Shown here piece by piece: positions 1-64,000 of a stretch of DNA of 64,000 nucleotides. Every line of letters starts with the position of its first letter. Within the stretch, counting starts at the first letter, position 1. The stretch spans positions 318,268 through 382,267 of the forward strand of contig OY969569.1 in the NCBI GenBank assembly GCA_963701185.1. Reading direction: 5' to 3'. Source of the stretch: Candidatus Gottesmanbacteria bacterium. GTDB taxonomy: Bacteria; Patescibacteriota; Microgenomatia; UBA10105; UBA927. The position numbers and the translations under genes were made by a program. The notes under the pieces were generated by a model. That model saw nothing but the letters and a program-made list of their open reading frames with translations, was not told the origin of the DNA and made no database searches.

Positions 1-1
1 A

Positions 2-985
2 GCGTCAATCAATCCAGCATTGTTGGTTGGAGGCAATAACGTAATTGCCGTGGAAATGCACCAATCGACTGCGGGAAGTTCTGATTTGAGCATGGATTTG
101 GAATTGATCGCCGATCTGGCCGGAACCACTCCTACCCCGACCCCAATCTCAGGACAATGCCAGTCGGCAATAGTCCCTGCTTATTTTTATCCACCCGGAT
201 ACTGGAATCAATTGACGATAAATCATACGACCCGGGACGTCGCCGTTATGAACCCCAATAGCGGTCCGGGGACGAGTGTTAATCAGGAATATGTCACAGC
301 AGTTAACCAGGCAAGAAATAACGGACTGGAAGTAAGCGGTTATGTGGCTACCGGTTATGGAGCCAAAGATATAAATTTGGTTAAAAATGAAATTAACAAT
401 TATGCGGCTTGGTACGGGGTTAACTCAATTTTCCTGGACGAAGCTGCATCTACCCAGTCGCTGTTAAGTTACTATCAAGAACTTTATACATATATAAAAA
501 CCAGGAACGGAAGTGTAACAATTAATCCCGGAACAGTACCGTACGAAGGATATATGAATGTGGCGGACCATGTGGTGATATTTGAAAATAATTACACCGC
601 CTATGCATCAACTACTTTTCCAAGTTGGATTACCAATTACAATGCGAATAAATTTGTCCATTTGGTATATAACACTCCTGAATCATTATTAACAGCCGCG
701 ATTAATAAGGCCAAAAGTGCCAATGCAGGATTTGTTTATATTACCAATGATGATTTACCCAATCCCTGGGATACATTGCCATCCTATTGGAACAGTGAAG
801 TAAATTTGAAATGTGCTACCACAAAACCGGATGCTAATGGTGATGGTTTGGTAAATGAAGCGGATTATAATATTTGGCTCAGTCATTACGGACAAACAGT
901 ATTAGGAATAAGTATGGGAGATTTTAATAATGACAATAAAGTTGACGGTATCGATTACGTAATATGGTTAAATAATTTACCGTAA
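2..985 (+). CDS. Secreted spherulin-4-like (YFYP...NPNSGPG) protein with a C-terminal type-I dockerin module. It is 5'-truncated by the window edge; the ORF-track start at 20 is a TTG.
   Basis: The frame is open from position 2. There is a Spherulin4-like N-terminal region (PAYFYPPGYWNQL). The C-terminus has two Ca-binding dockerin repeats, DANGDGLVNEADYNIWL and DFNNDNKVDGIDYVIWL. Confidence 0.5.
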   Translation, partial: ASINPALLVGGNNVIAVEMHQSTAGSSDLSMDLELIADLAGTTPTPTPISGQCQSAIVPAYFYPPGYWNQLTINHTTRDVAVMNPNSGPGTSVNQEYVTAVNQARNNGLEVSGYVATGYGAKDINLVKNEINNYAAWYGVNSIFLDEAASTQSLLSYYQELYTYIKTRNGSVTINPGTVPYEGYMNVADHVVIFENNYTAYASTTFPSWITNYNANKFVHLVYNTPESLLTAAINKAKSANAGFVYITNDDLPNPWDTLPSYWNSEVNLKCATTKPDANGDGLVNEADYNIWLSHYGQTVLGISMGDFNNDNKVDGIDYVIWLNNLP

Positions 986-1001
986 AGCACCAGTCAATTC
1001 G

Positions 1002-2465
1002 TTACCGGTGGTTCATTAGCCAAATAACATAATCCACTCCATCTACGAAACCGTTTGAATCAAAATCCCCATCACTCGGTCCATTCGCAGTTGAAGTTTT
1101 GTAATGATTAATCCACACCAAGTAATCAATCTCATTGACATATCCATCACCGTTAGCATCTCCCGGGAAAACTGGATTGGAAGACGGAGAGGGAGTTACG
1201 GTGGATGACGGCGGCTGCGATAAGAAGACACTGGTGCGGTCCGGCGCACCGGCTAATTTGCGGTATTCATCCCAACTAAATAATTGACCGGTGCTGTCAT
1301 ACATTAGATGAGTATTCGGATTGCCGTCGGTGTAATACGTATTACCGTCAATGGTGTTGTTGGCCGCAAATTCAGCCATAGATCCTCTTGCGGCGAGAAA
1401 TAAGTATTTCGGGGAGATCGCTCTGTCCTGAATGAATAAATTATTCGTAATGTAATTGCCGGTATTTAGTAATCCTCCTTGGAAAGCAAAGTTCGCACTG
1501 CCGGAAACATTTTTTACATTCTTTGAAATATTGGCGTAAATTTCGTTGTTATCCGCATCGGAATCCATCATGATGTTCGCATTTGTATTGTTGTAGACAT
1601 AGTTGCCAAAAATTTTTGCTTTGTTATGTCCGATGTAAATACCAACGTTATTCTCATAAGCGGTGTTATTTTTGAGCGTTGGAGAATATGGGCTGGTATA
1701 AATAGATTCGCTGTTAATTTTGAAACCGGCCGACGAATTGTAAGCGGCAACGCTATCTTGAATTGTCACCCCAAACTTAACGTAGAAACCGTGATGGGCA
1801 TAGATATCGTGTCCATTGTGGTGGGCATTACTATTCTTAATCAGGATATCATGAGGCCCTTTTGCTCCGGTATCTGACCCGATTAACGCACCATTCTTAT
1901 AATTGTAAGCAAACTCACTGGTGTCTAAGGTGATATTGTAGGATTCTTGACCTGCCCCCCAACCAGCGGCAAAACCAGATGCAATGGCAGAATTCCTAAA
2001 TATATCGTTATAAAAATACATACTGTGGGTATAAACCAAAGCAGTTGCCGTGCTGGCTGCTCCGGAAAAGTCAAGGTTTTCATAACGTAAATGATGGACA
2101 TATGGTCCATCTATATATAAAGCGTTGGATGCCGACCCATCGATAATCGGGCGTGCACCTGATCCGTAAGCTCCATATGTTATCCATGCAACGTCGGTTC
2201 CACTTCGCGTCGGTTTTAACTGACCCGCAAATGTTTCCCCACGTTTAAATAACACCTGATCTCCAGGATTTAAGAGCGCAGCATTAACCTTGGCAATTGT
2301 TTTCCAGGGAAGATCTGCGGACAGGCCGGTCTGACTATCAACTCCGTTTGATGAAACATAATACGTGGCAGCAAAGACGGCTTTTGGATTGGCTAATATG
2401 ACTAAGCTAACAAACAAAAATATACAAAAACGACTACTGACAATATTTTTAAAATATTTTTTCAC
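1002..2465 (-). CDS. Secreted right-handed beta-helix (pectate-lyase fold) protein with a C-terminal dockerin.
   Basis: There is an N-terminal signal peptide (MKKYFKNIVSS...AVFA). It is rich in N/G/T repeats typical of parallel beta-helix proteins. The C-terminus carries two dockerin repeats, DANGDGYVNEIDYLVWI and DFDSNGFVDGVDYVIWL. Confidence 0.55.
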   Translation of the reverse strand: MKKYFKNIVSSRFCIFLFVSLVILANPKAVFAATYYVSSNGVDSQTGLSADLPWKTIAKVNAALLNPGDQVLFKRGETFAGQLKPTRSGTDVAWITYGAYGSGARPIIDGSASNALYIDGPYVHHLRYENLDFSGAASTATALVYTHSMYFYNDIFRNSAIASGFAAGWGAGQESYNITLDTSEFAYNYKNGALIGSDTGAKGPHDILIKNSNAHHNGHDIYAHHGFYVKFGVTIQDSVAAYNSSAGFKINSESIYTSPYSPTLKNNTAYENNVGIYIGHNKAKIFGNYVYNNTNANIMMDSDADNNEIYANISKNVKNVSGSANFAFQGGLLNTGNYITNNLFIQDRAISPKYLFLAARGSMAEFAANNTIDGNTYYTDGNPNTHLMYDSTGQLFSWDEYRKLAGAPDRTSVFLSQPPSSTVTPSPSSNPVFPGDANGDGYVNEIDYLVWINHYKTSTANGPSDGDFDSNGFVDGVDYVIWLMNHR

Positions 2466-2628
2466 GTATACAATCCTCCACTTTTATTATAGACTAAAAC
2501 TAAACTTTTTGTTACAAGTATTGAATTGTTGCCGATTGGTGAAACATGATGTGTTAATTATAACCTAAAAAGACGCTGACCGCACAATTTTCATTGTCTC
2601 TCACAAATACAGGTGATATGCTGGGATT

Positions 2629-3774
2629 GTGAGATCTGTACTTATTGTCGTCGCTCTTCTGGGCGCCGCTTTTTTCATCGGACTGTCTTCAACGCTTTTG
2701 TCACCACGGCACACTACATCCACTCAGGAAGCGGCCGCACGGGAGTTTACTCTTGAGGGCTTATTAACCGTTCCTACCGGCACCACCGCTGCGGCTATTT
2801 TGGGATCTATCAGCGTCAACGGGGATATTCCTGCCGGTTCCACGATGAACGTGGAAGCAAGACAAACCGGAACTGCGCAATTTAGTACCGTCCTGCAAAA
2901 TATTCCGGCAAAATCAAATCAAACATTTTCTTATACCAAGGCAACACTTAGCGTTACTTATGACATGAAAGTCACGCTTCTTTCTCCGACAAGTAAAGTC
3001 ATCGGGTCATCAGAAATCCTTACGGTATCGGCCCCTTCTCTGAACGTCCAATTCAAACTGGATTCTGTGCTCCCACCCGCGACTCCCACCCCAAGCCCGG
3101 AAGCGATAACACCAACACCGGCTCTTACGCCTACTCTTACCCCTCCATCCACTCTTGCTCTTGCAACAATTTCAGGAAATATTAGCTTCTACGGCGTGAC
3201 ACCGATTAACTCGCGCATTGTTATCCTGCAAAAATTGGCGAATGCCTCTTCGTATCAGGTGGCGGTAGACAATGTGCTTCCCATCAACGGGACCATGTGG
3301 CAATGGGATCATTCCCTGCGTGGTACTTCCTATTCGGTTATCGCTGTACTTAAACAGAAACGTAGTGACGGGATGGATACGGATTTCGCCTCTTCCGCTC
3401 CGATTACCGTTACCGCACCTGCGGCATCTACTGTTTTGACCGTTAATTCTCATCATACGTTAACGAAACCATCAGAAATCTCAAGCGTCAGCTGTACAAC
3501 ATATAACGGCGGTCCAAATCAAAATACATGGAATGTTACCGTAAATTTCCCTTCTTTTACCGGCGCACAATCATATTGGCTTGAGATTGGTACGACCGAC
3601 GGTGGATATGATATCGCTAACACGTATGGAAGCGCGACTGCGGTCTCGACTGTATTCAAAAATAATACTGCCTATTATGCGAGGTATGCGTATGCCGCAG
3701 TTTCAGGCGTGGATACCGGAAGCGGGCAGTACTCAATATTTTCGGATACAACCCGACTTATGTGCAGCAAATGA
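2629..3774 (+). CDS. Secreted hypothetical protein with a Pro/Thr-rich linker.
   Basis: It has a GTG start, an N-terminal TM/signal segment and a PATPTPSPEAITPTPALTPTLTPP linker. I recognise no catalytic motif. Confidence 0.4.
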   Translation: MRSVLIVVALLGAAFFIGLSSTLLSPRHTTSTQEAAAREFTLEGLLTVPTGTTAAAILGSISVNGDIPAGSTMNVEARQTGTAQFSTVLQNIPAKSNQTFSYTKATLSVTYDMKVTLLSPTSKVIGSSEILTVSAPSLNVQFKLDSVLPPATPTPSPEAITPTPALTPTLTPPSTLALATISGNISFYGVTPINSRIVILQKLANASSYQVAVDNVLPINGTMWQWDHSLRGTSYSVIAVLKQKRSDGMDTDFASSAPITVTAPAASTVLTVNSHHTLTKPSEISSVSCTTYNGGPNQNTWNVTVNFPSFTGAQSYWLEIGTTDGGYDIANTYGSATAVSTVFKNNTAYYARYAYAAVSGVDTGSGQYSIFSDTTRLMCSK

Positions 3775-3793
3775 TCAAGGTTCTTTTTGTATA

Positions 3794-4759
3794 TCAATAA
3801 ATAATAGTAGAATCTTTAACGATTTCCTTCATATAAAGAGCCCAGCCTTGGTCGTTGAAACTCTCACCTCTTTTTGCTAAAACGGCATATTTTTCGGCCA
3901 ACGGGATAAAGTTGGGAAAAATTTCAGCCGTTTTCTTTCCGTCTATCTTCATCATGCTTTCCACCACCGCAGCCAGATACCACGTCGCATAAAGCTCGGT
4001 TTGAGAGCCTTTTACTGCGGTTAAAAAAAAATCCGTTGGCGGCGAATTATTAACAGCTTCACTATATTCCCTCCAACTTTCTATATAGCGCTTTGCCTGA
4101 AAAAGGTGGGCCGCTTCGTGGCACATAATAAAAGCATCTGCCAGTAAATTTGGCTTATACTCCTCAAAACCCAGGTGCAAATCAGAATTGAAATTTATCG
4201 TGCTATGCATCCCGCGCTCCGGATTCCAGGAATAATGATAATCTGCCCCAGTCCGACCGCTATGTTTATCCGGATTTTGTGAAAAAGATTCTGCCTTAAT
4301 TTCCAATACACCCGCTCCCACTAAAGTATTCAACTGATTGGCCACATCACGAAACGGCGCAAACCCGGATTCAACCATCGCGGGAAGAAGAATGTTCCGG
4401 TAGTAGTCTCCAAGTACGGCATCTTTTGCTTCAAGATTCGGGATATTTACCGTAGGAAAATTATTTGGTGTTAAAAATTTTTCCGCAACATACGTTTTTA
4501 CCTGTTCATCGGGTTTGTAAGTAGGATCAGGGGAAGAAAGATCTGCGGACATCTTGGATAAAAAGATCTGCCAGCTGACGATATCATCACTGGCCAGCGC
4601 CTGATCGAAAAGCTCTTTTCGGGAAATGCCGGGAGTAGGGGTCGGTAATCGGGGGGCATCCGGCACACAACCGGTCAATAAAGCGGCAAGAGTCAAGCCG
4701 CTAAGTTTTAAAAAATTCTTCCGGGAAATTTGAGGGGGTTTTTCCAATTTTCGATCCAT
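3794..4759 (-). CDS. Lipoprotein with an HExxH motif (putative zinc metallopeptidase).
   Basis: There is a lipobox (LAALLTGC) and the motif MCHEAAHLF. The start is taken at the internal Met of the 329-aa ORF. Confidence 0.4.
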   Translation of the reverse strand: MDRKLEKPPQISRKNFLKLSGLTLAALLTGCVPDAPRLPTPTPGISRKELFDQALASDDIVSWQIFLSKMSADLSSPDPTYKPDEQVKTYVAEKFLTPNNFPTVNIPNLEAKDAVLGDYYRNILLPAMVESGFAPFRDVANQLNTLVGAGVLEIKAESFSQNPDKHSGRTGADYHYSWNPERGMHSTINFNSDLHLGFEEYKPNLLADAFIMCHEAAHLFQAKRYIESWREYSEAVNNSPPTDFFLTAVKGSQTELYATWYLAAVVESMMKIDGKKTAEIFPNFIPLAEKYAVLAKRGESFNDQGWALYMKEIVKDSTIIY

Positions 4760-4816
4760 GTAGACATGATACCATAAAAACAATAAAAATCAGTTTGTGA
4801 TGGGAAATAATACGAG

Positions 4817-5599
4817 TTACTGTATACAGAATAGGCTTCCGACCGGCGTGAGTTCGGAAAGATTCGTTTCTCCGTTATAAAACGCCGAGGCGCTGCCGCC
4901 GTCAAGATTGACTGCGTCCGCAATCCCAAGATTTTCTTTCCGGCTTATGGAAGAAACAATCGACGGAAGGGACGCCAGAAGCGGCCCTGAATACACGGAA
5001 TCTTTGGAATAGACCGCAAGAAATACAAATTGACCGTCTACTGTTTTTCCCACGACCATCCGTCTGGCATGTTCGTCCTTTTGAATAACAAGGGACAGGT
5101 CCGTGCTATTGAATAAAAGGAGTGGTCCTGTTTGCAGGGCAAAACGGTAGAATGTATGCGGCAGGTCCGATGAGATAATCGCATCGCCGCTTCCGTCTGC
5201 CCAAAAAAATCCGTTAACCAACGCGCTGGGTATTTTGGCTCCGAAGGTTTTTTTGTCCGTATAGAAAAACCCCAGCGGTTTGCCTGCCGTATCATAAAAT
5301 CCTCCGTTAACGGATTCTTTGCAGCTATTGTTCATTCCTAATGACTTCGCATCCTGTCTCCCGCTGAAATTAGGAATAAGAGTAATCGCGGATGCCGTCG
5401 CCGCACGTATAACTGCATAGGAATACACAGCATCGCCGGCCGGTATTGTCAGTTCGGATTGTGTGTTTTCCGGTGTGGGTGTCGGCGTATCAGCGAGTAG
5501 CGGAGGGTTCTCATTACGGGGGGTAGCGGCAAATTGAAACACCATCCATGCCAGGACAACAACACAGAGAGCCGTGACAATGATGAATACCCGCTTCAT
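4817..5599 (-). CDS. Membrane-anchored protein, possibly of the phosphodiester glycosidase (NAGPA-like) family.
   Basis: It has an N-terminal TM segment and an NLDGGSASAFY motif reminiscent of NAGPA-domain proteins. Its ATG overlaps the upstream stop in an ATGA arrangement at 5596-5599. Confidence 0.3.
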   Translation of the reverse strand: MKRVFIIVTALCVVVLAWMVFQFAATPRNENPPLLADTPTPTPENTQSELTIPAGDAVYSYAVIRAATASAITLIPNFSGRQDAKSLGMNNSCKESVNGGFYDTAGKPLGFFYTDKKTFGAKIPSALVNGFFWADGSGDAIISSDLPHTFYRFALQTGPLLLFNSTDLSLVIQKDEHARRMVVGKTVDGQFVFLAVYSKDSVYSGPLLASLPSIVSSISRKENLGIADAVNLDGGSASAFYNGETNLSELTPVGSLFCIQ

Positions 5600-6345
5600 G
5601 TCTGTCCGCCCTTTTTCCAAAGAGGGGAGTTAATCAGGGGAGAGAAAATATCCTCAGTTATGGAAATATGAAGAGCCTGTATTTCTTTTGCCGTCGGCGG
5701 CCGGTCGGCAAACCGGACAAAGGGCACACCGGAAATAACGGAAAGAGGCGTTTGTTCGTTTCCTTCTCCCATCACCAGGACTGCCGCAGCACTCAGTCCG
5801 TCCAAAACACTTGCCTTCGTAACGTGCAGAAGCCTTCCAAAAATATCCGGTTGGTCGATATAATTCTTAAGCGGCTCAAACCCGCAGAATCCGATGCCGA
5901 TTCCCGTCACGCCCCACCGCAGCGGCGTTGTATGGCTGTCGATGATGATGACCCCTACATGTTTCAGGTGGTGCGTTTCCCGCAGATGCCTCCACACATC
6001 CGCTGCCGTTTTTTCAATATTCACCGGCCAAAGAATAAAGTAGCCGTTTCCGTTGCTTTCATCGATGCCGGACGAGGCAATGAGCGTATCATTTTTTACC
6101 GTGAGCACGATGCCCCATTGACGGGAATTTTCTTCCTCCATGTAGAGCTGGGACTCCTTGTGAATAAGGTCGTGTTTATCGATGGTCCCGTCGTTTTTGA
6201 TAACGCGCCCCTGGCAGATGCTGACGATTTTTGACGTAACGGCCACCACGCTTCGTTCCGGAAGTTTCGGAAGGCATGCGTCGAGTGTTTCCAACAGCCG
6301 GTTTCCGACAACAATTTTTGGAGTCTTATACGCCGTGACGATCAT
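5596..6345 (-). CDS. CofE-like protein (F420-0:gamma-glutamyl ligase family fold).
   Basis: The N-terminal region MIVTAYKTP...VVAVTSKIVSICQGRV resembles the CofE signature. The fit is from memory, not from an alignment. Confidence 0.45.
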   Translation of the reverse strand: MIVTAYKTPKIVVGNRLLETLDACLPKLPERSVVAVTSKIVSICQGRVIKNDGTIDKHDLIHKESQLYMEEENSRQWGIVLTVKNDTLIASSGIDESNGNGYFILWPVNIEKTAADVWRHLRETHHLKHVGVIIIDSHTTPLRWGVTGIGIGFCGFEPLKNYIDQPDIFGRLLHVTKASVLDGLSAAAVLVMGEGNEQTPLSVISGVPFVRFADRPPTAKEIQALHISITEDIFSPLINSPLWKKGGQT

Positions 6346-6350
6346 AGGCG

Positions 6351-6761
6351 TTATCTGGGCCGGGCGGCCTTTTTTATCAATTTCGCAACGTAAATAATTT
6401 CCCGCACCTCACCGTCATCAGTTTCTATTTCGTTGGTCCCGCTCATCCGCATGTATTCCCGCAGGTAATCGGAAAGCGCGCCGTCGAGCTCTTTTGTTTG
6501 GACAGCCAAATCTTTCACTTTATCCGCCAGGCCGCGGTTTGCGGGCAGCTGCATGATCTGATATTTGGTGAGTGCCTTTGTTTTGGCGGCTTTCTTGGCT
6601 TCCTCCGTATGCAGACGGTACGTTTCATCGTTCAAAAGCGCACTTTCGAGCATTTCCCGCTGTTTTTTCAGCTCCGCCCTGTTTTTATCAATCAGAGAAA
6701 TATGATTCTTAATCGTGGCTTCCAACTCCAGAAGTACTGTTGCACCGTTATCGTCTGCCAT
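6351..6761 (-). CDS. Coiled-coil hypothetical protein.
   Basis: It is a 136-aa K/E/L-rich ORF. I recognise no domain. Confidence 0.35.
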   Translation of the reverse strand: MADDNGATVLLELEATIKNHISLIDKNRAELKKQREMLESALLNDETYRLHTEEAKKAAKTKALTKYQIMQLPANRGLADKVKDLAVQTKELDGALSDYLREYMRMSGTNEIETDDGEVREIIYVAKLIKKAARPR

Positions 6762-6827
6762 AGATACCTACTATACAAACAAGTCGAGTGGTAAATCAAG
6801 AGGGAAATAGTGTAAAATACACGTACG

Positions 6828-6901
6828 GCCCCCATCGTCTAGCGGCCTAGGACAGTGGGTTTTCAGCCCATTAATCTCCGGTTCGAATCCGGATGGGGGT
6901 A
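6828..6901 (+). tRNA. tRNA-Glu (anticodon TTC).
   Basis: A cloverleaf can be read directly. The acceptor GCCCCCA pairs with TGGGGGT. The anticodon loop is TTTTCAG with U33 and A37, and the T-arm is GGTTCGAATCC. CCA is not encoded. Confidence 0.85.
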
Positions 6902-6910
6902 CTCACATAA

Positions 6911-6928
6911 CCCGCCGTGGGCGGGTTT
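6911..6928 (+). terminator. Rho-independent terminator after tRNA-Glu.
   Basis: A cccgcc-gtg-ggcggg hairpin is followed by TTT. Confidence 0.45.
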
Positions 6929-6938
6929 ATTGGTCTCT

Positions 6939-7601
6939 ATGACACATGAATTTGATCAATCACTATTAACTGAATTTTATTCAAAATTATATGGCGGGAA
7001 CGCAAAGCATGATAGTCCGGAGTTTAGCCGAATACGCATGATCCGGTATCTCGCAAGCGAACTATCTGCCCGGGGAGAAAAAGTAAAAATATTGAATGTG
7101 GGCGCGGGCAGGCAATCTCTCGAAAAACAATTCCTTACTGCGTATCGACGGATGGGGTGGATAAAAAATCTATCGTTTGTCACCGTTGATATAGCGAATA
7201 TTATTCAGTATAAGCTACTTGCAGCACATTCATCTACGGTGAGGCACGTTCAAGCAAACGCTCTTCAATTACCCTATCCGGATGATACATTTGATTTCGT
7301 TATTAGCAATTTGGCAATCGATTTTCTTCCACACTCGGCAATCGGCGAAGCATCGAGAGTGCTAAAAAAAGAGGGAGACGCCGTGTTTCATTTTCATCAT
7401 CCAACTCTTACCGATAATCCGCCCGTTCATCCGAGCATCGTTGCATTTTGGAGCTATCTTCGCACCAATAACGTGTTGTTTCAAAATGAACAACAAATAC
7501 ATGAAACGTTGCAGCAATACGGCCTTCAAACACATTCTACGCATATAGCCACCGATGGCATTGACCGTTGGTGGGAAGTCCATGCGAAAAAATCGGCGTG
7601 A
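6939..7601 (+). CDS. Class I SAM-dependent methyltransferase.
   Basis: Motif I is ILNVGAGRQ and the post-I region is DFVISNLAIDFL. The track ORF start at 6855 lies inside the tRNA, so I take the ATG at 6939 (MTHEFDQ). Confidence 0.65.
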   Translation: MTHEFDQSLLTEFYSKLYGGNAKHDSPEFSRIRMIRYLASELSARGEKVKILNVGAGRQSLEKQFLTAYRRMGWIKNLSFVTVDIANIIQYKLLAAHSSTVRHVQANALQLPYPDDTFDFVISNLAIDFLPHSAIGEASRVLKKEGDAVFHFHHPTLTDNPPVHPSIVAFWSYLRTNNVLFQNEQQIHETLQQYGLQTHSTHIATDGIDRWWEVHAKKSA

Positions 7602-7624
7602 ACGTAGCATGACGGTAAAAACAT

Positions 7625-9223
7625 TTACTTCGCTACGCGATAAATCGCCATATAGCTGTTGGTATAAATCGGCGTGAGAGAGGCGGGCAGATTCTTCGTG
7701 AATGAATAGGCCACAACGCAGGAAATCCCGTTGGAAGAAAGAATCTGCAATTTTTGCGCCATTGGTGTCGCATCGGCAAAAAAGTCCGTCACTTGCCGCT
7801 CTTTGATCAAATAGTCTATCGTCGCATATTGATTGACAATAAATGCCCTGCGGCCGGTCAGTCCCGTAAACGAGATATGAAACGGCCAGATGACGAGGCA
7901 GGTCTCCTGGGGACCGATGCGTTTTTCGGCCTCCCGATACGCATCCAGCACCGTATTCGGCAGAAAATAATAGGCATTCCACTGTTGGAACGTGGCACGG
8001 GCAACCGCCTGCTGAACGGTCGGCGCAATGGTACATGCGAGAATGATTGCCGTTATCCCGACCCGAATCACATTGTAAAAAGATGGTTTGAAGCGTTTGC
8101 CAAACGCTTCGATGAGGACTGCGGCGGCACATGCCATCGTCAGCGTCGGAACAACGGAAAGGAACCGGACGTTGAGAACCGCGATAAGGGACGGAATGGG
8201 TGATAAAAAGAGCCCCCAGGAAATAAGCGTGAAGACGACAATCATCTGGCGGGCCCGGATGCGTGCGGATACAAAGAGCGGCAAACCGACGACTCCCAGA
8301 AGGACAACCGGGCCGTTGACCTGAAAGAATTTCAGGATGGTCATGTGGACCTGCTGTGTCGCTTCCCATGTAATGATCCAGCTAAACGGCGGATGAGACA
8401 ATAGTGTCCGTAAATATGCCGCGTACGGAACGGCTCCGGCTCCTATGAGGAGCAGTGCAGGGAAGAATTCTGAGTTCATGCCTTCCTTTACCCAAAACAC
8501 TGCGACCGTCGCAAGCACGACTAACACGAGCGGCGTCTGCGTGCTGGCAAGCAGGAATCCGGAAAGTACAAATAGTGCCCACGTCGTGAAGAAACGGGAA
8601 CGGGGGATACGAGTGGAACTCGCCAACAGAAGAAGCGTGCCGACTAGGACGGTTTGCGCCAAAAGATGATGCGGAATACTGGAAAATCGGGTAAACGGTT
8701 CACCGTAGTTATACCAGGACCAGTACGATTGCAGCGTCCATCCGTTGGGCGTGCGGTTCAGGTACGGCCACGCGTTGCTTGTCAGAAACAAAATATAGGC
8801 GATCGCGCTTCCTGATCGGGACGGTACAGCCATGCGTATGAGTCGATACGAAAAGAAAAGCAACAGGATGGTTAAACCGAGGATAAGAAGCTGATACCCG
8901 AGGATGTTGGAAATACCCAACACACTAAACACACGACCGGAAAGCACATAAAACCAGTGGTAAAACACCCGTGTCGTTGACTCCGGGGTGTTGATATCCA
9001 TCGATGTCAGCCAGCGGAGTTTCCCCTGAGCCATATAGGACAGGTAGTAATAGTAATCCAGAGAATAATGGACGGCTCCGGCGAATGTCGTTCCGGGAGC
9101 TTGCTTCCAGACGCCGGCGATGTAGGGGCTGAAGACAAGAAGCGCATACAATGCCGAAACGCCAATAATAAACATACGACTCAAGTATACTACAGAAGAA
9201 TTCCCCGAAGAGTGACTCCCCAT
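7625..9223 (-). CDS. Polytopic integral membrane protein (GT-C-like or unknown family).
   Basis: It is 532 aa with more than 10 hydrophobic helices. I recognise no soluble catalytic motif. Confidence 0.5.
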   Translation of the reverse strand: MGSHSSGNSSVVYLSRMFIIGVSALYALLVFSPYIAGVWKQAPGTTFAGAVHYSLDYYYYLSYMAQGKLRWLTSMDINTPESTTRVFYHWFYVLSGRVFSVLGISNILGYQLLILGLTILLLFFSYRLIRMAVPSRSGSAIAYILFLTSNAWPYLNRTPNGWTLQSYWSWYNYGEPFTRFSSIPHHLLAQTVLVGTLLLLASSTRIPRSRFFTTWALFVLSGFLLASTQTPLVLVVLATVAVFWVKEGMNSEFFPALLLIGAGAVPYAAYLRTLLSHPPFSWIITWEATQQVHMTILKFFQVNGPVVLLGVVGLPLFVSARIRARQMIVVFTLISWGLFLSPIPSLIAVLNVRFLSVVPTLTMACAAAVLIEAFGKRFKPSFYNVIRVGITAIILACTIAPTVQQAVARATFQQWNAYYFLPNTVLDAYREAEKRIGPQETCLVIWPFHISFTGLTGRRAFIVNQYATIDYLIKERQVTDFFADATPMAQKLQILSSNGISCVVAYSFTKNLPASLTPIYTNSYMAIYRVAK

Positions 9224-9540
9224 GTGAGCATATGACGTGCCCAGAGCTCGTGGTCGGTAATACCCAAGCGGTATTCCTTTTCCAGCCGGTCAAAAGAATG
9301 GTTGAATTTTTGAAAACCCGAATCGAAAGAAGGTGTTATGGGAAAACCCAGGAGAGCATTGAGATTTTTACGGGTAAGGCGGAGAAACAGCTCAATTCTT
9401 GGTTGTTCTTTGATAAAACTTTTTTGAGCCCAGGTGCCGATCTGCGTTAGATTTTCAGCCGTATCCAACACAAGATCACGCTGGTTTATGAGGGAATAAT
9501 TACTGGTTGCGGATTTTGGGATAATACCATCACTATACAC
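9190..9540 (-). CDS. Hypothetical protein.
   Basis: It is a 116-aa ORF between the membrane protein and the helicase, with no motif. Confidence 0.25.
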   Translation of the reverse strand: MYSDGIIPKSATSNYSLINQRDLVLDTAENLTQIGTWAQKSFIKEQPRIELFLRLTRKNLNALLGFPITPSFDSGFQKFNHSFDRLEKEYRLGITDHELWARHMLTWGVTLRGILL

Positions 9541-9542
9541 GG

Positions 9543-10703
9543 TTAGTCGATAAAGGTCAACGCAACACCGCGTTTAGCAGCCCGTCCCGTGCGTCCGATG
9601 CGGTGGATATAATCATCCATGGTTTCCGGAAGATCATAGTTAATAACATGCGATACATCCGGTATATCCAGGCCGCGGCTGGCCACGTCCGTTGCCAGTA
9701 AAATCTGTATTTCATTATGAATAAATTGGTTCAACACATGTTGACGCTGTCCCTGACGTTTGTTTCCGTGGATCGCGCCCGTTTTTACACCGCGGTTTGC
9801 AAGCTCATCGGCAACTTTCTGAACGCCGTGTTTGGTCCTGCCGAAAGCAAGCACTTTGGAAAACTCCCGTCTCTTTAATAGCTCGTGAAGTGTATCTATC
9901 TTCGTTGTGTTTTGTGAAACCCGAATGACATCCTGCGAGATCTGCGATTCCGTTTCCGCTGATTTTACTGAAATTCTGACGGGATTTTTTACAAAATCAG
10001 CAAGCAGCCCGCCAGCACTCCCGGAAATCGTTGCGGAAAAAAATAGAGACTGACGCGCCGGCGGCAGCAGAGAAATAAAATATTGAATCTCGCGGATAAA
10101 CCCGATATCGACCATCCTGTCCGCCTCATCCAAGACGACAGAGCGGAATCCGGACAGGCGGATAACCTTCGTTTCGATAAACTCTTTGAGTCTGCCGGGG
10201 GTAGCGATGACAAAATGCGGATCATCCTGCATGTCTTTCTTCTGCCTCCATTCGTTGGCGCCTCCGATAAGAAGAGCGCTGCGGATGGATAATCCGCGGG
10301 CAAAATCCCGCAGCTGGTTATGTATCTGAAACGCCAATTCACGGGTAGGCGCGATCACCAGGACCCGCTGTACACGGTCGCGTGTGATTTTTTGAATAAG
10401 CGGGATTAAAAACGCCGCAGTTTTACCCGTACCGGTGTTGGCGACGCCGATAACATCGCGTCCTGCCAAAACCGCAGGAATGACTTCGTTTTGAATAGCA
10501 GTAAGGGAGGAGAAGCCTTTGATCCGGATATTTTCAAAAAGAACGGGATCCAATGCAAAATCTGCAAACGTACCGGCCGCGGGTGCGGCTACGGCCGGCT
10601 GACGAGTGGCCCTCTCTTTGCTTTGGGCAATCGCTGCCATGAGCAGATGCTTCGGCACGCTTTTTATGACCCGTGATCGGTTAAATCTTTGATTATTTCT
10701 CAT
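9543..10703 (-). CDS. DEAD-box ATP-dependent RNA helicase.
   Basis: The motifs are AxTGTGKT, PTRELA, TPGRL, VLDEADRM, SAT and HRIGRTGR. Confidence 0.9.
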   Translation of the reverse strand: MRNNQRFNRSRVIKSVPKHLLMAAIAQSKERATRQPAVAAPAAGTFADFALDPVLFENIRIKGFSSLTAIQNEVIPAVLAGRDVIGVANTGTGKTAAFLIPLIQKITRDRVQRVLVIAPTRELAFQIHNQLRDFARGLSIRSALLIGGANEWRQKKDMQDDPHFVIATPGRLKEFIETKVIRLSGFRSVVLDEADRMVDIGFIREIQYFISLLPPARQSLFFSATISGSAGGLLADFVKNPVRISVKSAETESQISQDVIRVSQNTTKIDTLHELLKRREFSKVLAFGRTKHGVQKVADELANRGVKTGAIHGNKRQGQRQHVLNQFIHNEIQILLATDVASRGLDIPDVSHVINYDLPETMDDYIHRIGRTGRAAKRGVALTFID

Positions 10704-10872
10704 AGGATAGAAATATTAAAAAAATAAAACTGCTTAAAAAATGAATACAGAACTGAAATGGGGAAAAGACGCGGTAATAAATTTTGAGGCGTTTTTTCGC
10801 TTACACTTCGTAGATCTAACTCTATTAAGCAGATGTATTTCTTCAATACAACTGCAAAACGTATTATATCAT

Positions 10873-11451
10873 CTATTTCTTAAAATAGCAATTGCGGCAG
10901 CGGGGCTGGTAAGTGTCAATTTTCCCGACAAGCGATGGATCGGCCATATGGGGATCTACGGTTTTACCGCTCACAATCCGCTTATGGTACACCGCCTCAT
11001 CTCCGCACAGGACACAGACGGCAGACAGTTTGGTCACTTTATCCGCCATACTCATGAGGGTCGGAATCGGAGCAAACGGCTCGCGGTCGTAGGTCAGGGC
11101 AAGTCCCGCCACCACAACCTTTTTCCCTTTGGAAAGAAGCGTTTCTATAACCGGCACAAGGCTGTTGCCAAACCACTGTGCTTCATCTATTGCGATGATC
11201 TCTGTTTTCGGGTGAATTTTCGCCAGGATTTGTCGTGGTGAAGAAACAACATCCGATTCAAACGAGATGCCGGCGTGAGAAAAAAGTTTTTTGTCCCGCC
11301 CATAGCGCGTGTCAATGGCGTGCTTAAATACCTGAATTTTTTTCTTTGCAATCGCCGCGCGGCGGACCTGGCGGATAAGCTCTTCGGTTTTTCCGCAGAA
11401 CATCGGGCCGGCAATGACCTCTAAATATCCTAATTTGATATGTTTAGACAT
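10873..11451 (-). CDS. tdk: Thymidine kinase.
   Basis: There is a P-loop GPMFCGKTEEL and a C-terminal Cys zinc ribbon (CVLCG...CRNC). Confidence 0.9.
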   Translation of the reverse strand: MSKHIKLGYLEVIAGPMFCGKTEELIRQVRRAAIAKKKIQVFKHAIDTRYGRDKKLFSHAGISFESDVVSSPRQILAKIHPKTEIIAIDEAQWFGNSLVPVIETLLSKGKKVVVAGLALTYDREPFAPIPTLMSMADKVTKLSAVCVLCGDEAVYHKRIVSGKTVDPHMADPSLVGKIDTYQPRCRNCYFKK

Positions 11452-11488
11452 AATTGACGATATATATTTTCGGGTTTATTATGGATTC

Positions 11489-11743
11489 ATGGCAGAAGAA
11501 ATTAATGAATCCATTTCGGTTGCTCTGTGGAGCAATCATACCACAAACAAAATCCTCCCATATAGCCTCTATTGGCAGGGCCGCCGCTACCACATAACGA
11601 AAGTCGGATTTCATCATACCGTGCACGAGGGACGTGTGCTTACCCACATATTTTCGGTCACCGACGGAACGACGTTTTTTAAATTACGATTTGATACGGA
11701 AACGCTCTTATGGAAACTGCTGGAGGTAGCAGATGGAGTTTAA
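11489..11743 (+). CDS. Small hypothetical protein.
   Basis: The ORF lies between tdk and dinB. The track start at 11414 overlaps the tdk start, so an internal Met is more likely. I recognise no motif. Confidence 0.2.
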   Translation: MAEEINESISVALWSNHTTNKILPYSLYWQGRRYHITKVGFHHTVHEGRVLTHIFSVTDGTTFFKLRFDTETLLWKLLEVADGV

Positions 11744-12938
11744 TCCCGCGCTTCCCACCGTGATGCATATAGATCTCAATTCCTGTTTTGCTACCATTGA
11801 GCAACAGGCAAATCCTACTTACCGCGGGCACCCGCTTGTGGTCGCCGCCTACACGACCGATCGCGGATGCATCCTAGCCGCGTCCGTTGAGGCAAAACGG
11901 TTGGGGATCAAGACCGGCATGTATGTGGGGGACGGCAAACGTCTGTTTCCGAAGCTTATTATTCTCCCGTCCGACCCGCCGAAATACCGCTTTGTGAACC
12001 AAAAACTGTTTACACTGTTGTCGGCATACAGCTCGCTGGTTGAGGTGAAGTCTATAGATGAAATGGTTTTGAAAATGAATAGTGAATTAGGAATTATGAA
12101 TTATGCGAAAGAAATTAAAAAAAGAATTAAGGACGAAATCGGAGAGTGGCTGACGGTTTCAATCGGTATTGCTCCAAACCGGTATCTGGCAAAAATAGCC
12201 TCAAATCTCCATAAACCCGACGGACTGGATATAATTACTGCGCACAACATTGAACTTATTTTAAGTTCATTAAAACTTGAAGATTTAACGGGGATAAAAG
12301 AGGGATACGGAGGGAGAATGCGCAGGGCCGGCATCTATTCGCCTCTGGCTATGTACAAAGCCTCAGGAATGGTTTTAGCGGCTGCATTCGGCTCAAAAAT
12401 AGGCCATGACTGGTCCCTCATGCTCCACGGATGGGAGACTGACCTGTATGACCGGACCGAAACGAAATCCATCGGACACTCCTACGCATTACCGAGGGCG
12501 TACGCCACTGACGATGTCCGTTTGCACCAAATCCTCTCCCAGCTTGTCGAAAAAATGGGCAGGAGGCTGCGGGAAGGCCACTATACTGCCGGAGGAATCC
12601 GCATCGCAACCGCTTTTGCCGACCACACCTATTGGAATCACGGGGAAAAACTGCAAAACGCAATATTTGCAAGCCGGGATTTATATTATGCCGCGCTGAC
12701 TCTTTTGAACAAGGCACCGAAAAAACCAGTAAAATTACTTGCAGTCTCAAGTTATTTTTTATCCGATCACCATCAGGAACAACTGGCTCTGTTTGACCAG
12801 ACCGGTCGGAAACGGGCGCTTGCGGAAGCGCTTGACGCGATAGCCGACCGGTGGGGCGAGTTCACGGTCACTCCCGCCCGGATGCTTGCCATGGAACACA
12901 AGGTTCTTGACAGAATCGCATTCGGTGGGGTACGCTAG
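11733..12938 (+). CDS. dinB: Y-family DNA polymerase IV.
   Basis: The N-terminus HIDLNSCFATIEQQANP matches the DxD...FFAsVE motif and the overall Y-family layout. Confidence 0.85.
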   Translation: MEFNPALPTVMHIDLNSCFATIEQQANPTYRGHPLVVAAYTTDRGCILAASVEAKRLGIKTGMYVGDGKRLFPKLIILPSDPPKYRFVNQKLFTLLSAYSSLVEVKSIDEMVLKMNSELGIMNYAKEIKKRIKDEIGEWLTVSIGIAPNRYLAKIASNLHKPDGLDIITAHNIELILSSLKLEDLTGIKEGYGGRMRRAGIYSPLAMYKASGMVLAAAFGSKIGHDWSLMLHGWETDLYDRTETKSIGHSYALPRAYATDDVRLHQILSQLVEKMGRRLREGHYTAGGIRIATAFADHTYWNHGEKLQNAIFASRDLYYAALTLLNKAPKKPVKLLAVSSYFLSDHHQEQLALFDQTGRKRALAEALDAIADRWGEFTVTPARMLAMEHKVLDRIAFGGVR

Positions 12939-12940
12939 GA

Positions 12941-13035
12941 AAATAAATATCAAGAATGATGGGTAGTGATCTCGCACAATGATCCATCTGGCAACCGTTA
13001 CATTCGTAAAATTCATGACGGTGCCCCAGCGAGAA
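12941..13035 (+). ncRNA. Candidate SAM-responsive riboswitch (SAM-I or SAM-I/IV-like) in the metK 5' leader.
   Basis: The leader contains UAUCAAGA, AAUGAUCC, GGCAACC, GGUGCC and CAGCG elements in the same order as the SAM-I core. The 5' AUAUC can pair with GAUAU(G), which overlaps the metK start codon. Confidence 0.35.
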
Positions 13036-13041
13036 TACGAT

Positions 13042-14151
13042 ATGACGACCTATTTCACTTCTGAATCCGTTGCCGCCGGCCACCCCGATAAAATTTGCGA
13101 TCAGATATCCGATGCCGTGTTGGATGCGGCACTGGAGATTGATCCGATGTCACGGGTCGCCGTTGAAACGCTGGTAACCGTCAACCGCGTGGTTATGGCG
13201 GGAGAAGTGACATGCCCCAAAAAACTTGACTACGAAGCGATTGCCAGAGGAGTCATAAAATCTTTGGGATACACAAAGGCAATCTATAACTTTACCCACA
13301 AATCACCCGTTTCCGTCTATATCCACGAGCAGTCGCCGGATATTGCTGTGGGCGTCAACGACGGCGGTGCCGGGGATCAGGGTATGATGTTCGGATATGC
13401 CTCCCGCGAAACAAAAGAATACATGCCCCTGCCGATCATTCTTGCGCACCGTCTGGTGCAAAAAATGGATAAGGCACGCGAGAAATCCATTCTCCCATTC
13501 CTTCGGCCGGACGGCAAATCAGAGGTGAAAGTGCTGTATGAAAACGGAAAACCGAAAGAAATCACAAGTGTTGTTATTGCCGTACCGCACAACCCTGACA
13601 TAACAAACGAAGAGTTGACGAGCAAACTCATTGAGACGGTTATTACGCCGGTTTTATCCGCATATCACTTTAAAACACCTTCCCGGGATTCTATTATCGT
13701 CAACGGCAGTAAAGGAAAATGGGAGATTGGCGGACCCGCCTCGGATACCGGAGTCACCGGCCGGAAAATTATCGTTGATACGTACGGCGCATTCGCGCGT
13801 CATGGAGGCGGCGCGTTCAGCGGCAAGGACCCCACGAAGGTTGACCGCAGCGGCGCCTACGCCTGCCGATACATTGCCAAAAACATCGTGTCCGCGGGGC
13901 TGGCTGACCGCGCAGAGGTACGTGTGGCGTATGTCATCGGACAACGGGAACCGATTGACCGCGACATAGAAACATTCGGAACGGAAAAGAAGAAACTATC
14001 CGTGATCGAAGATTTTGCATGGAACCTTCTGGATATGTCGGTGCCGGGAATTTTACAAGGCCTGAATCTTCGGCGTCCCATTTACCGGGAGACAGCCCGT
14101 TACGGCCATTTCGGGCGTGATAGCTTCCCGTGGGAAACGGTGATAGAATAG
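13042..14151 (+). CDS. metK: S-adenosylmethionine synthetase.
   Basis: The N-terminus is MTTYFTSESVAAGHPDKICDQISDAVLD, and GGGAFSGKDPTKVDRS is present. The track ORF starts 63 nt upstream inside the leader. Confidence 0.92.
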   Translation: MTTYFTSESVAAGHPDKICDQISDAVLDAALEIDPMSRVAVETLVTVNRVVMAGEVTCPKKLDYEAIARGVIKSLGYTKAIYNFTHKSPVSVYIHEQSPDIAVGVNDGGAGDQGMMFGYASRETKEYMPLPIILAHRLVQKMDKAREKSILPFLRPDGKSEVKVLYENGKPKEITSVVIAVPHNPDITNEELTSKLIETVITPVLSAYHFKTPSRDSIIVNGSKGKWEIGGPASDTGVTGRKIIVDTYGAFARHGGGAFSGKDPTKVDRSGAYACRYIAKNIVSAGLADRAEVRVAYVIGQREPIDRDIETFGTEKKKLSVIEDFAWNLLDMSVPGILQGLNLRRPIYRETARYGHFGRDSFPWETVIE

Positions 14152-14156
14152 GTGCG

Positions 14157-15305
14157 ATGAGAGACGAGCGGCCGCTGGCGGATATTCTTCGTCCCGCAAC
14201 ACTCAATGATGTTATCGGGCAGGAACAGCTTGTTGGTGCCAACGGTATTATCCGCAAACTCCTTCACACGGGATTCCTCCCATCCATGATTTTCTGGGGG
14301 CCTCCCGGATGCGGCAAAACAACGCTGGCCCGCATACTTGCAAAAAAACTCAAGCGGACATTTTATGAATTTTCGGCGGTTAACACAAAAATTACCGATA
14401 TCACAGCGGTTGTCGATAAAAAACCACTTATTTTTTTAGATGAAATTCATAGGTTTAATAAAGCCCAACAGGACAAACTTCTTCCATACGTAGAACGCGG
14501 AGAAATACTATTAATCGGCGCTACAACGGAAAACCCGTCATTTGAGGTTATTTCGCCTCTTTTATCCCGTTGCCGCGTGCTTGTGTTAAAACCCCTGACT
14601 GAGGCAGAACTTTCAAAAATCATTGATCGTGGACTTCTTTATCTCAAAAAATCAATGGATACAAAAGGCCGCGAATTTTTATTGGAAGTCGCAAACGGTG
14701 ATGCCCGCGCCCTTTTAACTATTCTTGAAATTGCAGCCACACTTAACCTACGAGGAGAGTCCTTGCAGGTTAAAGATATTGAAGAGGCGGCCCAGCGGAA
14801 AATGCTTCAGTACGATCAAACCGGCGATGAGCACTACAATACCATTTCCGCATTTATCAAAAGCATGCGGGCAAGCGATACGGACGCCTCCCTGTATTAT
14901 CTGGCAAGAATGGTGGCGGCAGGAGAAGACCCGCTAGTAATCGCGCGGCGCATGGTGGTGTTTGCATCGGAAGATATCGGGATTGCGCAACCCACGGCTC
15001 TGGTCGTTGCAAACACGGTGTTTGACGCATGCAACAAAATCGGCTACCCGGAATGTCAGGAAAATCTTGCTCACGGCGTGGTGTATTTATGTTTGGCAAA
15101 AAAAGACCGGAGTGCCTACGACGCATATATGGCGGCACTCGCGGATGTACAAAGATACGGCAACCTCCCGATTCCGCTGGTTATCCGCAACGCGCCGACG
15201 AAGCTTATGAAGGGATTGGGATACGGAAAAGGGTATGATAAATATACGAAAGAAAGTTTACTGCCGGATACGCTAAAAGGAAAAAAATATTTTCAAAGGG
15301 GGTGA
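14157..15305 (+). CDS. rarA: Replication-associated recombination protein A (MgsA/RarA AAA+ ATPase).
   Basis: Walker A is GPPGCGKTTLARI and Walker B/sensor is FLDEIHRFNKAQQD. Confidence 0.85.
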   Translation: MRDERPLADILRPATLNDVIGQEQLVGANGIIRKLLHTGFLPSMIFWGPPGCGKTTLARILAKKLKRTFYEFSAVNTKITDITAVVDKKPLIFLDEIHRFNKAQQDKLLPYVERGEILLIGATTENPSFEVISPLLSRCRVLVLKPLTEAELSKIIDRGLLYLKKSMDTKGREFLLEVANGDARALLTILEIAATLNLRGESLQVKDIEEAAQRKMLQYDQTGDEHYNTISAFIKSMRASDTDASLYYLARMVAAGEDPLVIARRMVVFASEDIGIAQPTALVVANTVFDACNKIGYPECQENLAHGVVYLCLAKKDRSAYDAYMAALADVQRYGNLPIPLVIRNAPTKLMKGLGYGKGYDKYTKESLLPDTLKGKKYFQRG

Positions 15306-15313
15306 CAAAACAA

Positions 15314-15571
15314 ATGGATATTCAAATTGCCAAAATTACGCATTACTATGATAAAATCGGTGTCGCGGTTATTGAAGTTGCCAAACAGCCGCTCAAAGTC
15401 GGCGACGTCATAAAGATTTCGGGGCACGATAACGAATTTAACCAAACGGTTACGTCTCTTCAGGTCGAACACGAACAGGTGAAAGAAATTGATGCCGGAG
15501 AATCAGGGGCGCTCAAAACGGAGAAGCCGGTAAAAGAGGGGGACATGATATACTTGGTGACGAAAAAATGA
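15314..15571 (+). CDS. Small hypothetical protein.
   Basis: It is an 85-aa ORF in operonic position between rarA and the NUDIX gene. I recognise no motif. Confidence 0.3.
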   Translation: MDIQIAKITHYYDKIGVAVIEVAKQPLKVGDVIKISGHDNEFNQTVTSLQVEHEQVKEIDAGESGALKTEKPVKEGDMIYLVTKK

Positions 15572-15999
15572 AAACGGAACAGTCAGCAGGAGGCATTATC
15601 GTCCGGTCAGTCGGCGGCGCGTGGGAGGTGCTTATCGTTCAGGATATGCATGACGCGTGGACCTTTCCGAAAGGAAAAATCGACGGCGGTGAGACTTTGA
15701 AAGAAGCTGCCCGGCGGGAAATTCAGGAAGAAGTCGGGCTGACGGATCTGACCATACGGGAAACGCTTCCTGTCGTCCTGTATATGTACCGGCGGGACGG
15801 ACTCATCAGTAAAACAGTTCAGTATTATATTTTTGAATCAAACGGAAGTGAAAATCTTGTCAACCAAACGAATGAAGGAATTCATAATGCATCATGGACC
15901 CCAATAGAACGGGCAATAGAAATCATCGGATATCCGAAAACGAATGCGCCTTTATTACTCAAAGTAAAACAATGGACATTACACCAGCACCGGACATAA
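15568..15999 (+). CDS. NUDIX hydrolase.
   Basis: The Nudix box is GKIDGGETLKEAARREIQEEVGL. Confidence 0.85.
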   Translation: MKTEQSAGGIIVRSVGGAWEVLIVQDMHDAWTFPKGKIDGGETLKEAARREIQEEVGLTDLTIRETLPVVLYMYRRDGLISKTVQYYIFESNGSENLVNQTNEGIHNASWTPIERAIEIIGYPKTNAPLLLKVKQWTLHQHRT

Positions 16000-16358
16000 A
16001 AAAAATAGTCAACAAAATCGTGCCGAAGCTGCCGTTTTCGCAGTACGTTGATGCGAGACGGATTGTCTGCATGCGCAGTTTCAAAGCAACGAGCCGTGCA
16101 CGTGCCCGTATCTGGAGCTTTCCCAAAATCTGGCAGATGGCCCTGAAACTTCCCCCCTATTACGTGATAGAGGTGTTGTCACATCATTTTGACCATTTAT
16201 CGGATGATGATAAAACACGTGTGATCATCCACGAACTCATGCATATCCCGAAAAACTTTTCCGGCGCACTTGTGCCGCACAGCGGTCTCCATAAACGAAT
16301 TAATAATCACACGGTTGAAAATTTATTTAAACAATATAAAGAAAATTCTAAGTTTTAA
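15972..16358 (+). CDS. Putative zinc metallopeptidase (HExxH).
   Basis: The motif is IIHELMHIP. The start is taken at the internal Met (MDITPAP) to limit overlap with the NUDIX gene. Confidence 0.35.
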   Translation: MDITPAPDIKKIVNKIVPKLPFSQYVDARRIVCMRSFKATSRARARIWSFPKIWQMALKLPPYYVIEVLSHHFDHLSDDDKTRVIIHELMHIPKNFSGALVPHSGLHKRINNHTVENLFKQYKENSKF

Positions 16359-16439
16359 GTACTAAGTAAGTACTACTAATTAAATATTAAAAAATAGAAT
16401 TTGTTTAGAATTTAGTACTTAGTATTTAAAATTTATCAT

Positions 16440-17099
16440 ATGATTATTTTATTACACGGAAATTATAGCGAATTATCACGGAAAGAATTTATCCGTCTTA
16501 AAGAAGAGGCAAAAGCCAAAGATATCCGTGTATTGGACGGACGGACGATTGACGCGGCGTCATTGACGCAGGCTATCGAATCCAACTCGATGTTTGGGGG
16601 AGACACGATTGTTTTTATCGAAAATCTTTTCGGCAAATTGGGGAGGAAGATAAAACTGATTGAATCGTTGACCGCAATTATCAACGGAAGCTCCGCGGAT
16701 ATCGTTCTTTGGGAAGATAAAGAGGTAGGCGCGACAGTTCTGAAAAATTTACCTAAAGCAAAAATTACCCTGTTTAAAATTCCCACGGGAATTTTCCAGC
16801 TCTTAGACGGTATTGTGCCGGACTCGTCAATCCGTACGCTTCCGCCCGAGCCCCCGGAGCTTATTTTTTCCATGATTGTGAAACGCATCCGTCAGCTCAT
16901 TCAACTGCACGACGGTGTCGTACCGGCCGGTTTGCAGGGTTGGCAGGCCTCCCGTTTGACAAGACAGGCAAAGTTATTTACCATGAATAAACTCCTTACT
17001 ATGTACAAAAAATTACTCGATATGGAGTATTCCTTCAAAAACGGATCTTCGCCGTTTACCACGAGCCAACACATTGAACAGTTTTTACTGGATTTGTAA
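16440..17099 (+). CDS. DNA polymerase III delta-subunit-like protein.
   Basis: The N-terminus IILLHGNYSEL resembles the HolA clamp-loader delta start. The assignment is weak. Confidence 0.4.
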   Translation: MIILLHGNYSELSRKEFIRLKEEAKAKDIRVLDGRTIDAASLTQAIESNSMFGGDTIVFIENLFGKLGRKIKLIESLTAIINGSSADIVLWEDKEVGATVLKNLPKAKITLFKIPTGIFQLLDGIVPDSSIRTLPPEPPELIFSMIVKRIRQLIQLHDGVVPAGLQGWQASRLTRQAKLFTMNKLLTMYKKLLDMEYSFKNGSSPFTTSQHIEQFLLDL

Positions 17100-17110
17100 G
17101 AAAGGCCACT

Positions 17111-18466
17111 ATGGATCTCTCAATTTTTAAAGATTATGACATTCGCGGTATATATCCGACGCAGATAAATGGAGACGTTGCCGCTGCCATCGCGCATGGA
17201 ATTGTCCGGAAGTTTCAACCGAAAAGCGTTGTTATCGGCAGGGATATGCGATTATCAGGTCCGGAACTAAAAGAAGCTCTAACGAAAACGTTTAGCGAGT
17301 TGGGAATCGATGTTTATGATATGGGCCTCGTAGGCACCGAAATGATGTCATTTGTCGCCGGAGCTTATCCATATGATCTCGTTATACAAATTTCTGCTTC
17401 TCATAATCCTCCGGAATATAACGGAATGAAAATGACACGGGGGGGCGCGGTTCCCGTCAGCGCGGACACAGGGCTCCGAGAAATCAGAGACCTTACCGCT
17501 CAGGGACCACTTCCGGCAGCCGCTGCCCGGGGGAAAATCCAATCACTGGATATCTACCCCGCATGGAAAGAAAAAATCCTATCACTGGTGGATGTGTCAA
17601 CAATTAAGGCGCTCAATGTCGTCGTCGATGCAGGAAACGGAATGGCGGGAAAATTGGCGCCGGCACTCTATGCAGGTTTACCAATTCAATTAACAACACT
17701 CTTTATGGATCTTGACGGAAGCTTTCCTAATCACGTGCCAAACCCGCTCATTGAATCCAATAATAAAACACTCATAGAAACGGTGACAGCCAAACACGCC
17801 GATATCGGGCTGACATTTGATGGAGATGCAGACCGCATGTTTTTAATTGACGATAAAGGCCGGTTTATTTCCGGTACGATAACGGCGGCAATGCTTGCCA
17901 GGTATTACCTCAAACAATTTCCCGGGTCCATGATTTTATACAATGCCATTTGCGGCAGAATTGTCCCCGAAACAATCAAAAAATATGGAGGAACAAGTAA
18001 ACGTGTACGTGTTGGATACAGTTATATCAAAGCCGCAATGAAAGAAACAAGTGCGGTGTTTTGTGGTGAACATTCCGGTCACTATTTTCACCGCGACTTT
18101 TTTAATTCAGAAACCGGTGTCGGTACGGCCCTCATGGTCATGAGTTTGCTGAGTCTCGACGGAAGAAAACTCTCTGAACTAGTTGATGAGCTGAATATCT
18201 ATCCCGCAAGCGGAGAAATTAATTTTATCGTTTCCGATATCCCTGCGGTCACACAGGCGATTAAAACCGGATTCCCGGATGCCCAGTCCATTGATGAGTT
18301 GGACGGAGTCAGTGTATGGTATAAGGAGTATTGGTTCAACGTCCGCGCAAGCAAAACCGAGCCCTTGCTTCGTTTGAATGTTGAGGCCGATACAAAAGAA
18401 ATTCTTGATGCAAAAACAAGTGAACTCGTTACAAAAATAGTTACGCTCGGAGGGAAACGAAAATGA
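17111..18466 (+). CDS. Phosphomannomutase/phosphoglucomutase.
   Basis: The active-site Ser loop is SASHNPPEYNGMK and the Mg loop is FDGDADR. Confidence 0.9.
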   Translation: MDLSIFKDYDIRGIYPTQINGDVAAAIAHGIVRKFQPKSVVIGRDMRLSGPELKEALTKTFSELGIDVYDMGLVGTEMMSFVAGAYPYDLVIQISASHNPPEYNGMKMTRGGAVPVSADTGLREIRDLTAQGPLPAAAARGKIQSLDIYPAWKEKILSLVDVSTIKALNVVVDAGNGMAGKLAPALYAGLPIQLTTLFMDLDGSFPNHVPNPLIESNNKTLIETVTAKHADIGLTFDGDADRMFLIDDKGRFISGTITAAMLARYYLKQFPGSMILYNAICGRIVPETIKKYGGTSKRVRVGYSYIKAAMKETSAVFCGEHSGHYFHRDFFNSETGVGTALMVMSLLSLDGRKLSELVDELNIYPASGEINFIVSDIPAVTQAIKTGFPDAQSIDELDGVSVWYKEYWFNVRASKTEPLLRLNVEADTKEILDAKTSELVTKIVTLGGKRK

Positions 18467-19506
18467 ACAGTCTTGATGATGTTGCGGCGATGAAGAAACA
18501 GGATCCGTCGGGAGTTTTAGGATCGACGGCGCTGTTTGCCGATCAGTGTGCGGCGGCGTGGGAAGAAAGTCGGAAAACCCTGTTTCCGCAGGAATATAAA
18601 AAAGTAAAAAATATTGTTGTCGCAGGGATGGGAGGCTCACGCTTTACCCCGAAAACCATCGGCGCGCTGTTCCGGAAATATATTAGCGTCCCGTATGAAA
18701 TCTGCGAGGACTATACGGTACCCGGCTATGTCAATGCCGACTCGCTGGTCATTTTATCCTCCTATTCCGGTACGACAGCGGAAGTAATATCCGCCGGAGA
18801 AGACGCAAAGAAGAAAGGTGCAAAAATTGCGGCGATTACGAGCAAAAGGATGGATTATCCTGGGTATTATTTCAGCCCCACATTGAACCCCTGCGGGCAA
18901 CCCAGGATCGGCGGGGGGTATTTATTATTAGGACACCTCGGACTTCTTTCAGCGTTAGGATTTGTTACGGTTAAAGACGATGTGGCAGCGGCAATTGCAT
19001 TCGCCAAGGAAATCGGAAAAAAATATGCGGCAGAAATTCCTGAAACGAATAACCCCGCAAAACAGCTTGCAATATTTCTGAAAGACAAACATCCGTTTAT
19101 TATTACAGCCGAATTCTTGAAAGGGTTCGGCAATGCATTCGCCAATCAGATAAATGAAACGGCAAAAATGATATCGGACTACCGCTACATTTCCGAACTG
19201 AACCATCATTTGTTGGAAGGACTATCCCACCCGGATACCATCCACCAAAACGGAGTATTTATATTCCTCTTATCGCATTGCTATAGCGAGCCGGTGCAAA
19301 AACGGTTCGCGATAACCCGCGACGTGGTGGCAAAACAGCATGTGGGTACGTACGATATAACGCTCACCGGTGCAAATAAGCTTTCACAGACCCTTGAGGC
19401 ATATACGCTCGCGGGATTTACGACGTTTTATCTTGGCATGCTCTATGACGTGGATCCCGTCGCCATTCCGTGGGTCGACTACTTTAAAGCCGAACTCGCT
19501 AAATAA
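18463..19506 (+). CDS. Bifunctional phosphoglucose/phosphomannose isomerase (SIS-domain, archaeal type).
   Basis: The SIS motif is VVAGMGGSRF. The length (347 aa) matches PGI/PMI. Confidence 0.7.
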   Translation: MNSLDDVAAMKKQDPSGVLGSTALFADQCAAAWEESRKTLFPQEYKKVKNIVVAGMGGSRFTPKTIGALFRKYISVPYEICEDYTVPGYVNADSLVILSSYSGTTAEVISAGEDAKKKGAKIAAITSKRMDYPGYYFSPTLNPCGQPRIGGGYLLLGHLGLLSALGFVTVKDDVAAAIAFAKEIGKKYAAEIPETNNPAKQLAIFLKDKHPFIITAEFLKGFGNAFANQINETAKMISDYRYISELNHHLLEGLSHPDTIHQNGVFIFLLSHCYSEPVQKRFAITRDVVAKQHVGTYDITLTGANKLSQTLEAYTLAGFTTFYLGMLYDVDPVAIPWVDYFKAELAK

Positions 19507-19528
19507 CCTGCAAGGACTCTCCTCGCAG
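19506..19528. repeat. REP-like palindromic repeat, copy 1, immediately 3' of the transposase gene.
   Basis: The sequence is acctgcaaggactctcctcgcag, a roughly 10-bp stem with a CTC loop. Confidence 0.8.
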
Positions 19529-19529
19529 A

Positions 19530-20186
19530 TTACTCAAGATCGAGCGCCTCATTAAGGATAGGTTTTATATCATCGAAAAGACTTTGTTCAACAAATGATT
19601 CATACGATAACTGGTCGTACGTACGGGAAAAATAGAATAATATCGGTGCGGGTTGCACCCAGGATTGCGTAAAATGATGAAGATAATTGCCATAGGACGA
19701 ATAGGCATATTCCTTCAACCTGCGAGGACTCTCCTTGTAGGATGATAACGACAAAGGATTTCGATGGATATATTTTGAAAGATAAATAAATTGGTACTCA
19801 CTGAGAATTTTGACAGCTTTGTATGGACCTTGAAAGAGCGGACCGAGCCGATGATAGTGGGTATTAAAATATCGAACGTATTTTGTGAGGAGAGAACGTA
19901 AAAAGTGATCCATGCCATGCTCCGTAGTTTGCTTGATGAGTAAATGAAAATGGTTCGGCATCAAGCAATAACAAAGAAGTTCAATATCTCCGAAGTAGTT
20001 TTTTAATTTTTTAGAGGGCGCCACCTGCAAGGACTCTCCTTGCAGGCTGAGGTAGATCTTGAGAAAAGAAAGAAATGTTTTGTAATCCTTGTCTTCCCGG
20101 AAAATAACGCCTTTATCTACACCACGATTATAAATATGATAGTGCGCGCCCGGCTCATACTCTTTGATAACATTTTTTGCAGGCAT
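19530..20186 (-). CDS. IS200/IS605-family HuH tyrosine transposase of the REP-associated (RAYT-like) kind, with two in-frame REP insertions.
   Basis: The HuH motif is LMPNHFHLL, the catalytic Tyr motif is SKYIHRNP, and GPLFQGPY is present. The start is taken at the ATG (MPAKN); the TTG at 20219 lies inside a repeat copy. Confidence 0.7.
   Translation of the reverse strand: MPAKNVIKEYEPGAHYHIYNRGVDKGVIFREDKDYKTFLSFLKIYLSLQGESLQVAPSKKLKNYFGDIELLCYCLMPNHFHLLIKQTTEHGMDHFLRSLLTKYVRYFNTHYHRLGPLFQGPYKAVKILSEYQFIYLSKYIHRNPLSLSSYKESPRRLKEYAYSSYGNYLHHFTQSWVQPAPILFYFSRTYDQLSYESFVEQSLFDDIKPILNEALDLE
19718..19741. repeat. REP-like repeat, copy 2, inside the transposase ORF and in frame.
   Basis: The sequence is acctgcgaggactctccttgtagg. 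On the minus strand it translates to SYKESPRRL. Confidence 0.8.
20023..20046. repeat. REP-like repeat, copy 3, inside the transposase ORF and in frame.
   Basis: The sequence is acctgcaaggactctccttgcagg. It translates to LQGESLQV. Confidence 0.8.
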
Positions 20187-20211
20187 AGGATAAGTATACA
20201 ACCTCTTACAA

Positions 20212-20235
20212 ACCTGCAAGGACTCTCCTTGTAGG
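20212..20235. repeat. REP-like repeat, copy 4, at the 5' flank of the transposase gene.
   Basis: The sequence is acctgcaaggactctccttgtagg. Confidence 0.8.
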
Positions 20236-20280
20236 TTAAAGCCTCTTGCGCTTACCGTGTAAATTCCGCATACTCATTAT

Positions 20281-22545
20281 ATGACCATGACCAAAAAATA
20301 CGTTGTGTGGTTTAAGGACGTAGATAAAAATGATGTTTCCGTGGTCGGCGGGAAGGGGGCAAACCTCGGAGAGATGACAAGAGCGGGTTTCCCCGTGCCT
20401 CCGGGATTTATCGTGACAGTACACGCATATACAGAATTTATCGACCGGTCGCGCCTGAAGGAAAAAATATCCGCCCTTTTAAGCACGGTCGATGTCAACA
20501 ATTCCAAAAACCTTGATGAGGTGGCCAAAAAAGTACAGACACTTATTACCCGCGCGGAATTTCCGAAAGATATAGCACTGGAAATCATCCGTGCCTATTT
20601 TACGCTGGGCGGCTCACTCACGAAACATGCAGTTGTTGCGGTTCGTTCATCCGCTACCGCAGAAGACTTGCCCGGTGCGTCATTTGCCGGCCAGCAGGCG
20701 ACATTTCTCAACGTCCAGGGGGAAGCAAATCTTATTGAAAAAGTGAAGGAGGCATGGGCGTCGCTGTTTACCGCACGGGCAATTTTTTACCGCGCCACGA
20801 ATCATTTTGACCATTTTACAATAGGCATCGCAATTCCCATACAAAAAATGGTCGAATCGGAAAAATCCGGCATTATGTTCACGATCGACCCGGTGACCAA
20901 TGACAAATCCAAGATCGTTATTGAGGCCATTTACGGGCTCGGCGAAATGATTGTCCAGGGAGCCGTCACGCCCGATCATTATGAAGTAGGCAAAAAAACC
21001 GGCGCGATTACCAAAAAAGAGGCGCATATTCAGGAAAAGCTCATGCGGCGAAAGGGTGCGTCCAACGAAAATATACTCCTGAACAAGAAAGAGGGCGGGA
21101 AACAAAAACTGACGGATGCAGAAATCATATCGCTTGCAAAAATCGGACGGAAGCTGGAAACGCATTACTATTTTCCGCAGGATGCCGAGTGGGCGATTGA
21201 AAAAGGAAATATATATATCGTCCAAACACGGCCGGTCACCACGACGGGAAAAGACGAGCGAAAAACGTTTAGCCAAAATTCCGCTGCCGTTCTTATTGTT
21301 AAGGGAGATCCGGCCAGTCCCGGTGTCAAAACAGGACCGGTAAAAATACTGACGAGCGCAAAAGAAATAGGGAAAATTGTCCCCGGAGATATTCTTGTTG
21401 CCGAACAAACCAACCCCGACTACGTTCCTGCCATGCGCAAAGCCGTGGCCATTGTCACGGAACGGGGAGGAAGAACGTCACATGCGGCAATCGTCTCCCG
21501 CGAGCTGGGAATCCCTGCCGTTGTGGGGGCAAAAAACGTGAGGAGTCTCTTGAGGGACGGTCTCATCGTGACGGTCAACGGCTCTACAGGGCAAGTTTTT
21601 AAAGGGGCTATTCGCATCGCACAGACAAAAAATACCCGTTCAAAAGAACCTGTTCATACGGCGACCAAAGTCTACGTCAATTTGGCTGAACCAAGCCGCG
21701 CCGAAGCCGTTGCGATCATGGATGCAGACGGAGTGGGGCTGCTTCGGGCAGAATTTATGATTGCGGACATCGGCACGCATCCGAAAAAATTGATCGCTGA
21801 CAAAAAACAAAAACTTTTTGTTGACACACTCGCGGCACAGCTCGAAGTATTCTGCAGATCATTTGCTCCGCGGCCTGTCGTGTACCGGACGACCGACTTT
21901 AAAACGAATGAGTACAGGAATCTTAAAGGCGGCGCCGCATTCGAACCGGAGGAACCAAACCCGATGCTGGGATTCCGCGGAGCGGCCCGCTATATTGTCG
22001 ACCCGCGCGTATTTGAACTGGAACTTGCGGCCATTAAAACCGTCCGGAATAAAATGGGATATAAAAATCTCCACATGATGATCCCGTTTGTCCGCACGCC
22101 GAAAGAGCTGACGGACGTCAAAAAAATCATTGCCGCCAATGATCTCACACGCTCCGGCTCATTTAAACTCTGGCTCATGGTGGAAATTCCTACCAACGTT
22201 ATCCGCATTGATGACTTCCTCGACGCGGGCATAGACGGCGTTTCCATCGGCTCGAATGACCTCACCATGCTTATGCTGGGCACGGACCGCGATAACAGCG
22301 ACGTTGCCCATGATTTTTCGGAACTGGACCCCACACTTCTGTGGGCCTTTGAACACGTCATTAAAGCATGTGCCGCGCGCGGCGTTACAAGTTCCATGTG
22401 CGGGCAGGCGCCGTCCGACTATCCGCAGCTCGTCGATAAACTCGTCTCCTGGGGAATTACGAGTGTTTCAGTCAATCCTGACGCACTCAATCTCGTCCGG
22501 GAAACAATATATGAAGCCGAACAGAAATTGGTAAATAAAAAATAG
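20281..22545 (+). CDS. ppsA: Phosphoenolpyruvate synthase (pyruvate, water dikinase).
   Basis: It has an ATP-grasp N-terminus (GGKGANLGEM) and a phosphohistidine domain (GGRTSHAAIVSRELGIPAVVG). The length is 754 aa. Confidence 0.9.
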   Translation: MTMTKKYVVWFKDVDKNDVSVVGGKGANLGEMTRAGFPVPPGFIVTVHAYTEFIDRSRLKEKISALLSTVDVNNSKNLDEVAKKVQTLITRAEFPKDIALEIIRAYFTLGGSLTKHAVVAVRSSATAEDLPGASFAGQQATFLNVQGEANLIEKVKEAWASLFTARAIFYRATNHFDHFTIGIAIPIQKMVESEKSGIMFTIDPVTNDKSKIVIEAIYGLGEMIVQGAVTPDHYEVGKKTGAITKKEAHIQEKLMRRKGASNENILLNKKEGGKQKLTDAEIISLAKIGRKLETHYYFPQDAEWAIEKGNIYIVQTRPVTTTGKDERKTFSQNSAAVLIVKGDPASPGVKTGPVKILTSAKEIGKIVPGDILVAEQTNPDYVPAMRKAVAIVTERGGRTSHAAIVSRELGIPAVVGAKNVRSLLRDGLIVTVNGSTGQVFKGAIRIAQTKNTRSKEPVHTATKVYVNLAEPSRAEAVAIMDADGVGLLRAEFMIADIGTHPKKLIADKKQKLFVDTLAAQLEVFCRSFAPRPVVYRTTDFKTNEYRNLKGGAAFEPEEPNPMLGFRGAARYIVDPRVFELELAAIKTVRNKMGYKNLHMMIPFVRTPKELTDVKKIIAANDLTRSGSFKLWLMVEIPTNVIRIDDFLDAGIDGVSIGSNDLTMLMLGTDRDNSDVAHDFSELDPTLLWAFEHVIKACAARGVTSSMCGQAPSDYPQLVDKLVSWGITSVSVNPDALNLVRETIYEAEQKLVNKK

Positions 22546-22554
22546 TACATCGCT

Positions 22555-23823
22555 ATGGATCCAAAAATTTATTCCATAACAGCCCGGGAAATTCTTGATT
22601 CCCGCGGAGATCCGACGGTGGAAACGACGGTAGTTTTATCAAGCGGATATCGCGGGACCGTTTCGGTTCCGTCCGGAACATCCATCGGCAAGTACGAAGC
22701 CGTAGAACTGCGCGACATGGACGAAAAACGGTACGGCGGCATGGGAGTACTAAAAGCCATTGGAAACGTCAACAATACCCTCAACCAAAAACTCCACGGC
22801 ATGGACGGAGCCAATCAGGGACTTATTGATAAAACGATGGTGGACCTTGATGGCACGCCGAATAAAAGCAAACTCGGAGCCAACGCGATGTTAAGCGTAT
22901 CGCTCGCTGTTGCGCGGGCCGTCGCCAACCACCAAAAAATACCGCTGTATCAATATTTACATACCCTTGCAAACAACGGAAAAGCCGTCCCCATAACCCG
23001 TATACCCACACCGATATTTAATATCATAAACGGAGGAAAGCATGGGGCGGGAAACCTGGATTTTCAGGAGTTTCACCTTATCCCGGCATCCAACAAACCC
23101 TATCATCAGGCATTGGAAATCGGAGCTGTGGTATATCAGGCAGTCGAAAAAATTCTGGTATACCGGAATGCCGTTCACTCCGTCGGCTATGAGGGGGGAT
23201 TTGCACCGAATTTATTTACGAATATCGACGCGATGGAGATACTTCTCGAAGCGGTACGGACGACGCCATACCGGTTCGGCGTGGATGTCTTTTTCGGCCT
23301 TGACGTTGCGGCCTCCCATTTTAAATCAACACGCGGATATCAGATCAAAGACCGTTCCACGACATTCCAAACCGATGATTTCATCGAATATTTTAAAAAA
23401 CTCCACGAAAAATACCGCTTGCTTCTCTTGGAAGACCCACTGGGTGAAGACGATTGGGAGGGGTGGGTAAAGATCACGCGCGAATTAGGGACGGATGTCC
23501 TTATCGTCGGAGACGACCTGTTGGCAACAAATTCCCAACGCCTTCAGCGCGCCATCACGGAAAAAGCGTGCTCCGCAATCCTTGCCAAACCTAACCAGAT
23601 CGGAACGCTCTCGGAATTCCTCGCTGTTATCGTCCTGGCCAAACAGCACGATATCAAAACAGTGGTTTCCCATAGGAGCGGGGAAACCAATGACTCCTTT
23701 GTCGCGGATCTTGCCGTCGCCGTGCAGTCGGATTATGTAAAATTCGGTGCTCCCGCACGCGGAGAACGCGTTGCAAAATACAACCGGCTACTTCAAATTG
23801 AACAAGAATTAAAACCTCAATAA
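22555..23823 (+). CDS. eno: Enolase.
   Basis: The signature is SHRSGETNDSFVADLAV. Confidence 0.95.
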   Translation: MDPKIYSITAREILDSRGDPTVETTVVLSSGYRGTVSVPSGTSIGKYEAVELRDMDEKRYGGMGVLKAIGNVNNTLNQKLHGMDGANQGLIDKTMVDLDGTPNKSKLGANAMLSVSLAVARAVANHQKIPLYQYLHTLANNGKAVPITRIPTPIFNIINGGKHGAGNLDFQEFHLIPASNKPYHQALEIGAVVYQAVEKILVYRNAVHSVGYEGGFAPNLFTNIDAMEILLEAVRTTPYRFGVDVFFGLDVAASHFKSTRGYQIKDRSTTFQTDDFIEYFKKLHEKYRLLLLEDPLGEDDWEGWVKITRELGTDVLIVGDDLLATNSQRLQRAITEKACSAILAKPNQIGTLSEFLAVIVLAKQHDIKTVVSHRSGETNDSFVADLAVAVQSDYVKFGAPARGERVAKYNRLLQIEQELKPQ

Positions 23824-23829
23824 AAATAT

Positions 23830-25467
23830 ATGATTAAGCCTGTCGTGTTAATCGTTTTGGATGGGTGGGGTATTGCTCCTCCGGGACCCGGCAATGCCGT
23901 CTCGCTTTCACACCTCGTAAACATCCCTCATTATTGGAATACGTATCCGCATACCGAACTTTCGGCGTCGGGCACTTCTGTGGGTTTACCTGACGGAGAA
24001 GACGGAAACACGGAGACCGGACACATCAATATCGGAGCCGGACGCGTGGTGTATCAGGATTTACCGCGCATCAACATGTCCATAAGCGACGGGTCATTTT
24101 TTCAAAACGGCGCATTTTTAGGCGCCATCCGCTACGCTTCCCAACATCATTCCAACATCCACCTCATGGGACTCTTAAGCGATTCCGGCGTACACGCCAA
24201 CCGTGAGCATCTATACACACTCCTGACGCTCATCAAACAGCAGGGCGCGCAGTCTCCGGTGTATCTTCATCTGTTTACGGATGGCAGAGATTCCTCACCC
24301 ACCGCCGGCAGGCGCTTTGTCGCTGAAGTCGAAACAACATGCCATCGGCTCGGAATAGGAAAAATAGCAACAATCATGGGAAGGTACTTCGGCATGGACC
24401 GCGACAACCGCTGGGAACGTACGGAAAAAGCATATAGGGCGTTGACCGAACCGGTCGAACAGCAGGCCGCGTCGGCCCTGGAAGCCATAGAGAAAGCCTA
24501 TAAAGAAGGAAAGACAGATGAATTTGTCGAGCCGACAGCGATTACTGATGAGTCGGGGAATGTCCTGCCGAGAATCGGGAATCACGACGCCGTGATCTTT
24601 TACAATTACCGTATTGACCGCCCGAGACAACTTACCCGCGCATTTGTTCTCCCTAATTTTGAAGAACGGGGACTGGCTACATCATTCGATCCCTACGCCG
24701 TCAAATATTTCCATAAGCATCTAGTGGAAGCAGATAGCCGCGCTCATCCGTTTAAACGCGCAGTCATTCTTCCCAACATATTCTTTGTCACGATGACGGA
24801 ATATGAACGTGATCTTCCCTGCACCGTGGCGTTTCCCCCGCAACCAATTTATGAAACGATTTCATCAGTTTTTTCCGAATTAAATTTACGGCAACTGCAC
24901 GCGGCGGAAACGGAAAAAGAACGGTTCGTGACGTATTATTTCAACGGTTTAAAAGAAGCGGCATTCCCGGGCGAAGACCGGCTGATCATTCCCTCGCCGA
25001 AGGTGGCGTTGTATGACCTGAAGCCCGAAATGTCTTCGATAGAGCTCACGGATAAACTCCTGCAGCGGATATCCCTGGATATTTATTCGTTTATCATTGT
25101 CAATTTTGCCAACCCGGATATGGTTGCCCATACCGGCAATATTCAGGCTGCAATCCGCGCATGCGAGATAGCGGACGCGTGTATAAAAAGGTTGGTTTCT
25201 ACGATTCTTCCCATCGGAGGCACTTGCGTCATAACCGCAGACCATGGTAACGTAGAAGAAATGCTTGGTCCCAATGGAGAAATGGACACCGAGCATTCGA
25301 CGTATCCGGTACCGTTTATCATGATCGATCAAACCTTGTCTAATTATCCGCACAGTCTTCCGAAAGGCAAACTAGCCGACATTGCGCCGACGATTCTTTC
25401 GTTTCGCAAACTTGCCGTACCAATACCCATGAACGGGAAAAATTTACTGGCGGATCTGCCTATATAG
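23830..25467 (+). CDS. gpmI: 2,3-bisphosphoglycerate-independent phosphoglycerate mutase.
   Basis: The N-terminus is VLIVLDGWG. SDSGVHAN and the C-terminal TADHGN metal site are present. Confidence 0.9.
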   Translation: MIKPVVLIVLDGWGIAPPGPGNAVSLSHLVNIPHYWNTYPHTELSASGTSVGLPDGEDGNTETGHINIGAGRVVYQDLPRINMSISDGSFFQNGAFLGAIRYASQHHSNIHLMGLLSDSGVHANREHLYTLLTLIKQQGAQSPVYLHLFTDGRDSSPTAGRRFVAEVETTCHRLGIGKIATIMGRYFGMDRDNRWERTEKAYRALTEPVEQQAASALEAIEKAYKEGKTDEFVEPTAITDESGNVLPRIGNHDAVIFYNYRIDRPRQLTRAFVLPNFEERGLATSFDPYAVKYFHKHLVEADSRAHPFKRAVILPNIFFVTMTEYERDLPCTVAFPPQPIYETISSVFSELNLRQLHAAETEKERFVTYYFNGLKEAAFPGEDRLIIPSPKVALYDLKPEMSSIELTDKLLQRISLDIYSFIIVNFANPDMVAHTGNIQAAIRACEIADACIKRLVSTILPIGGTCVITADHGNVEEMLGPNGEMDTEHSTYPVPFIMIDQTLSNYPHSLPKGKLADIAPTILSFRKLAVPIPMNGKNLLADLPI

Positions 25468-25478
25468 AAAGGATATTT

Positions 25479-26597
25479 ATGAAAACAACTATTTCTGTCA
25501 TCAAAGCAGACACTGGTTCCGTTGGGGGTCATAACCGTCCGAGCGATGCGATGATTGCTAAGGCTAAAGAACGTGTGACGGGTGCAGTGAAGCAGGGCCT
25601 TCTTTCAGACGGATGCGTGACGTTTACCGGCGATGACATTGCACTTTTGATGATTCACGAAAGAGGCGCGGATAGTCCGGATATCCATAAATTCGCATGG
25701 GATACGTTTGTGGAAACGACAAAAATTGCAAAATCTCAGGGGTTGTACGGTGCAGGACAGGATCTTCTCAAAGACGCATTCTCGGGAAATGTCCGCGGCA
25801 TGGGTCCGGGATCGGCGGAAATGGAAATCGAAGAACGGGCAGCCGAACCCTTTATCGTATTTGCGGGAGACAAATGCGGACCGGGCGTATTTAACTATCC
25901 GCTGTTTTCCTGTTTTGCCGACCCGTATCACAATGCGGGGTTGCTGCTGGCACCGGAAATGCGGGCAGGATTCACCTACACCATTATGGACGTCAATCAC
26001 ACGGAGCACGATAAAGTCATTACGCTCAAAGTACCGGCCGATTATTATGATATTGCAACACTGTTGCGGGATCCAAACAGATATATCATCGAAAGCGTAA
26101 CGGAAAATGCAACAGGCCTTATTGCGGCAGTCGCATCAACAAGCAGATTGCATAATATCGCGGGAAAATATGTGGGCAAAGATGATCCGGTAGCCATTGT
26201 GCGCACGCAAAAGCAATTTCCGTCAACAGGAGAAATTCTCTCTCCATGGGCGCTCGCGCACTTCACCCTCGGGGATAATCGGGGAAGCCACCACGTTGCT
26301 GTGATGCCGGTTAAACAAAACAGCATCATTTCTTTCTTTGACGGGCCGACCATCATGTCTGCGGCAGGATACTGTGTCCACGAGGGGAAACTGACGGAAG
26401 CCGTGGATTATTTTGACCAGCCGTTCTGGGATGTCATCCGGGAGAAAGCATCCAATAAAACACTCGACATGCGCGCGCAGGGATTTTTCAACCCCGCCAT
26501 GGGTCCCCAGGATGAAATGGAATACACCGGCGTCATGGACAACCTGAAACGCTTGGACGCCAAGTTTGTAAAACGCGACGATAAACAGGCGGCATGA
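25479..26597 (+). CDS. fbp: Fructose-1,6-bisphosphate aldolase/phosphatase (class V FBPase, archaeal type).
   Basis: The N-terminus MKTTISVIKADTGSVGGH is characteristic of FBPA/P. The length is 372 aa. Confidence 0.85.
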   Translation: MKTTISVIKADTGSVGGHNRPSDAMIAKAKERVTGAVKQGLLSDGCVTFTGDDIALLMIHERGADSPDIHKFAWDTFVETTKIAKSQGLYGAGQDLLKDAFSGNVRGMGPGSAEMEIEERAAEPFIVFAGDKCGPGVFNYPLFSCFADPYHNAGLLLAPEMRAGFTYTIMDVNHTEHDKVITLKVPADYYDIATLLRDPNRYIIESVTENATGLIAAVASTSRLHNIAGKYVGKDDPVAIVRTQKQFPSTGEILSPWALAHFTLGDNRGSHHVAVMPVKQNSIISFFDGPTIMSAAGYCVHEGKLTEAVDYFDQPFWDVIREKASNKTLDMRAQGFFNPAMGPQDEMEYTGVMDNLKRLDAKFVKRDDKQAA

Positions 26598-28303
26598 AGG
26601 CAGATATATACAAAAAATCCGAAGGGGACTGGAAATTTCCGCCGAATCTCGAGGATTACGAGCACACACGGAAAATTTTTTCGTGGAACACCGCGCGTAA
26701 AGAGGTTGATTGGTTTGACGGGAAACTGAACGCCGCATACAATGCCGTAGACCGGCACACCCATACCTGGCGCAAAAACAAAGTCGCTCTGTATTGGGAA
26801 GACGAGGCGGGAAGCGAAAAAAAATATACGTTCGAGGAGTTGTCACTGCTGTCCAATAAAGTAGGCAACATTCTCAAGGAATTTGACGTTGGCCGCGGCG
26901 ACCGCGTGTTTCTGTTTCTGCCTCGCATACCGGAATTATATTTTTGCTTTTTAGGCATTTTAAAAATCGGAGCAATTGCCGGAACGCTTTTCAGCGCGTT
27001 CCAGGAACAGGCGCTTGCGGATAGACTGGCAAACAGCGAGGCGAAAATTCTTATCACAACGAAAGAATTAAAGCCGCGGGTTGATAAAATCCGCAAAAAA
27101 CTCCCGGCTCTCAAACATATCCTCATCGTTGACGAACCGTCGTTTACCAAAAGTCTCGATCATGCCGGCGACGAACTTCACATCGTCCAGATGAATCCGG
27201 ACGACTACGCATTTATGCTCTACACATCCGGCACGACCGGTAAACCGAAAGGCGTCATGCATGCGCACCGGGCGATCATTCAGGAACACGTAACGGCGCG
27301 TTGGGTGTTAGACCTTCGCGATGATGATACCTACTGGTGTACGGCAGACCCCGGCTGGGTCACCGGCATTGCCTATGAAATATTGGGAAGTTGGAGCAAC
27401 GGCGTCGCGGCCCTCGTCTATGCGGGCCGATTCGATCCGAAACGGTGGTACACGCTCCTTGCAAAATACCGCATTACCGTCTGGTATACGGCACCGACGG
27501 CCATCCGCATGCTTATGGCGGCAGGGTCAGCGCTCGTCAAAGAATTTGATTTAACGAACCTTCGTCATATGGGATCTGTCGGCGAACCGCTGAATCCCGA
27601 GGCCATCAAATGGGGCATCAAGGCATTCGGCAGACCGTTTCACGACAATTGGTGGCAAACGGAAACAGGCGCCATCTGCATCGCGAATTACCCGTGCATG
27701 GATATTAAAATCGGGTCCATGGGGAAACCTATCCCGGGGCTTACTGCAGATATTGTCGATGATGAAGGCCATGAACGTGGAACCCATAAAGAAGGCAACA
27801 TCGCACTGAAACCGAAATGGCCAAGTGAAATGCGCGCAATCTGGCGCAGGCCGCATAAATTCCAAAGTTATTTCGTCAACGGATGGTATATCTCCGGCGA
27901 CCGCGGTTGGAAAGATGAAGACGGATATTTCTGGTTTATCGGGCGGGCGGATGATGTCATCAAAACGTCAGGCGAACGGGTCGGCCCGTTTGAAGTGGAG
28001 TCCGCCCTTGTTGAACATCCTGCGGTCGTGGAGGCGGGTGTCATCGGCAAACCCGATGTCATGCGCGGAGAAATCATCAAAGCATTTGTCGTTTTGGAAC
28101 CGAATACAAAGCCGTCCGAAAAACTCAAAGCTGAACTGTCAGAATACGTCAAAAAACATCTGGCTGGCCACGCATATCCGCGCGAGATCGAATTTATCGA
28201 CAAACTTCCCAAAACCCGTTCCGGCAAAATCATGCGAAGGATTTTAAAAGCCAAAGAAATGGGCCTCCCCGTCGGCGACACCTCTACGCTTGAGGAATAT
28301 TGA
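26594..28303 (+). CDS. acs: Acetyl-CoA synthetase or AMP-forming acyl-CoA ligase.
   Basis: The AMP-binding motif is YTSGTTGKPKGV, and WWQTETG is present. Confidence 0.75.
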   Translation: MKADIYKKSEGDWKFPPNLEDYEHTRKIFSWNTARKEVDWFDGKLNAAYNAVDRHTHTWRKNKVALYWEDEAGSEKKYTFEELSLLSNKVGNILKEFDVGRGDRVFLFLPRIPELYFCFLGILKIGAIAGTLFSAFQEQALADRLANSEAKILITTKELKPRVDKIRKKLPALKHILIVDEPSFTKSLDHAGDELHIVQMNPDDYAFMLYTSGTTGKPKGVMHAHRAIIQEHVTARWVLDLRDDDTYWCTADPGWVTGIAYEILGSWSNGVAALVYAGRFDPKRWYTLLAKYRITVWYTAPTAIRMLMAAGSALVKEFDLTNLRHMGSVGEPLNPEAIKWGIKAFGRPFHDNWWQTETGAICIANYPCMDIKIGSMGKPIPGLTADIVDDEGHERGTHKEGNIALKPKWPSEMRAIWRRPHKFQSYFVNGWYISGDRGWKDEDGYFWFIGRADDVIKTSGERVGPFEVESALVEHPAVVEAGVIGKPDVMRGEIIKAFVVLEPNTKPSEKLKAELSEYVKKHLAGHAYPREIEFIDKLPKTRSGKIMRRILKAKEMGLPVGDTSTLEEY

Positions 28304-28955
28304 AGAGGAGAACAAATTCACCCTTCGGATTTGAAAAATGAGAGACTGTTTCTGAAATAGTTCCTTTCCATATTTCTTCATAAACTTTGGTTAATTCGCG
28401 GGCGACCACTATTTCAATATCTCCGAATGTCATTTTCATATCTTCAAGCGTTGTCACCAATTTATGCGGAGCGCAGTAGAAAATATATGTACTACTAATG
28501 AATCGATTCACTGATATGATATCGTTAAACAATTTCAAACGTTGCAGTTGTTTTTCCGGGGGATATCCCAAAAAACTGAATTTGTCCGGAGGTAATCCGG
28601 AGCTCGTGAGGGCACCCAAAACTGCCGAAGGGCCGGGGACACTTTCAACTTTTATCTCGCGTTTCACGCATTCACGGACTAGGCGGAATCCGGGATCGGA
28701 AATAAGCGGCGTCCCTGCATCAGACACGAGCGCGATATTTTTGCCGTTTTCCAGCCATTCAATGACTTCGGGGATCCGTTTATCCTCTATTTCATCATAA
28801 TAACTCACGAGTTTTGCTTTCGTTTGGATAAGCAGGCCGGTATGCCGCGTATCCTCACACAAAACCACATCAACGGATTGCAGTATTTTCACTGCACGAA
28901 GACTCATATCTTCTCTATTTCCTATCGGTGTTGAAACAATATATAATATTCCCAT
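28284..28955 (-). CDS. rsmI: 16S rRNA (cytidine1402-2'-O)-methyltransferase.
   Basis: The canonical start is MGILYIVSTPIGNREDMSLRAV...DVVLCEDTRHT. I reject the upstream 89-codon extension in the track because it overlaps dedA. Confidence 0.8.
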   Translation of the reverse strand: MGILYIVSTPIGNREDMSLRAVKILQSVDVVLCEDTRHTGLLIQTKAKLVSYYDEIEDKRIPEVIEWLENGKNIALVSDAGTPLISDPGFRLVRECVKREIKVESVPGPSAVLGALTSSGLPPDKFSFLGYPPEKQLQRLKLFNDIISVNRFISSTYIFYCAPHKLVTTLEDMKMTFGDIEIVVARELTKVYEEIWKGTISETVSHFSNPKGEFVLLFNIPQA

Positions 28956-29577
28956 GATCGAAGTTATTGGCTCCTGGATTATACACTTTATTTCTACCTT
29001 GGGATATTTCGGCGTTTTCATTCTGATGACTCTTGAGTCTGCGCTTATTCCCATTCCGTCAGAGGTGACGATGCCGTTTTCCGGATCGCTCATCGCATCC
29101 GGCCAGTTTAATTTCTGGGTACTCGTCATTGTGGGAACTGTAGGAAACCTCGTCGGATCACTGCTGGCGTATTGGCTGGGCGCATGGGGACAGGAGGCGG
29201 TCGTGCGAAAAGTCATCGTCAAATACGGAAAATATATTCTTGTCTCTGAACACGAATATGACCGGTCGGAGACGTGGTTTCGAAATCACGGAGAATTAAT
29301 GGTGTTCGCGTCACGGGTACTGCCTGTTCTGCGGACCTTTATTTCGCTTCCTGCGGGAGTTGCCAAAATGAATCTTCCGAGATTTATTATCTATACGACG
29401 GTCGGGTCCTTTATTTGGTCATTTATATTGACAAAAATCGGAGTGACGCTTGGCGCCAACTGGCAATCACTGGAAGGATATTTCAGAAAATTTGATGTCG
29501 TGATTGTCGTTTTCTGCGTGGGTGTTGTTGCGTGGTATATCTGGCACAAACTCAAGAAAGTCAAACGAATTTCCTAA
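28954..29577 (+). CDS. dedA: DedA/SNARE-associated (VTT-domain) membrane protein.
   Basis: It has the ESALIPIPSEV motif and 4-5 TM helices. Confidence 0.75.
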   Translation: MIEVIGSWIIHFISTLGYFGVFILMTLESALIPIPSEVTMPFSGSLIASGQFNFWVLVIVGTVGNLVGSLLAYWLGAWGQEAVVRKVIVKYGKYILVSEHEYDRSETWFRNHGELMVFASRVLPVLRTFISLPAGVAKMNLPRFIIYTTVGSFIWSFILTKIGVTLGANWQSLEGYFRKFDVVIVVFCVGVVAWYIWHKLKKVKRIS

Positions 29578-30184
29578 TGAGTCCGACAACTTTCCCCTGA
29601 ATTTTGACGTGCGTGGTGAATATCGGGGACATGGTGGCATTTGCCGGCATGAGCTTGATCCGCTCTTTTTCAAAATAAATGCGCTTGAGGGTGGCGAATC
29701 CGTTGGGCAGAAGCGCAACCACGATATCGCCGTTTTGCGCATCCTGCTGATGTTGGACGACCACAAAATCACCATCCATAATGCCGTCATCAATCATGGA
29801 TGTCCCCTTTACCTGCAATACATAGCTGGGTTTTGCGCCCGAGACCATATTGGGGGCCACGGAAATGTAATAATTCGGGTCTGTATAGGGCTCAAGCGGG
29901 CTCCCTGCGGCGATAAATCCGAGAACGGGGAGTTCGATTGCCGATTTTCCGGTTGCGGCCCGGGCATACGATTCCACTATTTCAAGCCCGCGCGCCGTAC
30001 CATCCAATTTCCGGATAAATCCTTTCTGGCGAAGTTTGTCCACGTGTTCATGGACAGTGGCCGGCGAGCCCATACCGAGCGCGTCACCGATCTCCTTCAG
30101 CGTGGGCGCATAGCCGTACCGCTGGATAAATTGCGCAATAAACTCGAGAAGTTGTCGTTCTCTGTTGTATAATGTAGCGGGCAT
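29561..30184 (-). CDS. lexA: LexA repressor (S24 peptidase).
   Basis: It has an N-terminal wHTH, a GTSMIDDGIMDGDFVVV Ser site and a downstream Lys (ATLKRIY). Confidence 0.85.
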   Translation of the reverse strand: MPATLYNRERQLLEFIAQFIQRYGYAPTLKEIGDALGMGSPATVHEHVDKLRQKGFIRKLDGTARGLEIVESYARAATGKSAIELPVLGFIAAGSPLEPYTDPNYYISVAPNMVSGAKPSYVLQVKGTSMIDDGIMDGDFVVVQHQQDAQNGDIVVALLPNGFATLKRIYFEKERIKLMPANATMSPIFTTHVKIQGKVVGLIRKFV

Positions 30185-30222
30185 ATAGTTAGTATTCCAA
30201 AATTTACCCGAAATGTCAAGAT

Positions 30223-32199
30223 ATGAAATTTACCCTGCATAGTGATTTTAAGCCGACAGGAGATCAGCCGGAGGCAATTGCCGCGCTTATCAAAAATCTG
30301 GAGAATAAAAAAGCCGAACAGGTGCTTCTGGGCGTAACGGGATCCGGAAAAACGTTTACCCTGGCAAACGTTATTGCAAAAGTGCAGAAACCCACGCTTA
30401 TCATTTCCCACAACAAGACGCTTGCGGCCCAGCTGTATCAGGAATTCCGCGATTTTTTCCCGAAAAACGCCGTCTCGTATTTCGTTTCGTATTACGATTA
30501 TTACCAGCCGGAGGCCTACATTCCGACAACGGACACCTATATTGAAAAAGAAACGGAGATCAACGAAGAAATCGATAAATTGCGGCTTGCGGCAACCACG
30601 AATATCCTCACGAGAAAAGATACCATCATCGTTGCCTCCGTTTCCTGCATCTACAACATCGGCTCGCCCAAGGAATACGGAAATTTTGTTCTGGAGCTCG
30701 CGCCCGGCATGAAAGTCGCCCGCAAAAGTATTTTTGACCGCCTGGTACAACTCCAGTATGAAAGAAACGACTACGGCTTCCATCGGAGCACATTCCGCGT
30801 ACGGGGAGACACGATAGATATTTTCCCTGCATACGAGGATACGGCGATACGGTTAATTTATACGTCAGATCAATTAAACCAAATTATAAAATTAGACCCG
30901 CTCACAGGTAAAACGATAGAGGTTCTCCCCGGCACCGTTATTTATCCTGCCAAACATTACATGACCAATCCCGCCTCCTATAAAAGCGTGTTTAAGCAAA
31001 TTGAGGCGGACATGCGGGCACAGGTTAAAAAATTCAAGTCCGAAGGAAAACTGATTGAGGCGCAGCGCATCGAGCAGAAAGTCACCTATGACCTCGAGAT
31101 GATCAATGAAATGGGGTACGTCAACGGCATCGAAAACTATTCCCGTTACTTTGACGGAAGACAGCCCGGCCAGCCGCCGTATTCTCTTATGGATTATTTT
31201 AAAGAAGCGGCCGGCGACGACTGGCTCCTGTGTATCGACGAGTCGCATATGACGGTTCCGCAGGTCCGCGGCATGTATAACGGCGACCGCACGCGCAAAC
31301 AGACGCTGATTGATTACGGATTCAGGCTTCCGGCGGCCCTGGATAACCGGCCGCTGCGATTTGATGAGTTTATGCGAAACATCCCCCAGACCATTTATGT
31401 CTCCGCCACCCCTGCCGACTGGGAAATGGATCGCGTTAAACGCGACGGGCTCGTAGAACAGCTCGTGAGGCCGACCGGATTATTGGATCCTATCGTCTCC
31501 GTGCGTCCTGTTTCGGGTCAAATTGATGATTTGTTTAAGGAAATTACGGTGCGGGTTGCAAGAAAAGAACGTGTGCTTGTTACCACGCTTACCAAACAGA
31601 TGGCAGAGGATTTATCTGAATTTTTAGCCGCGCGCGATATTAACGTTCACTATCTGCATTCAGAAGTTCTTACGCTGGACCGGTCAGATATTTTGGATGA
31701 CTTACGCAGCGGCAAATACGATGTCATCGTCGGTGTCAATCTGCTTCGAGAAGGGTTAGATCTCCCTGAAGTATCTCTTGTTGCCATTTTGGATGCCGAT
31801 AAAGAGGGATTTCTGCGGAGCAGAACAAGCCTCGTTCAGACGATGGGCAGGGCAGCCCGTCACGTCTCGGGTGAAGTTATTTTATACGCCGATACGATTA
31901 CGGATTCCATTGCCGCCGCCCTGGATGAAGTGAGACGCCGCCGCCAAGCGCAGGAAATCTACAATAAAAAACACGGCATTATGCCGGAAAGTATTCATAA
32001 GCCGATCCGGAACCGGTTAGTTGAAAAAAAGGAAGAACAGATAGAATTGTTGCCCGTCGAATCCATGACGCCGCTGGATAAAAAGAAATACATCGCACGC
32101 CTTACGAAAGAAATGCGCCAGGCGTCGCGTGATTTAAACTTCGAGCTGGCAGCCCAACTGCGGGACCATATCGGCACCCTACAAGGAGAGTCCTCGTAG
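30223..32199 (+). CDS. uvrB: Excinuclease ABC subunit B.
   Basis: There is a helicase fold (GVTGSGKT), a beta-hairpin region and a C-terminal UVR motif. The last 7 codons and the stop are supplied by a REP copy. Confidence 0.95.
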   Translation: MKFTLHSDFKPTGDQPEAIAALIKNLENKKAEQVLLGVTGSGKTFTLANVIAKVQKPTLIISHNKTLAAQLYQEFRDFFPKNAVSYFVSYYDYYQPEAYIPTTDTYIEKETEINEEIDKLRLAATTNILTRKDTIIVASVSCIYNIGSPKEYGNFVLELAPGMKVARKSIFDRLVQLQYERNDYGFHRSTFRVRGDTIDIFPAYEDTAIRLIYTSDQLNQIIKLDPLTGKTIEVLPGTVIYPAKHYMTNPASYKSVFKQIEADMRAQVKKFKSEGKLIEAQRIEQKVTYDLEMINEMGYVNGIENYSRYFDGRQPGQPPYSLMDYFKEAAGDDWLLCIDESHMTVPQVRGMYNGDRTRKQTLIDYGFRLPAALDNRPLRFDEFMRNIPQTIYVSATPADWEMDRVKRDGLVEQLVRPTGLLDPIVSVRPVSGQIDDLFKEITVRVARKERVLVTTLTKQMAEDLSEFLAARDINVHYLHSEVLTLDRSDILDDLRSGKYDVIVGVNLLREGLDLPEVSLVAILDADKEGFLRSRTSLVQTMGRAARHVSGEVILYADTITDSIAAALDEVRRRRQAQEIYNKKHGIMPESIHKPIRNRLVEKKEEQIELLPVESMTPLDKKKYIARLTKEMRQASRDLNFELAAQLRDHIGTLQGESS

Positions 32200-32202
32200 G
32201 GT
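32178..32202. repeat. REP-like repeat, copy 5 (opposite orientation), forming the 3' end of uvrB.
   Basis: The sequence is cctacaaggagagtcctcgtagg. It encodes TLQGESS and the stop. Confidence 0.8.
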
Positions 32203-32262
32203 ACTCGACTATCGTGTATAATACCAAAGCCCCGGGAACATCCGAGGGCGGTTTGGGGTTGT

Positions 32263-35175
32263 ATGGATACAATAATCATCAAAGGTGCGCGGCAGCATAA
32301 TTTAAAAAATATTAATCTTGAGCTTCCGAAGAATAAGCTCATCGTATTCACCGGCTTATCAGGATCCGGAAAGTCTTCTTTGGCTTTTGACACGATTTAT
32401 GCGGAAGGGCAGCGGAGATATGTTGAATCGTTAAGTTCGTACGCCCGGCAGTTTTTGGGCATCATGGACAAGCCCGATGTAGACAGCATCCAGGGGCTTT
32501 CCCCATCAATATCTATTGACCAGAAATCCGCATCGCACAACCCACGCTCCACCGTCGGCACAGTAACGGAAATATACGATTATCTGCGCCTCCTTTTTGC
32601 ACGCATCGGGCACCCTCACTGTCCCATCTGCGGCAGGGAAATAAGCAAACAGAGCAGCCAGCAGATCGTCGACCAGATTCTTGCGTGTGTACATAAATAT
32701 ACCGGGAAATATTACCGGTTTATGATATTTTCTCCCGTTGTCCGCGACCGGAAAGGGGAATTCCGCGGATTATTTGAAAATCTTCAGGCCAAAGGATACA
32801 GAGAAGTGCGCGTTGACCGCCATTTCTTCAGTTTAGACGAGGATCTCGTACTCATTAAAACCAATAAACATTCGATCGACGCCGTCATAGACAAAATTAG
32901 TTTAGACCATAAAACGGTAAAAGCTCCCGAACTTCGTTCCCGCATCACGGACGCGGTTGATCAGGCATTGGCGCTTTCAGAAGGCGTTGTCGTTATCGGA
33001 GAAATAGGAGACACGGGATTTGCGATTCCCGAGAAGCCCAAAAAAGTGCACGATCATATCTATTCGGAAAAATTTTCGTGTCCTGTCGATAATATCTCGC
33101 TTGCCGAAGTGGAACCGAGATCATTTTCATTCAATTCGCCGCAGGGAGCCTGTCCGACCTGCAGCGGCATCGGTACGATTCTGACTGTTGATCCGGACCT
33201 CGTTATCCGCCCGGAACTTTCCATCACTGAGGGCGGTATCCTCCCGTTCGCACGAATGTTTTTCCATGACACCTGGTTTTCCCGTGTAGTCTCTACGGTT
33301 GCCCAGCGTTCCGGCATAAACCCGCATGCGCCGCTCAAACATATGACCGCCAAACAAAAGGATGTGCTCCTTCACGGCACAGACAACACCAGGTACCGCG
33401 TCGTCGGGAAAAACCGCTTTGGAGACACGACCACAATTGAAGAGACATATCCCGGGATTATCGCGGAACTCAAACGCAGATACCTCGAATCCGAATCTGA
33501 TTTCGTACGCGCGGAAATTGAAAAATATATGCGCGAGGAAGTCTGCGCCACCTGTGCGGGGAGACGTCTTAAAAACGAATCCCTCACTGTCACGATCGAT
33601 AAATTTTCCATTGCTGATGTTACGGAACTCTCGATATCGGATTGTCTTGACTGGATAAGTACGCTCTTAACCAAAACATTGAGCGACACAGAAAAAACGA
33701 TTGCTGCACCTGTGGTCAAAGAAATCAAAGCCCGTCTCACGTTCCTGAACGCTGTGGGGCTTACCTACCTTACGCTCGGACGGGCGGCAATGACGCTGTC
33801 GGGGGGCGAGGCCCAAAGAATCCGTCTTGCATCCCAAATCGGATCGGGATTGTCGGGAGTCCTGTATGTACTCGACGAACCGTCTATCGGACTGCACCAG
33901 AAAGACAATTACGCACTCATCCAGACACTCAAGATGCTGCGGGATCTTGGCAATACCGTCATCGTGGTCGAGCATGACCGCGAAACCATGGAGGAAGCGG
34001 ACCACATCGTCGATTTCGGCCCGGGCGCAGGAGAACACGGAGGCGCCGTGGTTGCCCAGGGAACAGTAGATACTATTAAACAAACACGATCTTCTATTAC
34101 CGGACAGTTTTTGATCGGCAAACGGACAATTTCCCGCCCGCACCAGCCTCAAAGACTGTCTTTGATAAAGACAGTCTTTGAACAGCTCACGGTTGTACAG
34201 GCTTCACAAAACAATCTGAAACAGATTGACGTTTCGTTTCCGTTAGGTAAATTTATCTGCGTGACCGGCGTTTCGGGGTCGGGCAAATCAACGCTGGTTG
34301 TGGAAACCCTGTATCGGGCACTCCTCACCCACTTTTATCCGTTTACAAAAGAAAAACCGGGCAAACATACGGAAATGAAAGGATTGGAACATATTGATAA
34401 AGTCATCCTCATCGACCAGTCTCCGATCGGTCGGACTCCGCGCAGTAATGCCGCTACCTATACGGGCATTTTCTCCGTCATCCGTGATATTTTTGCCCAA
34501 ACCTCCGAATCGCGGCTGCGTGGATATAAAACGGGCAGGTTTTCTTTCAATGTAAAAGGCGGCCGGTGTGAGACCTGCGAAGGGGAAGGCCAGAAAAAAA
34601 TTGAAATGCAGTTTCTATCGGACATTTATGTAACCTGCGAAGTGTGTCAGGGTAAACGATATAACGCGGAAACACTTGAGATCGTCTATCACGGAAAAAA
34701 TATTGCGCAGGTTCTGGATATGACGGTTGAGGAAGCGCGTACGTTTTTTGCCCATTACCCGTCACTGTCGGATAAACTAAAAACTATTTTTGATGTCGGC
34801 CTCGGGTACGTCCATCTGGGACAACCCGCCCCCACCCTGTCCGGGGGCGAAGCCCAGCGCGTGAAACTTGCAACGGAATTGTCCAGGCGCGCCACCGGCA
34901 GAACCGTGTATATTCTGGACGAACCCACAACGGGGTTACATTTTGCGGATCTGGAAAAATTACTCTTAGTCCTACACCGGCTCACGGAGATGGGCAATAC
35001 CGTGATTGTTATCGAACACAATCTCGACATGGTGAAAAATGCGGATTGGATTATCGATTTGGGACCCGACGGCGGAGATCGCGGGGGAGAGATTATTGCT
35101 GAGGGTCCGCCCGCGGATATTGTGAAAAGCAAAAAATCGTATACGGGACAATTCCTCAAGAACTTAGTAGAATAA
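32263..35175 (+). CDS. uvrA: Excinuclease ABC subunit A.
   Basis: It has two ABC ATPase modules (GLSGSGKSSL and [10 protein letters not shown], plus LSGGEAQR twice) and CxxC zinc fingers. Confidence 0.95.
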   Translation: MDTIIIKGARQHNLKNINLELPKNKLIVFTGLSGSGKSSLAFDTIYAEGQRRYVESLSSYARQFLGIMDKPDVDSIQGLSPSISIDQKSASHNPRSTVGTVTEIYDYLRLLFARIGHPHCPICGREISKQSSQQIVDQILACVHKYTGKYYRFMIFSPVVRDRKGEFRGLFENLQAKGYREVRVDRHFFSLDEDLVLIKTNKHSIDAVIDKISLDHKTVKAPELRSRITDAVDQALALSEGVVVIGEIGDTGFAIPEKPKKVHDHIYSEKFSCPVDNISLAEVEPRSFSFNSPQGACPTCSGIGTILTVDPDLVIRPELSITEGGILPFARMFFHDTWFSRVVSTVAQRSGINPHAPLKHMTAKQKDVLLHGTDNTRYRVVGKNRFGDTTTIEETYPGIIAELKRRYLESESDFVRAEIEKYMREEVCATCAGRRLKNESLTVTIDKFSIADVTELSISDCLDWISTLLTKTLSDTEKTIAAPVVKEIKARLTFLNAVGLTYLTLGRAAMTLSGGEAQRIRLASQIGSGLSGVLYVLDEPSIGLHQKDNYALIQTLKMLRDLGNTVIVVEHDRETMEEADHIVDFGPGAGEHGGAVVAQGTVDTIKQTRSSITGQFLIGKRTISRPHQPQRLSLIKTVFEQLTVVQASQNNLKQIDVSFPLGKFICVTGVSGSGKSTLVVETLYRALLTHFYPFTKEKPGKHTEMKGLEHIDKVILIDQSPIGRTPRSNAATYTGIFSVIRDIFAQTSESRLRGYKTGRFSFNVKGGRCETCEGEGQKKIEMQFLSDIYVTCEVCQGKRYNAETLEIVYHGKNIAQVLDMTVEEARTFFAHYPSLSDKLKTIFDVGLGYVHLGQPAPTLSGGEAQRVKLATELSRRATGRTVYILDEPTTGLHFADLEKLLLVLHRLTEMGNTVIVIEHNLDMVKNADWIIDLGPDGGDRGGEIIAEGPPADIVKSKKSYTGQFLKNLVE

Positions 35176-35176
35176 A

Positions 35177-36979
35177 TTGATGAGAAAGATTTGGCTTTTG
35201 TTCATCTATTTTTTCTTTGCAACTCCAATCTTCGCAAGCGGGGAATTTCAGGCCGATTACAACGTACAATATGCAATCGCCCCGTCAGGCACCACCATCG
35301 TCACGCAGAATATCACCCTTACCAACAAACAGACCAACCTGTATCCGCAAAAATATTCGATCGTGATCGACAGCACAAACATAAAAAATGTCATCGCGTA
35401 CGACAGCAGCCAGATCGTGCCGGCCGATATTGCGCAAAAAGACGGCAAAACGGAAATTCTTCTTACGTTCAACGACAAGGTAGTCGGACTGGACAAACAA
35501 CTCTCGTTTACGCTTCGGTTTGAAAACGGTGATATTGCCCGGAAAAACGGCAGCATCTGGGAGGTTAACGTCCCGGGAATCGCCCCTGATGCTGATATCG
35601 CAAGCTATTTTGTATCGCTTTCTGTTCCGCAATCGTTCGGTCCGAACGCCTATATGACCCCGCTGCCGGCTGCGGGGGGGCGGTGGAACCGCCAGCAAAT
35701 GATGACCGGAGGGGTCAGTGCCGCTTATGGAACCAGTCAAACATTTGATATTCACCTGTCCTATTATTTGGAGAACCCGCGGATGACCCCGGAGCATGCT
35801 GAAATCGCTCTTCCGCCGGATACGGCCTATCAGACAGTGATCATTGAATCGCTTGACCCTAAACCCACAACCGTCACCCGCGACGCGGACGGAAATTGGC
35901 TCGCTCAGTATTCCTTGTTGCCGGGCGCGAAACTTTCCATAGAAGCATCGCTTCATATTGCCGTACTCCTGGATCCCAAGGACGGATATACCGATGAGGT
36001 TCCGGATCAGACACTCTACACCTCCACGCAAAAATACTGGGAGGCAAATAACCCCCAGATCCAGGAACTCGCGAAAAAATATACCACGCCGCGGGCCATC
36101 TATACGTATGTATCTCAAACGCTGGGCTATGACTATACGCGTGTTTCCCAGACACCCATAAGGAAAGGCGCCGTATTAAGCCTCGCGACACCGGAAAATT
36201 CCATCTGCATGGAATTTACCGATTTATTCATCGCGATTGCGCGGGCGGCAGGCATTCCCGCACGAGAGGCCGTGGGGTACGCCTACACCACAAACAGCCG
36301 TCTGCGGCCGTTATCGCTCGTTGCTGACGTATTGCACGCATGGCCTGAATATTATGACGGCGCACGGAAGCTGTGGGTGCCGGTTGACCCGACGTGGGCC
36401 AATACGACCGGCGGAGTCAATTATTTCGACAAGCTGGATTTTAACCATATCGTGTTTGCCATATACGGGAAATCAAGTGATTATCCGTATCCCGCAGGCT
36501 TCTACCGCAAAAACGGTAAAACAACGAAAGACGTCGCGGTTGTATTTGCCACAAGCCGATTCACCCAGCCCGTAAGCAAACTGAATACAGCAATCTCATT
36601 CCCGAAACTCGTGACGGCCGGCCTAAACTCACGCGGAGAAGTCACCGTGAAAAACACAACCGGAGCTGCCGTATCCCAGGTTTCCGTTGCCATACAATCA
36701 ACGCCTATCGATGTCGCAGTAGCAAAAACCGCAATGAATGTACCGCCGTTTTCTACTTTAACGTATCCCATTGTCATCGCCATTCCGAATTATTTTACAT
36801 CCGGAACCGGCAGGATCGTGACCAACGTAAACGGGCAGATACAACAGTATGTATTTACCATTCAGCCGATCACGGCATATTTCATCATTCCCATTCTTAG
36901 CTTTAGTGCTATACTAATCATTCTTCTTGTTCTGACACTACGAAGATCTCATATATGGAAACACCGCAAGAAACGTTAA
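35177..36979 (+). CDS. Secreted/membrane-anchored transglutaminase-like protein.
   Basis: There is a signal peptide and a transglutaminase core, SICMEFTDLFIAIARAAGIPAREAVGY. A C-terminal TM helix follows. Confidence 0.6.
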   Translation: MMRKIWLLFIYFFFATPIFASGEFQADYNVQYAIAPSGTTIVTQNITLTNKQTNLYPQKYSIVIDSTNIKNVIAYDSSQIVPADIAQKDGKTEILLTFNDKVVGLDKQLSFTLRFENGDIARKNGSIWEVNVPGIAPDADIASYFVSLSVPQSFGPNAYMTPLPAAGGRWNRQQMMTGGVSAAYGTSQTFDIHLSYYLENPRMTPEHAEIALPPDTAYQTVIIESLDPKPTTVTRDADGNWLAQYSLLPGAKLSIEASLHIAVLLDPKDGYTDEVPDQTLYTSTQKYWEANNPQIQELAKKYTTPRAIYTYVSQTLGYDYTRVSQTPIRKGAVLSLATPENSICMEFTDLFIAIARAAGIPAREAVGYAYTTNSRLRPLSLVADVLHAWPEYYDGARKLWVPVDPTWANTTGGVNYFDKLDFNHIVFAIYGKSSDYPYPAGFYRKNGKTTKDVAVVFATSRFTQPVSKLNTAISFPKLVTAGLNSRGEVTVKNTTGAAVSQVSVAIQSTPIDVAVAKTAMNVPPFSTLTYPIVIAIPNYFTSGTGRIVTNVNGQIQQYVFTIQPITAYFIIPILSFSAILIILLVLTLRRSHIWKHRKKR

Positions 36980-38196
36980 AAAAACTTCCACACGCCCCCG
37001 GCGTGTATCTCTACCGTGACCATAGCGGTACCATTCTCTACATCGGCAAAGCAAAAGACCTCAAAAAACGCATCTCCACAAGCGAGAAAACGAAACTTCT
37101 TATCTCTCAAATTTCCACCATTGAAACAATACGAACGGCGAGTGAATTTGATGCATTGCTGTTGGAGGCCAAACTTATCCATGACAACGCACCGAAATAT
37201 AATGTTGTACTTAAAGACGATAAAAGCCCGCTGTATATCCTCCTTACCATCTCGGAACCGCTCCCTCATGTCTACACGATGCGCAGAAGCGATTTGCCCA
37301 AACGTATTGACCGCCGGGACGCGCTGTTTGGACCATTCCAATCTGCAACTATGGTCCGTTCTATTTTAGGGCAACTCCGACATACTATCCCATTCTGTAC
37401 ACAAAAAAGACGGACGGGTAAACCTTGCTTTTATTCGCATATCGGGTTATGTAATCCCTGTCCGTCCGCTGCCGGCACGGATAAAGCTGCGTATCGTAGA
37501 AATATCTTCCGGTTAAAAAATATTCTGTCAGGCAAATCGGATGCTGTTATCCGCGATTTAGAAAAGGATATGGAGACGGACGCCCGCCAAAAAAGATTTG
37601 AAGACGCAGCCCTTCTTCGAAATCACTTACAAAATCTTCACAGTATGCTTTCCAAAAAGTATGACCCGATGGTGTATATGAATGCGACCTCGGCGGTCAA
37701 AGATATTTATGCAAACGAGCTTTCGGCTCTTGGCACAATCCTTGGCATTCCCGTCCCCCGCCGGATTGAATGTATCGACATCTCAAATACGGGAGGTATG
37801 CAGGCAACAGGATCATTAGTCGTTCTTACCGACGGGAGGCCGGACAGCAGTCAATATCGAAGATTCCGCATCCGACGGGAAAATACCCCGAATGATACCG
37901 CCATGATTGCAGAGGTTGTGGCGAGACGATTTTCCCATTCCGAGTGGCCGAAACCTGACTTGCTCGTTATTGATGGGGGAAAGGGACAAGTTCGTGCGGC
38001 GCAAAATGCGCCGGTCCCGGTCATCGGTTTAGCCAAGCACTTTGAATCGATCATTGTACCGCAGGGCCGAGATTTTAAAGTTATCAGGGTTCCGTACACC
38101 AGCGCCGCACTGCATGTGCTGGAGCGCATCCGTGACGAAGCCCACCGCTTTGCCGTCACCTACCACCGCCTCCTCAGAAAAAAATCCTTTTTATAA
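36955..38196 (+). CDS. uvrC: Excinuclease ABC subunit C, a compact form lacking the C-terminal (HhH)2 domain.
   Basis: It has GIY-YIG (GVYLYRDHSGTILYIGKAKDLKKR), a UVR motif (FEDAALLRNHLQNL), an RNase H-like endonuclease domain (IECIDISNTGG) and IRDEAHRFA. Confidence 0.8.
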   Translation: METPQETLKKLPHAPGVYLYRDHSGTILYIGKAKDLKKRISTSEKTKLLISQISTIETIRTASEFDALLLEAKLIHDNAPKYNVVLKDDKSPLYILLTISEPLPHVYTMRRSDLPKRIDRRDALFGPFQSATMVRSILGQLRHTIPFCTQKRRTGKPCFYSHIGLCNPCPSAAGTDKAAYRRNIFRLKNILSGKSDAVIRDLEKDMETDARQKRFEDAALLRNHLQNLHSMLSKKYDPMVYMNATSAVKDIYANELSALGTILGIPVPRRIECIDISNTGGMQATGSLVVLTDGRPDSSQYRRFRIRRENTPNDTAMIAEVVARRFSHSEWPKPDLLVIDGGKGQVRAAQNAPVPVIGLAKHFESIIVPQGRDFKVIRVPYTSAALHVLERIRDEAHRFAVTYHRLLRKKSFL

Positions 38197-38220
38197 ACCT
38201 ACGAGGACTCTCCTTGTAGG
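38197..38220. repeat. REP-like repeat, copy 6, directly after the uvrC stop.
   Basis: The sequence is acctacgaggactctccttgtagg. Confidence 0.8.
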
Positions 38221-38256
38221 CTTCGTAGGCACTAACGTTGACCATACTCATTTGTT

Positions 38257-38679
38257 TTGTTACCATTGAGGCTGATGAAGCACATCATCCGGGTGTTCCT
38301 CTTTAACGTATTTGCCCTTTGGCTTTCGAGCCAGATTCTTCCCACTCTCTACATCCCGCCGGGTTGGCAGACGGTCATCTTTGCAGGAGTAACCCTGTCA
38401 ATTCTTATGCTTATCGTCAAACCCATTTTAAAAATTCTCTTCATTCCTATCAATATTCTCACCTTCGGACTGTTAAATTGGGTCATCAATGTCATTGTCA
38501 TCTATCTCCTCACCGTCTTTGTCCCGGAAATCGCGATCCGACTTTGGATATTTCCGGGAGCCACATGGGCAGGATTTGTCATACCGTCTATCCATTTTAC
38601 CTATGTCACCGCTCTCATCGCCTCCAGCCTTCTTATCACGATCATCACTGATGTGCTACACTACGTCAGCGAAGACTAA
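38257..38679 (+). CDS. Small 4-TM membrane protein (DUF360/phage-holin-family-4-like).
   Basis: It is 140 aa with four hydrophobic helices and GW...TxGLLNW-type spacing. Confidence 0.4.
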   Translation: MLPLRLMKHIIRVFLFNVFALWLSSQILPTLYIPPGWQTVIFAGVTLSILMLIVKPILKILFIPINILTFGLLNWVINVIVIYLLTVFVPEIAIRLWIFPGATWAGFVIPSIHFTYVTALIASSLLITIITDVLHYVSED

Positions 38680-38684
38680 ACACC

Positions 38685-39692
38685 ATGCAAAATAACCGTA
38701 AACATATCGTGTGTATCGGCGGTGGGACCGGAACATTTGTCGCACTCAAAGGACTGAAACACTCACCCCACCATCTCTCCGCAATCGTCGCCATGAGCGA
38801 CTCCGGCGGCTCAAACAAGCGGATCCGCGATGAATTCGGGCTCCTGCCGACGTCGGACCTGCGTCAATGTCTCGTTGCCCTGTCGGATGAAAACGGCGGC
38901 GCCGGGATATTGCGGAAACTCTTCATGTACCGGTTTGAAAAAGGGCAGGGGATATCCGGCATGACATTTGGAAATCTTTTCATGGCAGCCCTCTCCGATA
39001 TTTTAGGTTCGCAGACGGAAGCAATCCGGGCTACCGGCAAGGTCCTGCGCATCCAGGGAACGGTCATTCCTGTTTCGTTCACCGATACGAATTTGGTCGC
39101 CGAATACGAAAACGGAAAAACCGTCACGGAAGAGCATCTCATTGATGAACCTCCCCATGACGGAACGGTAAAAATATCCCGCGTGTATCTTGCGCCCAAG
39201 GCTGAACCGAATCCTGAGGCATTGGAGGCAATCGCAAAGGCAGATCTTATTGTCCTTGGTCCCGGTGACCTGTACACGAGCGTTATTCCGAACCTCCTCG
39301 TTGCCGGTGTCCCACAGGCGATTGCGGCATCACGCGCCGTGAAAGTGTATGTTGTGAACCTTATGACAAAATTCGGCCAAACCTACGGGTTTACCGCCAA
39401 CGATCACCTACGGACCATCCGGCGGTATGTCGGCAACTGCGTCGACGCCGTCATCATCAATACCGCACCGCTTCATAAACCTGCACTCGCGGTGTATGCC
39501 AAATTTCACGAATTCCCGGTCGTTGATGATTTACTTGCCACGCCGTCACTCGCCATTATACGTGCTGACGTGGCAAGCCGTCAGGTTGCCGCAAAGTCCA
39601 AAAGCGATACCCTTGTACGCAGTCTCATCCGACACGACTCACAAAAACTTGCTACAATACTCCTTAACTATCTTAGTGGGGACACCGTATGA
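38685..39692 (+). CDS. YvcK/CofD-family protein (UPF0052, gluconeogenesis factor-like).
   Basis: The N-terminus is IVCIGGGTGTFVALKGLK and the length is 335 aa. Confidence 0.7.
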   Translation: MQNNRKHIVCIGGGTGTFVALKGLKHSPHHLSAIVAMSDSGGSNKRIRDEFGLLPTSDLRQCLVALSDENGGAGILRKLFMYRFEKGQGISGMTFGNLFMAALSDILGSQTEAIRATGKVLRIQGTVIPVSFTDTNLVAEYENGKTVTEEHLIDEPPHDGTVKISRVYLAPKAEPNPEALEAIAKADLIVLGPGDLYTSVIPNLLVAGVPQAIAASRAVKVYVVNLMTKFGQTYGFTANDHLRTIRRYVGNCVDAVIINTAPLHKPALAVYAKFHEFPVVDDLLATPSLAIIRADVASRQVAAKSKSDTLVRSLIRHDSQKLATILLNYLSGDTV

Positions 39693-39904
39693 AAATCATA
39701 TTACTAAGCCTGCATATCATTATTACCGTTATCCTTATCACGCTCATACTTCTCCAGAACAGCAAGGGGGGCCTGCAAAGCGGTATCGGCGACGGGCAAA
39801 TGTATCGTAGCCGACGGGGAGCGGAGCGCATCGTATTTGTCGGCACCATCCTATTCACAGTTTTGTTTTTCGTGACATCGATCATCAATCTGGTTATCCG
39901 CTAG
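39689..39904 (+). CDS. secG: Preprotein translocase subunit SecG.
   Basis: It is 71 aa with two TM helices and an LLQNSKGGLQSGIG motif. Confidence 0.7.
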   Translation: MKIILLSLHIIITVILITLILLQNSKGGLQSGIGDGQMYRSRRGAERIVFVGTILFTVLFFVTSIINLVIR

Positions 39905-39906
39905 GT

Positions 39907-41250
39907 ATGACACTACTTCGGAAAGGACGGCTGATATTTCTCATCGTACGGGAGTTAGGCCTCAAGTATACCAAGGCACTCGCGCTAGGGTTTGCCAGCG
40001 GCCTCGTTCTGTCACTCGCATTTTTTCGGCTTTTTCCCATTATCAGACAACAGTGGTTTATTCCTGTTGACCGCATCGGCGTGGTCGGGGATTTTACCCC
40101 GGCGACCCTGCCGCTTACCATCCAGGAATATATCAGTGAGGGCCTGACAAACGTGAGGCCGGACGGTACGCTCGGGCCCGGACTTGCAACCAGCTGGACG
40201 GCAACGGACAGCGCTAAAACGTTTATATTCACCCTGCGCCGCGATGCCGTCTGGCACAGCGGCAAAAAAGTCACTGCCGCGGATATCAATTACAACATCC
40301 GCAATGTTGCCTTTTCACCGATCGACCAGTTTACGCTGCGGGCGAATTTGACTGCTCCATACAGCGCATTTCCTGTTGTGGTCGCCAAACCGCTGTTTCT
40401 TAATGCCCTCACCGGATTCGGCGGATACAAGGTATCCAATATTCAGCTCAACGGGAACTCTATCGTGTATCTCAAACTGGTTCCCGTTGACGGCGCCAAC
40501 CAGCATGAACGGGAATACCGGTTCTATACTACCGAAGCCGAAGCTATTCTTGCCTACAAACTGGGAGAAATCAATGAGCTTGATGATTTAACTGCATCCG
40601 GGGATTTGATCGGCTGGGGAACATCCACGGTAACAACAGAGGTCAACTATAACCGGATTATTTCCGTCTATTTCAACGTGACGAACCGACAGCTGGCAGA
40701 TAAGTCCGTGCGTCAGGCGCTCGCGTACGCCATTCCCTATCGGACGGATATGACGCGCGCGTATTCCCCGATCTCAAAAGCCTCCTGGGCATACTCGGAC
40801 AACATTAAAAAATATACGTTTGATATGGCTGCTGCCAAAAAGATTACCGGCACGACCGACGAGGGGTCTCCATCCGCCCACCTGACCATTTCTACATTTG
40901 CCCCCTATCTGTCGGATGCCCAATCCATCGCCGCAAGCTGGACGACCCTTGGCTTCACAACTGACGTCCGTGTGGAAAACAGCATTCCCGACGATTATCA
41001 GGTGCTCTTAAGTGCGCAGGATGTCCCGCCGGACCCGGATCAATATCCCTTGTGGCACAGCACGCAAAAAGAAACCAACATTACCAATTATGCAAACGTC
41101 AAAATAGATAAGCTCCTTGAAGACGGACGGCAGGAAATGGACATCGCCAAAAGGAAAACTATTTACGCCGATTTCCAAAGGTATATCACGGAAGATATTC
41201 CCGCCGCATTTTTATACTACGCCAAATCCGAAACCATCAGACGGCGCTGA
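39907..41250 (+). CDS. ABC transporter substrate-binding protein, family 5 (peptide/nickel-like).
   Basis: There is an N-terminal TM anchor, and the FIFTLRRDAVWHSGKKVTAADINYNI region is typical of SBP_bac_5. Confidence 0.5.
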   Translation: MTLLRKGRLIFLIVRELGLKYTKALALGFASGLVLSLAFFRLFPIIRQQWFIPVDRIGVVGDFTPATLPLTIQEYISEGLTNVRPDGTLGPGLATSWTATDSAKTFIFTLRRDAVWHSGKKVTAADINYNIRNVAFSPIDQFTLRANLTAPYSAFPVVVAKPLFLNALTGFGGYKVSNIQLNGNSIVYLKLVPVDGANQHEREYRFYTTEAEAILAYKLGEINELDDLTASGDLIGWGTSTVTTEVNYNRIISVYFNVTNRQLADKSVRQALAYAIPYRTDMTRAYSPISKASWAYSDNIKKYTFDMAAAKKITGTTDEGSPSAHLTISTFAPYLSDAQSIAASWTTLGFTTDVRVENSIPDDYQVLLSAQDVPPDPDQYPLWHSTQKETNITNYANVKIDKLLEDGRQEMDIAKRKTIYADFQRYITEDIPAAFLYYAKSETIRRR

Positions 41251-41271
41251 CGTGATATACTGATATCGTAC

Positions 41272-42297
41272 ATGAAAACAAAGGCTGTCATTATAGCCAT
41301 TGCTGTTTTAGTGCTGTTAGGCATCGGGGTTGCCGTCCGGATGTCCAAAACGAATGCAACTCAACAACAGATTAAAGCGGCAACCGCCAGACGTGGAACG
41401 TTTACAAAATCTGTCCAGTCTTCCGGCAAAACAAAAGCAGATACATCCGCAGAGCTTAAATTCCAGACTTCCGGAAGATTAGTGTACCTTCCGTTTAAAG
41501 AAGGTGACAGAGTACTGCAGGGTCAGGTTGTTGCTCAGCTGGATCTGGAAAAACTGAAAGCAGATCTCCGGCAGGAAGAACAGGATTTTACAGCGGCGAA
41601 AGCGGCGTCTGAAAAACTCTATAATGATCAAGGAGCGAGTACTGCTGAATCATTTGATCAAAAAGTAAAACGGACAGCAGTCGATGCAACACAAAATAAA
41701 GCATACGACGAGGTGGTGAAAGCCAGGAAAGACATTGGGGACGCGACACTTGTTACGCCGATTACCGGCATTATTTCACATATTGATTCACCGATCGTAG
41801 GAGTTAATATCACGCCCTCAACCTCAACGATAGAAATCGTTGACCCGGAGAGTCTGGTATTTGAAGCCAATATTGATGAAGTCGATGTCGGTGTGTTATC
41901 TCTCGGTCAGAGTGCAAGAATCGCCCTCGATGCATTTCCTGATGCAACATTTTCCGGTACGGTATCCTACATTTCCTACATATCGGAAACATCCGCAGGC
42001 GGGGCAACGGTGTTTCCGGTAAAAGTTGCGTTTGACGAACCGCAAAAACTGCGGATAGGCCTGAACGGGGATGTCACCATTGAAATGACCGCCATACCCA
42101 ACGCGCTCGTGGTGCCCATTGAGGCCATCCGCGAACAGGATTCCGGTAAATTTGTCTACAAAAGAACCGGCGCGTCGTCGTACGCGCTCGTACCGGTTGC
42201 CGTGGGCGAACAGAATGATCGAGACATCGTTATTACCCAAGGACTTTCCGAAGGAGACGTAGTCGTAACCAAAGGTTTCTCTTATGTTGCCAAATGA
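41272..42297 (+). CDS. HlyD-family periplasmic adaptor (MacA-like).
   Basis: It has an N-terminal TM helix, a coiled-coil hairpin and a beta-barrel C-terminus. Confidence 0.7.
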   Translation: MKTKAVIIAIAVLVLLGIGVAVRMSKTNATQQQIKAATARRGTFTKSVQSSGKTKADTSAELKFQTSGRLVYLPFKEGDRVLQGQVVAQLDLEKLKADLRQEEQDFTAAKAASEKLYNDQGASTAESFDQKVKRTAVDATQNKAYDEVVKARKDIGDATLVTPITGIISHIDSPIVGVNITPSTSTIEIVDPESLVFEANIDEVDVGVLSLGQSARIALDAFPDATFSGTVSYISYISETSAGGATVFPVKVAFDEPQKLRIGLNGDVTIEMTAIPNALVVPIEAIREQDSGKFVYKRTGASSYALVPVAVGEQNDRDIVITQGLSEGDVVVTKGFSYVAK

Positions 42298-42973
42298 AAT
42301 ACTCCGGATTACGCATATATCGAAAGAATACCGGATGGACGGGGTTACGTTTACAGCCCTTTCTGACGTCTCTTTAACGATTCGAAAAGGCGAATTCGTC
42401 GCCATCATGGGTCCGTCGGGGTCGGGTAAATCCACGCTCATGCATATCATCGGATGCCTGGATAAACCGACCGCAGGCTCGGTATTTATAGAAGAACACA
42501 AAATATCCATGGCAAGCGAAAAAGAACTTGCCGCCATCCGCAATACGCATATCGGATTCGTGTTTCAGCAGTTTAATTTGCTCAGAAGAACTACCGCACT
42601 TGCGAATGTGGTATTGCCCCTCGTGTACGCGAAAATCCCTGCCAAGGAACGAATTCAGCGGGCCCGCGATATGCTTGCTGAAGTGGGACTTACGGATAAA
42701 TTAGAGAACTTTCCGTCGCAACTTTCAGGCGGCCAGCAGCAACGCGTCGCCATTGCCCGCGCGCTCGTCACCAATCCGACGATTGTTCTGGCTGACGAAC
42801 CGACCGGAAATCTTGACAGTAAATCCGGCGCAGAAATTATGAAGCTGTTGGAGGAATTAAGTAGAAACGGCCGTACTATTGTCGTCGTGACACATGATCC
42901 CGCCGTGGCGGGACACGCCAAACGGATCGTGAAAATTGCAGACGGAGCGATTCTTTCGGATAAAAAATCATGA
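42284..42973 (+). CDS. ABC transporter ATP-binding protein (MacB/LolD type).
   Basis: The motifs are [25 protein letters not shown] and the Walker [10 protein letters not shown]. Confidence 0.9.
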
Positions 42974-44175
42974 ATCTCTACGAATATATAAAACTGGCAT
43001 TTCAGGCTCTGCGGACCAATAAAGTCCGTTCAATCCTCACCATGCTGGGCATTATTATCGGCGTCTCATCTGTTATTCTCCTCGTGTCTATCGGGACGGG
43101 TTTACAAGAATACGTCACAACCCAATTTCAGGCGTTGGGCTCCAATACTATTTTTATCATGCCCGGCAAACTGGATCTGAAAAACATGCAAAGCGCGGGT
43201 GTCGCCATGATGACGGTCAGCAAACTGGAGATTTCCGATGTTGCAGACATCGAGCGCGGCAGTACCGCGATCGCACTTGCCTCACCTGCAGTGGCGGGAC
43301 CGGGCATTATCACCTACCGCGGAAAAACAATAAGCACAGAGCTGGCAGGTATCTGGGAAAATTATTTTCAGATTATGAACTTCACGCCGGTAAGCGGTGA
43401 TTTAATCCGCCAGAATGATGTGGAGCGCTCCCGTAAGGTCATTGTTCTGGGTGACAAACCGGCAACAGACCTTTTCGGAGATTCAGACCCGGTAGGTTCG
43501 TATGTTACGCTCGGCGGCGTCCGGTATCTGGTCAAGGGAAGGCTGACTCCGAAGGGAAGCGGCGGAGCCCTCGGTGCAAATATTGACGACCACGCGTTTA
43601 TCCCGTATACGACGGCTCTGCGGCAGTTTAACCAGACCAATCCGTATATGATCGCCGTAAAAACATTAAACCAGTCCGATGTGGAGCAGGCATCGGCGGA
43701 TATTAACCGCGTCTTACTGCGGCGGCTCAAAGCGGATGATTTTACCGTCATGAAGCAAACCGACCTTCTCAACACCATTACCCAATTTTTAAGTGTCATT
43801 ACCGTCGCCCTCGGCGGGATCGCGGCCATATCGCTTTTAGTCGGCGGCATCGGCATCATGAACATCATGTTGGTATCGGTGACGGAACGGACCCGCGAAA
43901 TAGGATTGCGCAAAGCCGTCGGGGCGACCCCGCAGGATATCATGGGACAATTCTTGATCGAAGCCGTCATTTTAAGCTTATTCGGAGGCATTATCGGCAT
44001 CACCATCGGCACACTTGGGTCACTGGCATTAAACGCCGTCATCAAAACGTATGTGACCGCATGGAGCATATTTCTGGCGTCCGGATTCTCTGCGCTTATC
44101 GGGATTATCTTCGGTGTTGCCCCGGCTGTCCGCGCCGCACGTCTGGACCCCATCGAGGCCCTGAGGTACGAATAA
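42970..44175 (+). CDS. ABC transporter permease, FtsX/MacB family.
   Basis: It has MacB_PCD-like N-terminal periplasmic domain followed by FtsX TM helices. The length is 401 aa. Confidence 0.85.
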
Positions 44176-44177
44176 TA

Positions 44178-44630
44178 TTACTTCACGATCTTTACAATAA
44201 TAATGGAGGTTAGCAGCAATACGACAAATGAGCTGATAAACCACCAGCCAAGGAGCGCCAGCGGCACGTTAAATAAGAGATAGACCGGCAGGGTAAAGAA
44301 TATAAACGATGTGGAGACTAAAACATCAGCAAAAAACGTCGACCGGTGCCAAAACCCCTTCGGCAAATAATCCTTGAGATAATAATAAATGATTGCAAGG
44401 GCCATGCCGCCGGCAAACGTAAGAATCATCGAGGTAACCATAAACTCAAACGGCGGCGGACCGGCTACGGGCATCAGACTCTTGCTCCACGCGCCGAAAT
44501 ATTGCGGCATCATATAATATTTCAGAGTCCACACAACCTCCATCTGCCGCACAACAGTCGCGATAATCGTATACAGAAAAGCAATAAGAAGCACTTTTCC
44601 CCAATGAATTTTGCTAATCCATTTAATCAT
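44178..44630 (-). CDS. Hypothetical membrane protein.
   Basis: It is 150 aa with about four TM helices and no motif. Confidence 0.35.
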   Translation of the reverse strand: MIKWISKIHWGKVLLIAFLYTIIATVVRQMEVVWTLKYYMMPQYFGAWSKSLMPVAGPPPFEFMVTSMILTFAGGMALAIIYYYLKDYLPKGFWHRSTFFADVLVSTSFIFFTLPVYLLFNVPLALLGWWFISSFVVLLLTSIIIVKIVK

Positions 44631-44881
44631 ATGCCCTCCTTCTTATCCTTCAGATGATAGGACTCTCGTATCCAACGGAGGAGTTCTTCATCTATTTCTT
44701 TTATTGTAGCGATATCAATACAATTTTTAAAGTATTTACTTGATATGGGGACGCATTGATTGATTCTGGGGGATCCCAGTTTCCTGTCAAAAGAAAATCT
44801 AATTTCCAGCCTGTCTTTTTTCGGGAGTGTTGCTAAAAAACGGTTCTCATCCAAAATCTCATTATGTTTCGTCAAACACAC
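44627..44881 (-). CDS. Hypothetical protein.
   Basis: It is an 84-aa ORF that contains a degenerate REP-like hairpin, gataggactctcgtatc, at 44656-44672. Confidence 0.2.
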   Translation of the reverse strand: MCLTKHNEILDENRFLATLPKKDRLEIRFSFDRKLGSPRINQCVPISSKYFKNCIDIATIKEIDEELLRWIRESYHLKDKKEGI

Positions 44882-44905
44882 AAAAGGTGTGTTTGCCGAA
44901 TCATG

Positions 44906-44976
44906 CTGGGAGACTAGGATTCGAACCTAGATTCCAAGATCCAAAGTCTTGTGTCCTACCGTTGAACGATCTCCCA
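44906..44976 (-). tRNA. tRNA-Gln (anticodon TTG).
   Basis: Reading the minus strand, the acceptor is TGGGAGA/TCTCCCA, the anticodon loop is CTTTGGA and the T-arm is GGTTCGAATCC. Confidence 0.8.
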
Positions 44977-44986
44977 AATTATTTTG

Positions 44987-45058
44987 AGCGGCGTACGGGA
45001 ATTGAACCCGTTACCTTCTCCTTGGCAAGGAGACATTCTACCGGTGAACTAACGCCGC
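44987..45058 (-). tRNA. tRNA-Gly (anticodon GCC).
   Basis: The acceptor is GCGGCGT/ACGCCGC, the anticodon loop is TTGCCAA and the T-arm is GGGTTCAATTCCC. Confidence 0.85.
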
Positions 45059-45072
45059 ACCATTAAACGCGG

Positions 45073-45145
45073 TGCCGAGACTAGGAGTTGCACCCAGATA
45101 ACATGTTTTTCAGACATGCGCCTTGACTACCTCGGCCATCTCGGC
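45073..45145 (-). tRNA. tRNA-Phe-like (anticodon GAA), atypical and possibly degenerate.
   Basis: The acceptor is GCCGAGA/TCTCGGC with discriminator A. The anticodon stem-loop is CATGT-CTGAAAA-ACATG. It has a non-canonical 3-bp D-stem with an 11-nt loop, and a T-loop TGCAACT with G at position 55. Confidence 0.45.
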
Positions 45146-45149
45146 AATC
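45124..45149. repeat. Direct repeat, copy A: the first 22 nt of the Phe-like tRNA plus 4 nt of leader.
   Basis: The sequence tgactacctcggccatctcggc+aatc recurs at 45218-45246 with a GGC insertion. Confidence 0.75.
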
Positions 45150-45217
45150 GAAAATCCATTGTTGTCTCTATTATTTAGTTGTATCTCGCGCAAGCTGCCG
45201 CTTCGCCTTGTCCCGCA

Positions 45218-45246
45218 AGGGGACTCGTGACTACCTCGGCCATCTC
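45218..45246. repeat. Direct repeat, copy B, of the Phe-like tRNA 5' segment.
   Basis: The sequence is tgactacctcggccatctcggcGGCaatc, 72 bp from copy A. Confidence 0.75.
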
Positions 45247-45289
45247 GGCGGCAATCCGTATTTTCTCGTATTTTACGATATTTAGCAAG

Positions 45290-45315
45290 CTGAACACATA
45301 AAGACCGGAGGTAAA
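45290..45315 (-). terminator. Hairpin terminator downstream of the minus-strand gene 45345-46028.
   Basis: It is an aaagaccgg/ccggtcttt stem with an 8-nt loop, U-rich on the minus strand. Confidence 0.4.
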
Positions 45316-45344
45316 TCCGGTCTTTATGGTAAAAAGCGCAACGG

Positions 45345-46028
45345 TTACGGATTTATTTGCGTCGAAATATCATAAAAACGCAATTGTACGAGCTTTAATC
45401 CACTATTATCGTAGTTCCAATAATAATCTTTCAAAGCATCGTTGAACAAATTGTACCGTTCAACCGCTCCGTCACCGTTTATGTCTGCATAGATATACAG
45501 CAGTATGCTGCTCACATTGGTAAATTTACTGCCACCGGTATTTCGTACCATCAACATGGATTGCACAGAACACCATAATTCACCTGTGGTCGGATCTGTG
45601 GCACAGGGCGTTGTTGTCGATTTCCCACCCGGCTTACCGAGAGCGCGCGCCCACACGGAATATGTCGTGACCCCGTCATTTGTGGGATCGGGATTGGGCA
45701 ACTGAAACGATGCGCCGTTGTCGTCAGTACAATTTCCGTCGATCACCGCAAAATCTCCTTCTTTCAGACCAATTTTACAGTTCCCCTGTAACGGAACAAA
45801 TATTCTGTGCCCCTGACTACCGGTCATATCAGCAGTTTTTCCTTTTGGTACACCTATAATATTTAAATTGTAATGCGCACCTGCAGGCGCGTTGTTGCCC
45901 GCTCTTGCCCGCATTTCCGTCGATTTAATATAGGCATTGAAGTACCAAATGAATCCGAGAATGACAAGAAGTGTGATTCCTAAGAAATACCATGTGCGAC
46001 TATCGTAACTTATTGTCTTACGAGCCAT
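45345..46028 (-). CDS. Membrane-anchored secreted hypothetical protein.
   Basis: It has an N-terminal TM helix and a Cys-containing extracellular domain, with no motif. Confidence 0.35.
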   Translation of the reverse strand: MARKTISYDSRTWYFLGITLLVILGFIWYFNAYIKSTEMRARAGNNAPAGAHYNLNIIGVPKGKTADMTGSQGHRIFVPLQGNCKIGLKEGDFAVIDGNCTDDNGASFQLPNPDPTNDGVTTYSVWARALGKPGGKSTTTPCATDPTTGELWCSVQSMLMVRNTGGSKFTNVSSILLYIYADINGDGAVERYNLFNDALKDYYWNYDNSGLKLVQLRFYDISTQINP

Positions 46029-46123
46029 TTGTATTCACCTCCTCTCCTATACTCTCTACTAGTAGTCTGAGAAATATATGAGAGAAAGTCAAGAGCAGCG
46101 TCTTCTGTTATAATCTGTTAATT

Positions 46124-47152
46124 ATGCACAATACATTGCATCCGCTTTCCGTTGCGATTTTATACTACGCCGGAACGCACGAAGATGATGAAGACACCAT
46201 TGCCGGCGTCAAAGGAATAGAGGAGTCTCTCAAACGCACAGGACATCCGGTTACAAAAATCATCGTTACAAAACAAAATTGGAAACAAGCTCTTACGACG
46301 CCGGGCGATGTTGTGTTTAACTTTGTTGAAGACGACACGTGGGAACTGTACGAAAAAGTGGCGTTCGGTTTGGAACGATTGGGGAGAGCCCAAGTCGGAC
46401 ATGATATTGCAGGTCTCCCGTATGCCGTCCGCAAATCTCCGATGAAACTCCTGATGCAAAAAATGCATATCGCGACGCCGGACTTTACAATTTTTTCCGC
46501 ACATTCCAAAACGATTGATCAGGGCAGTCTCCGATTTCCGATCATCATTAAACCATGCAATCAACACGCAGGAATCGGTATTTCCCAGGAATCAGTTGTC
46601 ACCAATAAAGACGACTTGGAAAAAAAGGTGAAGCAGAGTATTCGGATATACTCGGGTGAGGTGATTGCCGAAGAATATATACAGGGTCGGGAAATTCATG
46701 TCACGATACTCGGGAACGGCACCCGCCTCACCGTACTTCCATACTGTGAAGTAGCATTCAGCGGAAAATTTAAAAATCACTGGAACGTATATACGTATGA
46801 CGCCAAATGGGCCAAAAAAACATGGGAATATGCCGATGCCAGGGTGTGTGCGCCTGCAAAAATTTCTTCAGATCTTCAAAAAAAAATTAAAATGCTCGCC
46901 GTATTTGCGTACCGTACGTTCACATGCCGCGACATCGCGCGGTTTGATGTCCGGGTTGATGAAAAAGACACTCCGTTTCTCGTGGACATCAACATGAACC
47001 CCAGCATCAACGTTTATGATGATCAGGATGCCACAATCACCTCGATATACGCCCGCGGCTGGACGTACGATCAGTTCATCGAAAAACTTCTTGCCATAAC
47101 ATACGAACGCGTGTATGGCAGTCAATTGAAAGACAACCTGTTAAGGAAATAA
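46124..47152 (+). CDS. ATP-grasp enzyme of the D-alanine--D-alanine ligase family.
   Basis: The ATP-grasp motifs are PIIIKPCNQHAGIGIS and EEYIQGREIHVTILGN. Confidence 0.55.
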   Translation: MHNTLHPLSVAILYYAGTHEDDEDTIAGVKGIEESLKRTGHPVTKIIVTKQNWKQALTTPGDVVFNFVEDDTWELYEKVAFGLERLGRAQVGHDIAGLPYAVRKSPMKLLMQKMHIATPDFTIFSAHSKTIDQGSLRFPIIIKPCNQHAGIGISQESVVTNKDDLEKKVKQSIRIYSGEVIAEEYIQGREIHVTILGNGTRLTVLPYCEVAFSGKFKNHWNVYTYDAKWAKKTWEYADARVCAPAKISSDLQKKIKMLAVFAYRTFTCRDIARFDVRVDEKDTPFLVDINMNPSINVYDDQDATITSIYARGWTYDQFIEKLLAITYERVYGSQLKDNLLRK

Positions 47153-47469
47153 ATACCCACACTGATGACGAGCACCCAGAAAACTGCCTGAACATTGAGC
47201 AGTTCTTTTACCGGAGTTTTTGAGGCCAAACCGGCGACAAAATAGCCAAAAATCGCACTCCCGCCAGCCCAGATAGGGATAAACAACCGGAGCGTCTGTC
47301 CGCGGTCCTGAAGTTTAAAAATAAAAATCCACACAAGGACGGCAGCAACGACGGCATACACGAAAAACGCCGCATTTTTATGATGGCTCTCCACATACCG
47401 CTGGTAAAAAATATACGCCAGCGTGTCGGCAAAAAACGATGCGGCAAACAAAAGTATAGTATCTCGCAT
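47122..47469 (-). CDS. Small hypothetical membrane protein.
   Basis: It is 115 aa with four hydrophobic helices. Confidence 0.3.
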   Translation of the reverse strand: MRDTILLFAASFFADTLAYIFYQRYVESHHKNAAFFVYAVVAAVLVWIFIFKLQDRGQTLRLFIPIWAGGSAIFGYFVAGLASKTPVKELLNVQAVFWVLVISVGIYFLNRLSFN

Positions 47470-47472
47470 GGG

Positions 47473-47544
47473 TGCCCGCTGAGGGATTTGAACCCCCGAC
47501 CACTCGCATGTAAAGCGAATGCTCTACCGCTGAGCTAAGCGGGC
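47473..47544 (-). tRNA. tRNA-Val (anticodon TAC).
   Basis: The acceptor is GCCCGCT/AGCGGGC, the D-arm is TAGCTCAGCGGTAGAGC, the anticodon loop is TTTACAT and the T-arm is GGGTTCAAATCCC. Confidence 0.85.
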
Positions 47545-47704
47545 AGAAATCTTCTTGTGCACTCAATGATGTGCAGCTTGAACACATTATACACGGAATG
47601 GATGGGTTTAGACAAAGGTACTTAGCCTTGTTTGACCGTGTAGGGTAAACGACGATTCTATTGCTTTATGCCTCAAAACAGTATAAATTACCTATCGCTG
47701 CCCA

Positions 47705-48643
47705 TTGAACATGGTAATACAGTCAAAAAAGGTCTGGGCTAAGGTTTCTTCAGTTTTTCCTTTTGTTAAACGAAACGCCACGCTTGTTGGGGTTCTAGCG
47801 TTTATTAGCTTGATGCAAGCCTTTAATTTTTGGAATCCAATCTTGAATTGGATTGGTAATATCCTATTTGAATTCCAAAAGGTCATTATTGCTCCATGGA
47901 TATCACCATTTGGCATATGGTTTTTCGTTTTTGTAGTAATAGCGATATTAGTTTATCGTGTGTCTAAGGATCATGGGTATTTGAGAAAAGTCGCCGGAGA
48001 ATTTTACGATGATTTTGAAACTGGTCTATGCAAATGGGATTACAAAGGCGATTGGTTTGTAGAGGAGGAAAATGGTAAACGACTACTAAGCGTTGCTAAT
48101 TCTGGAATTGGAGGATTCACGAAGAAAGGATTTAACTGGACTGATTATGAATTTAGCTTTGAAACAAAGGTTATTAAAATTGCATCCGGTTGGGTAATAA
48201 GAGCAAATGCCAGCGATTATTTTATGGTGCAATTATATTTGAATGGTGATTCTGCCTACGTTTATAAACTAAGACCTCATTATCACAAACTTGAAGGAGG
48301 AACAGAAATTTGGCTACCTGAAGACAACAACTCCGTAGATTTGTCTAAAATAGCACTAGAAAAGGAAATAAAATTACTCCAATGGGTCAAAGTTAAAATT
48401 ACCGTTGAGGGCAATCAAGTAGATATTTATCTTGATGGAAAACACGCTTTACACTATTTAATTACTACGGTTGGGGTATCAATAAGCAAAAAATTTACGC
48501 TCAAAGACAATTTAGGAAAAGAATTTGAAGCCACCACAAGTGAAGTTGTCCTTTTGGGCAGCAATGCCGCAGGTAGGGTAGGTTTTAGATGTGGAGATGG
48601 AGAACATGCACATTTTAGAAATATAAAGGTTAAACCACTATAA
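47705..48643 (+). CDS. Membrane-anchored DUF1080 (3-keto-disaccharide hydrolase/LamG-like) domain protein.
   Basis: It has N-terminal TM helices, and the C-terminus ends ...GFRCGDGEHAHFRNIKVKPL as in DUF1080. Confidence 0.5.
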   Translation: MNMVIQSKKVWAKVSSVFPFVKRNATLVGVLAFISLMQAFNFWNPILNWIGNILFEFQKVIIAPWISPFGIWFFVFVVIAILVYRVSKDHGYLRKVAGEFYDDFETGLCKWDYKGDWFVEEENGKRLLSVANSGIGGFTKKGFNWTDYEFSFETKVIKIASGWVIRANASDYFMVQLYLNGDSAYVYKLRPHYHKLEGGTEIWLPEDNNSVDLSKIALEKEIKLLQWVKVKITVEGNQVDIYLDGKHALHYLITTVGVSISKKFTLKDNLGKEFEATTSEVVLLGSNAAGRVGFRCGDGEHAHFRNIKVKPL

Positions 48644-48672
48644 ATTCATCACAACAGCTTACGAAGAATTAG

Positions 48673-48885
48673 TCACTTCAACTTCATCAACTCATCCAGT
48701 CGGATGCCTAGCACACGAGCGATTTTGGCGATGATTTTCAGTGTTGGGTTCCGTTTACCGCCCTCAATCCGGTTAAGGTAGGAAAAATCAATCCCTGCTC
48801 TTTCAGCAAGTTTTTCTTGAGTTACCCCCTTGGACCTTCGGATTTTCCGGAGCTTCATTCCGAATTTTTGTACTACCGTAGCCAT
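48673..48885 (-). CDS. XRE-family helix-turn-helix transcriptional regulator.
   Basis: The HTH is GVTQEKLAERAGIDFSYLNRIEGGKRNPTL. Confidence 0.85.
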   Translation of the reverse strand: MATVVQKFGMKLRKIRRSKGVTQEKLAERAGIDFSYLNRIEGGKRNPTLKIIAKIARVLGIRLDELMKLK

Positions 48886-49003
48886 GACTTGATTATGGTC
48901 AATTGACGCCGCGGAGTTTATTGTTTATAGTCAATATTATGAGGCTATGGTATATTCAGATTATTGACTCTAATAGGATGTTTGTGTCTGACAACTAATT
49001 AAT

Positions 49004-50038
49004 ATGAAAGTAAAAGGGTTGATCTTGCAAGCGCTTAAGTTTGGTTTATTCCTATTGTTCTCTCCAATCATATTGCCCTTCATGTTACTCGGTAGTATTA
49101 TTCGGGATTTTAGAAAGCGTGGTAAAAAATCCCTCATAGTCAAGCTGACGTTCGTATTCTTTATCATTAGTACCATTTGGTTATTTATTTTTAGCACACC
49201 GCAAACAGATGGATCTTCAATGGAACCTGATCTTCACAATGGGGAGTATGTGATTCTTAACAAAATAGATTATAAATTCAAAACTCCTGCAAGAGGCGAC
49301 ATTATTGTATATAAAAATCCCCAAAAGGATAACTACCCAGACTATATGGGTAAAATTATTGCAATTTCTGGGGAAATACTTCAAATAAAAGAAGGTGATG
49401 TCTATTTGAACGGCGCATTACTTCATGAACCCTATGCCACCGGAGCAACAATGCCTTCTGGTGAAGAAGGGGAAATAAAAGAAGGAGAGGAATTGAAAAT
49501 CCCCACAGATATGGTTTTTGTTTTAATGAACAATCGCCAACACGCTATTGATAGTCGCTCCTTTGGCCCAGTACCAAAAGATCACATAATTGGTAAAGTC
49601 TATAAAATCCCCGGATTCTACTTTCTCTCTGGTGTATCAAAACCACCACGCACGGGGATGAGTGGTGATGATTTATTCAACGTAGGACTATACTTCCTAA
49701 ATTTGAAGAATACAACAAAAGCAGAGGAGTATTTTATCAAATCTGGAACTGAATTTAAGTATGTTCCTGCTTTCAATGAGCTTGGGTGGATATATTTTCA
49801 AAAGAAGGACTACGAAAAAGCGCGAATTTATTATAAAAACGCTTTGGATATTGAGCCGGAAAACCCGTATGCCCTACAGAGCATGGGTTACGCCTATTGG
49901 AATACTGGAGATACAAAGAAGGCAGAAGAATATCTTAAAAAAGCCTTGATTGCTTACGAAAAAGCAAATAACCCCGATTTAAAAACGAACTTTGAAGAAC
50001 TCAAGGCAATGATAAAGGAAAATGGTATAGTTCCATAA
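49004..50038 (+). CDS. lepB: Signal peptidase I fused to a C-terminal TPR repeat domain.
   Basis: The N-terminal TM is followed by the catalytic Ser box GSSMEPDL, GDIIVYKNP and the Lys box (KIIAISGE). Tandem TPRs follow, YFIKSGTEF...ALDIEPENPYALQSMGYAYWNTGDTKKAEEYLKKAL. Confidence 0.75.
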   Translation: MKVKGLILQALKFGLFLLFSPIILPFMLLGSIIRDFRKRGKKSLIVKLTFVFFIISTIWLFIFSTPQTDGSSMEPDLHNGEYVILNKIDYKFKTPARGDIIVYKNPQKDNYPDYMGKIIAISGEILQIKEGDVYLNGALLHEPYATGATMPSGEEGEIKEGEELKIPTDMVFVLMNNRQHAIDSRSFGPVPKDHIIGKVYKIPGFYFLSGVSKPPRTGMSGDDLFNVGLYFLNLKNTTKAEEYFIKSGTEFKYVPAFNELGWIYFQKKDYEKARIYYKNALDIEPENPYALQSMGYAYWNTGDTKKAEEYLKKALIAYEKANNPDLKTNFEELKAMIKENGIVP

Positions 50039-50176
50039 ACAATATAACATTGCTTTTGATAAAGAACAGTCACTTCAAAAACATATATAGCATGGATAAT
50101 TGACCGAGTAGATGTAGCTAGAATTGGAAGAAAATGGAAGTAGTTGAAGACAATCGGATGATATCATCAACCTTGC

Positions 50177-50434
50177 ATGAAAAATATCTTAAACCGGGAA
50201 ATTACACCCAAATTTATACGTTTGTTTTCGTATAGATTCTTTAAAGAAACGGCTTTAGTTGTTATTGTATTGCTTCTTTGTGTTTTGATATGGCAAAACC
50301 AAAACTCCTATGTTGATAATGGCTACTTTGTCTTGAGGATAAACAATATAACTGGTAGTGCTTGTATAATTGACACGGGTGAGTATGCTTTTCCTTACGA
50401 TGCAAATCTCATTTTTTCAAAATGCAAGAAGTAA
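50177..50434 (+). CDS. Small membrane protein.
   Basis: It is 85 aa with one TM helix, in an AT-rich setting. Confidence 0.25.
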   Translation: MKNILNREITPKFIRLFSYRFFKETALVVIVLLLCVLIWQNQNSYVDNGYFVLRINNITGSACIIDTGEYAFPYDANLIFSKCKK

Positions 50435-50670
50435 AAATACCTATGAAAAATAGTAAAAATAATTTCGCAACTATTGGCATAGTATTGGGTGTACTATCAA
50501 TATTTTTTGCATGGATTGGGATAATACCCCTTTCTGGATTGGTGGTGAATACGATAGGAATTGTTAAATCAAGGAAATTAGAAGGAAAAGGTAAGTGGAT
50601 GGCGATAATTGGATTAGTGCTATCAGCGTTGTACACACTCGTGTATCTTAATAGATATGGTTATATCTAA
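50422..50670 (+). CDS. Small 2-TM membrane protein (DUF4190-like).
   Basis: Its two TM helices are GIVLGVLSIFFAWIGIIP and MAIIGLVLSALYTLVYL. Confidence 0.3.
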   Translation: MQEVKIPMKNSKNNFATIGIVLGVLSIFFAWIGIIPLSGLVVNTIGIVKSRKLEGKGKWMAIIGLVLSALYTLVYLNRYGYI

Positions 50671-51235
50671 AAAAACTTCCAGAGTAATCATCGTTTTTCA
50701 GCTTGTCGTTATTCTATTTTTATCAGGTGTATGCTTTTTCCAGTGGAAAGCAACAAAAATACTCACTGAAAAGTGTCAGTCTCCAAATAGATACGGTGTA
50801 AGTCCAATGCAGAAACAGTCTACTGAAAGTGGTGATTTGACAGAAATAAATCCCCCTACTGCCATAGACCTTGATCCAAAACAACTTGAACAATACTACC
50901 AAGTTTATAAAAATAATTTCGTTTTGTATCTGCGCAAGGCGCTTGATGCATACCTTGCAAACGATAGCTCTGGAGTGAATATCTCCATGGCAGCAGTTCA
51001 GGAAGATCGTAGAGACGGTATCATTACAGGTTTAGATGCGTTTGACAAGAACTACTACAAAAGTAAATTCATCGTTTTAACGATTAATGACAGTATAGCC
51101 GGTGGCAAAGATATTCAGATAATCTTTCAGGATAAACCAGACAGAATTTTTTACGTTTGGGTATATCAGCTCGCTGATGAAAGTTATGAATTACGAGCAT
51201 TTAATTCAAAAGAGTACTTTGAAGAGAGAAGATGA
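50657..51235 (+). CDS. Hypothetical protein with an N-terminal TM anchor.
   Basis: It is 192 aa with no motif. Confidence 0.3.
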   Translation: MVISKKTSRVIIVFQLVVILFLSGVCFFQWKATKILTEKCQSPNRYGVSPMQKQSTESGDLTEINPPTAIDLDPKQLEQYYQVYKNNFVLYLRKALDAYLANDSSGVNISMAAVQEDRRDGIITGLDAFDKNYYKSKFIVLTINDSIAGGKDIQIIFQDKPDRIFYVWVYQLADESYELRAFNSKEYFEERR

Positions 51236-51520
51236 AGATGATATTTGAGGCGTATAAAAACTTTATCAATGATAAGGAACACGCACTCTAAACATCATTC
51301 AAATTTTAAGATATAGGCTACGGGCACTTCAACGTTGATAAACGTGATTGTGCGATTATATTATTACTTACATACTCATGATCGTATCTTCTATATGTCA
51401 CATAGATATATAGGACAACATACATACGTCTGATTGATTTGGTGTGTATAATCAAGTATTAGATAAAGAAACAGTATGTTTTTCTTAATCATGAAATAGG
51501 ATAAACGAAGGAGAAGAAGT

Positions 51521-51916
51521 ATGAATATACCAGTTCGTGTTATTGCTCAAGGACGTGAACCAGTCAGGGATAAGTACATTGGACTTCTTTTTGAGAATTT
51601 AAAAAAAGATGTTAAATTTGAGGCACTTATACGATCTGCACAGAAAACACTCGGGCTTGATGTATTACCCCATACCTCAAATGGTACTGAATATAAGAAA
51701 CACACAGCATTACTACGATCAAATGGTTTGCAGAGAAACACAAAGGGCAAACTTGGTTTTACGGGTTTTATTAAAATTCCCTTACTGGATGATGAAGTAG
51801 ACAAGATTCTACAAAAGTATCCGTTTATGAACGATTGGAGAGAGGGGTTAAAAGAGTTTGTGCTTGGCGGAAACTTATTATTCACGATGATAGTTCAAAC
51901 ATCAGGCTTCGCGTGA
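51521..51916 (+). CDS. Hypothetical protein (island cargo).
   Basis: It has a good RBS (aaggagaag) and an upstream TATAAT. It overlaps the next ORF in another frame. Confidence 0.3.
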   Translation: MNIPVRVIAQGREPVRDKYIGLLFENLKKDVKFEALIRSAQKTLGLDVLPHTSNGTEYKKHTALLRSNGLQRNTKGKLGFTGFIKIPLLDDEVDKILQKYPFMNDWREGLKEFVLGGNLLFTMIVQTSGFA

Positions 51917-52326
51917 GAAATAGCAAATATAATACGGGGTACGACACAGACAAGATTAGTCAAAATTGCGTTATGATTCAGATTTCCGGCAAGATCTCAT
52001 GGAACGAACTTGAAGCGTGGATAACCCAACATAAAAATCAGATAGCGTGGCATACCCAAAGATTGCCGAATTATTCACTACGAAGTTCAAGGAGAGCGAA
52101 CTACGAGCGGGACAGATTGGTTGTATATCTTTACTCTGATAAGTGGCAGTGGAAAAAGAGCTTTCCAAACATAGCTGATGAACTCAAGGATGGTTCGGAC
52201 AAAAACTCTTGAACAAGCATATAGAGACTTACACTGAAAATAGCCTACTAAAATTCCACAATTAAGGTAGTGGAGTACCGCTAATTACTGATACAGAATA
52301 GGGTCATATGCAGAAGGAGAAGCGTT

Positions 52327-52527
52327 ATGACCACTGAAACAACCTCACGATTCAAACCTCAATTTATCCCCTATAGGTGTACAAAGTGCAATGGCCACGG
52401 TTAAGTCAATTATGGCAGTCTTATATGCGAAGCCTGTGAAGGGACAGGAGTTTATAAAGTTCAGATTGCAGAAGCGGATGAAAAAGAAGAAGTAAAGGAG
52501 GATCATGGAATCACTTCGTAAAATCAA
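52327..52527 (+). pseudogene. DnaJ-type double CxxCxGxG zinc-finger mini-ORF interrupted by an in-frame TAA.
   Basis: The reading is MTTETTSRFKPQFIPYRCTKCNGHG-TAA-VNYGSLICEACEGTGVYKV..., with two CxxCxGxG repeats separated by a stop at 52402-52404. Confidence 0.3.
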
Positions 52528-52867
52528 TAAGCCTCTTACCTCGTTTGAGCTTATCACGATCCGCGGTGATCTTATCAAGGCAATAGATGAGTGTACTTAC
52601 TGGTTTGTGGAGTAACGGTGGGAGCGAGATAGAGATAAACGCCATATTTACAACGCAATTTGGGAAACGAAGAATAGGAAATATAAACAAGTCTTAGAGG
52701 AAGCCTATGCAAAACTTCATTGAACAGACACCAGAAGAAAAACTTATAGCGGAAGGACTAAGGGAAGTAGCAGAAACACTAAACAAGAATAATAGTGGGA
52801 CAGAAACTAAAGCGGGTGTATACACTTCGTTGAGATAGCAGAATAGGTAGAAAAATACCTACCAAAT

Positions 52868-53575
52868 ATGACAACAGCGCTTAAACTCGTTCTTGCAGTG
52901 GCTAAGTCAGGCAAACGAAAAAATAGGGTCATGTTATGGCTTTTGTTGGTAGGCGCTCACTCAAGCGGAAAAACAGATCTCGTACGGTTAATGAAGGACA
53001 ATTAGTCAGTATTAAGCTTTGATAATCTTACACTCAATTCTTTCATATCCGGTGAACGCACAACGGAAAAAGAAAAAGTACATGATTTGCTTCAGTTACT
53101 CAATAACAAGTGTCTGATAGTGAAGGATTGGACGGTTATATTTTCTCTTGATGAACGGATGACGAAAAAAATAATAGGCGATATGGTGGGGGCGTATGAC
53201 AAGTAGTTATCAAAGTTTTCCTCTCGCCGGGGCAATATCACCTATGATGCAGAGTTCTCTCACCTGGGGTGTATTACTCAGGCAACACTCAATAGACATC
53301 AAAATTATTTAAATATGATTGGGCCGCGTTTCTTATCTTATAGCATAGGAGAAATAACGTTAGATCAGGAAGAAAAGAGCTTCAAAGCAATATTTTCTAA
53401 TGAAGACAGAAGTGAAATAGAAAAATCAGTTGCCAAAAAAGTGAACGCCTATCTATCACAACTCAACAATGAGGATATATCGGCTGTAGGTGAATTATCA
53501 GAAGATGCGAAAAAATACCTACAGGTAGCTTCACGGATTATGGCTCGGGCAAGGGGAATTGTTATCATAAAATAG
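52868..53575 (+). pseudogene. Fragmented phage/plasmid primase-like (P4/D5/VirE-type) P-loop gene.
   Basis: Three consecutive frames give LWLLLVGAHSSGKTDLVRL, then ...LLNNKCLIVKDWTVIFSLDE..., then ...ITYDAEFSHLGCITQATLN... Stops and frameshifts separate them. Confidence 0.35.
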
Positions 53576-54072
53576 TACAAGTTTATCAACGATCTGAAAG
53601 AAGAAATATCCTACTACGAGCCACTTGATATACAGATAGAACAAACATGGCGAAGCGTACAACAGTTAATACTTCTGTCAAAATACCTTGCTTTTGTAAC
53701 AGGAAAATTACAAGTAGATCACGAAGAGCTATCAATTATCAGAGAAGTAGTTTTATCCTCTATGCGCGCAGACAGAGCGCAGGCGATCAAGGCTCTCGCC
53801 AGTCGGTCAGATGGAAGTATTACGGCAAAAGAATTATCGGATCAGATGGACAAATAGTCAAAAACTTACAGGCGGCTACTTGAAGAGCTTGTTTTTCTCA
53901 AATTGATAAAAAAGATTACCGGATCAGGTCAAATGGCAGCAACTTATACAGTTATTGATGAGTTTAGAAGTTTAGTTACAGTCAGCAAGCGGGAGTTTTT
54001 GTACTCCTATAGTCAACAGGGTAACGACGATAAAACAAGTGTATCTGGTATTGGATCAGAATAGGAGGCCGT

Positions 54073-54423
54073 ATGACACAATACCAGGATCTTGAATGGG
54101 TAGTAACTCGGTGTGAACACGAGTTTGCTAACAACAAAAACAGAAGGATCTCGGCACTGTTTAGAGATATACGAAGAAACAAAAACTATTCGCTCCTCGG
54201 AGATTATTTTCTTTTTTGGGCAATCGCACAAGCATTGAAAAACAAGAACATAAAACGTTCACGAGCAAATTTTTCATATGCACTCATGCAATCTGATGAA
54301 TACAAGGCCTTACAAAAGCGGGACAAGGTGGCATGGATAAGCACCTTTATGGAGATGGCTTCTGGCGAGATGAAAAATATATACCATGCCTCTAAAAGGG
54401 GCGAAAGGCCTGAAAAGGTATGA
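54073..54423 (+). CDS. Hypothetical protein (island cargo).
   Basis: It is 116 aa with no motif. Confidence 0.25.
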   Translation: MTQYQDLEWVVTRCEHEFANNKNRRISALFRDIRRNKNYSLLGDYFLFWAIAQALKNKNIKRSRANFSYALMQSDEYKALQKRDKVAWISTFMEMASGEMKNIYHASKRGERPEKV

Positions 54424-54578
54424 AGGGCTACCTATGACAGTTACTGAACTACGGAAAAAACATCCACAGGAAACGGAACACTGGCAAGATGAACAGTGCC
54501 AGCAGTATTGTCGGTCTTTAGAGGTGCTATCCAACGTGTTTATTGATTATGTAGAGAAGCAATTACAAAAGAAGACAG

Positions 54579-55880
54579 TTGACACGTATGCAAACTAATG
54601 CCAATAATGAAGTCATGGAGAAGAAAGCAGTTGCATATGTCCGTATAAGCACGGAAGAACAATCTACGTTTTCTATTGCTCAACAGACAGAAGCGGTGAA
54701 ACGCATGGCAAAGATGCAGGGATATACGCTTCCTGATTCAGCTATCTTCATTGATGAGGGGTTTTCCGCAAAAACGACAAACAGGCCAGCTCTCATCAAG
54801 ATGCTTTCATTCTGTTCCCAAAAGAAAAATGGCATTACCGCTCTTATAGCGTACAAAATTGACCGGATGAGCAGGGATACGGCTGATTACCTCGGTATCA
54901 TGAAGGCGCTTGCTTCGCACGGAGTGAGGTTTATTTCCTGTACCGAATCAATTGAAGATTCTCCTTCCGGTGAATTCCTTTCAACAATTCTTGCAGCCGC
55001 CGCCAGATATGACAATGCAGCGAAGGCTGAAAGGGTATCGGCAAGCATAATCCAAAGGATCAAATCCGGACTGCCTCATGGAAAGGCAAAAATCGGATAT
55101 CTAAACCAAACACTGTCAGACAGAAGACGAATCATTGTCAAAGACCTGAACGCTTTGAACGCATACAGGAAGCCTGGAAGCTCATGGAAACAGGGGCATA
55201 TACACTTGAGAGCATCGCGAAATTTTTGAATAGCTGGAAAATCACAACAAAAAAAGGAACGCATTTATTCAAACTCACTGAACAACAGGTGCAGCGTATC
55301 TTTGCCGAATAAGACATATTGCGGGTATGCGATAAGCAAAAAACATGGACTTGAAATAAAAAGCGACCAAGTGCCACAGATGATAAGTGAAGATACTTTT
55401 TTTAAAGTCAAATTGATTCTTGCCGGAAGAAGAACAACAACAGGACTGTATCAACGCTTACGGCCGGAGTTTCCTTTGCGTGGCTTTGTACGGTGTCCAA
55501 AATGCAACAGCCCTCTCCATGCTGGATTCAGCAAAGGTAAAGCCAAATATTATGGATACTATTTCTGTAAAACACCTGGTCACGTCACAATACCAGACGA
55601 GACTATTGATGAAACGTTTGTGGATTTGCTCAAAGTTCTTACCCCCTCGCCCATGTTCCGGCGGGATTTCCTGGATGAAGTAAAACGAAAATGGAACGAC
55701 AAGTACATGATGTTTGTGAAACAGCACGAGAATGTACAGGAGAAAATTGACATACTGAAAGCGTTCAAACATAAGATAGCAGAAAAGAATTTGTCCGGTA
55801 CCTATACCGACGAATTTACCAAAGAACAACTGGAGAAGGTAGATATGGAGATACTGGCTATAAAGACCAGTACAGAGTGA
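54579..55880 (+). pseudogene. Large serine recombinase (integrase) disrupted by two 1-nt frameshifts.
   Basis: Frame 1 holds the resolvase catalytic domain (VAYVRISTEEQ...IDEGFSAKTTNRPAL). Frame 2 continues the recombinase domain (ERFERIQEAWKLMETGAYTLESIAKFLNSW...QRIFAE). Frame 3 holds PNKTYCGYAI plus the zinc-ribbon CPKCNSPLH...YYFC. The shifts lie near 55145 and 55305; an A7 run occurs within frame 2 at about 55245-55251. Confidence 0.8.
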
Positions 55881-56108
55881 ATCCAAGCTCGCCCGCCTTG
55901 ATATAGAGGTCGTGGTGGCATTCATGAATAGCTTCCTAGAGGACATATCAAAAGCCTTTATTGAAGCAAAATCGTTGGAACAAAAGAGGGAGTTGGTGTG
56001 TTCAATTTTCCCTAACGGGCTTGTTTTTCAACAATCAAAACTTGAACACCTTGGATTGGTTGACTGGATGCTCTATACCCAAAAAGTACAGCCTCAAATT
56101 TCAATGAG

Positions 56109-56190
56109 TGCAGACGACAGGAGTTGAACCTGCACCCCTCACGGGATACGCACCTCAAGCGTACGCGTATGCCAATTCCGCCACGTCTGC
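56109..56190 (-). tRNA. tRNA-Leu (anticodon GAG).
   Basis: It is type II. The acceptor is GCAGACG/CGTCTGC, the anticodon loop is TTGAGGT, it has a long variable arm, and the T-arm is GGTTCAACTCC. Confidence 0.85.
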
Positions 56191-56256
56191 GTAAGAATGT
56201 ATTGTAGCATATTTGCACCTTACCCCTGATTCCTCTATAATCTATAGCCTATAGCT

Positions 56257-56622
56257 ATGAGTAGGGAGCATCCTGTCGCGCTAAATCCGATTACTATTGA
56301 TACTGACTCACACCGGTCAACGAAGGCGGGGTTTTGCACGGAAAGCGGATTGATGTCCAATCTGATTCTTGAAGAAGGCATTGATACAGACGATACATAT
56401 ACGTTCATATATCCCATGAAGCTCAACTATCCTGCCAGCATAATCGTAAAAGCTCAGGGAGTGTTTGAATTACGAAACGCGCAACCATGGCTCGAAAATG
56501 CAACTGTCTGGTACCAAGACAAGCCGCCACGATCAGGAGGTTCATTTTTTGTAACAATTATGGAGGGAGTCAAAGTGACAGCGCCGGACGGAACGGTAAC
56601 AATTGTTCAAATTCTGGACTGA
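56257..56622 (+). CDS. Hypothetical protein.
   Basis: It is 121 aa with no motif. Confidence 0.3.
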   Translation: MSREHPVALNPITIDTDSHRSTKAGFCTESGLMSNLILEEGIDTDDTYTFIYPMKLNYPASIIVKAQGVFELRNAQPWLENATVWYQDKPPRSGGSFFVTIMEGVKVTAPDGTVTIVQILD

Positions 56623-56632
56623 TCATCGGATA

Positions 56633-57607
56633 TCACCGGTACGCCGATCCCACAAATGTTATCTGTTCGTCCTTCACGGTTTCCAACCAGGAAAGCAAGC
56701 TGGCACCCGTTCTGCCTCCCGGCCGGAGACGGTAGAGGAAATATCTGTGTGTCTGGTACTGATCCGCGCCGGGAATGGTGGAAACCGCGCTGGTAAATCC
56801 TGCGGCCGCAATTGCCTGAATTGCCGGCACATCAAACGCACCATACGGATACGCAAACGACACAACCGGTTTGCCGATCAGGGCTTCTAGTGTTTTTTTA
56901 CTTTGATCAACCTGATACACAAGCTCCTTTTGCGATCTTCCTTTGAGCCATGCATGATTGACCGTATGCGCCCCGATTTCCACCAAACCTTCATCAGCAA
57001 TTTGACTCACTTGCCAGGCAAACATATTGTTGGGATAATCCAAAAACCCGGAAATAATATATGCTGTCGCTTTGGCATGATACTTTTTAAGAATCGGGTA
57101 CACGTCCGTGTAGAAATCCCGGTAGCCGTCATCAAACGTCAGGACAATCGGTTTGGCAGGCAACGGGATTTTCCCGTTTAATGCCTCGGCAAGCTCTGCA
57201 TTCGTCATAAACGTGTACCCGGCATCCGCAAGCGTTTTTACTTCCTCCTCAAACGTATACGGGGAGAGACTCAGCGACTGCCGGATCGTATCCCCTTTGT
57301 CCTTGACGTATTCTACATAGTGATACATAAGAATCGGCACGCGGATCATTTTCGGGAGAGTCTTAATCACAAAGGTATCTTTTGAATTTGCGCCCAAAAC
57401 GCCGCCTTCACTCATCCATTGGCGGACATCAGCAGGCACAGTATTTTGCTGTACTTCAATGCGCTCATCACCCAATAATTTCCGATACGCTATGTTCTGT
57501 TTATGGCCGGCGCCTATAGAGACAAATCCCAAAAATACCATGACAACGCCGGCTACTAGTGCCGTTTGCCAAGAAGTACTAAAAGAAATCCATTTTCGTC
57601 TCGCCAT
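56633..57607 (-). CDS. Polysaccharide deacetylase (NodB homology domain).
   Basis: The motifs are TFDDGY and HTVNH, with an N-terminal TM helix. The start is taken at the internal Met because the track start lies inside tRNA-Leu. Confidence 0.8.
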   Translation of the reverse strand: MARRKWISFSTSWQTALVAGVVMVFLGFVSIGAGHKQNIAYRKLLGDERIEVQQNTVPADVRQWMSEGGVLGANSKDTFVIKTLPKMIRVPILMYHYVEYVKDKGDTIRQSLSLSPYTFEEEVKTLADAGYTFMTNAELAEALNGKIPLPAKPIVLTFDDGYRDFYTDVYPILKKYHAKATAYIISGFLDYPNNMFAWQVSQIADEGLVEIGAHTVNHAWLKGRSQKELVYQVDQSKKTLEALIGKPVVSFAYPYGAFDVPAIQAIAAAGFTSAVSTIPGADQYQTHRYFLYRLRPGGRTGASLLSWLETVKDEQITFVGSAYR

Positions 57608-57610
57608 GTG

Positions 57611-57692
57611 TGCCCAGAGGGAGACTCGAACTCCCAAGGGTTTCCCCATACGCTCCTGAAGCGTACGCGTCTACCAATTTCGCCATCCGGGC
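57611..57692 (-). tRNA. tRNA-Leu (anticodon CAG).
   Basis: It is type II. The acceptor is GCCCGGA/TCTGGGC, the anticodon loop is TTCAGGA and the T-arm is GAGTTCGAGTCTC. Confidence 0.85.
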
Positions 57693-57734
57693 ATAAGGAA
57701 ATTATACCAGATATGCTGTACAATAGGGACAAAT

Positions 57735-57820
57735 GCCGAGGTGGTGGAATGGTAGACACTCGGGCCTTAAGAGCCCGTGAAGCTAATTACTTCGTGCGAG
57801 TCCGAGTCTCGCCCTCGGCA
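57735..57820 (+). tRNA. tRNA-Leu (anticodon TAA).
   Basis: It is type II. The acceptor is GCCGAGG/CCTCGGC, the anticodon loop is CTTAAGA, and it has a long variable arm. Confidence 0.85.
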
Positions 57821-57821
57821 C

Positions 57822-57895
57822 CGGGGTGTGGCGCAATTGGCTAGCGCGCATCGTTTGGGACGATGAGGTTGTGAGTTCAAGTCTCACCACCCCGA
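57822..57895 (+). tRNA. tRNA-Pro (anticodon TGG).
   Basis: The acceptor is CGGGGTG/CACCCCG, the anticodon loop is TTTGGGA and the T-arm is GAGTTCAAGTCTC. It starts 1 nt after tRNA-Leu(TAA). Confidence 0.85.
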
Positions 57896-57903
57896 CAAAA
57901 AGT

Positions 57904-58710
57904 ATGTTTCAGGACTACAAAAAACTCATTGATGCGTACCTGCTGAAATTTCTGTCGGAAAAAACGCCGGCGCTTGCGGACGTTAATTCGCTGGGAAGCG
58001 ATCTTATCGACCGGATAAAACCAATCGTCACGGCCGGAAAAACCATCCGCGGATCACTGGCCCTCCTCTCCTACTGTTTTACCAATGAAAAACCATCGGA
58101 AGATGCGGTAAAGCTCGCCGCCGCCATGGAACTTATGCAAACCGCCCTCGTCATCCATGATGACATCATGGATAAAGATAACGAGCGCCGCGGGATTGCG
58201 TCACTGCATATGCAATACCATAGTGAGGCGCTTGCAATGTGCGCGGGCGATATTCTCTTTTTCATGGCATTTGAACTGATCGGATCGATCAAAACCGATG
58301 CAACAACCCTGGGCAGGATCGTCCGTCTCATCGGGCGCGAATATCAATCCGCCGGCGTGGCTCAAATGGCGGATGTAGCAAAAACTGCAAAAACAAAATG
58401 GGAAATATTCAATCTTTACACATATAAAACCGCCCGATACACATTCGCGGTTCCGCTCATGCTAGGCGCAACACTGGCAGGAACAACAAAAGACATGCTG
58501 AAATATTTGGAATCATACGGTGTTGCAACCGGAATACTGTTCCAAATTCAGGACGACAAACTTGATCATGAACTGAATCCATTTACCGATCACGACATCG
58601 CGGGATATGCAAAAGCGGCGGAGGAATCGCTTAAGCGGTTACCCATCCAAAACAACCAGAAACCAATTCTTCTGGATCTGCTAGAATTCGTTCAGCATCG
58701 GAAAAAATGA
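57904..58710 (+). CDS. Polyprenyl (geranylgeranyl/farnesyl) diphosphate synthase.
   Basis: The first DDxxD is LVIHDDIMDKD and the second is FQIQDDKLD. The start is taken at MFQDYKK because the track start lies inside tRNA-Pro. Confidence 0.85.
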   Translation: MFQDYKKLIDAYLLKFLSEKTPALADVNSLGSDLIDRIKPIVTAGKTIRGSLALLSYCFTNEKPSEDAVKLAAAMELMQTALVIHDDIMDKDNERRGIASLHMQYHSEALAMCAGDILFFMAFELIGSIKTDATTLGRIVRLIGREYQSAGVAQMADVAKTAKTKWEIFNLYTYKTARYTFAVPLMLGATLAGTTKDMLKYLESYGVATGILFQIQDDKLDHELNPFTDHDIAGYAKAAEESLKRLPIQNNQKPILLDLLEFVQHRKK

Positions 58711-59129
58711 AAAAAATATTTATTATTTTCGCAGGTATTCTCCTACTATTTACTCTGTACTATTATTTCCGCCACCCGATAGGGAAAAGGGCGATGATAA
58801 ACGGACACACGATCAGGTTGCTCCTTGCGGTGACGGAATCGGAGAAAGAAAAAGGCTTGGGATACAGGGATTCGCTCGCCGAGGGCACCGGAATGCTTTT
58901 TATCTACGCCCGTCCGGAAAGGTACGGGTTCTGGATGAAAGGCATGCGGTTCCCGCTGGATTTTATCTGGATCAACGGCAATACCGTCGCGGATCTGACA
59001 GAAAACGTTCAAACCAGCGCTCCTGCATTTGCGCCGCGCGTTCCTGTCGATAAGGTGCTTGAGGTCAATGCCGGTGTCGTTGAATCCTTAGGTGTCCGCG
59101 TAGGCGACCCTGTCCGTTTTACCGACTAA
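58707..59129 (+). CDS. DUF192-domain protein.
   Basis: The motifs are GLGYRDSLAEGTGMLFIY and FWMKGMRFPLDFIWIN. Confidence 0.7.
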   Translation: MKKIFIIFAGILLLFTLYYYFRHPIGKRAMINGHTIRLLLAVTESEKEKGLGYRDSLAEGTGMLFIYARPERYGFWMKGMRFPLDFIWINGNTVADLTENVQTSAPAFAPRVPVDKVLEVNAGVVESLGVRVGDPVRFTD

Positions 59130-59131
59130 TG

Positions 59132-59203
59132 CGCCCTTGGAGGGAATTGAACCTTCATCTAACCCTTAGAAGGGGCTTGCTCTATCCGTTGAGCTACAAG
59201 GGC
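59132..59203 (-). tRNA. tRNA-Arg (anticodon TCT).
   Basis: The acceptor is GCCCTTG/CAAGGGC, the D-arm is TAGCTCAACGGATAGAGC, the anticodon loop is CTTCTAA and the T-arm is GGTTCAATTCC. Confidence 0.85.
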
Positions 59204-59252
59204 TTAACATTACTGATCAGCCATTTAATATATTTTTTACTCTTATACGATT

Positions 59253-59387
59253 TTAATTTCCTTTCTCTTTCTCTCGCTTGTTTTTCCGTACTATATACTT
59301 CTTTATAAACAAGCGCTCTAAATTATTCGTAGATCCTATATAAAATCTGTCATTTTGTTCATTATGCAATATATAAAGGAAAAACAT
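59253..59387 (-). pseudogene. GIY-YIG nuclease-domain fragment.
   Basis: It reads MFFLYILHNEQNDRFYIGSTNNLERL, the GIY-YIG core only (about 45 aa). The longer track ORF runs into tRNA-Gly. Confidence 0.35.
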
Positions 59388-59431
59388 AATGCCCCTCCGA
59401 TTACATCGGGGTTGAGCTACAGGAGCCGCTG

Positions 59432-59503
59432 AGCGGCATAGGGGAATCGAACCCCTCACATCAACTTTGGAAAAGTTGCGTTCTACCAATGAACTAATGC
59501 CGC
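59432..59503 (-). tRNA. tRNA-Gly (anticodon TCC).
   Basis: The acceptor is GCGGCAT/ATGCCGC, the anticodon loop is TTTCCAA and the T-arm is GGGTTCGATTCCC. Confidence 0.85.
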
Positions 59504-59524
59504 ACTCATGCTATTATACCAAAT

Positions 59525-61219
59525 ATGATCGCAGTCCTCTTATTTCTTTTTGCGTTTGTCTTTCCGCCCAAGGCCTATGCCCTCTATAACCCCACGAGTG
59601 TGCCGAATAACAAATACGGTATCCATATTGTCGATACCAATAACATTGCCGACGTCGTGCCGCTCGTCAACAGCACGGGCGGAAACTGGGGGTACGTCAC
59701 GATGGTCTTATCCGACTCCGAACGCGATCACGACCGCTGGCAGAATATGTTTAACCAGATGCGCCGCGCACATCTCATTCCGATTGTGCGCCTGGCGACA
59801 CACGTTGAGGGAAAAGCCTGGGTAAAGCCGAATAAAGACAGGTTCTACGAGCTTGTCAAGTTACTCAACAGTCTGAACTGGCCCACGGAAAACCGCTACG
59901 TCATCCTCTACAACGAGCCCAACCATGCCAATGAATGGGGAGGAGAAATCAATCCGGAAGAGTACGCAGATTACCTTGTGACATTTGCGTCCGCGCTTAA
60001 AAGCGCCAATAGTGATTTTTTCATCCTGCCGGCGGGACTTGATGCCTCGGCAGGTGACGACGAAGCCATGGATGAGGGTGAATATCTCAAGCGCATGATC
60101 GCAGCAAAACCGGAAATTCTTACGCTCATTGACGGCTGGACGAGCCACAGCTACCCCAATCCCGGTTTTTCCGGGTCGCCCTGGGCCCGCGGCCGCGGAA
60201 CGCTCACCACCTATCAATGGGAACTTTCCTACCTTTCTTCACTGGGACTCACGAGGCAATTGCCGGTATTTATCACGGAAACAGGCTGGCAGCACAGTGA
60301 AGGGAAATCGTACGCCGGGGGTTTACTTTCAACTGACCAGGTAGGCGCAAATTTACTCATCGCAGCCAAAAACGTCTGGAGCGACACGAATATTGCGGCT
60401 GTCACCCCGTTTCTTTTTAGCTATCAGGACGTACCGTTTGATCATTTCTCCTTTAAACAACTGGGCAGTGATTCTTTTTATAGCCAATATTATGCCTATC
60501 AGGCAATCGCAAAAATAAAAGGCACGCCCACACAGCGCGAGTCGTATACGCTGACAACGGATTTTCTGCCCAAAACGCTTGTATCCGGCTCCACCTATAC
60601 GCTGACGGGGTCTGTGAAAAACGAAGGGCAGGGGATACTCGATCCGAAAGATGGGTATGAACTTGTTCTATCTGATAACTTTCCTATATTTATCGACCCA
60701 TTACCTCTGGTTGAACCCGGTAGTTCAGGCGCGATATCAATCCATCTGAAAACCCCAAACCAAACCGGTACGTTTGCCGTAAACGTGGCACTGCGGCATA
60801 ACGGAAAGGATATGCTCCTTGAGCACAGGGATATTACCCTCCTGCCCCCGCCGTCGGTCGCGATTCATGCAAACCTCGGATGGAGAAAGACAAGCGACGC
60901 CGGAGACGTCACCGTGCTTCTCTATGACAACCATACCCTTCTGCAAAAATTTACCGGATTATCCATGAAAAACGGGGTTGTGCGGGCTGAAAAACTCACC
61001 AACGTTATTCCGGGCAATCCGTACCGCATCGTCACGCTCGTTCACGGATATTTGCCGCGGCAGACAATCACTGCACTCGGTCCGGAAATGACGACGCTGT
61101 ACCCGAATCGTTTTCTCCCCTTAGATTTCAACAATGACGGAGCATTTACACTTGCGGATCTCATAGCGCTATCCCTGGTTCCGCCATGGACGGCAACCCT
61201 TCGCTTCTTCGGCCCGTAA
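59525..61219 (+). CDS. Secreted clan GH-A glycoside hydrolase (GH5/GH39-like) with a C-terminal dockerin repeat.
   Basis: There is a signal peptide. The acid/base motif is ILYNEPNHANEW and the nucleophile is FITETGW. The C-terminus carries LDFNNDGAFTLADLIAL. Confidence 0.6.
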   Translation: MIAVLLFLFAFVFPPKAYALYNPTSVPNNKYGIHIVDTNNIADVVPLVNSTGGNWGYVTMVLSDSERDHDRWQNMFNQMRRAHLIPIVRLATHVEGKAWVKPNKDRFYELVKLLNSLNWPTENRYVILYNEPNHANEWGGEINPEEYADYLVTFASALKSANSDFFILPAGLDASAGDDEAMDEGEYLKRMIAAKPEILTLIDGWTSHSYPNPGFSGSPWARGRGTLTTYQWELSYLSSLGLTRQLPVFITETGWQHSEGKSYAGGLLSTDQVGANLLIAAKNVWSDTNIAAVTPFLFSYQDVPFDHFSFKQLGSDSFYSQYYAYQAIAKIKGTPTQRESYTLTTDFLPKTLVSGSTYTLTGSVKNEGQGILDPKDGYELVLSDNFPIFIDPLPLVEPGSSGAISIHLKTPNQTGTFAVNVALRHNGKDMLLEHRDITLLPPPSVAIHANLGWRKTSDAGDVTVLLYDNHTLLQKFTGLSMKNGVVRAEKLTNVIPGNPYRIVTLVHGYLPRQTITALGPEMTTLYPNRFLPLDFNNDGAFTLADLIALSLVPPWTATLRFFGP

Positions 61220-61245
61220 CACAAAAATGATATAATGTGCCTATT

Positions 61246-61318
61246 GGTGACGTGTGCCGGACGGTTAGGCACCTCCCTGTGGAGGAGGCCATAACGGGTT
61301 CAACTCCCGTACGTCACC
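61246..61318 (+). tRNA. tRNA-His (anticodon GTG) with an encoded G-1.
   Basis: The extra 5' G pairs with discriminator C. The acceptor is GTGACGT/ACGTCAC, the anticodon loop is CTGTGGA and the T-arm is GGGTTCAACTCCC. A TATAAT lies 10 nt upstream. Confidence 0.85.
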
Positions 61319-61407
61319 CAAAAATACAAATATACTAAATAGGCTTTTAGAACAACCTAAATAGCTATTGATTGTTGGTTAATAACCGTGTAATATAGAG
61401 ACATAAA

Positions 61408-61442
61408 CGCCTCGTCTATGCGTAAGCCCGACGAGGTTTTTT
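61408..61442 (+). terminator. Rho-independent terminator downstream of tRNA-His.
   Basis: A cctcgtc/gacgagg stem is followed by TTTTTT. Confidence 0.5.
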
Positions 61443-61535
61443 GATGCGCTTATTCAGCAGGGAATCGAGAAGTTGTGTCTATTTTAAAATAAACCAGACC
61501 ACTCCAGTGCGACGAATGTGACATGCTGTGGAATG

Positions 61536-61802
61536 TTATACTATCTCAGCGTCTTCAAATCCTGCGGGCGGAGTAGTTTCATGATAAGTAAATCTAACTT
61601 TATGAACGGGCGTTTCCTGCATACGTGGTCCTCCCATAGCTATAAAAGTTGCACTCGCAATATTTGCCGCCGTATTGAATGCCGTCCTAGCTTTATGAGC
61701 AGCTACGGCGTTAAGTAATTTATCCATTTCTCCGGGAGCTGCTGGTTCATGTCCAGTTTTCCACTGTGCTCCACATCCTTTACATTCTGCTGCTGGTGCC
61801 AT
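61536..61802 (-). CDS. Small Cys-containing hypothetical protein with atypical codon usage.
   Basis: It is 88 aa with an N-terminal ECKGCGAQW. Its codons are strongly A/T-ending (gca, cca, gga, aaa), unlike neighbouring genes. Confidence 0.3.
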   Translation of the reverse strand: MAPAAECKGCGAQWKTGHEPAAPGEMDKLLNAVAAHKARTAFNTAANIASATFIAMGGPRMQETPVHKVRFTYHETTPPAGFEDAEIV

Positions 61803-61931
61803 AGTTTTTTCTCCTTTAGGGTATTAAAGCGATCTTTCTGGAAAAAGCAACACAACCGGTTCTAACTGGCTATCACCGAGGACCCAAAATAATCCCTTGC
61901 CCGCCCTCACCCTCTGCCATACAATGGATAC

Positions 61932-63272
61932 GTGACGTGGCACACCCTGATTAAAATATTTCTTATCGCGCTTTTGGTGCGTATTTTGTATTCCCTTGCG
62001 GCGCCGGCAATATATTTTAACGTGGATACGGAGGGCTATTACAACATAGGCATGGCTTTGTTTACCCATCCTTCGCTAGGCACTCTGATCACACCATATC
62101 GGACTCCGGCATATCCGATATTTCTCAACACAATCATGTACATGTTTGGCATAGGCGGTGTTCCATTCGGGTCACCCGCGTTCGTATGGGGTGCACAGTT
62201 TATCGTTGCCATACAAATGGTGGTAGGTTCTGCCGCATTCACGGCTTTCTCTCATGTACTATCACGTCTAATTCCCAAACGCACAGCTTGGTTGTTTGCC
62301 GTTTTTTTATTGTTTGACGTATTTGTCATCGGATGGGAACGCACACTCTTAACACAGGGGTTAGCGATTTCCGTCTCTCTCTTTATTACCGCCACACTTT
62401 TTCATATTCTTCTGCGGCCCACGGGGAATAAATTCTTCCTGCTATTTTTCTTCAGTACGCTCGGATTTTTCGTTCGACCCCAGTTCTTTGTCTTCCCGGT
62501 TGTCTCCATTCCACTCGTGGCATGGTATTTCCGGAAAAACGGGCGTATTATTTTTTTTGCCTGCCTCACGCTCGCAGCGACTGCAGTCATTCCGCTTATG
62601 TATGCTCGTATCAACTACATACAGTATAAATATTTCGGCCTTCAATTCGGAGGAGACATTGCTATATTAGGCCGTATTCTTGAGTTTCATGTCCCGATAG
62701 ATTCTGCCAAAACCAATACATATTTTTATACGACGGTCAGCGATTCCCGGGCCACAAACCGCATCACCATGCCCTTCCGGTTTCTCGAACAGTATGATCC
62801 CGCAATCTACGGAAAACCAGAGCGGCTCGTTCAACTGCAGGCATTCAATCAGACCGTGATCTTCCACACCTTCCCGCTTTTCGCGATAAAGGCACTGGGG
62901 ACCATTCCGGAAATACTCTTGGAGGTGTGCGACTTTACACTCGTACCGGCTCATAGCACATATCTTCTCACGCGCATTGTGTGGCTATTACAACAAGCGT
63001 ACGGGTTAGGTCAATATACAACCCTCGCTGTGCCTTTTTTGTGGATACCCATGGGAATTCTTTTTTTGGTAAAGCCGACGCGATGGAACGCAGTTATTGC
63101 TATAACCGGCACCATTGCTATGACTCAAATAATCTTAACAGCATTGACAATGTATAAAGATATCGGCGGACAATATGCACGAATTATTTCCCTTATCCGC
63201 CCGCACCTGTTTCTCTTTCTTCTCTTGTGCGCGGTAACCTGCATACGGATGTATCGAAAACGTCAGATCTGA
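61932..63272 (+). CDS. Polytopic membrane protein (GT-C-like glycosyltransferase fold or unknown).
   Basis: It is 446 aa with more than 10 TM helices and no soluble motif. Confidence 0.45.
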   Translation: MTWHTLIKIFLIALLVRILYSLAAPAIYFNVDTEGYYNIGMALFTHPSLGTLITPYRTPAYPIFLNTIMYMFGIGGVPFGSPAFVWGAQFIVAIQMVVGSAAFTAFSHVLSRLIPKRTAWLFAVFLLFDVFVIGWERTLLTQGLAISVSLFITATLFHILLRPTGNKFFLLFFFSTLGFFVRPQFFVFPVVSIPLVAWYFRKNGRIIFFACLTLAATAVIPLMYARINYIQYKYFGLQFGGDIAILGRILEFHVPIDSAKTNTYFYTTVSDSRATNRITMPFRFLEQYDPAIYGKPERLVQLQAFNQTVIFHTFPLFAIKALGTIPEILLEVCDFTLVPAHSTYLLTRIVWLLQQAYGLGQYTTLAVPFLWIPMGILFLVKPTRWNAVIAITGTIAMTQIILTALTMYKDIGGQYARIISLIRPHLFLFLLLCAVTCIRMYRKRQI

Positions 63273-63284
63273 TATACTTAACGC

Positions 63285-64000
63285 ATGGAATTATCACCGG
63301 TCGTCAAAGCGCTCCTGGCTGCATTTGAAAAAAAGAATCCCTCTTCCCGCGAAGGGCATCATCTTAACGTCTCTAAAACAATTTCGATTTTGGCGCGTAT
63401 TTATGAAAAAGCCAGAAACGCTGTTGAATTCCGCGCGGAACATCTAGTACGGCGCGCTTCCATTGAACGGATTCTTAAGCGGCGGATTATGCTGGGCGGC
63501 GGGGACAATGACATGGCCGAAAACCTTGTCGTAGAACTCCTCTGGGCCAGGTATATCGACAGCGCGCTTATTGATAACGGAAAAATCGCTGAAATTGACG
63601 CGATCATCAAACGGTATTTGCTCCTTAAGCGGGATTCATTCCGTTCAGCAGGAAAAAACGGCGGGGTGGAATGGGAGACGATCATGGGGCTTCTATCCTC
63701 GGAAATCGAGGACGCCCTTGTATCCGGCAAAAAACGCGAGGCACTCAACAACTTTGTCTATCAGGCCCTGCGGCCGAAAGTGCATATTGCCGACGGGGAC
63801 GAACGCTATGTTAATATGCAGACGTATATTGCCGTGGAACGGGCGTTCGCCCAATCGGATGACGCACTGGTCACCTACGAGCTCATGAAGATGATCCAGC
63901 CGTCGTGGTTTGGCCTCGCTGCAGATAAGGCCGCAACGGAATTTCCGCTTCTCTTACAAAATATACGGCTGGTCAAAACAAGCCTGCGTGATCCGGCGGG
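63285..64000 (+). CDS. Hypothetical protein, 3'-truncated by the window edge.
   Basis: The ATG at 63285 opens a stop-free frame to the end of the window (more than 238 codons; MELSPVVKALLAAFEKK...). It is not in the ORF track because no stop falls in the window. Confidence 0.4.
   Translation, partial: MELSPVVKALLAAFEKKNPSSREGHHLNVSKTISILARIYEKARNAVEFRAEHLVRRASIERILKRRIMLGGGDNDMAENLVVELLWARYIDSALIDNGKIAEIDAIIKRYLLLKRDSFRSAGKNGGVEWETIMGLLSSEIEDALVSGKKREALNNFVYQALRPKVHIADGDERYVNMQTYIAVERAFAQSDDALVTYELMKMIQPSWFGLAADKAATEFPLLLQNIRLVKTSLRDPA

What the first reader, a model, noticed from the sequence alone, without database searches (positions are those of the whole stretch)
2..2465. Dockerin-tagged secreted enzymes without an evident cohesin partner
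Three secreted proteins carry type-I dockerin Ca-binding repeats (D-x-N-x-D-G-x-x-x-x-x-D, then hydrophobics). They are a spherulin-4-like protein (2-985), a beta-helix lyase-like protein (1002-2465) and, at 59525-61219, a GH-A glycosidase with a single repeat. No cohesin-like scaffold is recognisable in the window. In a small-genome organism with archaeal-type central metabolism, these modules may mediate attachment to a host or partner cell, or to its own S-layer, rather than forming a cellulosome.
Basis: partly seen in the sequence, partly recalled or inferred. Interest (0 to 1): 0.5.

Follow-up and report, generated by a model that had tools for sequence, protein, structure and literature searches.

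The report
Dockerin-tagged enzymes of a CPR bacterium
Two secreted sugar-polymer-degrading enzymes of an ultra-small (Microgenomates/CPR) bacterium end in a genuine dockerin tag. The 64-kb window holds no cohesin partner, but relatives carrying the same tag keep cohesin anchor genes next to such enzymes, so this is most likely ordinary cargo of a cell-surface docking system already reported in this group.

Summary

The same dockerin subfamily (GDANGDGkVDGvDYviWLNnY, twice) is abundant in Woese-, Gottesman- and Amesbacteria. In 15 of 35 CPR loci (12 of 21 genomes) cohesin genes lie within 10 kb, in a recurring order: dockerin-enzyme array, cohesin-dockerin adaptor, small cohesin, then a cohesin with an LPxxG-like motif and C-terminal TM anchor.

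The window genes are therefore most likely cargo of a cohesin-dockerin surface-display system whose scaffoldins are encoded elsewhere in the ~1-Mb genome. The cargo is not cellulolytic (GH135-like plus phosphoesterase; a GH136/PL9/PL6-like beta-helix). Cohesin/dockerin proteins in Microgenomates are already in the literature. I rate this a new member of a known kind, of moderate interest.

The parts
2..985 (+). 3' third of a 787-aa secreted multidomain gene (the 5' part lies left of the window, in L001). The window part holds the end of a beta-sandwich, a PT linker (125-145), a Spherulin4/GH135-like domain (about 167-805) and a C-terminal dockerin (827-982).
   Evidence: Pfam Spherulin4 1.9e-45 and Dockerin_1 23.9 bits. 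Full length in L001:11929-14292(-) with Metallophos at residues 53-237. PDB Sph3 5d6t 9.5e-16.
830..955 (+). The two Ca-binding loops of the protein-1 dockerin (830-865 DANGDGLVNEAD; 920-955 DFNNDNKVDGID). Each is followed by a DYxIWL helix.
   Evidence: Subfamily alignment A3.
1002..2465 (-). 487-aa secreted right-handed beta-helix enzyme. It has a signal peptide (about 2370-2465), a beta-helix (about 1206-2366), an S/P/T-rich linker (1173-1220) and a C-terminal dockerin (1005-1166).
   Evidence: Dockerin_1 28.1 bits. AF2 beta-helix pLDDT mostly above 90. Foldseek top hits are GH136 lacto-N-biosidases (2.6e-10), Pel9A, PL9 and PL6 lyases and AlgE epimerases. 100% identical to P0001, which is on a 995,214-bp contig.
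1032..1160 (-). The two Ca-binding loops of the protein-2 dockerin (1125-1160 DANGDGYVNEID; 1032-1067 DFDSNGFVDGVD), with DYLVWINHY and DYVIWLMNH helices.
   Evidence: PDB dockerin matches. AF2 places helices at residues 447-453 and 476-486, at low confidence.
59525..61219 (+). 564-aa secreted clan GH-A-like TIM-barrel glycosidase (NEPNH 59912-59926; TETGW 60275-60289), followed by beta-sandwich domains and a single C-terminal Ca-loop (61124-61159). It is not a two-repeat dockerin.
   Evidence: Weak Pfam GH5 and Glyco_hydro_cc hits. 641 homologues. E131 and E252 are invariant. The loop is conserved in 41 of 58 homologues. The family profile's best PDB hits are XDoc chains 4wi0_B and 4u3s_B, E about 1e-3, over the C-terminal region.
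2629..3774 (+). Membrane-anchored PT-linker protein. It was tested as a candidate cohesin partner and rejected. It is three FN3/Ig-like beta-sandwiches (residues 54-145, 178-273, 286-377).

Best explanation
The two genes at the left end of the window encode Sec-exported enzymes of a Microgenomates-group (CPR/Patescibacteria) bacterium. Both act on glycans or phosphoesters.
- Protein 1 combines a metallophosphoesterase, a beta-sandwich and a GH135-like (Sph3-like) hydrolase.
- Protein 2 is a GH136/PL9/PL6-like beta-helix.

Each ends in a flexible P/T/S-rich linker and a Ca2+-dependent dockerin. The dockerin belongs to a distinct, internally symmetric subfamily (GDANGDGkVDGvDYviWLNnY, twice).

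Most likely these dockerins plug the enzymes onto cohesin modules of scaffoldin proteins encoded elsewhere in the ~1-Mb genome. In relatives this takes the form of a cohesin-dockerin adaptor, plus a cohesin protein carrying an LPxxG-like sorting motif and a C-terminal membrane segment. The enzymes would then be displayed on the cell surface, where they attack extracellular or partner-cell polysaccharides and phosphorylated glycopolymers.

Shown: the dockerin modules, the domain content, and the cohesin operons next to the same dockerin subfamily in relatives.
Inferred: the presence of a cohesin in this genome, the binding itself, surface localisation and the substrates.

The third protein (59525-61219) belongs to a different, widespread family with one conserved Ca-loop. 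Whether it docks at all is open.
For: Dockerin identity:
- Pfam hits, PDB dockerin matches, and motif enrichment of 5 observed against 0.05 expected.
- A conserved 15-member subfamily alignment with 13 invariant columns and both repeats alike.

Same subfamily in CPR genomes:
- 169 confirmed matches in one-per-species genomes. Of the best 76 loci, 35 are CPR.

Cohesins beside them:
- L008 has Pfam Cohesin at 73.9, 34.1 and 44.0 bits, against a cut-off of 24.1.
- L007 (Ca. Microgenomates, GCA_003599685.1) has two dockerin enzymes followed by a TM protein with a cohesin-like module.
- The profile of these modules hits cohesins as its 13 best PDB matches.
- The iterated HMM finds 52 modules in 48 ORFs, in 15 of 35 CPR loci and 12 of 21 CPR genomes. 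Of those 48 ORFs, 19 also match Pfam Cohesin independently.
- The operon order and the LPAAG/LPRAG/IPDTG/LPDSG-plus-TM tails recur.

Other support:
- Cargo in relatives resembles the window's: Metallophos, beta-helix, glycoside hydrolases and lyases.
- Expressed cohesin and dockerin proteins are reported in Ca. Shapirobacterales, and 'cellulosomes' in Ca. Roizmanbacterium.
- Dockerin genes without an adjacent cohesin are normal in genomes that do have cohesins. For example, only 1 of 4 loci of Amesbacteria RBG_19FT_COMBO_48_16 has one.
Against: - No cohesin lies in the 64-kb window or in the 4.4 kb to its left. The rest of the genome could not be read: one search found nothing, and several look-ups failed.
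- In 9 of 21 CPR genomes, and in all 30 Planctomycetota loci with related dockerins, no cohesin was seen within 10 kb. Cohesin-less use of this module therefore cannot be excluded.
- None of the retained dockerin loci is labelled Levybacteria, the label carried by one named relative of the PT-linker protein.
- The two genes lie in a lower-GC patch (41-44% against 47-51%). They are absent from the syntenic site of a related genome, so they could be recently acquired orphans.
- The AF2 confidence of the dockerin segment is low (pLDDT 33-58).
- No binding data exist for any CPR cohesin-dockerin pair.
Confidence: 0.62

Rival explanations
1. Orphan dockerins. The genome has no cohesin, and the modules bind something else: a host or partner cell-surface glycan or protein, the organism's own envelope, or cohesins made by another organism.
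For: - No cohesin in the window or L001.
- 9 of 21 CPR genomes and 0 of 30 Planctomycetota loci show a cohesin near related dockerins.
- Non-cellulosomal dockerins in other ultra-small bacteria have been proposed as adhesins (Omnitrophota).
- A dockerin-domain protein is essential in an epibiotic Saccharibacterium and was speculated to target host glycans.
- The genes look accessory.
Against: - The same subfamily is physically linked to cohesin operons in most well-assembled CPR genomes sampled, including both complete Woesebacteria chromosomes.
- Only 6.4% of the genome was examined.
- The strong two-fold symmetry of the module is the hallmark of cohesin-binding dockerins.
Confidence: 0.25
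2. The repeats are generic EF-hand or thrombospondin-type-3-like Ca-binding loops that only stabilise the enzymes or aid folding after secretion. They have no docking role.
For: - Pfam scores are close to the cut-off (23.9/20.6 and 28.1 against 22.9).
- Weak EF-hand protein matches appear in the tail of the PDB list.
- Protein 3 has a lone loop.
Against: - The top PDB hits are dockerins, not EF-hand proteins.
- Module length, loop spacing (31 residues), C-terminal position after a linker and attachment to many unrelated catalytic domains are all dockerin-like.
- 62 of 87 relatives pass Dockerin_1 at E<=1e-4.
- The modules are genomically linked to cohesins.
Confidence: 0.05
3. Protein 3's single C-terminal Ca-loop is a naturally truncated, functional dockerin that also docks on a cohesin, possibly as a pair.
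For: - The loop is conserved in 41 of 58 full-length homologues.
- The family profile's best PDB matches are X-module-dockerin chains 4wi0_B and 4u3s_B, E about 1e-3.
- Single-loop group-2 dockerins of R. flavefaciens bind cohesin ScaE.
Against: - No Dockerin_1 hit and no subfamily HMM hit.
- The helix after the loop lacks the DYxxW signature.
- The PDB E-values are marginal.
- Linkage of this family to cohesins was not examined.
Confidence: 0.2

Closest known systems
Cellulosomal cohesin-dockerin systems of Clostridia and Ruminococcus (for example R. flavefaciens ScaA/ScaB/ScaE, with sortase-anchored ScaE)
   Same: - Two-repeat Ca-binding dockerin at the C-terminus of secreted modular enzymes, after a linker.
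- In CPR relatives: cohesin-dockerin adaptor proteins and a cohesin protein with an LPxTG-like motif plus TM tail.
- The profile of the CPR modules matches solved cohesins.
   Different: - Cargo is not plant-cell-wall centred. It includes phosphoesterases, sulfatases, PQQ propellers, subtilases, GH135-like domains and beta-helices.
- Scaffoldins are small, with 1-2 cohesins.
- The dockerin helices carry DYxxWLNxY instead of the clostridial Ser-Thr/Lys-Arg recognition pattern.
- The host is a ~1-Mb-genome CPR bacterium.
- No cohesin lies in this window.
Cohesin and dockerin proteins reported in Microgenomates (Ca. Shapirobacterales metaproteome, Bell et al., bioRxiv 10.1101/2021.08.21.457207 / PMC9123182; Ca. 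Roizmanbacterium, Geesink et al. 2020 as cited there)
   Same: The same superphylum and the same two module types. The published interpretation is a cellulosome-like complex.
   Different: - Those reports name the domains only. Operon architecture, the two dockerin classes, the sorting-signal anchor and the cargo spectrum were worked out here from relatives.
- I could not read Geesink et al. to check how much they describe.
Non-cellulosomal dockerin-like modules (Peer et al. 2009, as cited in PMC10066038); Omnitrophota giant dockerin proteins; Saccharibacteria SEML1_0315
   Same: Dockerin_1 modules in non-cellulolytic, often ultra-small or host-dependent prokaryotes. They are proposed to act in adhesion or glycan targeting.
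   Different: Here the modules are single C-terminal tags on ordinary-sized enzymes. In relatives they are linked to bona fide cohesins.
Sph3 (GH135, spherulin-4 family) of Aspergillus, PDB 5D6T/5C5G
   Same: The catalytic domain of protein 1 matches at 9.5e-16 and Pfam Spherulin4 at about 1e-44.
   Different: It is fused to a metallophosphoesterase, a beta-sandwich and a dockerin. Substrate and catalytic residues were not tested.

Membership tests
Dockerin module (Pfam PF00404 Dockerin_1) | HMM score at or above the curated cut-off (22.9 bits) | tested here: met
   - Protein 2: 28.1 bits.
- Protein 1: 23.9 bits as the window fragment, but 20.6 bits as the full-length protein, so borderline.
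- Protein 3: no hit, so not met for that protein.
Dockerin module (Pfam PF00404 Dockerin_1) | Two tandem segments, each a 12-residue EF-hand-like loop (D1, N/D3, D/N5, D/N9, D12) followed by a helix, about 30 residues apart | tested here: met
   Proteins 1 and 2 have both loops with acidic or amide residues at positions 1, 3, 5, 9 and 12. The loops start 30 and 31 residues apart. Protein 3 has one loop only, with Thr at position 9.
Dockerin module (Pfam PF00404 Dockerin_1) | Dockerin fold (paired loop-helix motifs binding two Ca2+) | tested here: inconclusive
   AF2 places helices at 447-453 and 476-486, directly after the loops, but pLDDT is 33-58. No Ca2+ is present in the model.
Dockerin module (Pfam PF00404 Dockerin_1) | Ca2+-dependent binding to a cohesin | not testable with these tools
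   This needs recombinant proteins or complex prediction with a cognate cohesin, and none is known for this genome.
Cohesin-dockerin (cellulosome-like) assembly system | Cohesin-bearing scaffoldin encoded by the same organism | tested here: inconclusive
   Not met within the window plus 4.4 kb. It is met in relatives: 15 of 35 CPR loci and 12 of 21 CPR genomes.
Cohesin-dockerin (cellulosome-like) assembly system | Cell-surface anchoring of a scaffoldin (SLH or sortase signal) | tested here: inconclusive
   Relatives have cohesin proteins ending in an LPxxG-like motif plus a hydrophobic tail. Nothing comparable is seen in the window.
Cellulosome in the strict sense | Cargo dominated by cellulases and hemicellulases | tested here: not met
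   - Window cargo: Metallophos plus GH135-like, and a GH136/PL9/PL6-like beta-helix.
- Cargo of relatives: mostly phosphoesterases, propellers, sulfatases and proteases. Only 2 of 87 match GH5.
GH135 (Sph3 / spherulin-4) | Sequence membership in PF12138 and similarity to the solved Sph3 | tested here: met
   Spherulin4 155.7 bits against a cut-off of 30.2. 5d6t at 9.5e-16. Catalytic residues and activity were not tested.
Clan GH-A glycoside hydrolase (protein 3) | (beta/alpha)8 barrel with an acid/base Glu in an NEP motif and a nucleophile Glu | tested here: inconclusive
   NEPNH and TETGW are present, with E131 and E252 invariant in 49 homologues. Pfam GH5 and Glyco_hydro_cc score below their cut-offs. 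PslG and GH5 PDB hits have E of only 0.2-0.3. No structure was predicted.
Cohesin (PT-linker protein 2629-3774 as candidate) | A ~140-aa nine-stranded jelly-roll matching Pfam Cohesin or solved cohesins | tested here: not met

The most novel reading that the evidence does not exclude
This organism truly lacks cohesins. Its dockerin-tagged hydrolases would then dock onto something foreign: cohesin-like receptors or surface polymers of a host or partner cell, or scaffoldins produced by neighbouring CPR cells. The dockerin would act as an inter-species attachment device that delivers enzymes to another cell's surface.
Probability: 0.1. Interest if true: 0.8.

Novelty: new member of a known kind. 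Interest (0 to 1): 0.4.

Why it matters
CPR/Patescibacteria are thought to live attached to other cells, and how they organise their few extracellular enzymes is largely unknown. A cohesin-dockerin display system would be a concrete, testable mechanism for how these ultra-small cells harvest sugars, phosphate and sulfate at their surface. It would carry phosphoesterases, sulfatases, proteases and exopolysaccharide hydrolases rather than cellulases.

For this window the value is mainly corrective. The dockerins are real, but 'no cohesin partner' is an artefact of looking at 64 kb. The conserved operon seen in relatives gives a precise search image for the rest of the genome: enzyme-dockerin array, cohesin-dockerin adaptor, small cohesin, then a sorting-signal-anchored cohesin.

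Tried and rejected
- Exact look-ups of proteins 2, P0001, P0130 and the 321-aa neighbour found no record. Only the ATG-start CofE-like gene worked, and it gave L001. I could therefore extend only 4.4 kb to the left and could not reach the rest of the genome.
- A genome-contig scan with P0001 found no relative, so the source genome is not in that collection.
- The search for homologous proteins with the 63-aa dockerin alone returned nothing, because no shared words were found.
I scanned with the dockerin alignment A3 instead.
- The PT-linker protein was rejected as a cohesin candidate.
- Other secreted or unknown window proteins gave no cohesin signal: 3794-4783, 7625-9223, 35177-36979 (transglutaminase-like), 45345-46028, 47705-48643 and 50657-51235.
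- AF2 of protein 2 did not give a confident dockerin fold.
- Peer et al. 2009 (PMC3035643) is not held, and Geesink et al. 2020 could not be read. Both are cited only through papers that cite them.
Full report
**What is in the window**

The window is bacterial, with 46.8% GC.
- It carries 12 tRNA genes, uvrA/B/C-type repair genes, and glycolytic/gluconeogenic genes that include an archaeal-type FBP aldolase/phosphatase (PF01950, 1.9e-149).
- ORF 1002-2465 is 100% identical to protein P0001, recorded on a 995,214-bp contig.
- Named relatives of window proteins are labelled Candidatus Microgenomates, Candidatus Levybacteria or Patescibacteria group.
- The organism is therefore a CPR bacterium of the Microgenomates group with a genome of about 1 Mb.

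**Checking the observation**

Protein 1 (2-985, + strand):
- It scores Spherulin4 at 1.9e-45 and Dockerin_1 at 23.9 bits, against a curated cut-off of 22.9.
- It is cut by the window edge. A Logan contig (L001) is 100% identical to window 1-12913 and supplies the full 787-aa protein.
- The full protein reads: signal peptide, calcineurin-like phosphoesterase (residues 53-237), a beta-sandwich, a PT linker, Spherulin4 (516-728), then the dockerin.
- On the full-length protein, Dockerin_1 falls to 20.6 bits.
- The Spherulin4 domain matches the solved GH135 enzyme Sph3 (5d6t, 9.5e-16).

Protein 2 (1002-2465):
- It is on the minus strand, not the plus strand as the finding implies.
- It scores Dockerin_1 at 28.1 bits over residues 434-480.
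- Its module finds solved dockerins first in the PDB (8x39 at 1.1e-6, 4dh2_B at 5.7e-4, plus several type-I dockerins).
- AF2 with 47 sequences gives a confident right-handed beta-helix (pLDDT mostly above 90). The dockerin segment is low-confidence (33-58), with helices directly after each loop.
- The closest solved folds are GH136 lacto-N-biosidases (2.6e-10), Pel9A, PL9 rhamnogalacturonan lyase, AlgE epimerases and PL6 lyases.
- 'Beta-helix, lyase-like' is therefore fair, but the specificity is open.

Protein 3 (59525-61219):
- It gets no Dockerin_1 hit and no hit to the subfamily HMM.
- It belongs to a large family: 641 representatives at E<=1e-3.
- The family has an invariant NEP-Glu and TETGW-Glu, which fits a clan GH-A barrel.
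- A single C-terminal loop (LPxDxNxDGKFxxxD) is conserved in 41 of 58 full-length homologues, and none shows a second repeat in the C-terminal sequence inspected.
- The family profile's best PDB matches are two X-module-dockerin chains at E about 1e-3.
- Single-loop dockerins are known to be functional in R. flavefaciens. A truncated dockerin remains possible but unproven.

The loop motif is far above chance: 5 matches in the 58 ORFs against 0.05 in residue shuffles.

**Is there a cohesin in the window?**

There is none.
- Pfam found no Cohesin hit in the 36 window proteins scanned, which include every secreted or unannotated one.
It is a membrane anchor followed by three ~95-aa beta-sandwiches.
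- Its orthologue in a related 1.09-Mb genome keeps the NAGPA/CofE-like neighbours but has restriction-modification and sugar-modification genes where the window has the dockerin genes.
- It is therefore not a conserved partner.

**The turn: cohesins in relatives**

The dockerins of proteins 1 and 2 belong to a tight subfamily, GDANGDGkVDGvDYviWLNhY ... GDFnxsGkVDGvDYviWLNnY, with both halves nearly identical.

Two loci reached through dockerin-only hits were informative.
- L008 carries a phosphoesterase with this dockerin. About 5.4 kb upstream lie three membrane-anchored proteins with Pfam Cohesin at 73.9, 34.1 and 44.0 bits, against a cut-off of 24.1.
- In Candidatus Microgenomates GCA_003599685.1 (L007), a DUF5060-dockerin gene and a PQQ-propeller-dockerin gene are followed directly by a 472-aa TM protein.
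- Residues 48-188 of that protein match an HMM of the L008 cohesins (7e-9). Pfam Cohesin gives it only 14.7 bits.
- A profile of these modules hits cohesins as its 13 best PDB matches, the best being 1g1k at 5.7e-5.

I then scanned one genome per species with the dockerin alignment.
- There were 169 confirmed matches, and the best 76 loci were kept.
- 35 loci are CPR: Gottesman-, Ames- and Woesebacteria, Microgenomates, Patescibacteria, and two short Saccharibacteria contigs.
- 11 loci are from MAGs labelled Gammaproteobacteria or Pseudomonadales.
- 30 loci are from Planctomycetota, at lower identity.

An iterated cohesin HMM converged on 52 modules in 48 ORFs.
- A cohesin lies within 10 kb of the dockerin in 15 of 35 CPR loci and 12 of 21 CPR genomes. 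This includes both complete Woesebacteria chromosomes.
- The figure is 5 of 11 for the 'gamma' loci and 0 of 30 for the Planctomycetota loci.
- Pfam independently finds Cohesin in 19 of the 48 ORFs, and no other family explains the rest.
- The same HMM gives no hit in the window or L001, even at E<=10 with filters off.

**Architecture in relatives**

This part is inference from sequence. Loci L079, L029, L056, L058, L027, L019 and L008 repeat one order:
1. An array of one to five enzyme genes ending in the DYxxWLNxY dockerin.
2. A protein with an N-terminal TM or signal, a cohesin, a PT linker and a second kind of dockerin (DYxxLFxNFGK).
3. A 180-200-aa protein with one cohesin.
4. A protein with a cohesin, a PT linker, an LPAAG/LPRAG/IPDTG/LPDSG/LADAG motif and a hydrophobic C-terminal tail.

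That last element is a sortase-type sorting signal in form. Overall this is the layout of a small two-tier scaffoldin system.

The cargo of 87 CPR dockerin proteins is broad:
- Metallophos in 6, PQQ propellers in 5, DUF5060 in 4, sulfatases in 3 and beta-helices in 3.
- Subtilases, GH5, GH39, alginate lyases and GDSL esterases in 2 each, and one phytase.
- 62 of the 87 pass Dockerin_1 at E<=1e-4.
- The window's Metallophos-GH135 protein and its beta-helix protein fit this spectrum.

**What is already known**

- Bell et al. report that Ca. Shapirobacterales (Microgenomates) expressed proteins with cohesin and dockerin domains. They cite Geesink et al. 2020 for 'cellulosomes' in Ca. Roizmanbacterium.
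- A dockerin-domain protein is essential in the epibiont Southlakia epibionticum and was speculated to target host glycans.
- Non-cellulosomal dockerins in Omnitrophota giant proteins were proposed as adhesins.
- No paper in the library links cohesin or dockerin with Woese-, Gottesman- or Amesbacteria.
- The existence of the system in this superphylum is therefore known. I did not find the operon architecture, the two dockerin classes or the non-cellulolytic cargo described, but I could not read Geesink et al.

**Most likely mechanism for the window genes**

- The enzymes are exported by Sec. The signal peptides were judged by eye only.
- The dockerin folds around two Ca2+ ions. The near-identical halves suggest a dual binding mode.
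- It plugs into a cohesin on an adaptor or anchoring scaffoldin encoded elsewhere in the genome, so the enzymes sit on the cell surface.
- There, the GH135-like hydrolase with its phosphoesterase and the beta-helix enzyme would cleave exopolysaccharide or wall glycopolymers of the surroundings or of a partner cell.
- The modules and the linkage in relatives are shown. Everything downstream is inferred. I put this at about 0.6.

The main rival is truly orphan dockerins that bind something else. It keeps about 0.25, for these reasons:
- 93% of the genome is unseen.
- 9 of 21 CPR genomes showed no nearby cohesin.
- The two genes lie in a lower-GC patch (41-44% against 47-51%) that is missing from a related genome.

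**Verdict**

The claim that no cohesin is in the window is right.

The interpretation that these modules work without cohesins is probably wrong for the organism. The point that this is not a cellulose-degrading cellulosome is right.

I rate it a new member of a known kind, with interest 0.4. The value lies in the search image for the rest of the genome and in the broader picture of a CPR surface-display system.

Noticed in passing
window 45345-46028 (-): A 227-aa membrane-anchored, beta-rich protein with no Pfam or NCBIfam hit. It carries a lone dockerin/EF-hand-like loop DINGDGAVERYN (45450-45485) near its C-terminus. It does not match the dockerin subfamily HMM (E 0.75) or the cohesin HMM.
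   Followed up: partly
window 58707-59129 (+) and 59525-61219 (+): The small DUF192-like gene ends about 400 bp upstream of the GH-A-like gene, on the same strand, with two minus-strand tRNA genes (tRNA-Arg 59131-59203, tRNA-Gly 59431-59503) between them. Its sequence type appears fused to the C-terminus of some homologues of the GH-A protein: P0321, P0329 and P0355 end in '...LEVNAGF..IGD..'. This suggests a functional link between the two.
   Followed up: no
L001 10449-14292 = window 1-2465 plus about 1.4 kb to its left: The two convergent dockerin genes lie in a 41-44% GC patch, against 47-51% in the flanks. They are absent from the syntenic site of a related 1.09-Mb genome (L002), which has restriction-modification and sugar-modification genes there. 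This looks like a variable accessory region.
   Followed up: partly
L021, L023, L024, L026, L033, L035, L039, L043, L044, L050, L070: MAGs labelled 'uncultured Gammaproteobacteria' or 'Pseudomonadales' carry the same dockerin subfamily at 52-65% identity, and in 5 of 11 loci the same cohesin family. This points either to horizontal spread of the system or to mislabelled bins.
   Followed up: no
L041-L084 (30 Planctomycetota loci): Phycisphaerales and Pirellulales genomes hold many related dockerins (one MAG, fen_1343, contributes 15 loci). No cohesin of the CPR type lies within 10 kb of any of them. The HMM was trained on CPR modules and Pfam was not run on these loci.
   Followed up: partly
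window 54579-55880 (+), with tRNA-Leu at 56108-56190: A serine recombinase (Resolvase N-terminal domain, 1.1e-30) appears split into two ORFs (54579-55229 and 55302-55880). It lies in a stretch of short unannotated ORFs (about 50.6-56.6 kb) next to a tRNA gene. This may be the remnant of an integrated element.
   Followed up: no
window 25479-26597 (+); 20281-22545 (+): An archaeal-type bifunctional FBP aldolase/phosphatase (PF01950, 1.9e-149) lies in a run of glycolysis/gluconeogenesis genes with a PEP synthase/PPDK-like enzyme.
   Followed up: partly
window 4817-5620 (-) and 3794-4783 (-): Next to the dockerin genes lie a secreted NAGPA-type phosphodiester glycosidase (3.2e-13) and a putative lipoprotein with a faint metallopeptidase-like HExxH region (CHEAAH). 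The NAGPA gene is conserved next to the CofE-like gene in the related genome. Together with the phosphoesterase-GH135 fusion, this hints at phosphodiester-linked glycopolymers as substrates.
   Followed up: no
window 57822-57896 and 57826-58710: The longest ORF of the polyprenyl synthase gene starts inside tRNA-Pro, so its real start must lie further downstream. tRNA-Leu(taa) and tRNA-Pro abut at 57822.
   Followed up: no

What the first reader, a model, noticed from the sequence alone, without database searches (positions are those of the whole stretch)
19506..20235. RAYT-like HuH transposase carrying two REP hairpins in-frame inside its own ORF
There are four copies of a 24-nt palindromic element, ACCTGC[A/G]AGGACTCTCCT[T/C]G[C/T]AGG, with a 10-bp stem and a CTC loop. 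They sit at 19506, 19718, 20023 and 20212. Two flank an IS200/RAYT-type transposase gene, which has the HuH motif LMPNHFHLL and the catalytic Tyr motif SKYIHRNP. The other two lie inside the coding sequence. Because each repeat is exactly 24 nt (8 codons), both internal copies keep the reading frame. One translates to LQGESLQV, between the beta-strand region and the HuH motif. The other translates to SYKESPRRL, directly after the YxxxNP catalytic motif. REP/RAYT pairs have been described mainly in Proteobacteria, with the REPs outside the gene. A RAYT whose own ORF has absorbed its cognate REPs in-frame is unusual, and it is in a genome that otherwise looks like a small-genome (CPR-like) lineage. 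It may be a domesticated or self-targeted copy, or the mRNA may form strong hairpins that regulate translation.
Basis: partly seen in the sequence, partly recalled or inferred. Interest (0 to 1): 0.7.

Follow-up and report, generated by a model that had tools for sequence, protein, structure and literature searches.

The report
Transposase gene embedding its own hairpins
A single-copy, RAYT-like DNA-cutting enzyme gene in a tiny-genome (CPR/Microgenomates) bacterium carries four copies of its own 23-base palindrome, two of them translated inside the gene, and this layout persists across a large gene family even where the palindrome sequence has changed, which ties an enzyme's protein sequence to its probable DNA target.

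Summary
Four copies of CCTRCRAGGA-CTC-TCCTYGYAGG lie at 19507, 19719, 20024 and 20213. Two flank a 218-aa Y1 HuH gene (19530..20186, minus strand) and two lie in-frame inside it. Three more copies are dispersed in the window.

The layout is family-wide: one hairpin 25-75 nt upstream of the ATG, one in the loop before the HuH strands, one in the linker after the catalytic Tyr helix, and one abutting the stop codon. About 24 independent loci (40-100% protein identity) have all four sites. Different clades carry different palindromes at the same positions. Site 2 is read in two different phases. A palindrome-free homologue has a linker of the same length.

Dispersed copies match each genome's own Y1-linked palindrome about 40-fold over non-cognate controls. 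More than half lie in-frame inside other genes, where they replace about 8 codons and do not add them.

Best reading: this is a REP/RAYT-like ("REPtron") system of Microgenomates whose cognate hairpins are also written into the enzyme's own ORF and kept uniform by concerted evolution. I class it as a new variant of a known kind. Why the in-ORF copies are kept, and how copies spread, remain inferred.

The parts
19530..20186 (-). Y1 HuH (RAYT-like) gene, 218 aa. It has the HuH motif (H-F-H in LMPNHFHLL) and the catalytic Tyr in SKYIHRNP. The stop codon TAA is at 19530-19532.
   Evidence: (H80, H82 and Y140 invariant in 23 homologues)
20213..20235 (.). 5'-flank cognate hairpin. Its near end lies 26 nt upstream of the ATG, at the position where a -35 box or operator would sit.
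   Evidence: Present 25-75 nt upstream of the ATG in most homologous loci.
20194..20199 (-). GTATAC(T) motif 7 nt upstream of the ATG, a putative -10 box for a near-leaderless transcript (inferred).
   Evidence: The motif is conserved 10-15 nt before the start codon in 8 of 13 loci. The sigma-70 consensus scan gave no call here.
20024..20046 (.). In-ORF hairpin, site 1. It encodes LQGESLQ(V) in the low-confidence loop between helix alpha1 and the HuH beta-hairpin.
   Evidence: (third-codon-position identity 0.76 against 0.40 for the rest of the gene)
19719..19741 (.). In-ORF hairpin, site 2. It encodes YKESPRR(L) in the linker after the catalytic-Tyr helix.
   Evidence: (third-position identity 0.62)
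19507..19529 (.). 3'-flank cognate hairpin. It exactly fills the gap between the stop codons of the Y1 gene and the convergent PGI-like gene (18463..19506).
   Evidence: The 3' copy starts directly after the stop codon in 9 of 13 loci and within 10 nt in 11.
14747..14769 (.). Dispersed copy, in-frame in the MgsA/RarA gene (14130..15305), encoding LRGESLQV. It replaces about 7 ancestral codons.
32178..32200 (.). Dispersed copy that forms the C-terminus and stop codon of UvrB (…TLQGESS*).
38198..38220 (.). Dispersed copy starting directly after the UvrC stop codon.

Best explanation
This is a REP/RAYT-like ('REPtron'-like) system of Microgenomates-type CPR bacteria. A single-copy Y1 HuH tyrosine enzyme is paired with a cognate 23-nt hairpin-forming palindrome.

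Shown: the gene is always framed by the palindrome, with one copy over its promoter region and one abutting its stop codon. In many clades the same palindrome is also written in-frame into two flexible surface loops of the protein. The same palindrome is dispersed through the genome at roughly 35-50 copies per Mb, mostly at gene 3' ends or in-frame inside genes. All copies at a locus change in concert when the palindrome changes between lineages.

Inferred: by analogy with TnpA_REP and IS200/IS605 TnpA, the enzyme binds the hairpin extruded in single-stranded DNA and nicks next to its foot with the conserved Tyr and HuH-bound metal. It then re-joins the strand to another hairpin foot. Repeated hairpin-for-hairpin exchange would homogenise existing copies (concerted evolution) and occasionally overwrite a loop-coding stretch of about 24 nt elsewhere, which would give the length-neutral patches seen. 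The copies in and around its own gene would be the most frequently rewritten because the enzyme acts preferentially in cis. The promoter-proximal and in-ORF copies probably also let the enzyme damp its own expression.
For: Enzyme. The protein matches Pfam Y1_Tnp. The model has pLDDT 80, and its best structural matches are ISDra2 TnpA, IS608 TnpA and E. coli RAYT 4er8, the last with the widest coverage. The HuH histidines and Tyr140 are invariant in the 23 aligned homologues. The subfamily has 186 clusters at 50% identity with E<=1e-30.

Layout. The four-site layout occurs in 11 independent genome-derived loci and in 14 of the 81 loci of the window-plus-metagenome set (window included), about 24 independent loci in all. 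A further 12 loci have 5'+site2+3', 6 have 5'+site1+3', and 15 have only the flanks.

Co-diversification. Different clades carry different palindromes at the same positions, for example CCTTTCGGGAGACTCCCGAAAGG, CCTGCAGGGCCAGGCCCTGCAGG and TTGACAGGTATCATACCTGTCAA. Within the window-type palindrome, the loop class (GAG, CAG or GAC) is shared by the copies of a locus and differs between loci.

DNA-level selection or homogenisation. Third-codon-position identity is 0.76 and 0.62 at the two sites against 0.40 elsewhere. Site 2 is read in two phases (YKxSPRRL or PTRxLLVG). ORFs are intact in 21 of 22 loci. Both sites fall in the two lowest-pLDDT loops.

Cognate dispersal. The window has 3 extra copies against 0 expected. 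In 336 kb of flanks there are 12 cognate copies against 0.3 non-cognate. The dispersed loop class matches the Y1-linked class in the genomes with several copies (11/13, 4/5, 3/4, 3/3).

REP-like placement. 34 copies abut a gene 3' end and 1 abuts a 5' end. CT is enriched about 3.3-fold at the 3' flank on both strands, and TnpA_REP cleaves at CT (PMC8266576).

Domestication. There is one copy per contig, and the PPDK|Y1|PGI neighbourhood is kept in relatives at about 80% identity.
Against: There is no biochemistry, so binding, cleavage and strand transfer are inferred from homology. The NCBIfam RAYT equivalog score is far below its cutoff (31 against 80). The palindrome is a symmetric dyad without the asymmetric GTAG or CGTC tag that defines classical REPs. 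More than half of the copies are inside ORFs.

Filled and empty orthologous sites differ by 0 or +1 residue instead of +8. No known Y1 transposition reaction produces that, so the 'hairpin exchange' step is my own hypothesis. Empty sites are not detectably hairpin-like (n=9), which weakens it.

The loop-class match between Y1-linked and dispersed copies fails in several genomes with 1-2 copies, and in JAYEMX, where 13 of 14 dispersed copies belong to another class. Many clades have only the flanking copies, so the in-ORF copies are not essential to the enzyme. Whole-genome copy numbers could not be measured.
Confidence: 0.62

Rival explanations
1. By-product only. The enzyme disperses its hairpin as in the main explanation, but the in-ORF copies have no role. 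On this view they are repeated cis-biased hits that survive only in the two loops of the protein that tolerate them.
For: Occupancy varies among clades (XXXX 14, X.XX 12, XX.X 6, X..X 15). Site 1 lies in a variable-length loop with partial or tandem copies in some homologues. The same element lands in loops of many unrelated proteins. Both sites are low-confidence loops.
Against: Within the window's clade (>=50% identity) both sites are occupied in essentially every locus, while the MgsA site is occupied in about one third of the orthologues. The in-ORF copies track every change of palindrome.
Confidence: 0.3
2. Autonomous IS200-like insertion sequence. On this view the unit hairpin-gene-hairpin (about 730 bp) is itself the transposon, with the flanking palindromes as its ends, and the solo palindromes are footprints or MITE-like derivatives.
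For: The flanking hairpins travel with the gene into different neighbourhoods (L004, P0019 and the window). The unit size is similar to IS200. The protein passes the Pfam Y1_Tnp threshold.
Against: There is one copy per contig or genome fragment, and no second copy in the window. Synteny is conserved at about 80% identity. The same symmetric palindrome sits at both ends, where an IS would have distinct left and right ends. The protein is 218 aa with a RAYT-like C-terminal extension, where IS200 TnpA is about 150 aa.
Confidence: 0.08
3. Host cis-element. On this view the palindrome is a binding site for a dimeric dsDNA-binding host protein, or a bidirectional terminator or mRNA-stabilising hairpin, and the Y1 gene is merely regulated by it.
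For: The element has perfect dyad symmetry. It is strongly placed at gene 3' ends and between convergent stop codons. The 5' copy overlaps the promoter region. Arm positions 4 and 6 vary with little covariation.
Against: Density at the Y1 gene is about 80-fold higher than elsewhere. The palindrome co-diversifies with Y1 clades. More than half of the copies are inside ORFs. There is no T-tract, and the scan called no terminator at the palindromes. There is no Rfam match.
Confidence: 0.08
4. Uptake-signal-like molecular drive. On this view the palindrome is preferentially taken up or recombined and spreads among related genomes by allele replacement, as DUS and USS do.
For: In-ORF copies are length-neutral replacements. 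Bearers are scattered in the MgsA tree. The window's copies lie in or next to MgsA, UvrB and UvrC (compare PMC2346458).
Against: There are no isolated half-sites or graded near-matches. Density is about 35-50 per Mb, against the hundreds to thousands of uptake sequences per genome reported in PMC2346458 (roughly 1000 per Mb, from my own knowledge). This view does not explain the fixed four-site layout at the Y1 gene or its co-diversification. Host genes are diverse.
Confidence: 0.04
5. mRNA hairpins. On this view the in-ORF palindromes act as RNA structures that throttle translation or set the stability of the Y1 mRNA.
For: In the window, site 1 is a perfect 10-bp hairpin in the mRNA. The mean RNA MFE of the Y1-linked copies is about -12 kcal/mol.
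Against: On the sense strand the in-ORF copies have 18 A.C mismatches against 2 G.U. The antisense strand folds better in 20 of 29 imperfect copies. The window's site 2 does not fold on the sense strand, at least as ssDNA. Loop orientation flips between sites. The flanking copies lie outside the likely transcript.
Confidence: 0.08

Closest known systems
REP/RAYT 'REPtrons' (TnpA_REP), especially group 3 such as Stenotrophomonas maltophilia (23-nt REP, perfect 8-bp stem, 3-nt loop)
   Same: Both have a Y1 HuH enzyme with a C-terminal extension, a single-copy gene flanked by its cognate hairpins, and the same hairpin dispersed in the genome, mostly at gene 3' ends. In both, the palindrome is specific to each enzyme clade. 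The hairpin size and shape are almost the same as REP_Sm. In vitro the loop base matters for recognition (PMC8266576), which fits the lineage-specific loop classes here. CT next to the hairpin is enriched.
   Different: Here the cognate hairpins are also embedded in-frame at two fixed loops of the enzyme's own ORF. There is no asymmetric GTAG or CGTC tag. More than 50% of the dispersed copies are intragenic and length-neutral. Copy density is lower. The host is CPR, not Proteobacteria. The NCBIfam RAYT equivalog score is below its cutoff.
IS200/IS605 TnpA insertion sequences (IS200, IS608, ISDra2)
   Same: They share the fold and catalytic motifs and give the best Foldseek E-values. Both have hairpins at both ends of a unit of about 0.7 kb. 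The known mechanism is ssDNA hairpin recognition.
   Different: The gene here is not multicopy. Its two ends carry identical symmetric palindromes, where these elements have distinct left and right ends. It has solo dispersed hairpins, a longer protein and in-ORF hairpins.
Intragenic REPs and Rickettsia palindromic elements (Di Nocera 2013, PMC3733652; review PMC10969869)
   Same: Both involve palindromic repeats translated in-frame inside housekeeping genes, including uvrA/uvrB-type repair genes and tRNA synthetases. Both place repeats within 20 bp of the 3' ends of convergent ORFs.
   Different: Those elements are described as insertions that add residues (20-80 aa for dimers or RPEs of about 150 bp). 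Here a single 23-nt unit overlays about 8 codons with a length change of 0 or +1. None of those reports places the repeat inside the cognate transposase gene.
DNA uptake sequences (DUS/USS)
   Same: Both have in-frame copies in ORFs without length change, inverted pairs at gene ends, and lineage 'dialects'.
   Different: DUS/USS are short non-palindromic cores at about 1 per kb and are not linked to a Y1 gene. Here only complete palindromes occur, at about 1 per 20-30 kb, and they are concentrated at the Y1 gene.

Membership tests
RAYT / TnpA_REP (REPtron) | Y1 HuH fold with a HuH motif and one catalytic tyrosine | tested here: met
   Pfam Y1_Tnp scores 30.5 bits against a cutoff of 23. H80, H82 and Y140 are invariant. 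The AF2 model matches 4er8, 2xo6 and 2a6o.
RAYT / TnpA_REP (REPtron) | Reaches the curated NCBIfam equivalog NF047646 (REP_Tyr_transpos) cutoff | tested here: not met
   31.2 bits against a cutoff of 80, and only residues 68-147 align.
RAYT / TnpA_REP (REPtron) | Gene flanked by palindromes that are also the genome's dispersed repeat, specific to the enzyme clade | tested here: met
   Flanking copies occur in most loci. The window has 3 dispersed copies against 0 expected. In 336 kb of flanks there are 12 cognate against 0.3 non-cognate copies. The palindromes are clade-specific.
RAYT / TnpA_REP (REPtron) | Single copy per genome, vertically inherited | tested here: inconclusive
   There is one copy in the window and one per contig. 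Synteny is kept at about 80% identity. Whole genomes could not be examined.
RAYT / TnpA_REP (REPtron) | REP is a hairpin with a conserved tetranucleotide tag (GTAG or CGTC) 5' of its foot | tested here: not met
   The dyad is symmetric. GTAG or GCAG occurs only inside the 3' arm and is variable. The flank consensus is Y-T-A-A on both strands.
RAYT / TnpA_REP (REPtron) | Repeats are extragenic | tested here: not met
   By approximate gene calls, 109 of 195 copies lie inside ORFs. This was confirmed for MgsA, UvrB and the Y1 gene itself.
RAYT / TnpA_REP (REPtron) | Enzyme binds and cleaves the single-stranded REP at CT next to the hairpin | not testable with these tools
   The only hint is that CT is 18-20% of 3' flank dinucleotides against a 5.6% background.
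IS200/IS605 insertion sequence | Several near-identical copies per genome | tested here: inconclusive
   There is no second copy in 64 kb or in any fetched locus set of one genome, but complete genomes were not scanned.
IS200/IS605 insertion sequence | Distinct subterminal imperfect hairpins at the left and right ends, with guide tetranucleotides | tested here: not met
   The same near-perfect palindrome sits at both ends and inside the gene.
RPE / MITE-type in-frame intragenic elements | An element of about 100-150 bp whose insertion adds a peptide module | tested here: not met
   The unit is 23 nt. Filled and empty orthologous sites differ by 0 or +1 aa in most well-aligned cases.
DNA uptake sequences | High density of a short core that also occurs singly, with graded near-matches | tested here: not met
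   There are no isolated half-sites. Density is about 0.36 per 10 kb. Empty sites show no excess similarity.

The most novel reading that the evidence does not exclude
The Y1 enzyme is a hairpin-cassette exchanger. It swaps a stretch of about 23-24 nt for its cognate hairpin without changing length, and so rewrites short loop-coding patches genome-wide. The hairpins in its own promoter, ORF and terminator are obligatory cis-sites that couple enzyme specificity, self-regulation and hairpin homogenisation. That would be a new reaction outcome for HuH Y1 enzymes. It would also be a natural system in which a protein's sequence is partly dictated by its own DNA recognition site.
Probability: 0.15. 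Interest if true: 0.88.

Novelty: new variant of a known kind. Interest (0 to 1): 0.72.

Why it matters
How REPs spread, and why single-copy RAYTs are kept, are open questions even in E. coli and Pseudomonas. This family has at least 186 clusters at 50% identity in CPR bacteria, and it offers an unusually informative natural experiment for three reasons.

First, the cognate hairpin is fixed at four defined positions of the gene, so enzyme-hairpin co-evolution can be read directly from sequence across many clades.

Second, two of the sites are translated. Changes in the DNA target therefore force changes in two protein loops, and selection on the DNA can be separated from selection on the peptide, as with the two reading phases at site 2.

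Third, the dispersed copies mostly overwrite coding sequence without changing its length. That constrains any model of the mobilisation chemistry, and it is a source of short peptide variation in essential proteins of minimal genomes.

It also extends REP/RAYT-type systems to the Candidate Phyla Radiation.

Tried and rejected
(1) Wobble asymmetry as a clue to the folding strand. Over all copies G.T and A.C are balanced (27 against 26). The sense-strand A.C excess in the in-ORF copies (18 against 2) is explained by coding preference (Tyr-Lys…Arg-Arg). It argues against an mRNA hairpin but does not identify a DNA strand.

(2) 'Proto-site' idea, that empty orthologous sites are already quasi-palindromic or resemble the element. 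This is not supported (median percentiles about 0.4, n=9).

(3) Uptake-sequence model. I rejected it as the main explanation because there are no half-sites, the density is low, and the element is tied to the Y1 gene.

(4) Repair-gene bias of host genes. The window's three copies fit it, but a census of 75 host genes is diverse (aaRS, YchF, CobA, MgsA, RecJ, helicases). I did not run a control set.

(5) Rfam gathering scan of the window. It found only 11 tRNAs.

(6) Sigma-70 and terminator consensus scan around the gene. It gave nothing above shuffles at the palindromes.

(7) Source record of the window. It could not be retrieved.

(8) Monophyly of palindrome-bearing MgsA alleles. The NJ tree scatters them, but the tree is star-like and no support values were computed. 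Recurrent gain and allele exchange therefore remain unresolved.

(9) Literature. Eight searches found no description of REPs inside a RAYT ORF or of RAYT/REP systems in CPR. The library is incomplete, so prior description cannot be excluded.
Full report
**Observation.** It also occurs at 14747, 32178 and 38197. That is seven matches with at most 2 mismatches, against none in 100 dinucleotide-preserving shuffles. The repeated unit is a 23-nt palindrome, CCTRCRAGGA-NNN-TCCTYGYAGG, with a 10-bp stem and a 3-nt loop. As single-stranded DNA the + strand copies fold at -4.6 to -11.3 kcal/mol. There are no isolated half-sites in the window. The ORF on the minus strand contains LMPNHFHLL, SKYIHRNP, LQGESLQV and SYKESPRRL as described. 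Comparison with homologues puts the start at the ATG at 20186 (MPAKN), giving 218 aa. The 3' copy (19507-19529) exactly fills the space between the stop codon of this gene and that of the convergent PGI-like gene.

**The protein.** It passes the Pfam Y1_Tnp threshold (30.5 bits against 23). It is far below the NCBIfam RAYT equivalog cutoff (31 against 80). An AlphaFold model built on 23 homologues (pLDDT 80, pTM 0.81) matches ISDra2 TnpA, IS608 TnpA and the E. coli REP-associated transposase 4er8. The last of these covers the most of the model (TM 0.50/0.64 over 182 columns). The HuH histidines and Tyr140 are invariant in the alignment. The subfamily is large: 186 clusters at 50% identity with E<=1e-30 and 5,591 with E<=1e-10. 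Named relatives are Collierbacteria, Microgenomates and Gottesmanbacteria. The source contig is 995 kb.

**Not an insertion private to this copy.** Homologues at 58-84% identity have the same length and carry LQGESLK and YKESPRRL at the same positions, and they carry the palindrome in their DNA. In loci fetched for three homologues, and in Y1 loci recovered from a GTDB-wide scan for the motif, the layout is the same. One palindrome lies 35-76 nt upstream of the ATG. One lies at nt ~140-180 in phase 2. One lies at nt ~430-490. One begins 0-6 nt after the stop codon in most loci.

The layout is kept even where the genomic neighbourhood differs. L004 sits between a XerC-like gene and CTP synthase, whereas the window, L001 and L002 share PPDK|Y1|PGI.

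Third-codon-position identity among 11 genes is 0.76 at site 1 and 0.62 at site 2, against 0.40 for the rest of the gene. In one clade (L008, L027, L110, L121, L117) the site-2 palindrome is read in phase 0 (PTRxLLVGY, 12-aa linker). Elsewhere it is read in phase 1 (YKESPRRL, 15-aa linker). A palindrome-free homologue (L038, 41% identity) has a 14-aa linker there, and a longer unrelated segment at site 1. So the DNA is what is conserved, not the peptide, and the palindromes overlay existing loops. They are not clean 8-codon additions. Both segments fall in the two lowest-confidence loops of the model. One lies between helix alpha1 and the HuH beta-hairpin, and the other just after the catalytic-Tyr helix.

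**Concerted evolution and turnover.** Within the window-type palindrome there are three loop classes (GAG/CTC, CAG/CTG, GAC/GTC). The copies at one Y1 locus always share a class, and the class differs between loci in both protein clades.

A metagenome scan with the protein alignment returned 80 more loci at 38-83% identity. In these, different clades carry different palindromes at the same four positions. Examples are CCTTTCGGGAGACTCCCGAAAGG (L129), CCTGCAGGGCCAGGCCCTGCAGG (L131), TGACAGGGTCTCGCCCTGTCA (L167) and TTGACAGGTATCATACCTGTCAA (L205).

Occupancy in that set plus the window was as follows:
- all four sites: 14 loci
- 5'+site 2+3': 12 loci
- 5'+site 1+3': 6 loci
- flanks only: 15 loci
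- the rest: partial or undetected

The palindromes are diverged relatives that share an RGG-N5-7-CCY centre (my reading of the listed sequences). Single-linkage clustering gives 5 families among the four-site loci and 11 overall. The aligned proteins show clade-specific, palindrome-encoded peptides in the same two loops, and 21 of 22 ORFs are intact. Together with the genome-derived set, about 24 independent loci have all four sites.

**The dispersed copies.** Nearly all are from Microgenomates-type MAGs, often with several contigs per MAG. I analysed 195 unique copies with approximate gene calls:
- 109 lie inside ORFs, in all three phases
- 34 abut a gene 3' end
- 1 abuts a gene 5' end
- 51 are otherwise intergenic

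In the window the three dispersed copies are in-frame in MgsA/RarA, form the C-terminus and stop codon of UvrB, and directly follow the UvrC stop codon.

Each genome's dispersed copies match its own Y1-linked palindrome. In 336 kb of flanks there are 12 cognate copies, against 0.3 expected from non-cognate palindromes. The loop class agrees in the genomes with several copies (11/13, 4/5, 3/4, 3/3). It disagrees in several genomes with one or two copies, and in one MAG whose only recovered Y1 fragment is divergent. Density is about 0.36 per 10 kb in flanks, against four copies in 0.75 kb at the gene. The flank consensus is Y-T-A-A on both strands, with CT enriched about 3.3-fold.

**Replacement, not insertion.** In MgsA the palindrome-bearing alleles (…TLNLRGESLQVKD…) and the palindrome-free alleles (…TLT-KKKILSVSD…) differ by one residue. 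At the DNA level a 24-nt patch stands where an unrelated 21 nt stands in the empty alleles. The empty form resembles E. coli RarA (GKRVL) and is therefore ancestral.

Across other genes with well-aligned flanks, filled and empty sites mostly differ by 0 or +1 residue. This holds for L075/L026, L055 against four orthologues, L104 against two, L066/L107 and L100/L060. A few cases differ by +4, -3 or +12. Empty sites are neither hairpin-prone nor similar to the element.

Palindrome-bearing MgsA alleles are scattered in an NJ tree built with the patch masked. That tree is star-like and has no support values, so recurrent gain at one site and allele exchange both remain possible.

**Flanks of the gene.** The 5' palindrome is followed by a conserved GTATAC(T) 10-15 nt before the start codon in most window-type loci. 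I read this as a -10 box for a near-leaderless transcript. That would put the palindrome at the -35/operator position. This is an inference, and the consensus scan gave no call there.

**Explanation.** What is shown is a Y1 HuH enzyme with intact catalytic residues and a cognate, clade-specific hairpin. The hairpin flanks the gene, is embedded in it, and is dispersed in the genome with a REP-like preference for gene 3' ends. All copies evolve in concert.

This is the logic of REP/RAYT 'REPtrons' (PMC5581495, PMC8266576). The hairpin is nearly the same size and shape as the S. maltophilia group-3 REP, for which the loop base is critical and cleavage is at CT.

What is inferred is the chemistry: binding of the extruded hairpin in ssDNA, nicking at its foot, and strand transfer. 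I also propose that repeated hairpin-for-hairpin exchange explains both the homogenisation and the length-neutral patches. That step is untested, and the lack of hairpin character at empty sites weakens it.

Why the in-ORF copies persist is unresolved. Their near-universal occupancy, and their tracking of palindrome changes within the window's clade, suggest a cis role such as self-regulation. Their absence from many other clades suggests that they can be dispensable by-products of cis-biased activity.

**Comparison with what is known.** Intragenic REPs, their frequent occurrence in uvrA/uvrB-type and tRNA-synthetase genes, and REPs lying within 20 bp of convergent ORF ends were described by Di Nocera et al. 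2013 (PMC3733652). Rickettsia palindromic elements are the classic in-frame case (PMC10969869).

Four things are new here, as far as eight literature searches could tell:
- the cognate hairpins sit at fixed in-frame positions inside the transposase gene itself
- those positions persist through turnover of the palindrome sequence and through a change of reading phase
- the intragenic copies are length-neutral
- the system occurs in CPR bacteria

The system fails three RAYT/REP criteria: the GTAG tag, extragenic location and the NCBIfam cutoff. It meets the functional-logic criteria. I therefore file it as a new variant of a known kind, not as a member of the RAYT family sensu stricto.

**Rivals.** An autonomous IS200-like element is unlikely because the gene is single-copy and syntenic and has identical symmetric ends. 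A host dsDNA-binding site or terminator is unlikely because of the co-diversification with Y1 and the in-ORF copies. An uptake-signal-like drive is unlikely because there are no half-sites, the density is low, and the element is linked to the Y1 gene. mRNA hairpins are unlikely because of the sense-strand A.C mismatches and the orientation flips.

Noticed in passing
window 14130-15305, and orthologues P0121-P0240 (alignment A2): The MgsA/RarA lid-domain loop is polymorphic for the palindrome patch among orthologues at about 80% identity. Eight of the 24 sampled carry it, always in the same register. One (P0125) carries an expanded patch, LRGESLPRRQAGL, which looks like about 1.5 copies. Bearers are not monophyletic in a rough NJ tree.
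   Followed up: partly
L145 5001-5702 and L165 5001-5699 (site-2 region of their Y1 genes): These clades have a different cognate palindrome (TAGCTTCGCAAGGCC.GGCCTTGCGAAGCTA), present only in the flanks. Yet the L145 protein reads SYKEIPSRIL at site 2, which resembles the window-type palindrome peptide SYKESPRRL. This may be a decayed relic of an earlier palindrome, or the coding sequence from which the window-type palindrome arose.
   Followed up: no
L157, L160, L162, L164, L176, L181, L182, L191, L195, L198 (5' and/or 3' flanks of the Y1 gene): In several distant clades the flanking element is a doublet of two inverted copies, for example AGGGTCAGACCCTCGCGAGGGTCTGACCCT. This resembles the REPIN organisation known from Pseudomonas.
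   Followed up: no
L138 5001-5681: This Y1 gene has all four palindromes but an internal stop or frameshift near the C-terminal third. It may be a pseudogene or a sequencing error.
   Followed up: no
window 20236-20280, and the same region in L001, L002 and L057: There is a conserved GCGCAAG motif, with conserved surrounding sequence, in the short divergent intergenic region between the Y1 5' hairpin and the PPDK/PEP-synthase start codon. It may be a regulatory element of the PPDK gene.
   Followed up: no
L004 7757-9958: A XerC/XerD-type integrase gene is interrupted by an intein with a LAGLIDADG homing-endonuclease domain, directly upstream of the Y1 gene in that genome.
   Followed up: no
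window 44906-45145 and 56109-59503: There are two tRNA gene clusters. Ten of the window's 11 tRNAs lie in them, and there are no other Rfam families at gathering threshold.
   Followed up: no
L007, L009, L013, L014 and about 40 other loci from the genome-contig scan: Many TPA-assembled MAGs titled 'uncultured Pseudomonadales' or 'Gammaproteobacteria' carry the Microgenomates-type palindrome and Y1 gene. The record titles are probably taxonomic mislabels.
   Followed up: no
L006-L122, host genes of in-ORF copies (alignment A3): The same protein families repeatedly host the palindrome in different genomes: YchF GTPase (4), class-I aminoacyl-tRNA synthetases (Leu, Arg, Met; 3-4 each), CobA/BtuR (3), MgsA, RecJ and ComEA-like proteins. 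This suggests either inherited sites or recurrent permissive sites.
   Followed up: partly

What the first reader, a model, noticed from the sequence alone, without database searches (positions are those of the whole stretch)
45073..45246. Atypical Phe-like tRNA whose 5' 22 nt plus leader are duplicated 72 bp upstream
A 73-nt cloverleaf has a Phe-type acceptor (GCCGAGA...TCTCGGC, discriminator A) and a canonical CTGAAAA anticodon loop. Its D-arm is Ser/Leu-like (GCC-GAGGTAGTCAA-GGC) and its T-loop reads TGCAACT, with G55 instead of the invariant U. Immediately 5' of it, the segment GATT+GCCGAGATGGCCGAGGTAGTCA is repeated (45218-45246, with an extra GCC). The spacer between the copies carries its own hairpin (ccttg-tcccg-caagg). 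This looks like a scar of an integration or excision event at a tRNA, or a partially duplicated or chimeric tRNA. If this is the only tRNA-Phe in the genome, its odd T-loop would matter functionally.
Basis: seen in the sequence. Interest (0 to 1): 0.5.

Follow-up and report, generated by a model that had tools for sequence, protein, structure and literature searches.

The report
Odd tRNA-Phe with tRNA-derived leader
The "atypical" tRNA is the normal, conserved phenylalanine tRNA of a group of ultra-small (CPR/Microgenomates) bacteria. The duplicated piece in front of it is the start of a roughly 100-base tRNA-derived leader element shared by about ten related genomes, not a one-off integration scar.

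Summary
tRNA-Phe(GAA) lies on the minus strand (45073-45145), and its first 22 nt recur exactly at 45228-45249. The gap is 82 nt, not 72.

The tRNA is not defective. Fifteen distinct versions from Microgenomates genomes keep the same D-arm and TGCRAYT T-loop (G55). All cloverleaf pairs hold, and four pairs show compensatory changes.

The upstream copy is the 5' end of a conserved element I call U (window 45146-45249). U consists of tRNA nt 1-20, one or more variable hairpins, an invariant xAAGGCG (the 3' side of the tRNA D-stem), and a tetraloop hairpin with covarying stems. In most copies a CYUCGAUUAAC motif follows. U always sits directly 5' of tRNA-Phe on the same strand.

A covariance model built without the window copy finds it at E~4e-9. 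No Rfam family matches U.

Presence of U varies among close relatives. One has a full U, and two have the same leader fused directly to the tRNA. The window copy is a diverged member.

The best reading is a co-transcribed structured leader descended from a tRNA-Phe duplicate. Its function is unproven, and a neutral relic kept similar by gene conversion remains a serious rival.

The parts
45073..45145 (-). tRNA-Phe(GAA), 73 nt. It is the lineage-typical form, with an extended D-stem (GCC-GA-G / C-AA-GGC) closing a GUAGU pentaloop and the T-loop UGCAACU (G55).
   Evidence: ARAGORN. Rfam tRNA 57.8 bits. Across 15 distinct homologues, 100% of 315 pair cells are paired and 4 pairs show compensatory changes, including 15:21.
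45124..45145 (-). Repeat copy A: nt 1-22 of the tRNA-Phe gene.
   Evidence: the repeat finder, 100% identity over 22 nt.
45146..45249 (-). Element 'U': a tRNA-Phe-derived leader element, here a diverged member of a conserved family.
   Evidence: Covariance model R1, built from 8 other genomes, hits 45170-45249(-) at 48.7 bits, E~4e-9.
45228..45249 (-). Repeat copy B, the S1 segment of U. It is identical to tRNA nt 1-22.
45210..45224 (-). hp1: the hairpin GUCCC-CUUGC-GGGAC, inserted in the D-loop-equivalent position of U.
   Evidence: A hairpin at this position is present in all 10 U copies, with different sequences.
45204..45210 (-). CAAGGCG, which equals tRNA nt 21-27 (the 3' side of the D-stem). 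It is invariant in U copies, except GAAGGCG in L030, where the tRNA carries the same change.
45188..45206 (-). hp2: GCG-AAGC-GGCA-GCUU-G-CGC, the anticodon-arm-position hairpin with a tetraloop. Stems covary among genomes.
45146..45153 (-). UUUCGAUU, a displaced remnant of the CYUCGAUUAAC motif of other U copies.
   Evidence: Comparison with L030 and other U copies.
45250..45296 (-). Leader/promoter region of the tRNA cluster. It holds a -10-like TAAAAT at 45270-45275 and is conserved in relatives both with and without U.
   Evidence: Sequence read. The strict sigma-70 scan gave no hit here, so the promoter is inferred.
45297..45328 (.). Perfect 13-bp inverted repeat, a terminator-like hairpin ending the upstream 227-aa gene.
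   Evidence: the repeat finder I2. It is conserved in L030, L038 and L039.
44906..45058 (-). tRNA-Gly(GCC) at 44987-45058 and tRNA-Gln(UUG) at 44906-44976. They are co-oriented, downstream members of the same cluster and have canonical T-loops.
   Evidence: The same Phe-Gly-Gln order occurs in many related loci.

Best explanation
The window comes from a Microgenomates (Gottesmanbacteria-like, CPR/Patescibacteria) chromosome. The 73-nt gene is that lineage's standard, functional and probably sole tRNA-Phe. Its D-arm is a six-position helix (GCC, tandem G.A/A.A, then G15:C21) closing a GUAGU pentaloop. Its T-loop carries G55 instead of U55.

The upstream 22-nt copy is the 5' end of a conserved ~80-120-nt element, U, that descends from a tRNA-Phe duplicate. 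U retains nt 1-20 and the 3' side of the D-stem (xAAGGCG). It has acquired one or more hairpins inside the D-loop. It carries a short, mostly GNRA-type tetraloop hairpin where the anticodon arm was, and it has lost the 3' acceptor strand.

Inferred mechanism: U is transcribed from the cluster's promoter as the 5' leader of the Phe-Gly-Gln precursor, folds into a compact multi-hairpin structure, and is released when RNase P cuts at +1 of tRNA-Phe. It is most likely kept for a cis role in the precursor, such as a stable 5' structure or control of processing. The 20-22-nt direct repeat makes it easy to lose by recombination, which would explain the U-less alleles in close relatives. The window's copy has a rearranged 3' part and is a diverged, possibly decaying member.

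Shown: homology, position, conservation, hairpins, presence/absence polymorphism. Inferred: transcription, processing, function.
For: Lineage:
- The neighbouring genes are bacterial.
- The 227-aa neighbour has 4721 homologues. Those with names come from Gottesman-, Woese- and Daviesbacteria.
- The 22-mer occurs once per genome, as the start of tRNA-Phe, in 23 genome loci. Those with informative labels are Microgenomates/Patescibacteria.

tRNA function:
- 15 distinct sequences keep 100% of cloverleaf pairs.
- Compensatory changes occur at 15:21, 29:43, 50:64 and 52:62. None of 500 shuffles reaches the observed covariation score.
- Complete Microgenomatia genomes have a single tRNA-Phe (PMC13011429, Table S2).

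U as a family:
- Copies sit directly 5' of tRNA-Phe, on the same strand, in the window, L030, L004, L011, L021, L022, L025, L028 and L029, and 5'-truncated in L002.
- The model built without the window hits it at E~4e-9. It finds no U-level match anywhere else in 276 kb; the other hits, at or below 23 bits, lie almost entirely on tRNA-Phe 5' sequence.
- The U core is 74% identical between genomes (shuffled control 55%). The 60 nt upstream are at the level of shuffled sequence, 55% against 53%.
- hp1 and hp2 are present in all 10 copies with different sequences.
- 82.8% of model pair cells are paired, against 30-45% for slid controls.
- Seven of 10 copies fold with z <= -2.2.
- The reading frame is not conserved and two copies have early stops, so U is not coding.

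Transcription and polymorphism:
- TATAAT lies 15-18 nt upstream of U in L004, L011, L025 and L029. It lies 9-17 nt upstream of the tRNA itself in U-less genomes.
- In L030 both the tRNA and U carry C15 and G at the pairing position.
- L038 and L039 have the same leader fused directly to the tRNA.
Against: - There is no expression data. The promoter upstream of the window's U is only a -10-like hexamer and failed the strict scan.
- With 9-10 sequences the covariation statistics for U are modest: 4 double-change pairs, reached by 20 of 500 shuffles.
- Two mutually exclusive folds fit the data: a tRNA-like D-stem, or a CGAGG/CCUCG closing helix.
- The copies in the window and in its nearest relative are not more stable than shuffles (z -0.6 and -0.9). 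The window lacks the CCUCGAUUAAC segment in its usual place.
- U is absent in two close relatives and in most of the sampled genomes, so it is dispensable.
- Near-identity of S1 to the tRNA, and the concerted C15 change, could reflect gene conversion rather than selection.
Confidence: 0.6

Rival explanations
1. Neutral relic. U is a decaying tandem duplicate of tRNA-Phe with no function. Its 5' 20 nt stay identical to the tRNA only through short-tract gene conversion with the copy 104 nt away, and it is being lost lineage by lineage through direct-repeat deletion.
For: - There is presence/absence polymorphism among close relatives, bounded by the repeat.
- In L030, U and the tRNA share the C15 change although it breaks the alternative P1 pairing.
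- The window and L030 copies have weak fold z-scores.
- The window's 3' part is rearranged.
- Further ad hoc 5' fragments occur in L021 and L007.
Against: - The U core between S1 and the motif is far better conserved than the flanking intergenic DNA: 74% against a shuffle-level 55%.
- hp1 and hp2 persist in all 10 copies, with compensatory stem changes and mostly GNRA-type tetraloops.
- L002 keeps the hairpin core although it has lost the first 10 nt.
- In L030 the 7-nt xAAGGCG segment, separated from S1 by a 27-nt insertion, also changed in concert. Conversion is unlikely to act on so short a tract.
Confidence: 0.28
2. Integration or excision scar. A mobile element carrying a copy of the tRNA's 5' end integrated into tRNA-Phe and later left or was deleted, leaving an attL-like partial copy.
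For: - The tRNA array is a hot spot for insertions. An 8.5-kb low-GC block with a split serine recombinase lies between tRNA-Val and tRNA-Leu.
- The Logan contig L001 equals the window for 2.4 kb but switches to unrelated DNA after tRNA nt 28.
- L021 has a second 23-nt copy with an unrelated spacer.
Against: - Only 82 nt lie between the copies and there is no recombinase there.
- The spacer is homologous across about ten genomes and always has the same architecture.
- The 22-mer is absent from 2.9 million viral contigs.
- From my own knowledge, tRNA-targeting integrases normally duplicate the 3' part of the tRNA, not the 5' part.
- The 44-aa ORF at the end of L001 has no Pfam or database homologue.
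Confidence: 0.05
3. The gene is a specialised non-proteogenic tRNA, like the Staphylococcus cell-wall tRNA-Gly species that also have UGC/UGU instead of UUC in the T-loop. A canonical tRNA-Phe would then exist elsewhere in the genome.
For: - The T-loop triplet TGC is the hallmark reported for non-proteogenic tRNA-Gly (PMC7826273).
- A D-Ala-D-Ala-ligase-like ATP-grasp gene lies 1 kb away.
Against: - The gene occupies the conserved Val-Phe-Gly-Gln position of the only tRNA-Phe seen in every related locus.
- Complete Microgenomatia genomes have exactly one tRNA-Phe.
- The 22-mer occurs only at the tRNA-Phe locus in each genome that matched it; L021 has two copies there.
Confidence: 0.04

Closest known systems
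E. coli tyrT operon repeats / rtT RNA (Rfam RF00391); recalled from my own knowledge, not read here
   Same: Both are a tRNA operon whose transcribed spacer contains repeated units that each include an exact fragment of the tRNA. In tyrT that gives a structured by-product RNA released by tRNA processing.
   Different: - The tyrT repeats lie 3' of the tRNA and carry its 3' 19 nt. U lies 5' and carries nt 1-20 plus the 3' side of the D-stem.
- There is no sequence relation, and Rfam gave no rtT hit.
- The host is a CPR bacterium.
Partial tRNA copies at attL/attR of integrative elements
   Same: Both show a direct repeat of part of a tRNA gene next to the intact gene, with presence/absence polymorphism bounded by the repeat.
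   Different: - The repeat is the 5' part of the tRNA, not the 3' part.
- Only 82 nt lie between the copies and there is no recombinase.
- The intervening sequence is itself conserved and structured across genomes.
Transcribed spacers of tRNA operons acting as small RNAs (for example 3'ETS-leuZ in E. coli); my own knowledge
   Same: Both are a non-tRNA segment of a tRNA precursor that is released by processing and could have a role of its own.
   Different: - U is tRNA-derived and lies 5' of the tRNA.
- No target or function is known, and nothing has been tested.
Non-proteogenic tRNA-Gly of Staphylococcus (PMC7826273)
   Same: Both have TGC in place of TTC in the T-loop, so no pseudouridine-55 is possible.
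   Different: Here it is apparently the only tRNA-Phe of the genome, sits in the conserved tRNA array, and must therefore serve translation.
Class II (Leu/Ser/Tyr) bacterial tRNA D-arm
   Same: Both have the sequence UGGCCGAG...AAGGC with a 3-bp GCC/GGC stem.
   Different: - This tRNA has a short 4-nt variable loop and a Phe anticodon.
- Position 15 pairs with position 21 (a G:C to C:G swap in L030), giving a closed pentaloop rather than an open loop containing G18G19.

Membership tests
Bacterial elongator tRNA (Rfam RF00005) | Score above the curated gathering threshold and a call by a tRNA finder | tested here: met
   57.8 bits against 29. ARAGORN calls tRNA-Phe gaa.
Bacterial elongator tRNA (Rfam RF00005) | Four cloverleaf helices maintained by compensatory change in homologues | tested here: met
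   315 of 315 cells are paired, and 4 pairs show double changes. None of 500 shuffles reaches the observed covariation score.
Bacterial elongator tRNA (Rfam RF00005) | Seven-nt anticodon loop with U33 and purine 37; discriminator A73 for Phe | tested here: met
   The loop is CUGAAAA and the 3' end is ...UCUCGGC-A.
Bacterial elongator tRNA (Rfam RF00005) | T-loop U54-U55(Psi)-C56 | tested here: not met
   The T-loop is UGCAACU. G55 is invariant in 15 homologues. It is therefore a functional tRNA with a non-canonical elbow.
Bacterial elongator tRNA (Rfam RF00005) | D-loop G18G19 contacting the T-loop | tested here: inconclusive
   The D-loop is a closed GUAGU pentaloop. A18.G55 plus G19:C56 is a possible substitute, but that is inference only.
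Integrative-element att scar at a tRNA gene | The partial tRNA copy delimits an element that carries, or once carried, a recombinase | tested here: not met
   The spacer is 82 nt with no ORF. There was no viral hit.
Integrative-element att scar at a tRNA gene | The sequence between the copies is unrelated between independent events | tested here: not met
   The spacer is homologous in about 10 genomes.
Integrative-element att scar at a tRNA gene | Empty-site alleles exist in relatives | tested here: met
   L038 and L039 have the leader fused to the tRNA. This is equally expected from direct-repeat deletion.
Non-proteogenic tRNA (Staphylococcus tRNA-Gly type) | T-loop UGC/UGU instead of UUC | tested here: met
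   with PMC7826273.
Non-proteogenic tRNA (Staphylococcus tRNA-Gly type) | Coexists with a canonical isoacceptor used by the ribosome | tested here: inconclusive
   None is present in the 64-kb window. The literature table gives 1 tRNA-Phe per complete Microgenomatia genome. The window's whole genome could not be scanned.
Known structured RNA family (Rfam 15, including rtT, Y-RNA-like and ribozymes) | Covariance-model match to U | tested here: not met
   No family covers U in the window, even at E<=10, and none covers it in L025 or L029 at E<=5.
Conserved structured RNA motif (generic criteria) | Conserved position and strand, conservation above that of the flanks, hairpins kept by compensatory change, and non-coding | tested here: met
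   The statistical support is moderate because only 10 sequences are available.
Intron-containing or split tRNA gene | An intact tRNA can be made only after removal or joining of segments | tested here: not met
   The downstream copy is a complete 73-nt tRNA on its own. The Patescibacteria tRNA introns described in PMC13011429 are group I introns in the anticodon loop.

The most novel reading that the evidence does not exclude
U is a functional tRNA-Phe mimic that co-evolves with its cognate, structurally aberrant tRNA. It keeps the acceptor 5' strand and the exact D-arm of the tRNA, and follows the tRNA's G15:C21 to C15:G21 swap in L030. That could be because it competes with or pairs with tRNA-Phe or its precursor, or titrates a factor that reads this unusual D-arm (a processing or modification enzyme, PheRS, or a tRNA-targeting toxin). 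That would make it a new class of tRNA-derived regulatory leader RNA in CPR bacteria. Alongside it sits the sole tRNA-Phe of a whole bacterial class, which works in translation without U55/Psi55.
Probability: 0.2. Interest if true: 0.7.

Novelty: new variant of a known kind. Interest (0 to 1): 0.45.

Why it matters
Two things would interest tRNA and CPR specialists.

First, a whole class of ultra-small bacteria appears to translate Phe codons with a single tRNA that breaks one of the most conserved rules of tRNA architecture. It has G55 instead of U55/Psi55, and a closed pentaloop D-arm instead of G18G19. This is a natural experiment on the tRNA elbow, its recognition by RNase P, the ribosome and TruB, and on annotation tools.

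Second, the leader element is an uncatalogued, conserved, tRNA-derived structured sequence. Its presence/absence polymorphism and concerted change with the tRNA give a tractable case of how tRNA duplicates are either exapted or erased.

For genome annotation, it also warns that a partial tRNA copy next to a tRNA is not automatically an att scar.

Tried and rejected
- **Phage origin of the tRNA-rich window.** There was no DNA match to 50,697 phage records, and the neighbouring genes are bacterial transporters.
- **Metagenome scan for 22-mer copies not followed by the tRNA.** The pattern ...GTAGTCANNH gave 0 hits. A second scan, with a pattern written for the element, gave 5 loci.
- **Viral-contig scan for an attP-like copy.** It gave 0 hits.
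- **Small ORF in U.** The frame is not conserved: indels of 16, 17 and 19 nt, and stops in L021 and L028.
- **Known RNA family.** Rfam at permissive E-values found nothing over U.
- **The divergent tail of L001.** There was no similarity to any held sequence, no Pfam hit and no homologue. It begins with TCTCGG, the 3' acceptor strand, so it may be an internally deleted tRNA copy. This is unresolved.
- **An internal promoter in the 3' part of U (TTAACA ... AAATCT).** Rejected, because the -10 would place the start inside the tRNA.
- **T-box-like or anticodon-complementary specifier in U.** The UUC is not conserved.
- **More relatives through the 227-aa neighbour protein.** Synteny with tRNA-Phe holds only for relatives at >=86% identity. 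It is lost in more distant ones.
- **The sigma-70 scan.** It gave no strict promoter upstream of the window's U.

Full report
**1. What is in the sequence**

The feature lies on the minus strand. ARAGORN finds 12 tRNA genes in the window, among them tRNA-Phe(GAA) at 45071-45145(-). It is followed on the same strand by tRNA-Gly(GCC) and tRNA-Gln(UUG). Rfam's tRNA model scores the gene at 57.8 bits (threshold 29) over 45073-45145.

The first 22 nt recur exactly at 45228-45249, 104 nt upstream start to start, with an 82-nt gap. An exact 22-mer repeat is not expected by chance in 64 kb. No other tRNA of the window has a partial copy.

**2. Where the window comes from**

The neighbouring genes encode an HlyD/MacB-type ABC exporter, a solute-binding protein and a D-Ala-D-Ala-ligase-like ATP-grasp enzyme. 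There is no DNA similarity to phage records.

The 227-aa protein encoded just upstream (45345-46028, minus strand) has 4721 homologues. The named ones come from Gottesman-, Woese- and Daviesbacteria.

A scan of 185,579 species-representative genomes with the 22-mer gave 23 loci. Those with informative labels are Microgenomates/Patescibacteria MAGs. The rest are TPA MAGs labelled 'uncultured Gammaproteobacteria' that share the same tRNA array. In every locus where the gene is not cut by a contig end, the 22-mer is the start of a tRNA-Phe(GAA). It is usually embedded in a conserved Leu-Leu-Val-Phe-Gly-Gln array.

**3. The tRNA is the lineage's normal tRNA-Phe**

I collected fifteen distinct 73-nt versions. 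On the cloverleaf, 315 of 315 pair cells are standard pairs. Four pairs show compensatory double changes: 29:43 in four types, 50:64, 52:62 and 15:21. None of 500 shuffles reaches the observed covariation score, and slid controls reach only 22-44% pairing.

G55 and C56 are invariant, and the T-loop reads UGCRAYU. The 15:21 swap (G:C in most, C:G in L030-L033 and L039) shows that the D-arm is a longer helix closing a GUAGU pentaloop: GCC, then G.A and A.A, then G15:C21. It is not an open loop with G18G19. An A18.G55 plus G19:C56 elbow contact is my inference.

Ten of the other eleven tRNAs of the window have canonical GTTCRA T-loops. tRNA-Leu(UAA) has TCCGAGT.

TGC or TGT in place of TTC is otherwise known as the mark of the non-proteogenic cell-wall tRNA-Gly species of Staphylococcus (PMC7826273). 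Here, however, the gene sits at the conserved Phe position of the array. Complete Microgenomatia genomes have exactly one tRNA-Phe by tRNAscan-SE and ARAGORN (PMC13011429, Table S2). It is therefore most probably the translational tRNA-Phe. I could not scan the window's whole genome.

**4. The upstream copy belongs to a conserved element**

Allowing a few mismatches, a second copy of the 22-mer appears 103-123 nt upstream of tRNA-Phe in L004, L011, L021 and L022. A metagenome scan with a pattern written for the shared architecture added L025-L029.

All copies share one plan:
- tRNA nt 1-20, nearly invariant, then two variable bases.
- One or two hairpins of variable sequence and length (hp1). 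Some copies have an additional GCGAAGC mini-hairpin.
- An invariant CAAGGCG, which is tRNA nt 21-27.
- A 4-5-bp hairpin, hp2, with a loop of three or four bases, mostly a GNRA-type tetraloop. Its stem covaries: AAGC/GCUU, CAGC/GCUG, UCAGC/GCUGA, GAGC/GCUC.
- (G)CGCGRGR, then CYUCGAUUAAC, then an A/U-rich tail that in most copies ends in AAUCU, and then the tRNA.

L002 has the same element between tRNA-Val and tRNA-Phe but without the first 10 nt.

I built a covariance model from eight copies, leaving out the window. It finds the window copy at 45170-45249(-) with 48.7 bits, E~4e-9. In 276 kb of held sequence it finds U-level matches only directly 5' of tRNA-Phe. Nearly all the weaker hits (at most 23 bits) lie on tRNA-Phe 5' sequence: the gene's own 5' part or a further partial copy.

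No Rfam family matches the element. Reading frames are not conserved and two copies have early stops, so it is not coding.

**5. Evidence for constraint, and its limits**

Between genomes the 60 nt upstream of U are no more alike than shuffled sequence (0.55 against 0.53). The core from xAAGGCG to the motif is 0.74 identical, against 0.55 for the shuffled control.

Every copy has hp1 and hp2. On the model alignment 82.8% of pair cells are paired, against 30-45% for slid controls. Four pairs show double changes, but with nine sequences the shuffle tests are only moderately convincing: 8 of 500 and 20 of 500.

Seven of ten copies fold with z <= -2.2 into a closed three-way junction in which CGAGG(U) of the tRNA-like part pairs with (A)CCUCG. 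The window copy and L030 do not (z -0.6 and -0.9).

A competing, tRNA-like fold is favoured by L030. In it, D-stem nt 10-15 pair with xAAGGC, enclosing hp1, and a local CGRG/CYCG hairpin forms in the T-arm position. I cannot decide between the two folds.

**6. Closest relatives: concerted change and presence/absence**

L030-L033 are four independent assemblies. Their neighbour protein is 88% identical to the window's, and they share the order Ddl-like gene, 227-aa gene, U, Phe, Gly. They carry a full U (82 bits) that includes CUCGAUUAAC.

Against L030, the window's U is nearly identical through hp2, except for an 8-nt indel. Its 3' part is rearranged, with only UUUCGAUU left next to the tRNA. 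The window copy is therefore a diverged member.

In L030 the tRNA has C15 and G21, and its U also has C15 and GAAGGCG. This is concerted change at the one D-stem pair that varies. It is explained either by gene conversion or by a need for U to match its tRNA.

L038 and L039 (86% and 88% identity) have the same terminator hairpin and the same leader...ACGGATTGCT, fused directly to an intact tRNA-Phe with no U. U is thus polymorphic among close relatives. Its boundary is exactly the direct repeat, as expected from repeat-mediated deletion or, less simply, from insertion.

**7. How it most likely works**

In L004, L011, L025 and L029 a TATAAT hexamer lies 15-18 nt upstream of U. In U-less genomes (L005, L012, L014, L016) it lies 9-17 nt upstream of the tRNA itself. 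The window has TAAAAT 20 nt upstream of U, after the terminator hairpin of the preceding gene, although the strict scan does not call a promoter there.

From this I infer three steps:
- U occupies the original promoter-proximal position of a tRNA-Phe gene.
- It is transcribed as the 5' leader of the Phe-Gly-Gln precursor.
- It is released by RNase P cleavage at +1 of the tRNA.

Its origin is best explained as a tRNA-Phe duplicate that kept nt 1-27, with hairpins inserted in the D-loop. The anticodon loop was replaced by a capped hairpin, and the 3' acceptor strand was lost.

I favour a cis role in the precursor, such as a stable structured 5' end or modulation of processing, over pure neutrality. 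My estimate is about 0.6 against 0.3. This step is inference, and no expression or biochemical data exist.

**8. The integration hypothesis**

For the window the integration hypothesis fails. The spacer is 82 nt, there is no recombinase, the 22-mer is absent from viral contigs, and the spacer is a conserved family.

Still, the tRNA array is clearly recombination-prone:
- L021 has, besides U, a second 23-nt copy. The end of its spacer resembles the native leader of L019.
- L007 has a 14-nt copy, then a hairpin, then tRNA nt 15-24.
- The Logan contig L001 matches the window, differing only by G16A, up to tRNA nt 28. It then continues with TCTCGG (the 3' acceptor strand) and unrelated DNA.
- An 8.5-kb low-GC block with a split serine recombinase separates tRNA-Val from tRNA-Leu(GAG), which are adjacent elsewhere.

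**9. Comparison with known systems, and verdict**

The nearest analogue I know is the E. coli tyrT operon, where spacer repeats contain a tRNA-Tyr fragment and yield the rtT RNA. That comparison is from memory. Rfam's rtT model does not match here, the fragment there is the 3' part, and the repeats lie downstream of the tRNA.

The membership tests give these results:
- The gene is a functional elongator tRNA that fails the U55 rule.
- U fails the defining features of an att scar, of an intron or split tRNA, and of every Rfam family.
- U meets the generic criteria of a conserved structured motif, at moderate strength.

I rate this a new variant of a known kind: a tRNA-derived operon leader, paired with a lineage-specific non-canonical tRNA. 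Interest is moderate, at 0.45.

Noticed in passing
window 48000-56100 (ORFs 54579-55229 + and 55302-55880 +): A low-GC block (0.35-0.39 against ~0.48 elsewhere) ends in a Resolvase N-terminal domain ORF followed by a separate recombinase zinc-ribbon ORF. This looks like a split or frameshifted large serine recombinase. The block sits between tRNA-Val (47469) and tRNA-Leu(GAG) (56108), genes that are adjacent in other Microgenomates. It is probably an island inserted into the tRNA array.
   Followed up: partly
window 14743-14771, 19500-19529, 19712-19741, 20017-20046, 20206-20235, 32178-32200, 38191-38220: Seven copies, on both strands, of a ~23-30-nt palindromic element (CCTGCAAGGACTCTCCTTGTAGG). 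It looks like a REP-like or terminator-like repeat family.
   Followed up: no
window 57735-57822 (+): tRNA-Leu(UAA) also has a non-canonical T-loop, UCCGAGU (C55 instead of U55). The other ten tRNAs are canonical.
   Followed up: no
L001:2384-2740 (Logan ERR10755943 contig): The contig matches the window for 2.4 kb, including U. It then shows tRNA-Phe nt 1-28 (with G16A) joined to TCTCGG, the tRNA 3' acceptor strand, and 320 nt of unmatched DNA. That DNA holds a 44-aa ORF start with no homologues. It may be an internally deleted tRNA copy or an insertion junction in a co-occurring strain.
   Followed up: partly
L021:2376-2656; L007:1526-1600 (-): L021 carries U, then a second unrelated 23-nt 5' copy, then the tRNA, with the contig ending inside the tRNA. 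L007 carries a 14-nt 5' copy, a hairpin and tRNA nt 15-24. So 5' fragments of tRNA-Phe have arisen repeatedly at this locus.
   Followed up: partly
L023:7680-7790; L009:4315-4412: 3' fragments of tRNA-Val-like genes (...GGTTCGAGACCTCTCGAATCCACC...GAATCCACTATCGTCCAC) lie between tRNA-Val and tRNA-Phe. tRNA fragments are common in these CPR tRNA arrays.
   Followed up: no
window 45345-46028 (-): The 227-aa protein has no Pfam or PHROG family but 4721 homologues at up to 88% identity across Microgenomates. It is a widespread, uncharacterised, lineage-specific protein family.
   Followed up: no
Genome-contig loci L003, L004, L007, L013-L016, L019-L024: MAGs deposited as 'uncultured Gammaproteobacteria' (TPA assemblies) carry the Microgenomates-type tRNA-Phe and tRNA array. 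Their taxonomic label is probably wrong.
   Followed up: no
window 41198-41223 and 46146-46171: A 26-nt direct repeat (81% identity, TTCCCGCCGCATTTTTATACTACGCC). One copy lies near the end of the solute-binding protein gene, the other at the start of the Ddl-like gene. Its meaning is unknown.
   Followed up: no
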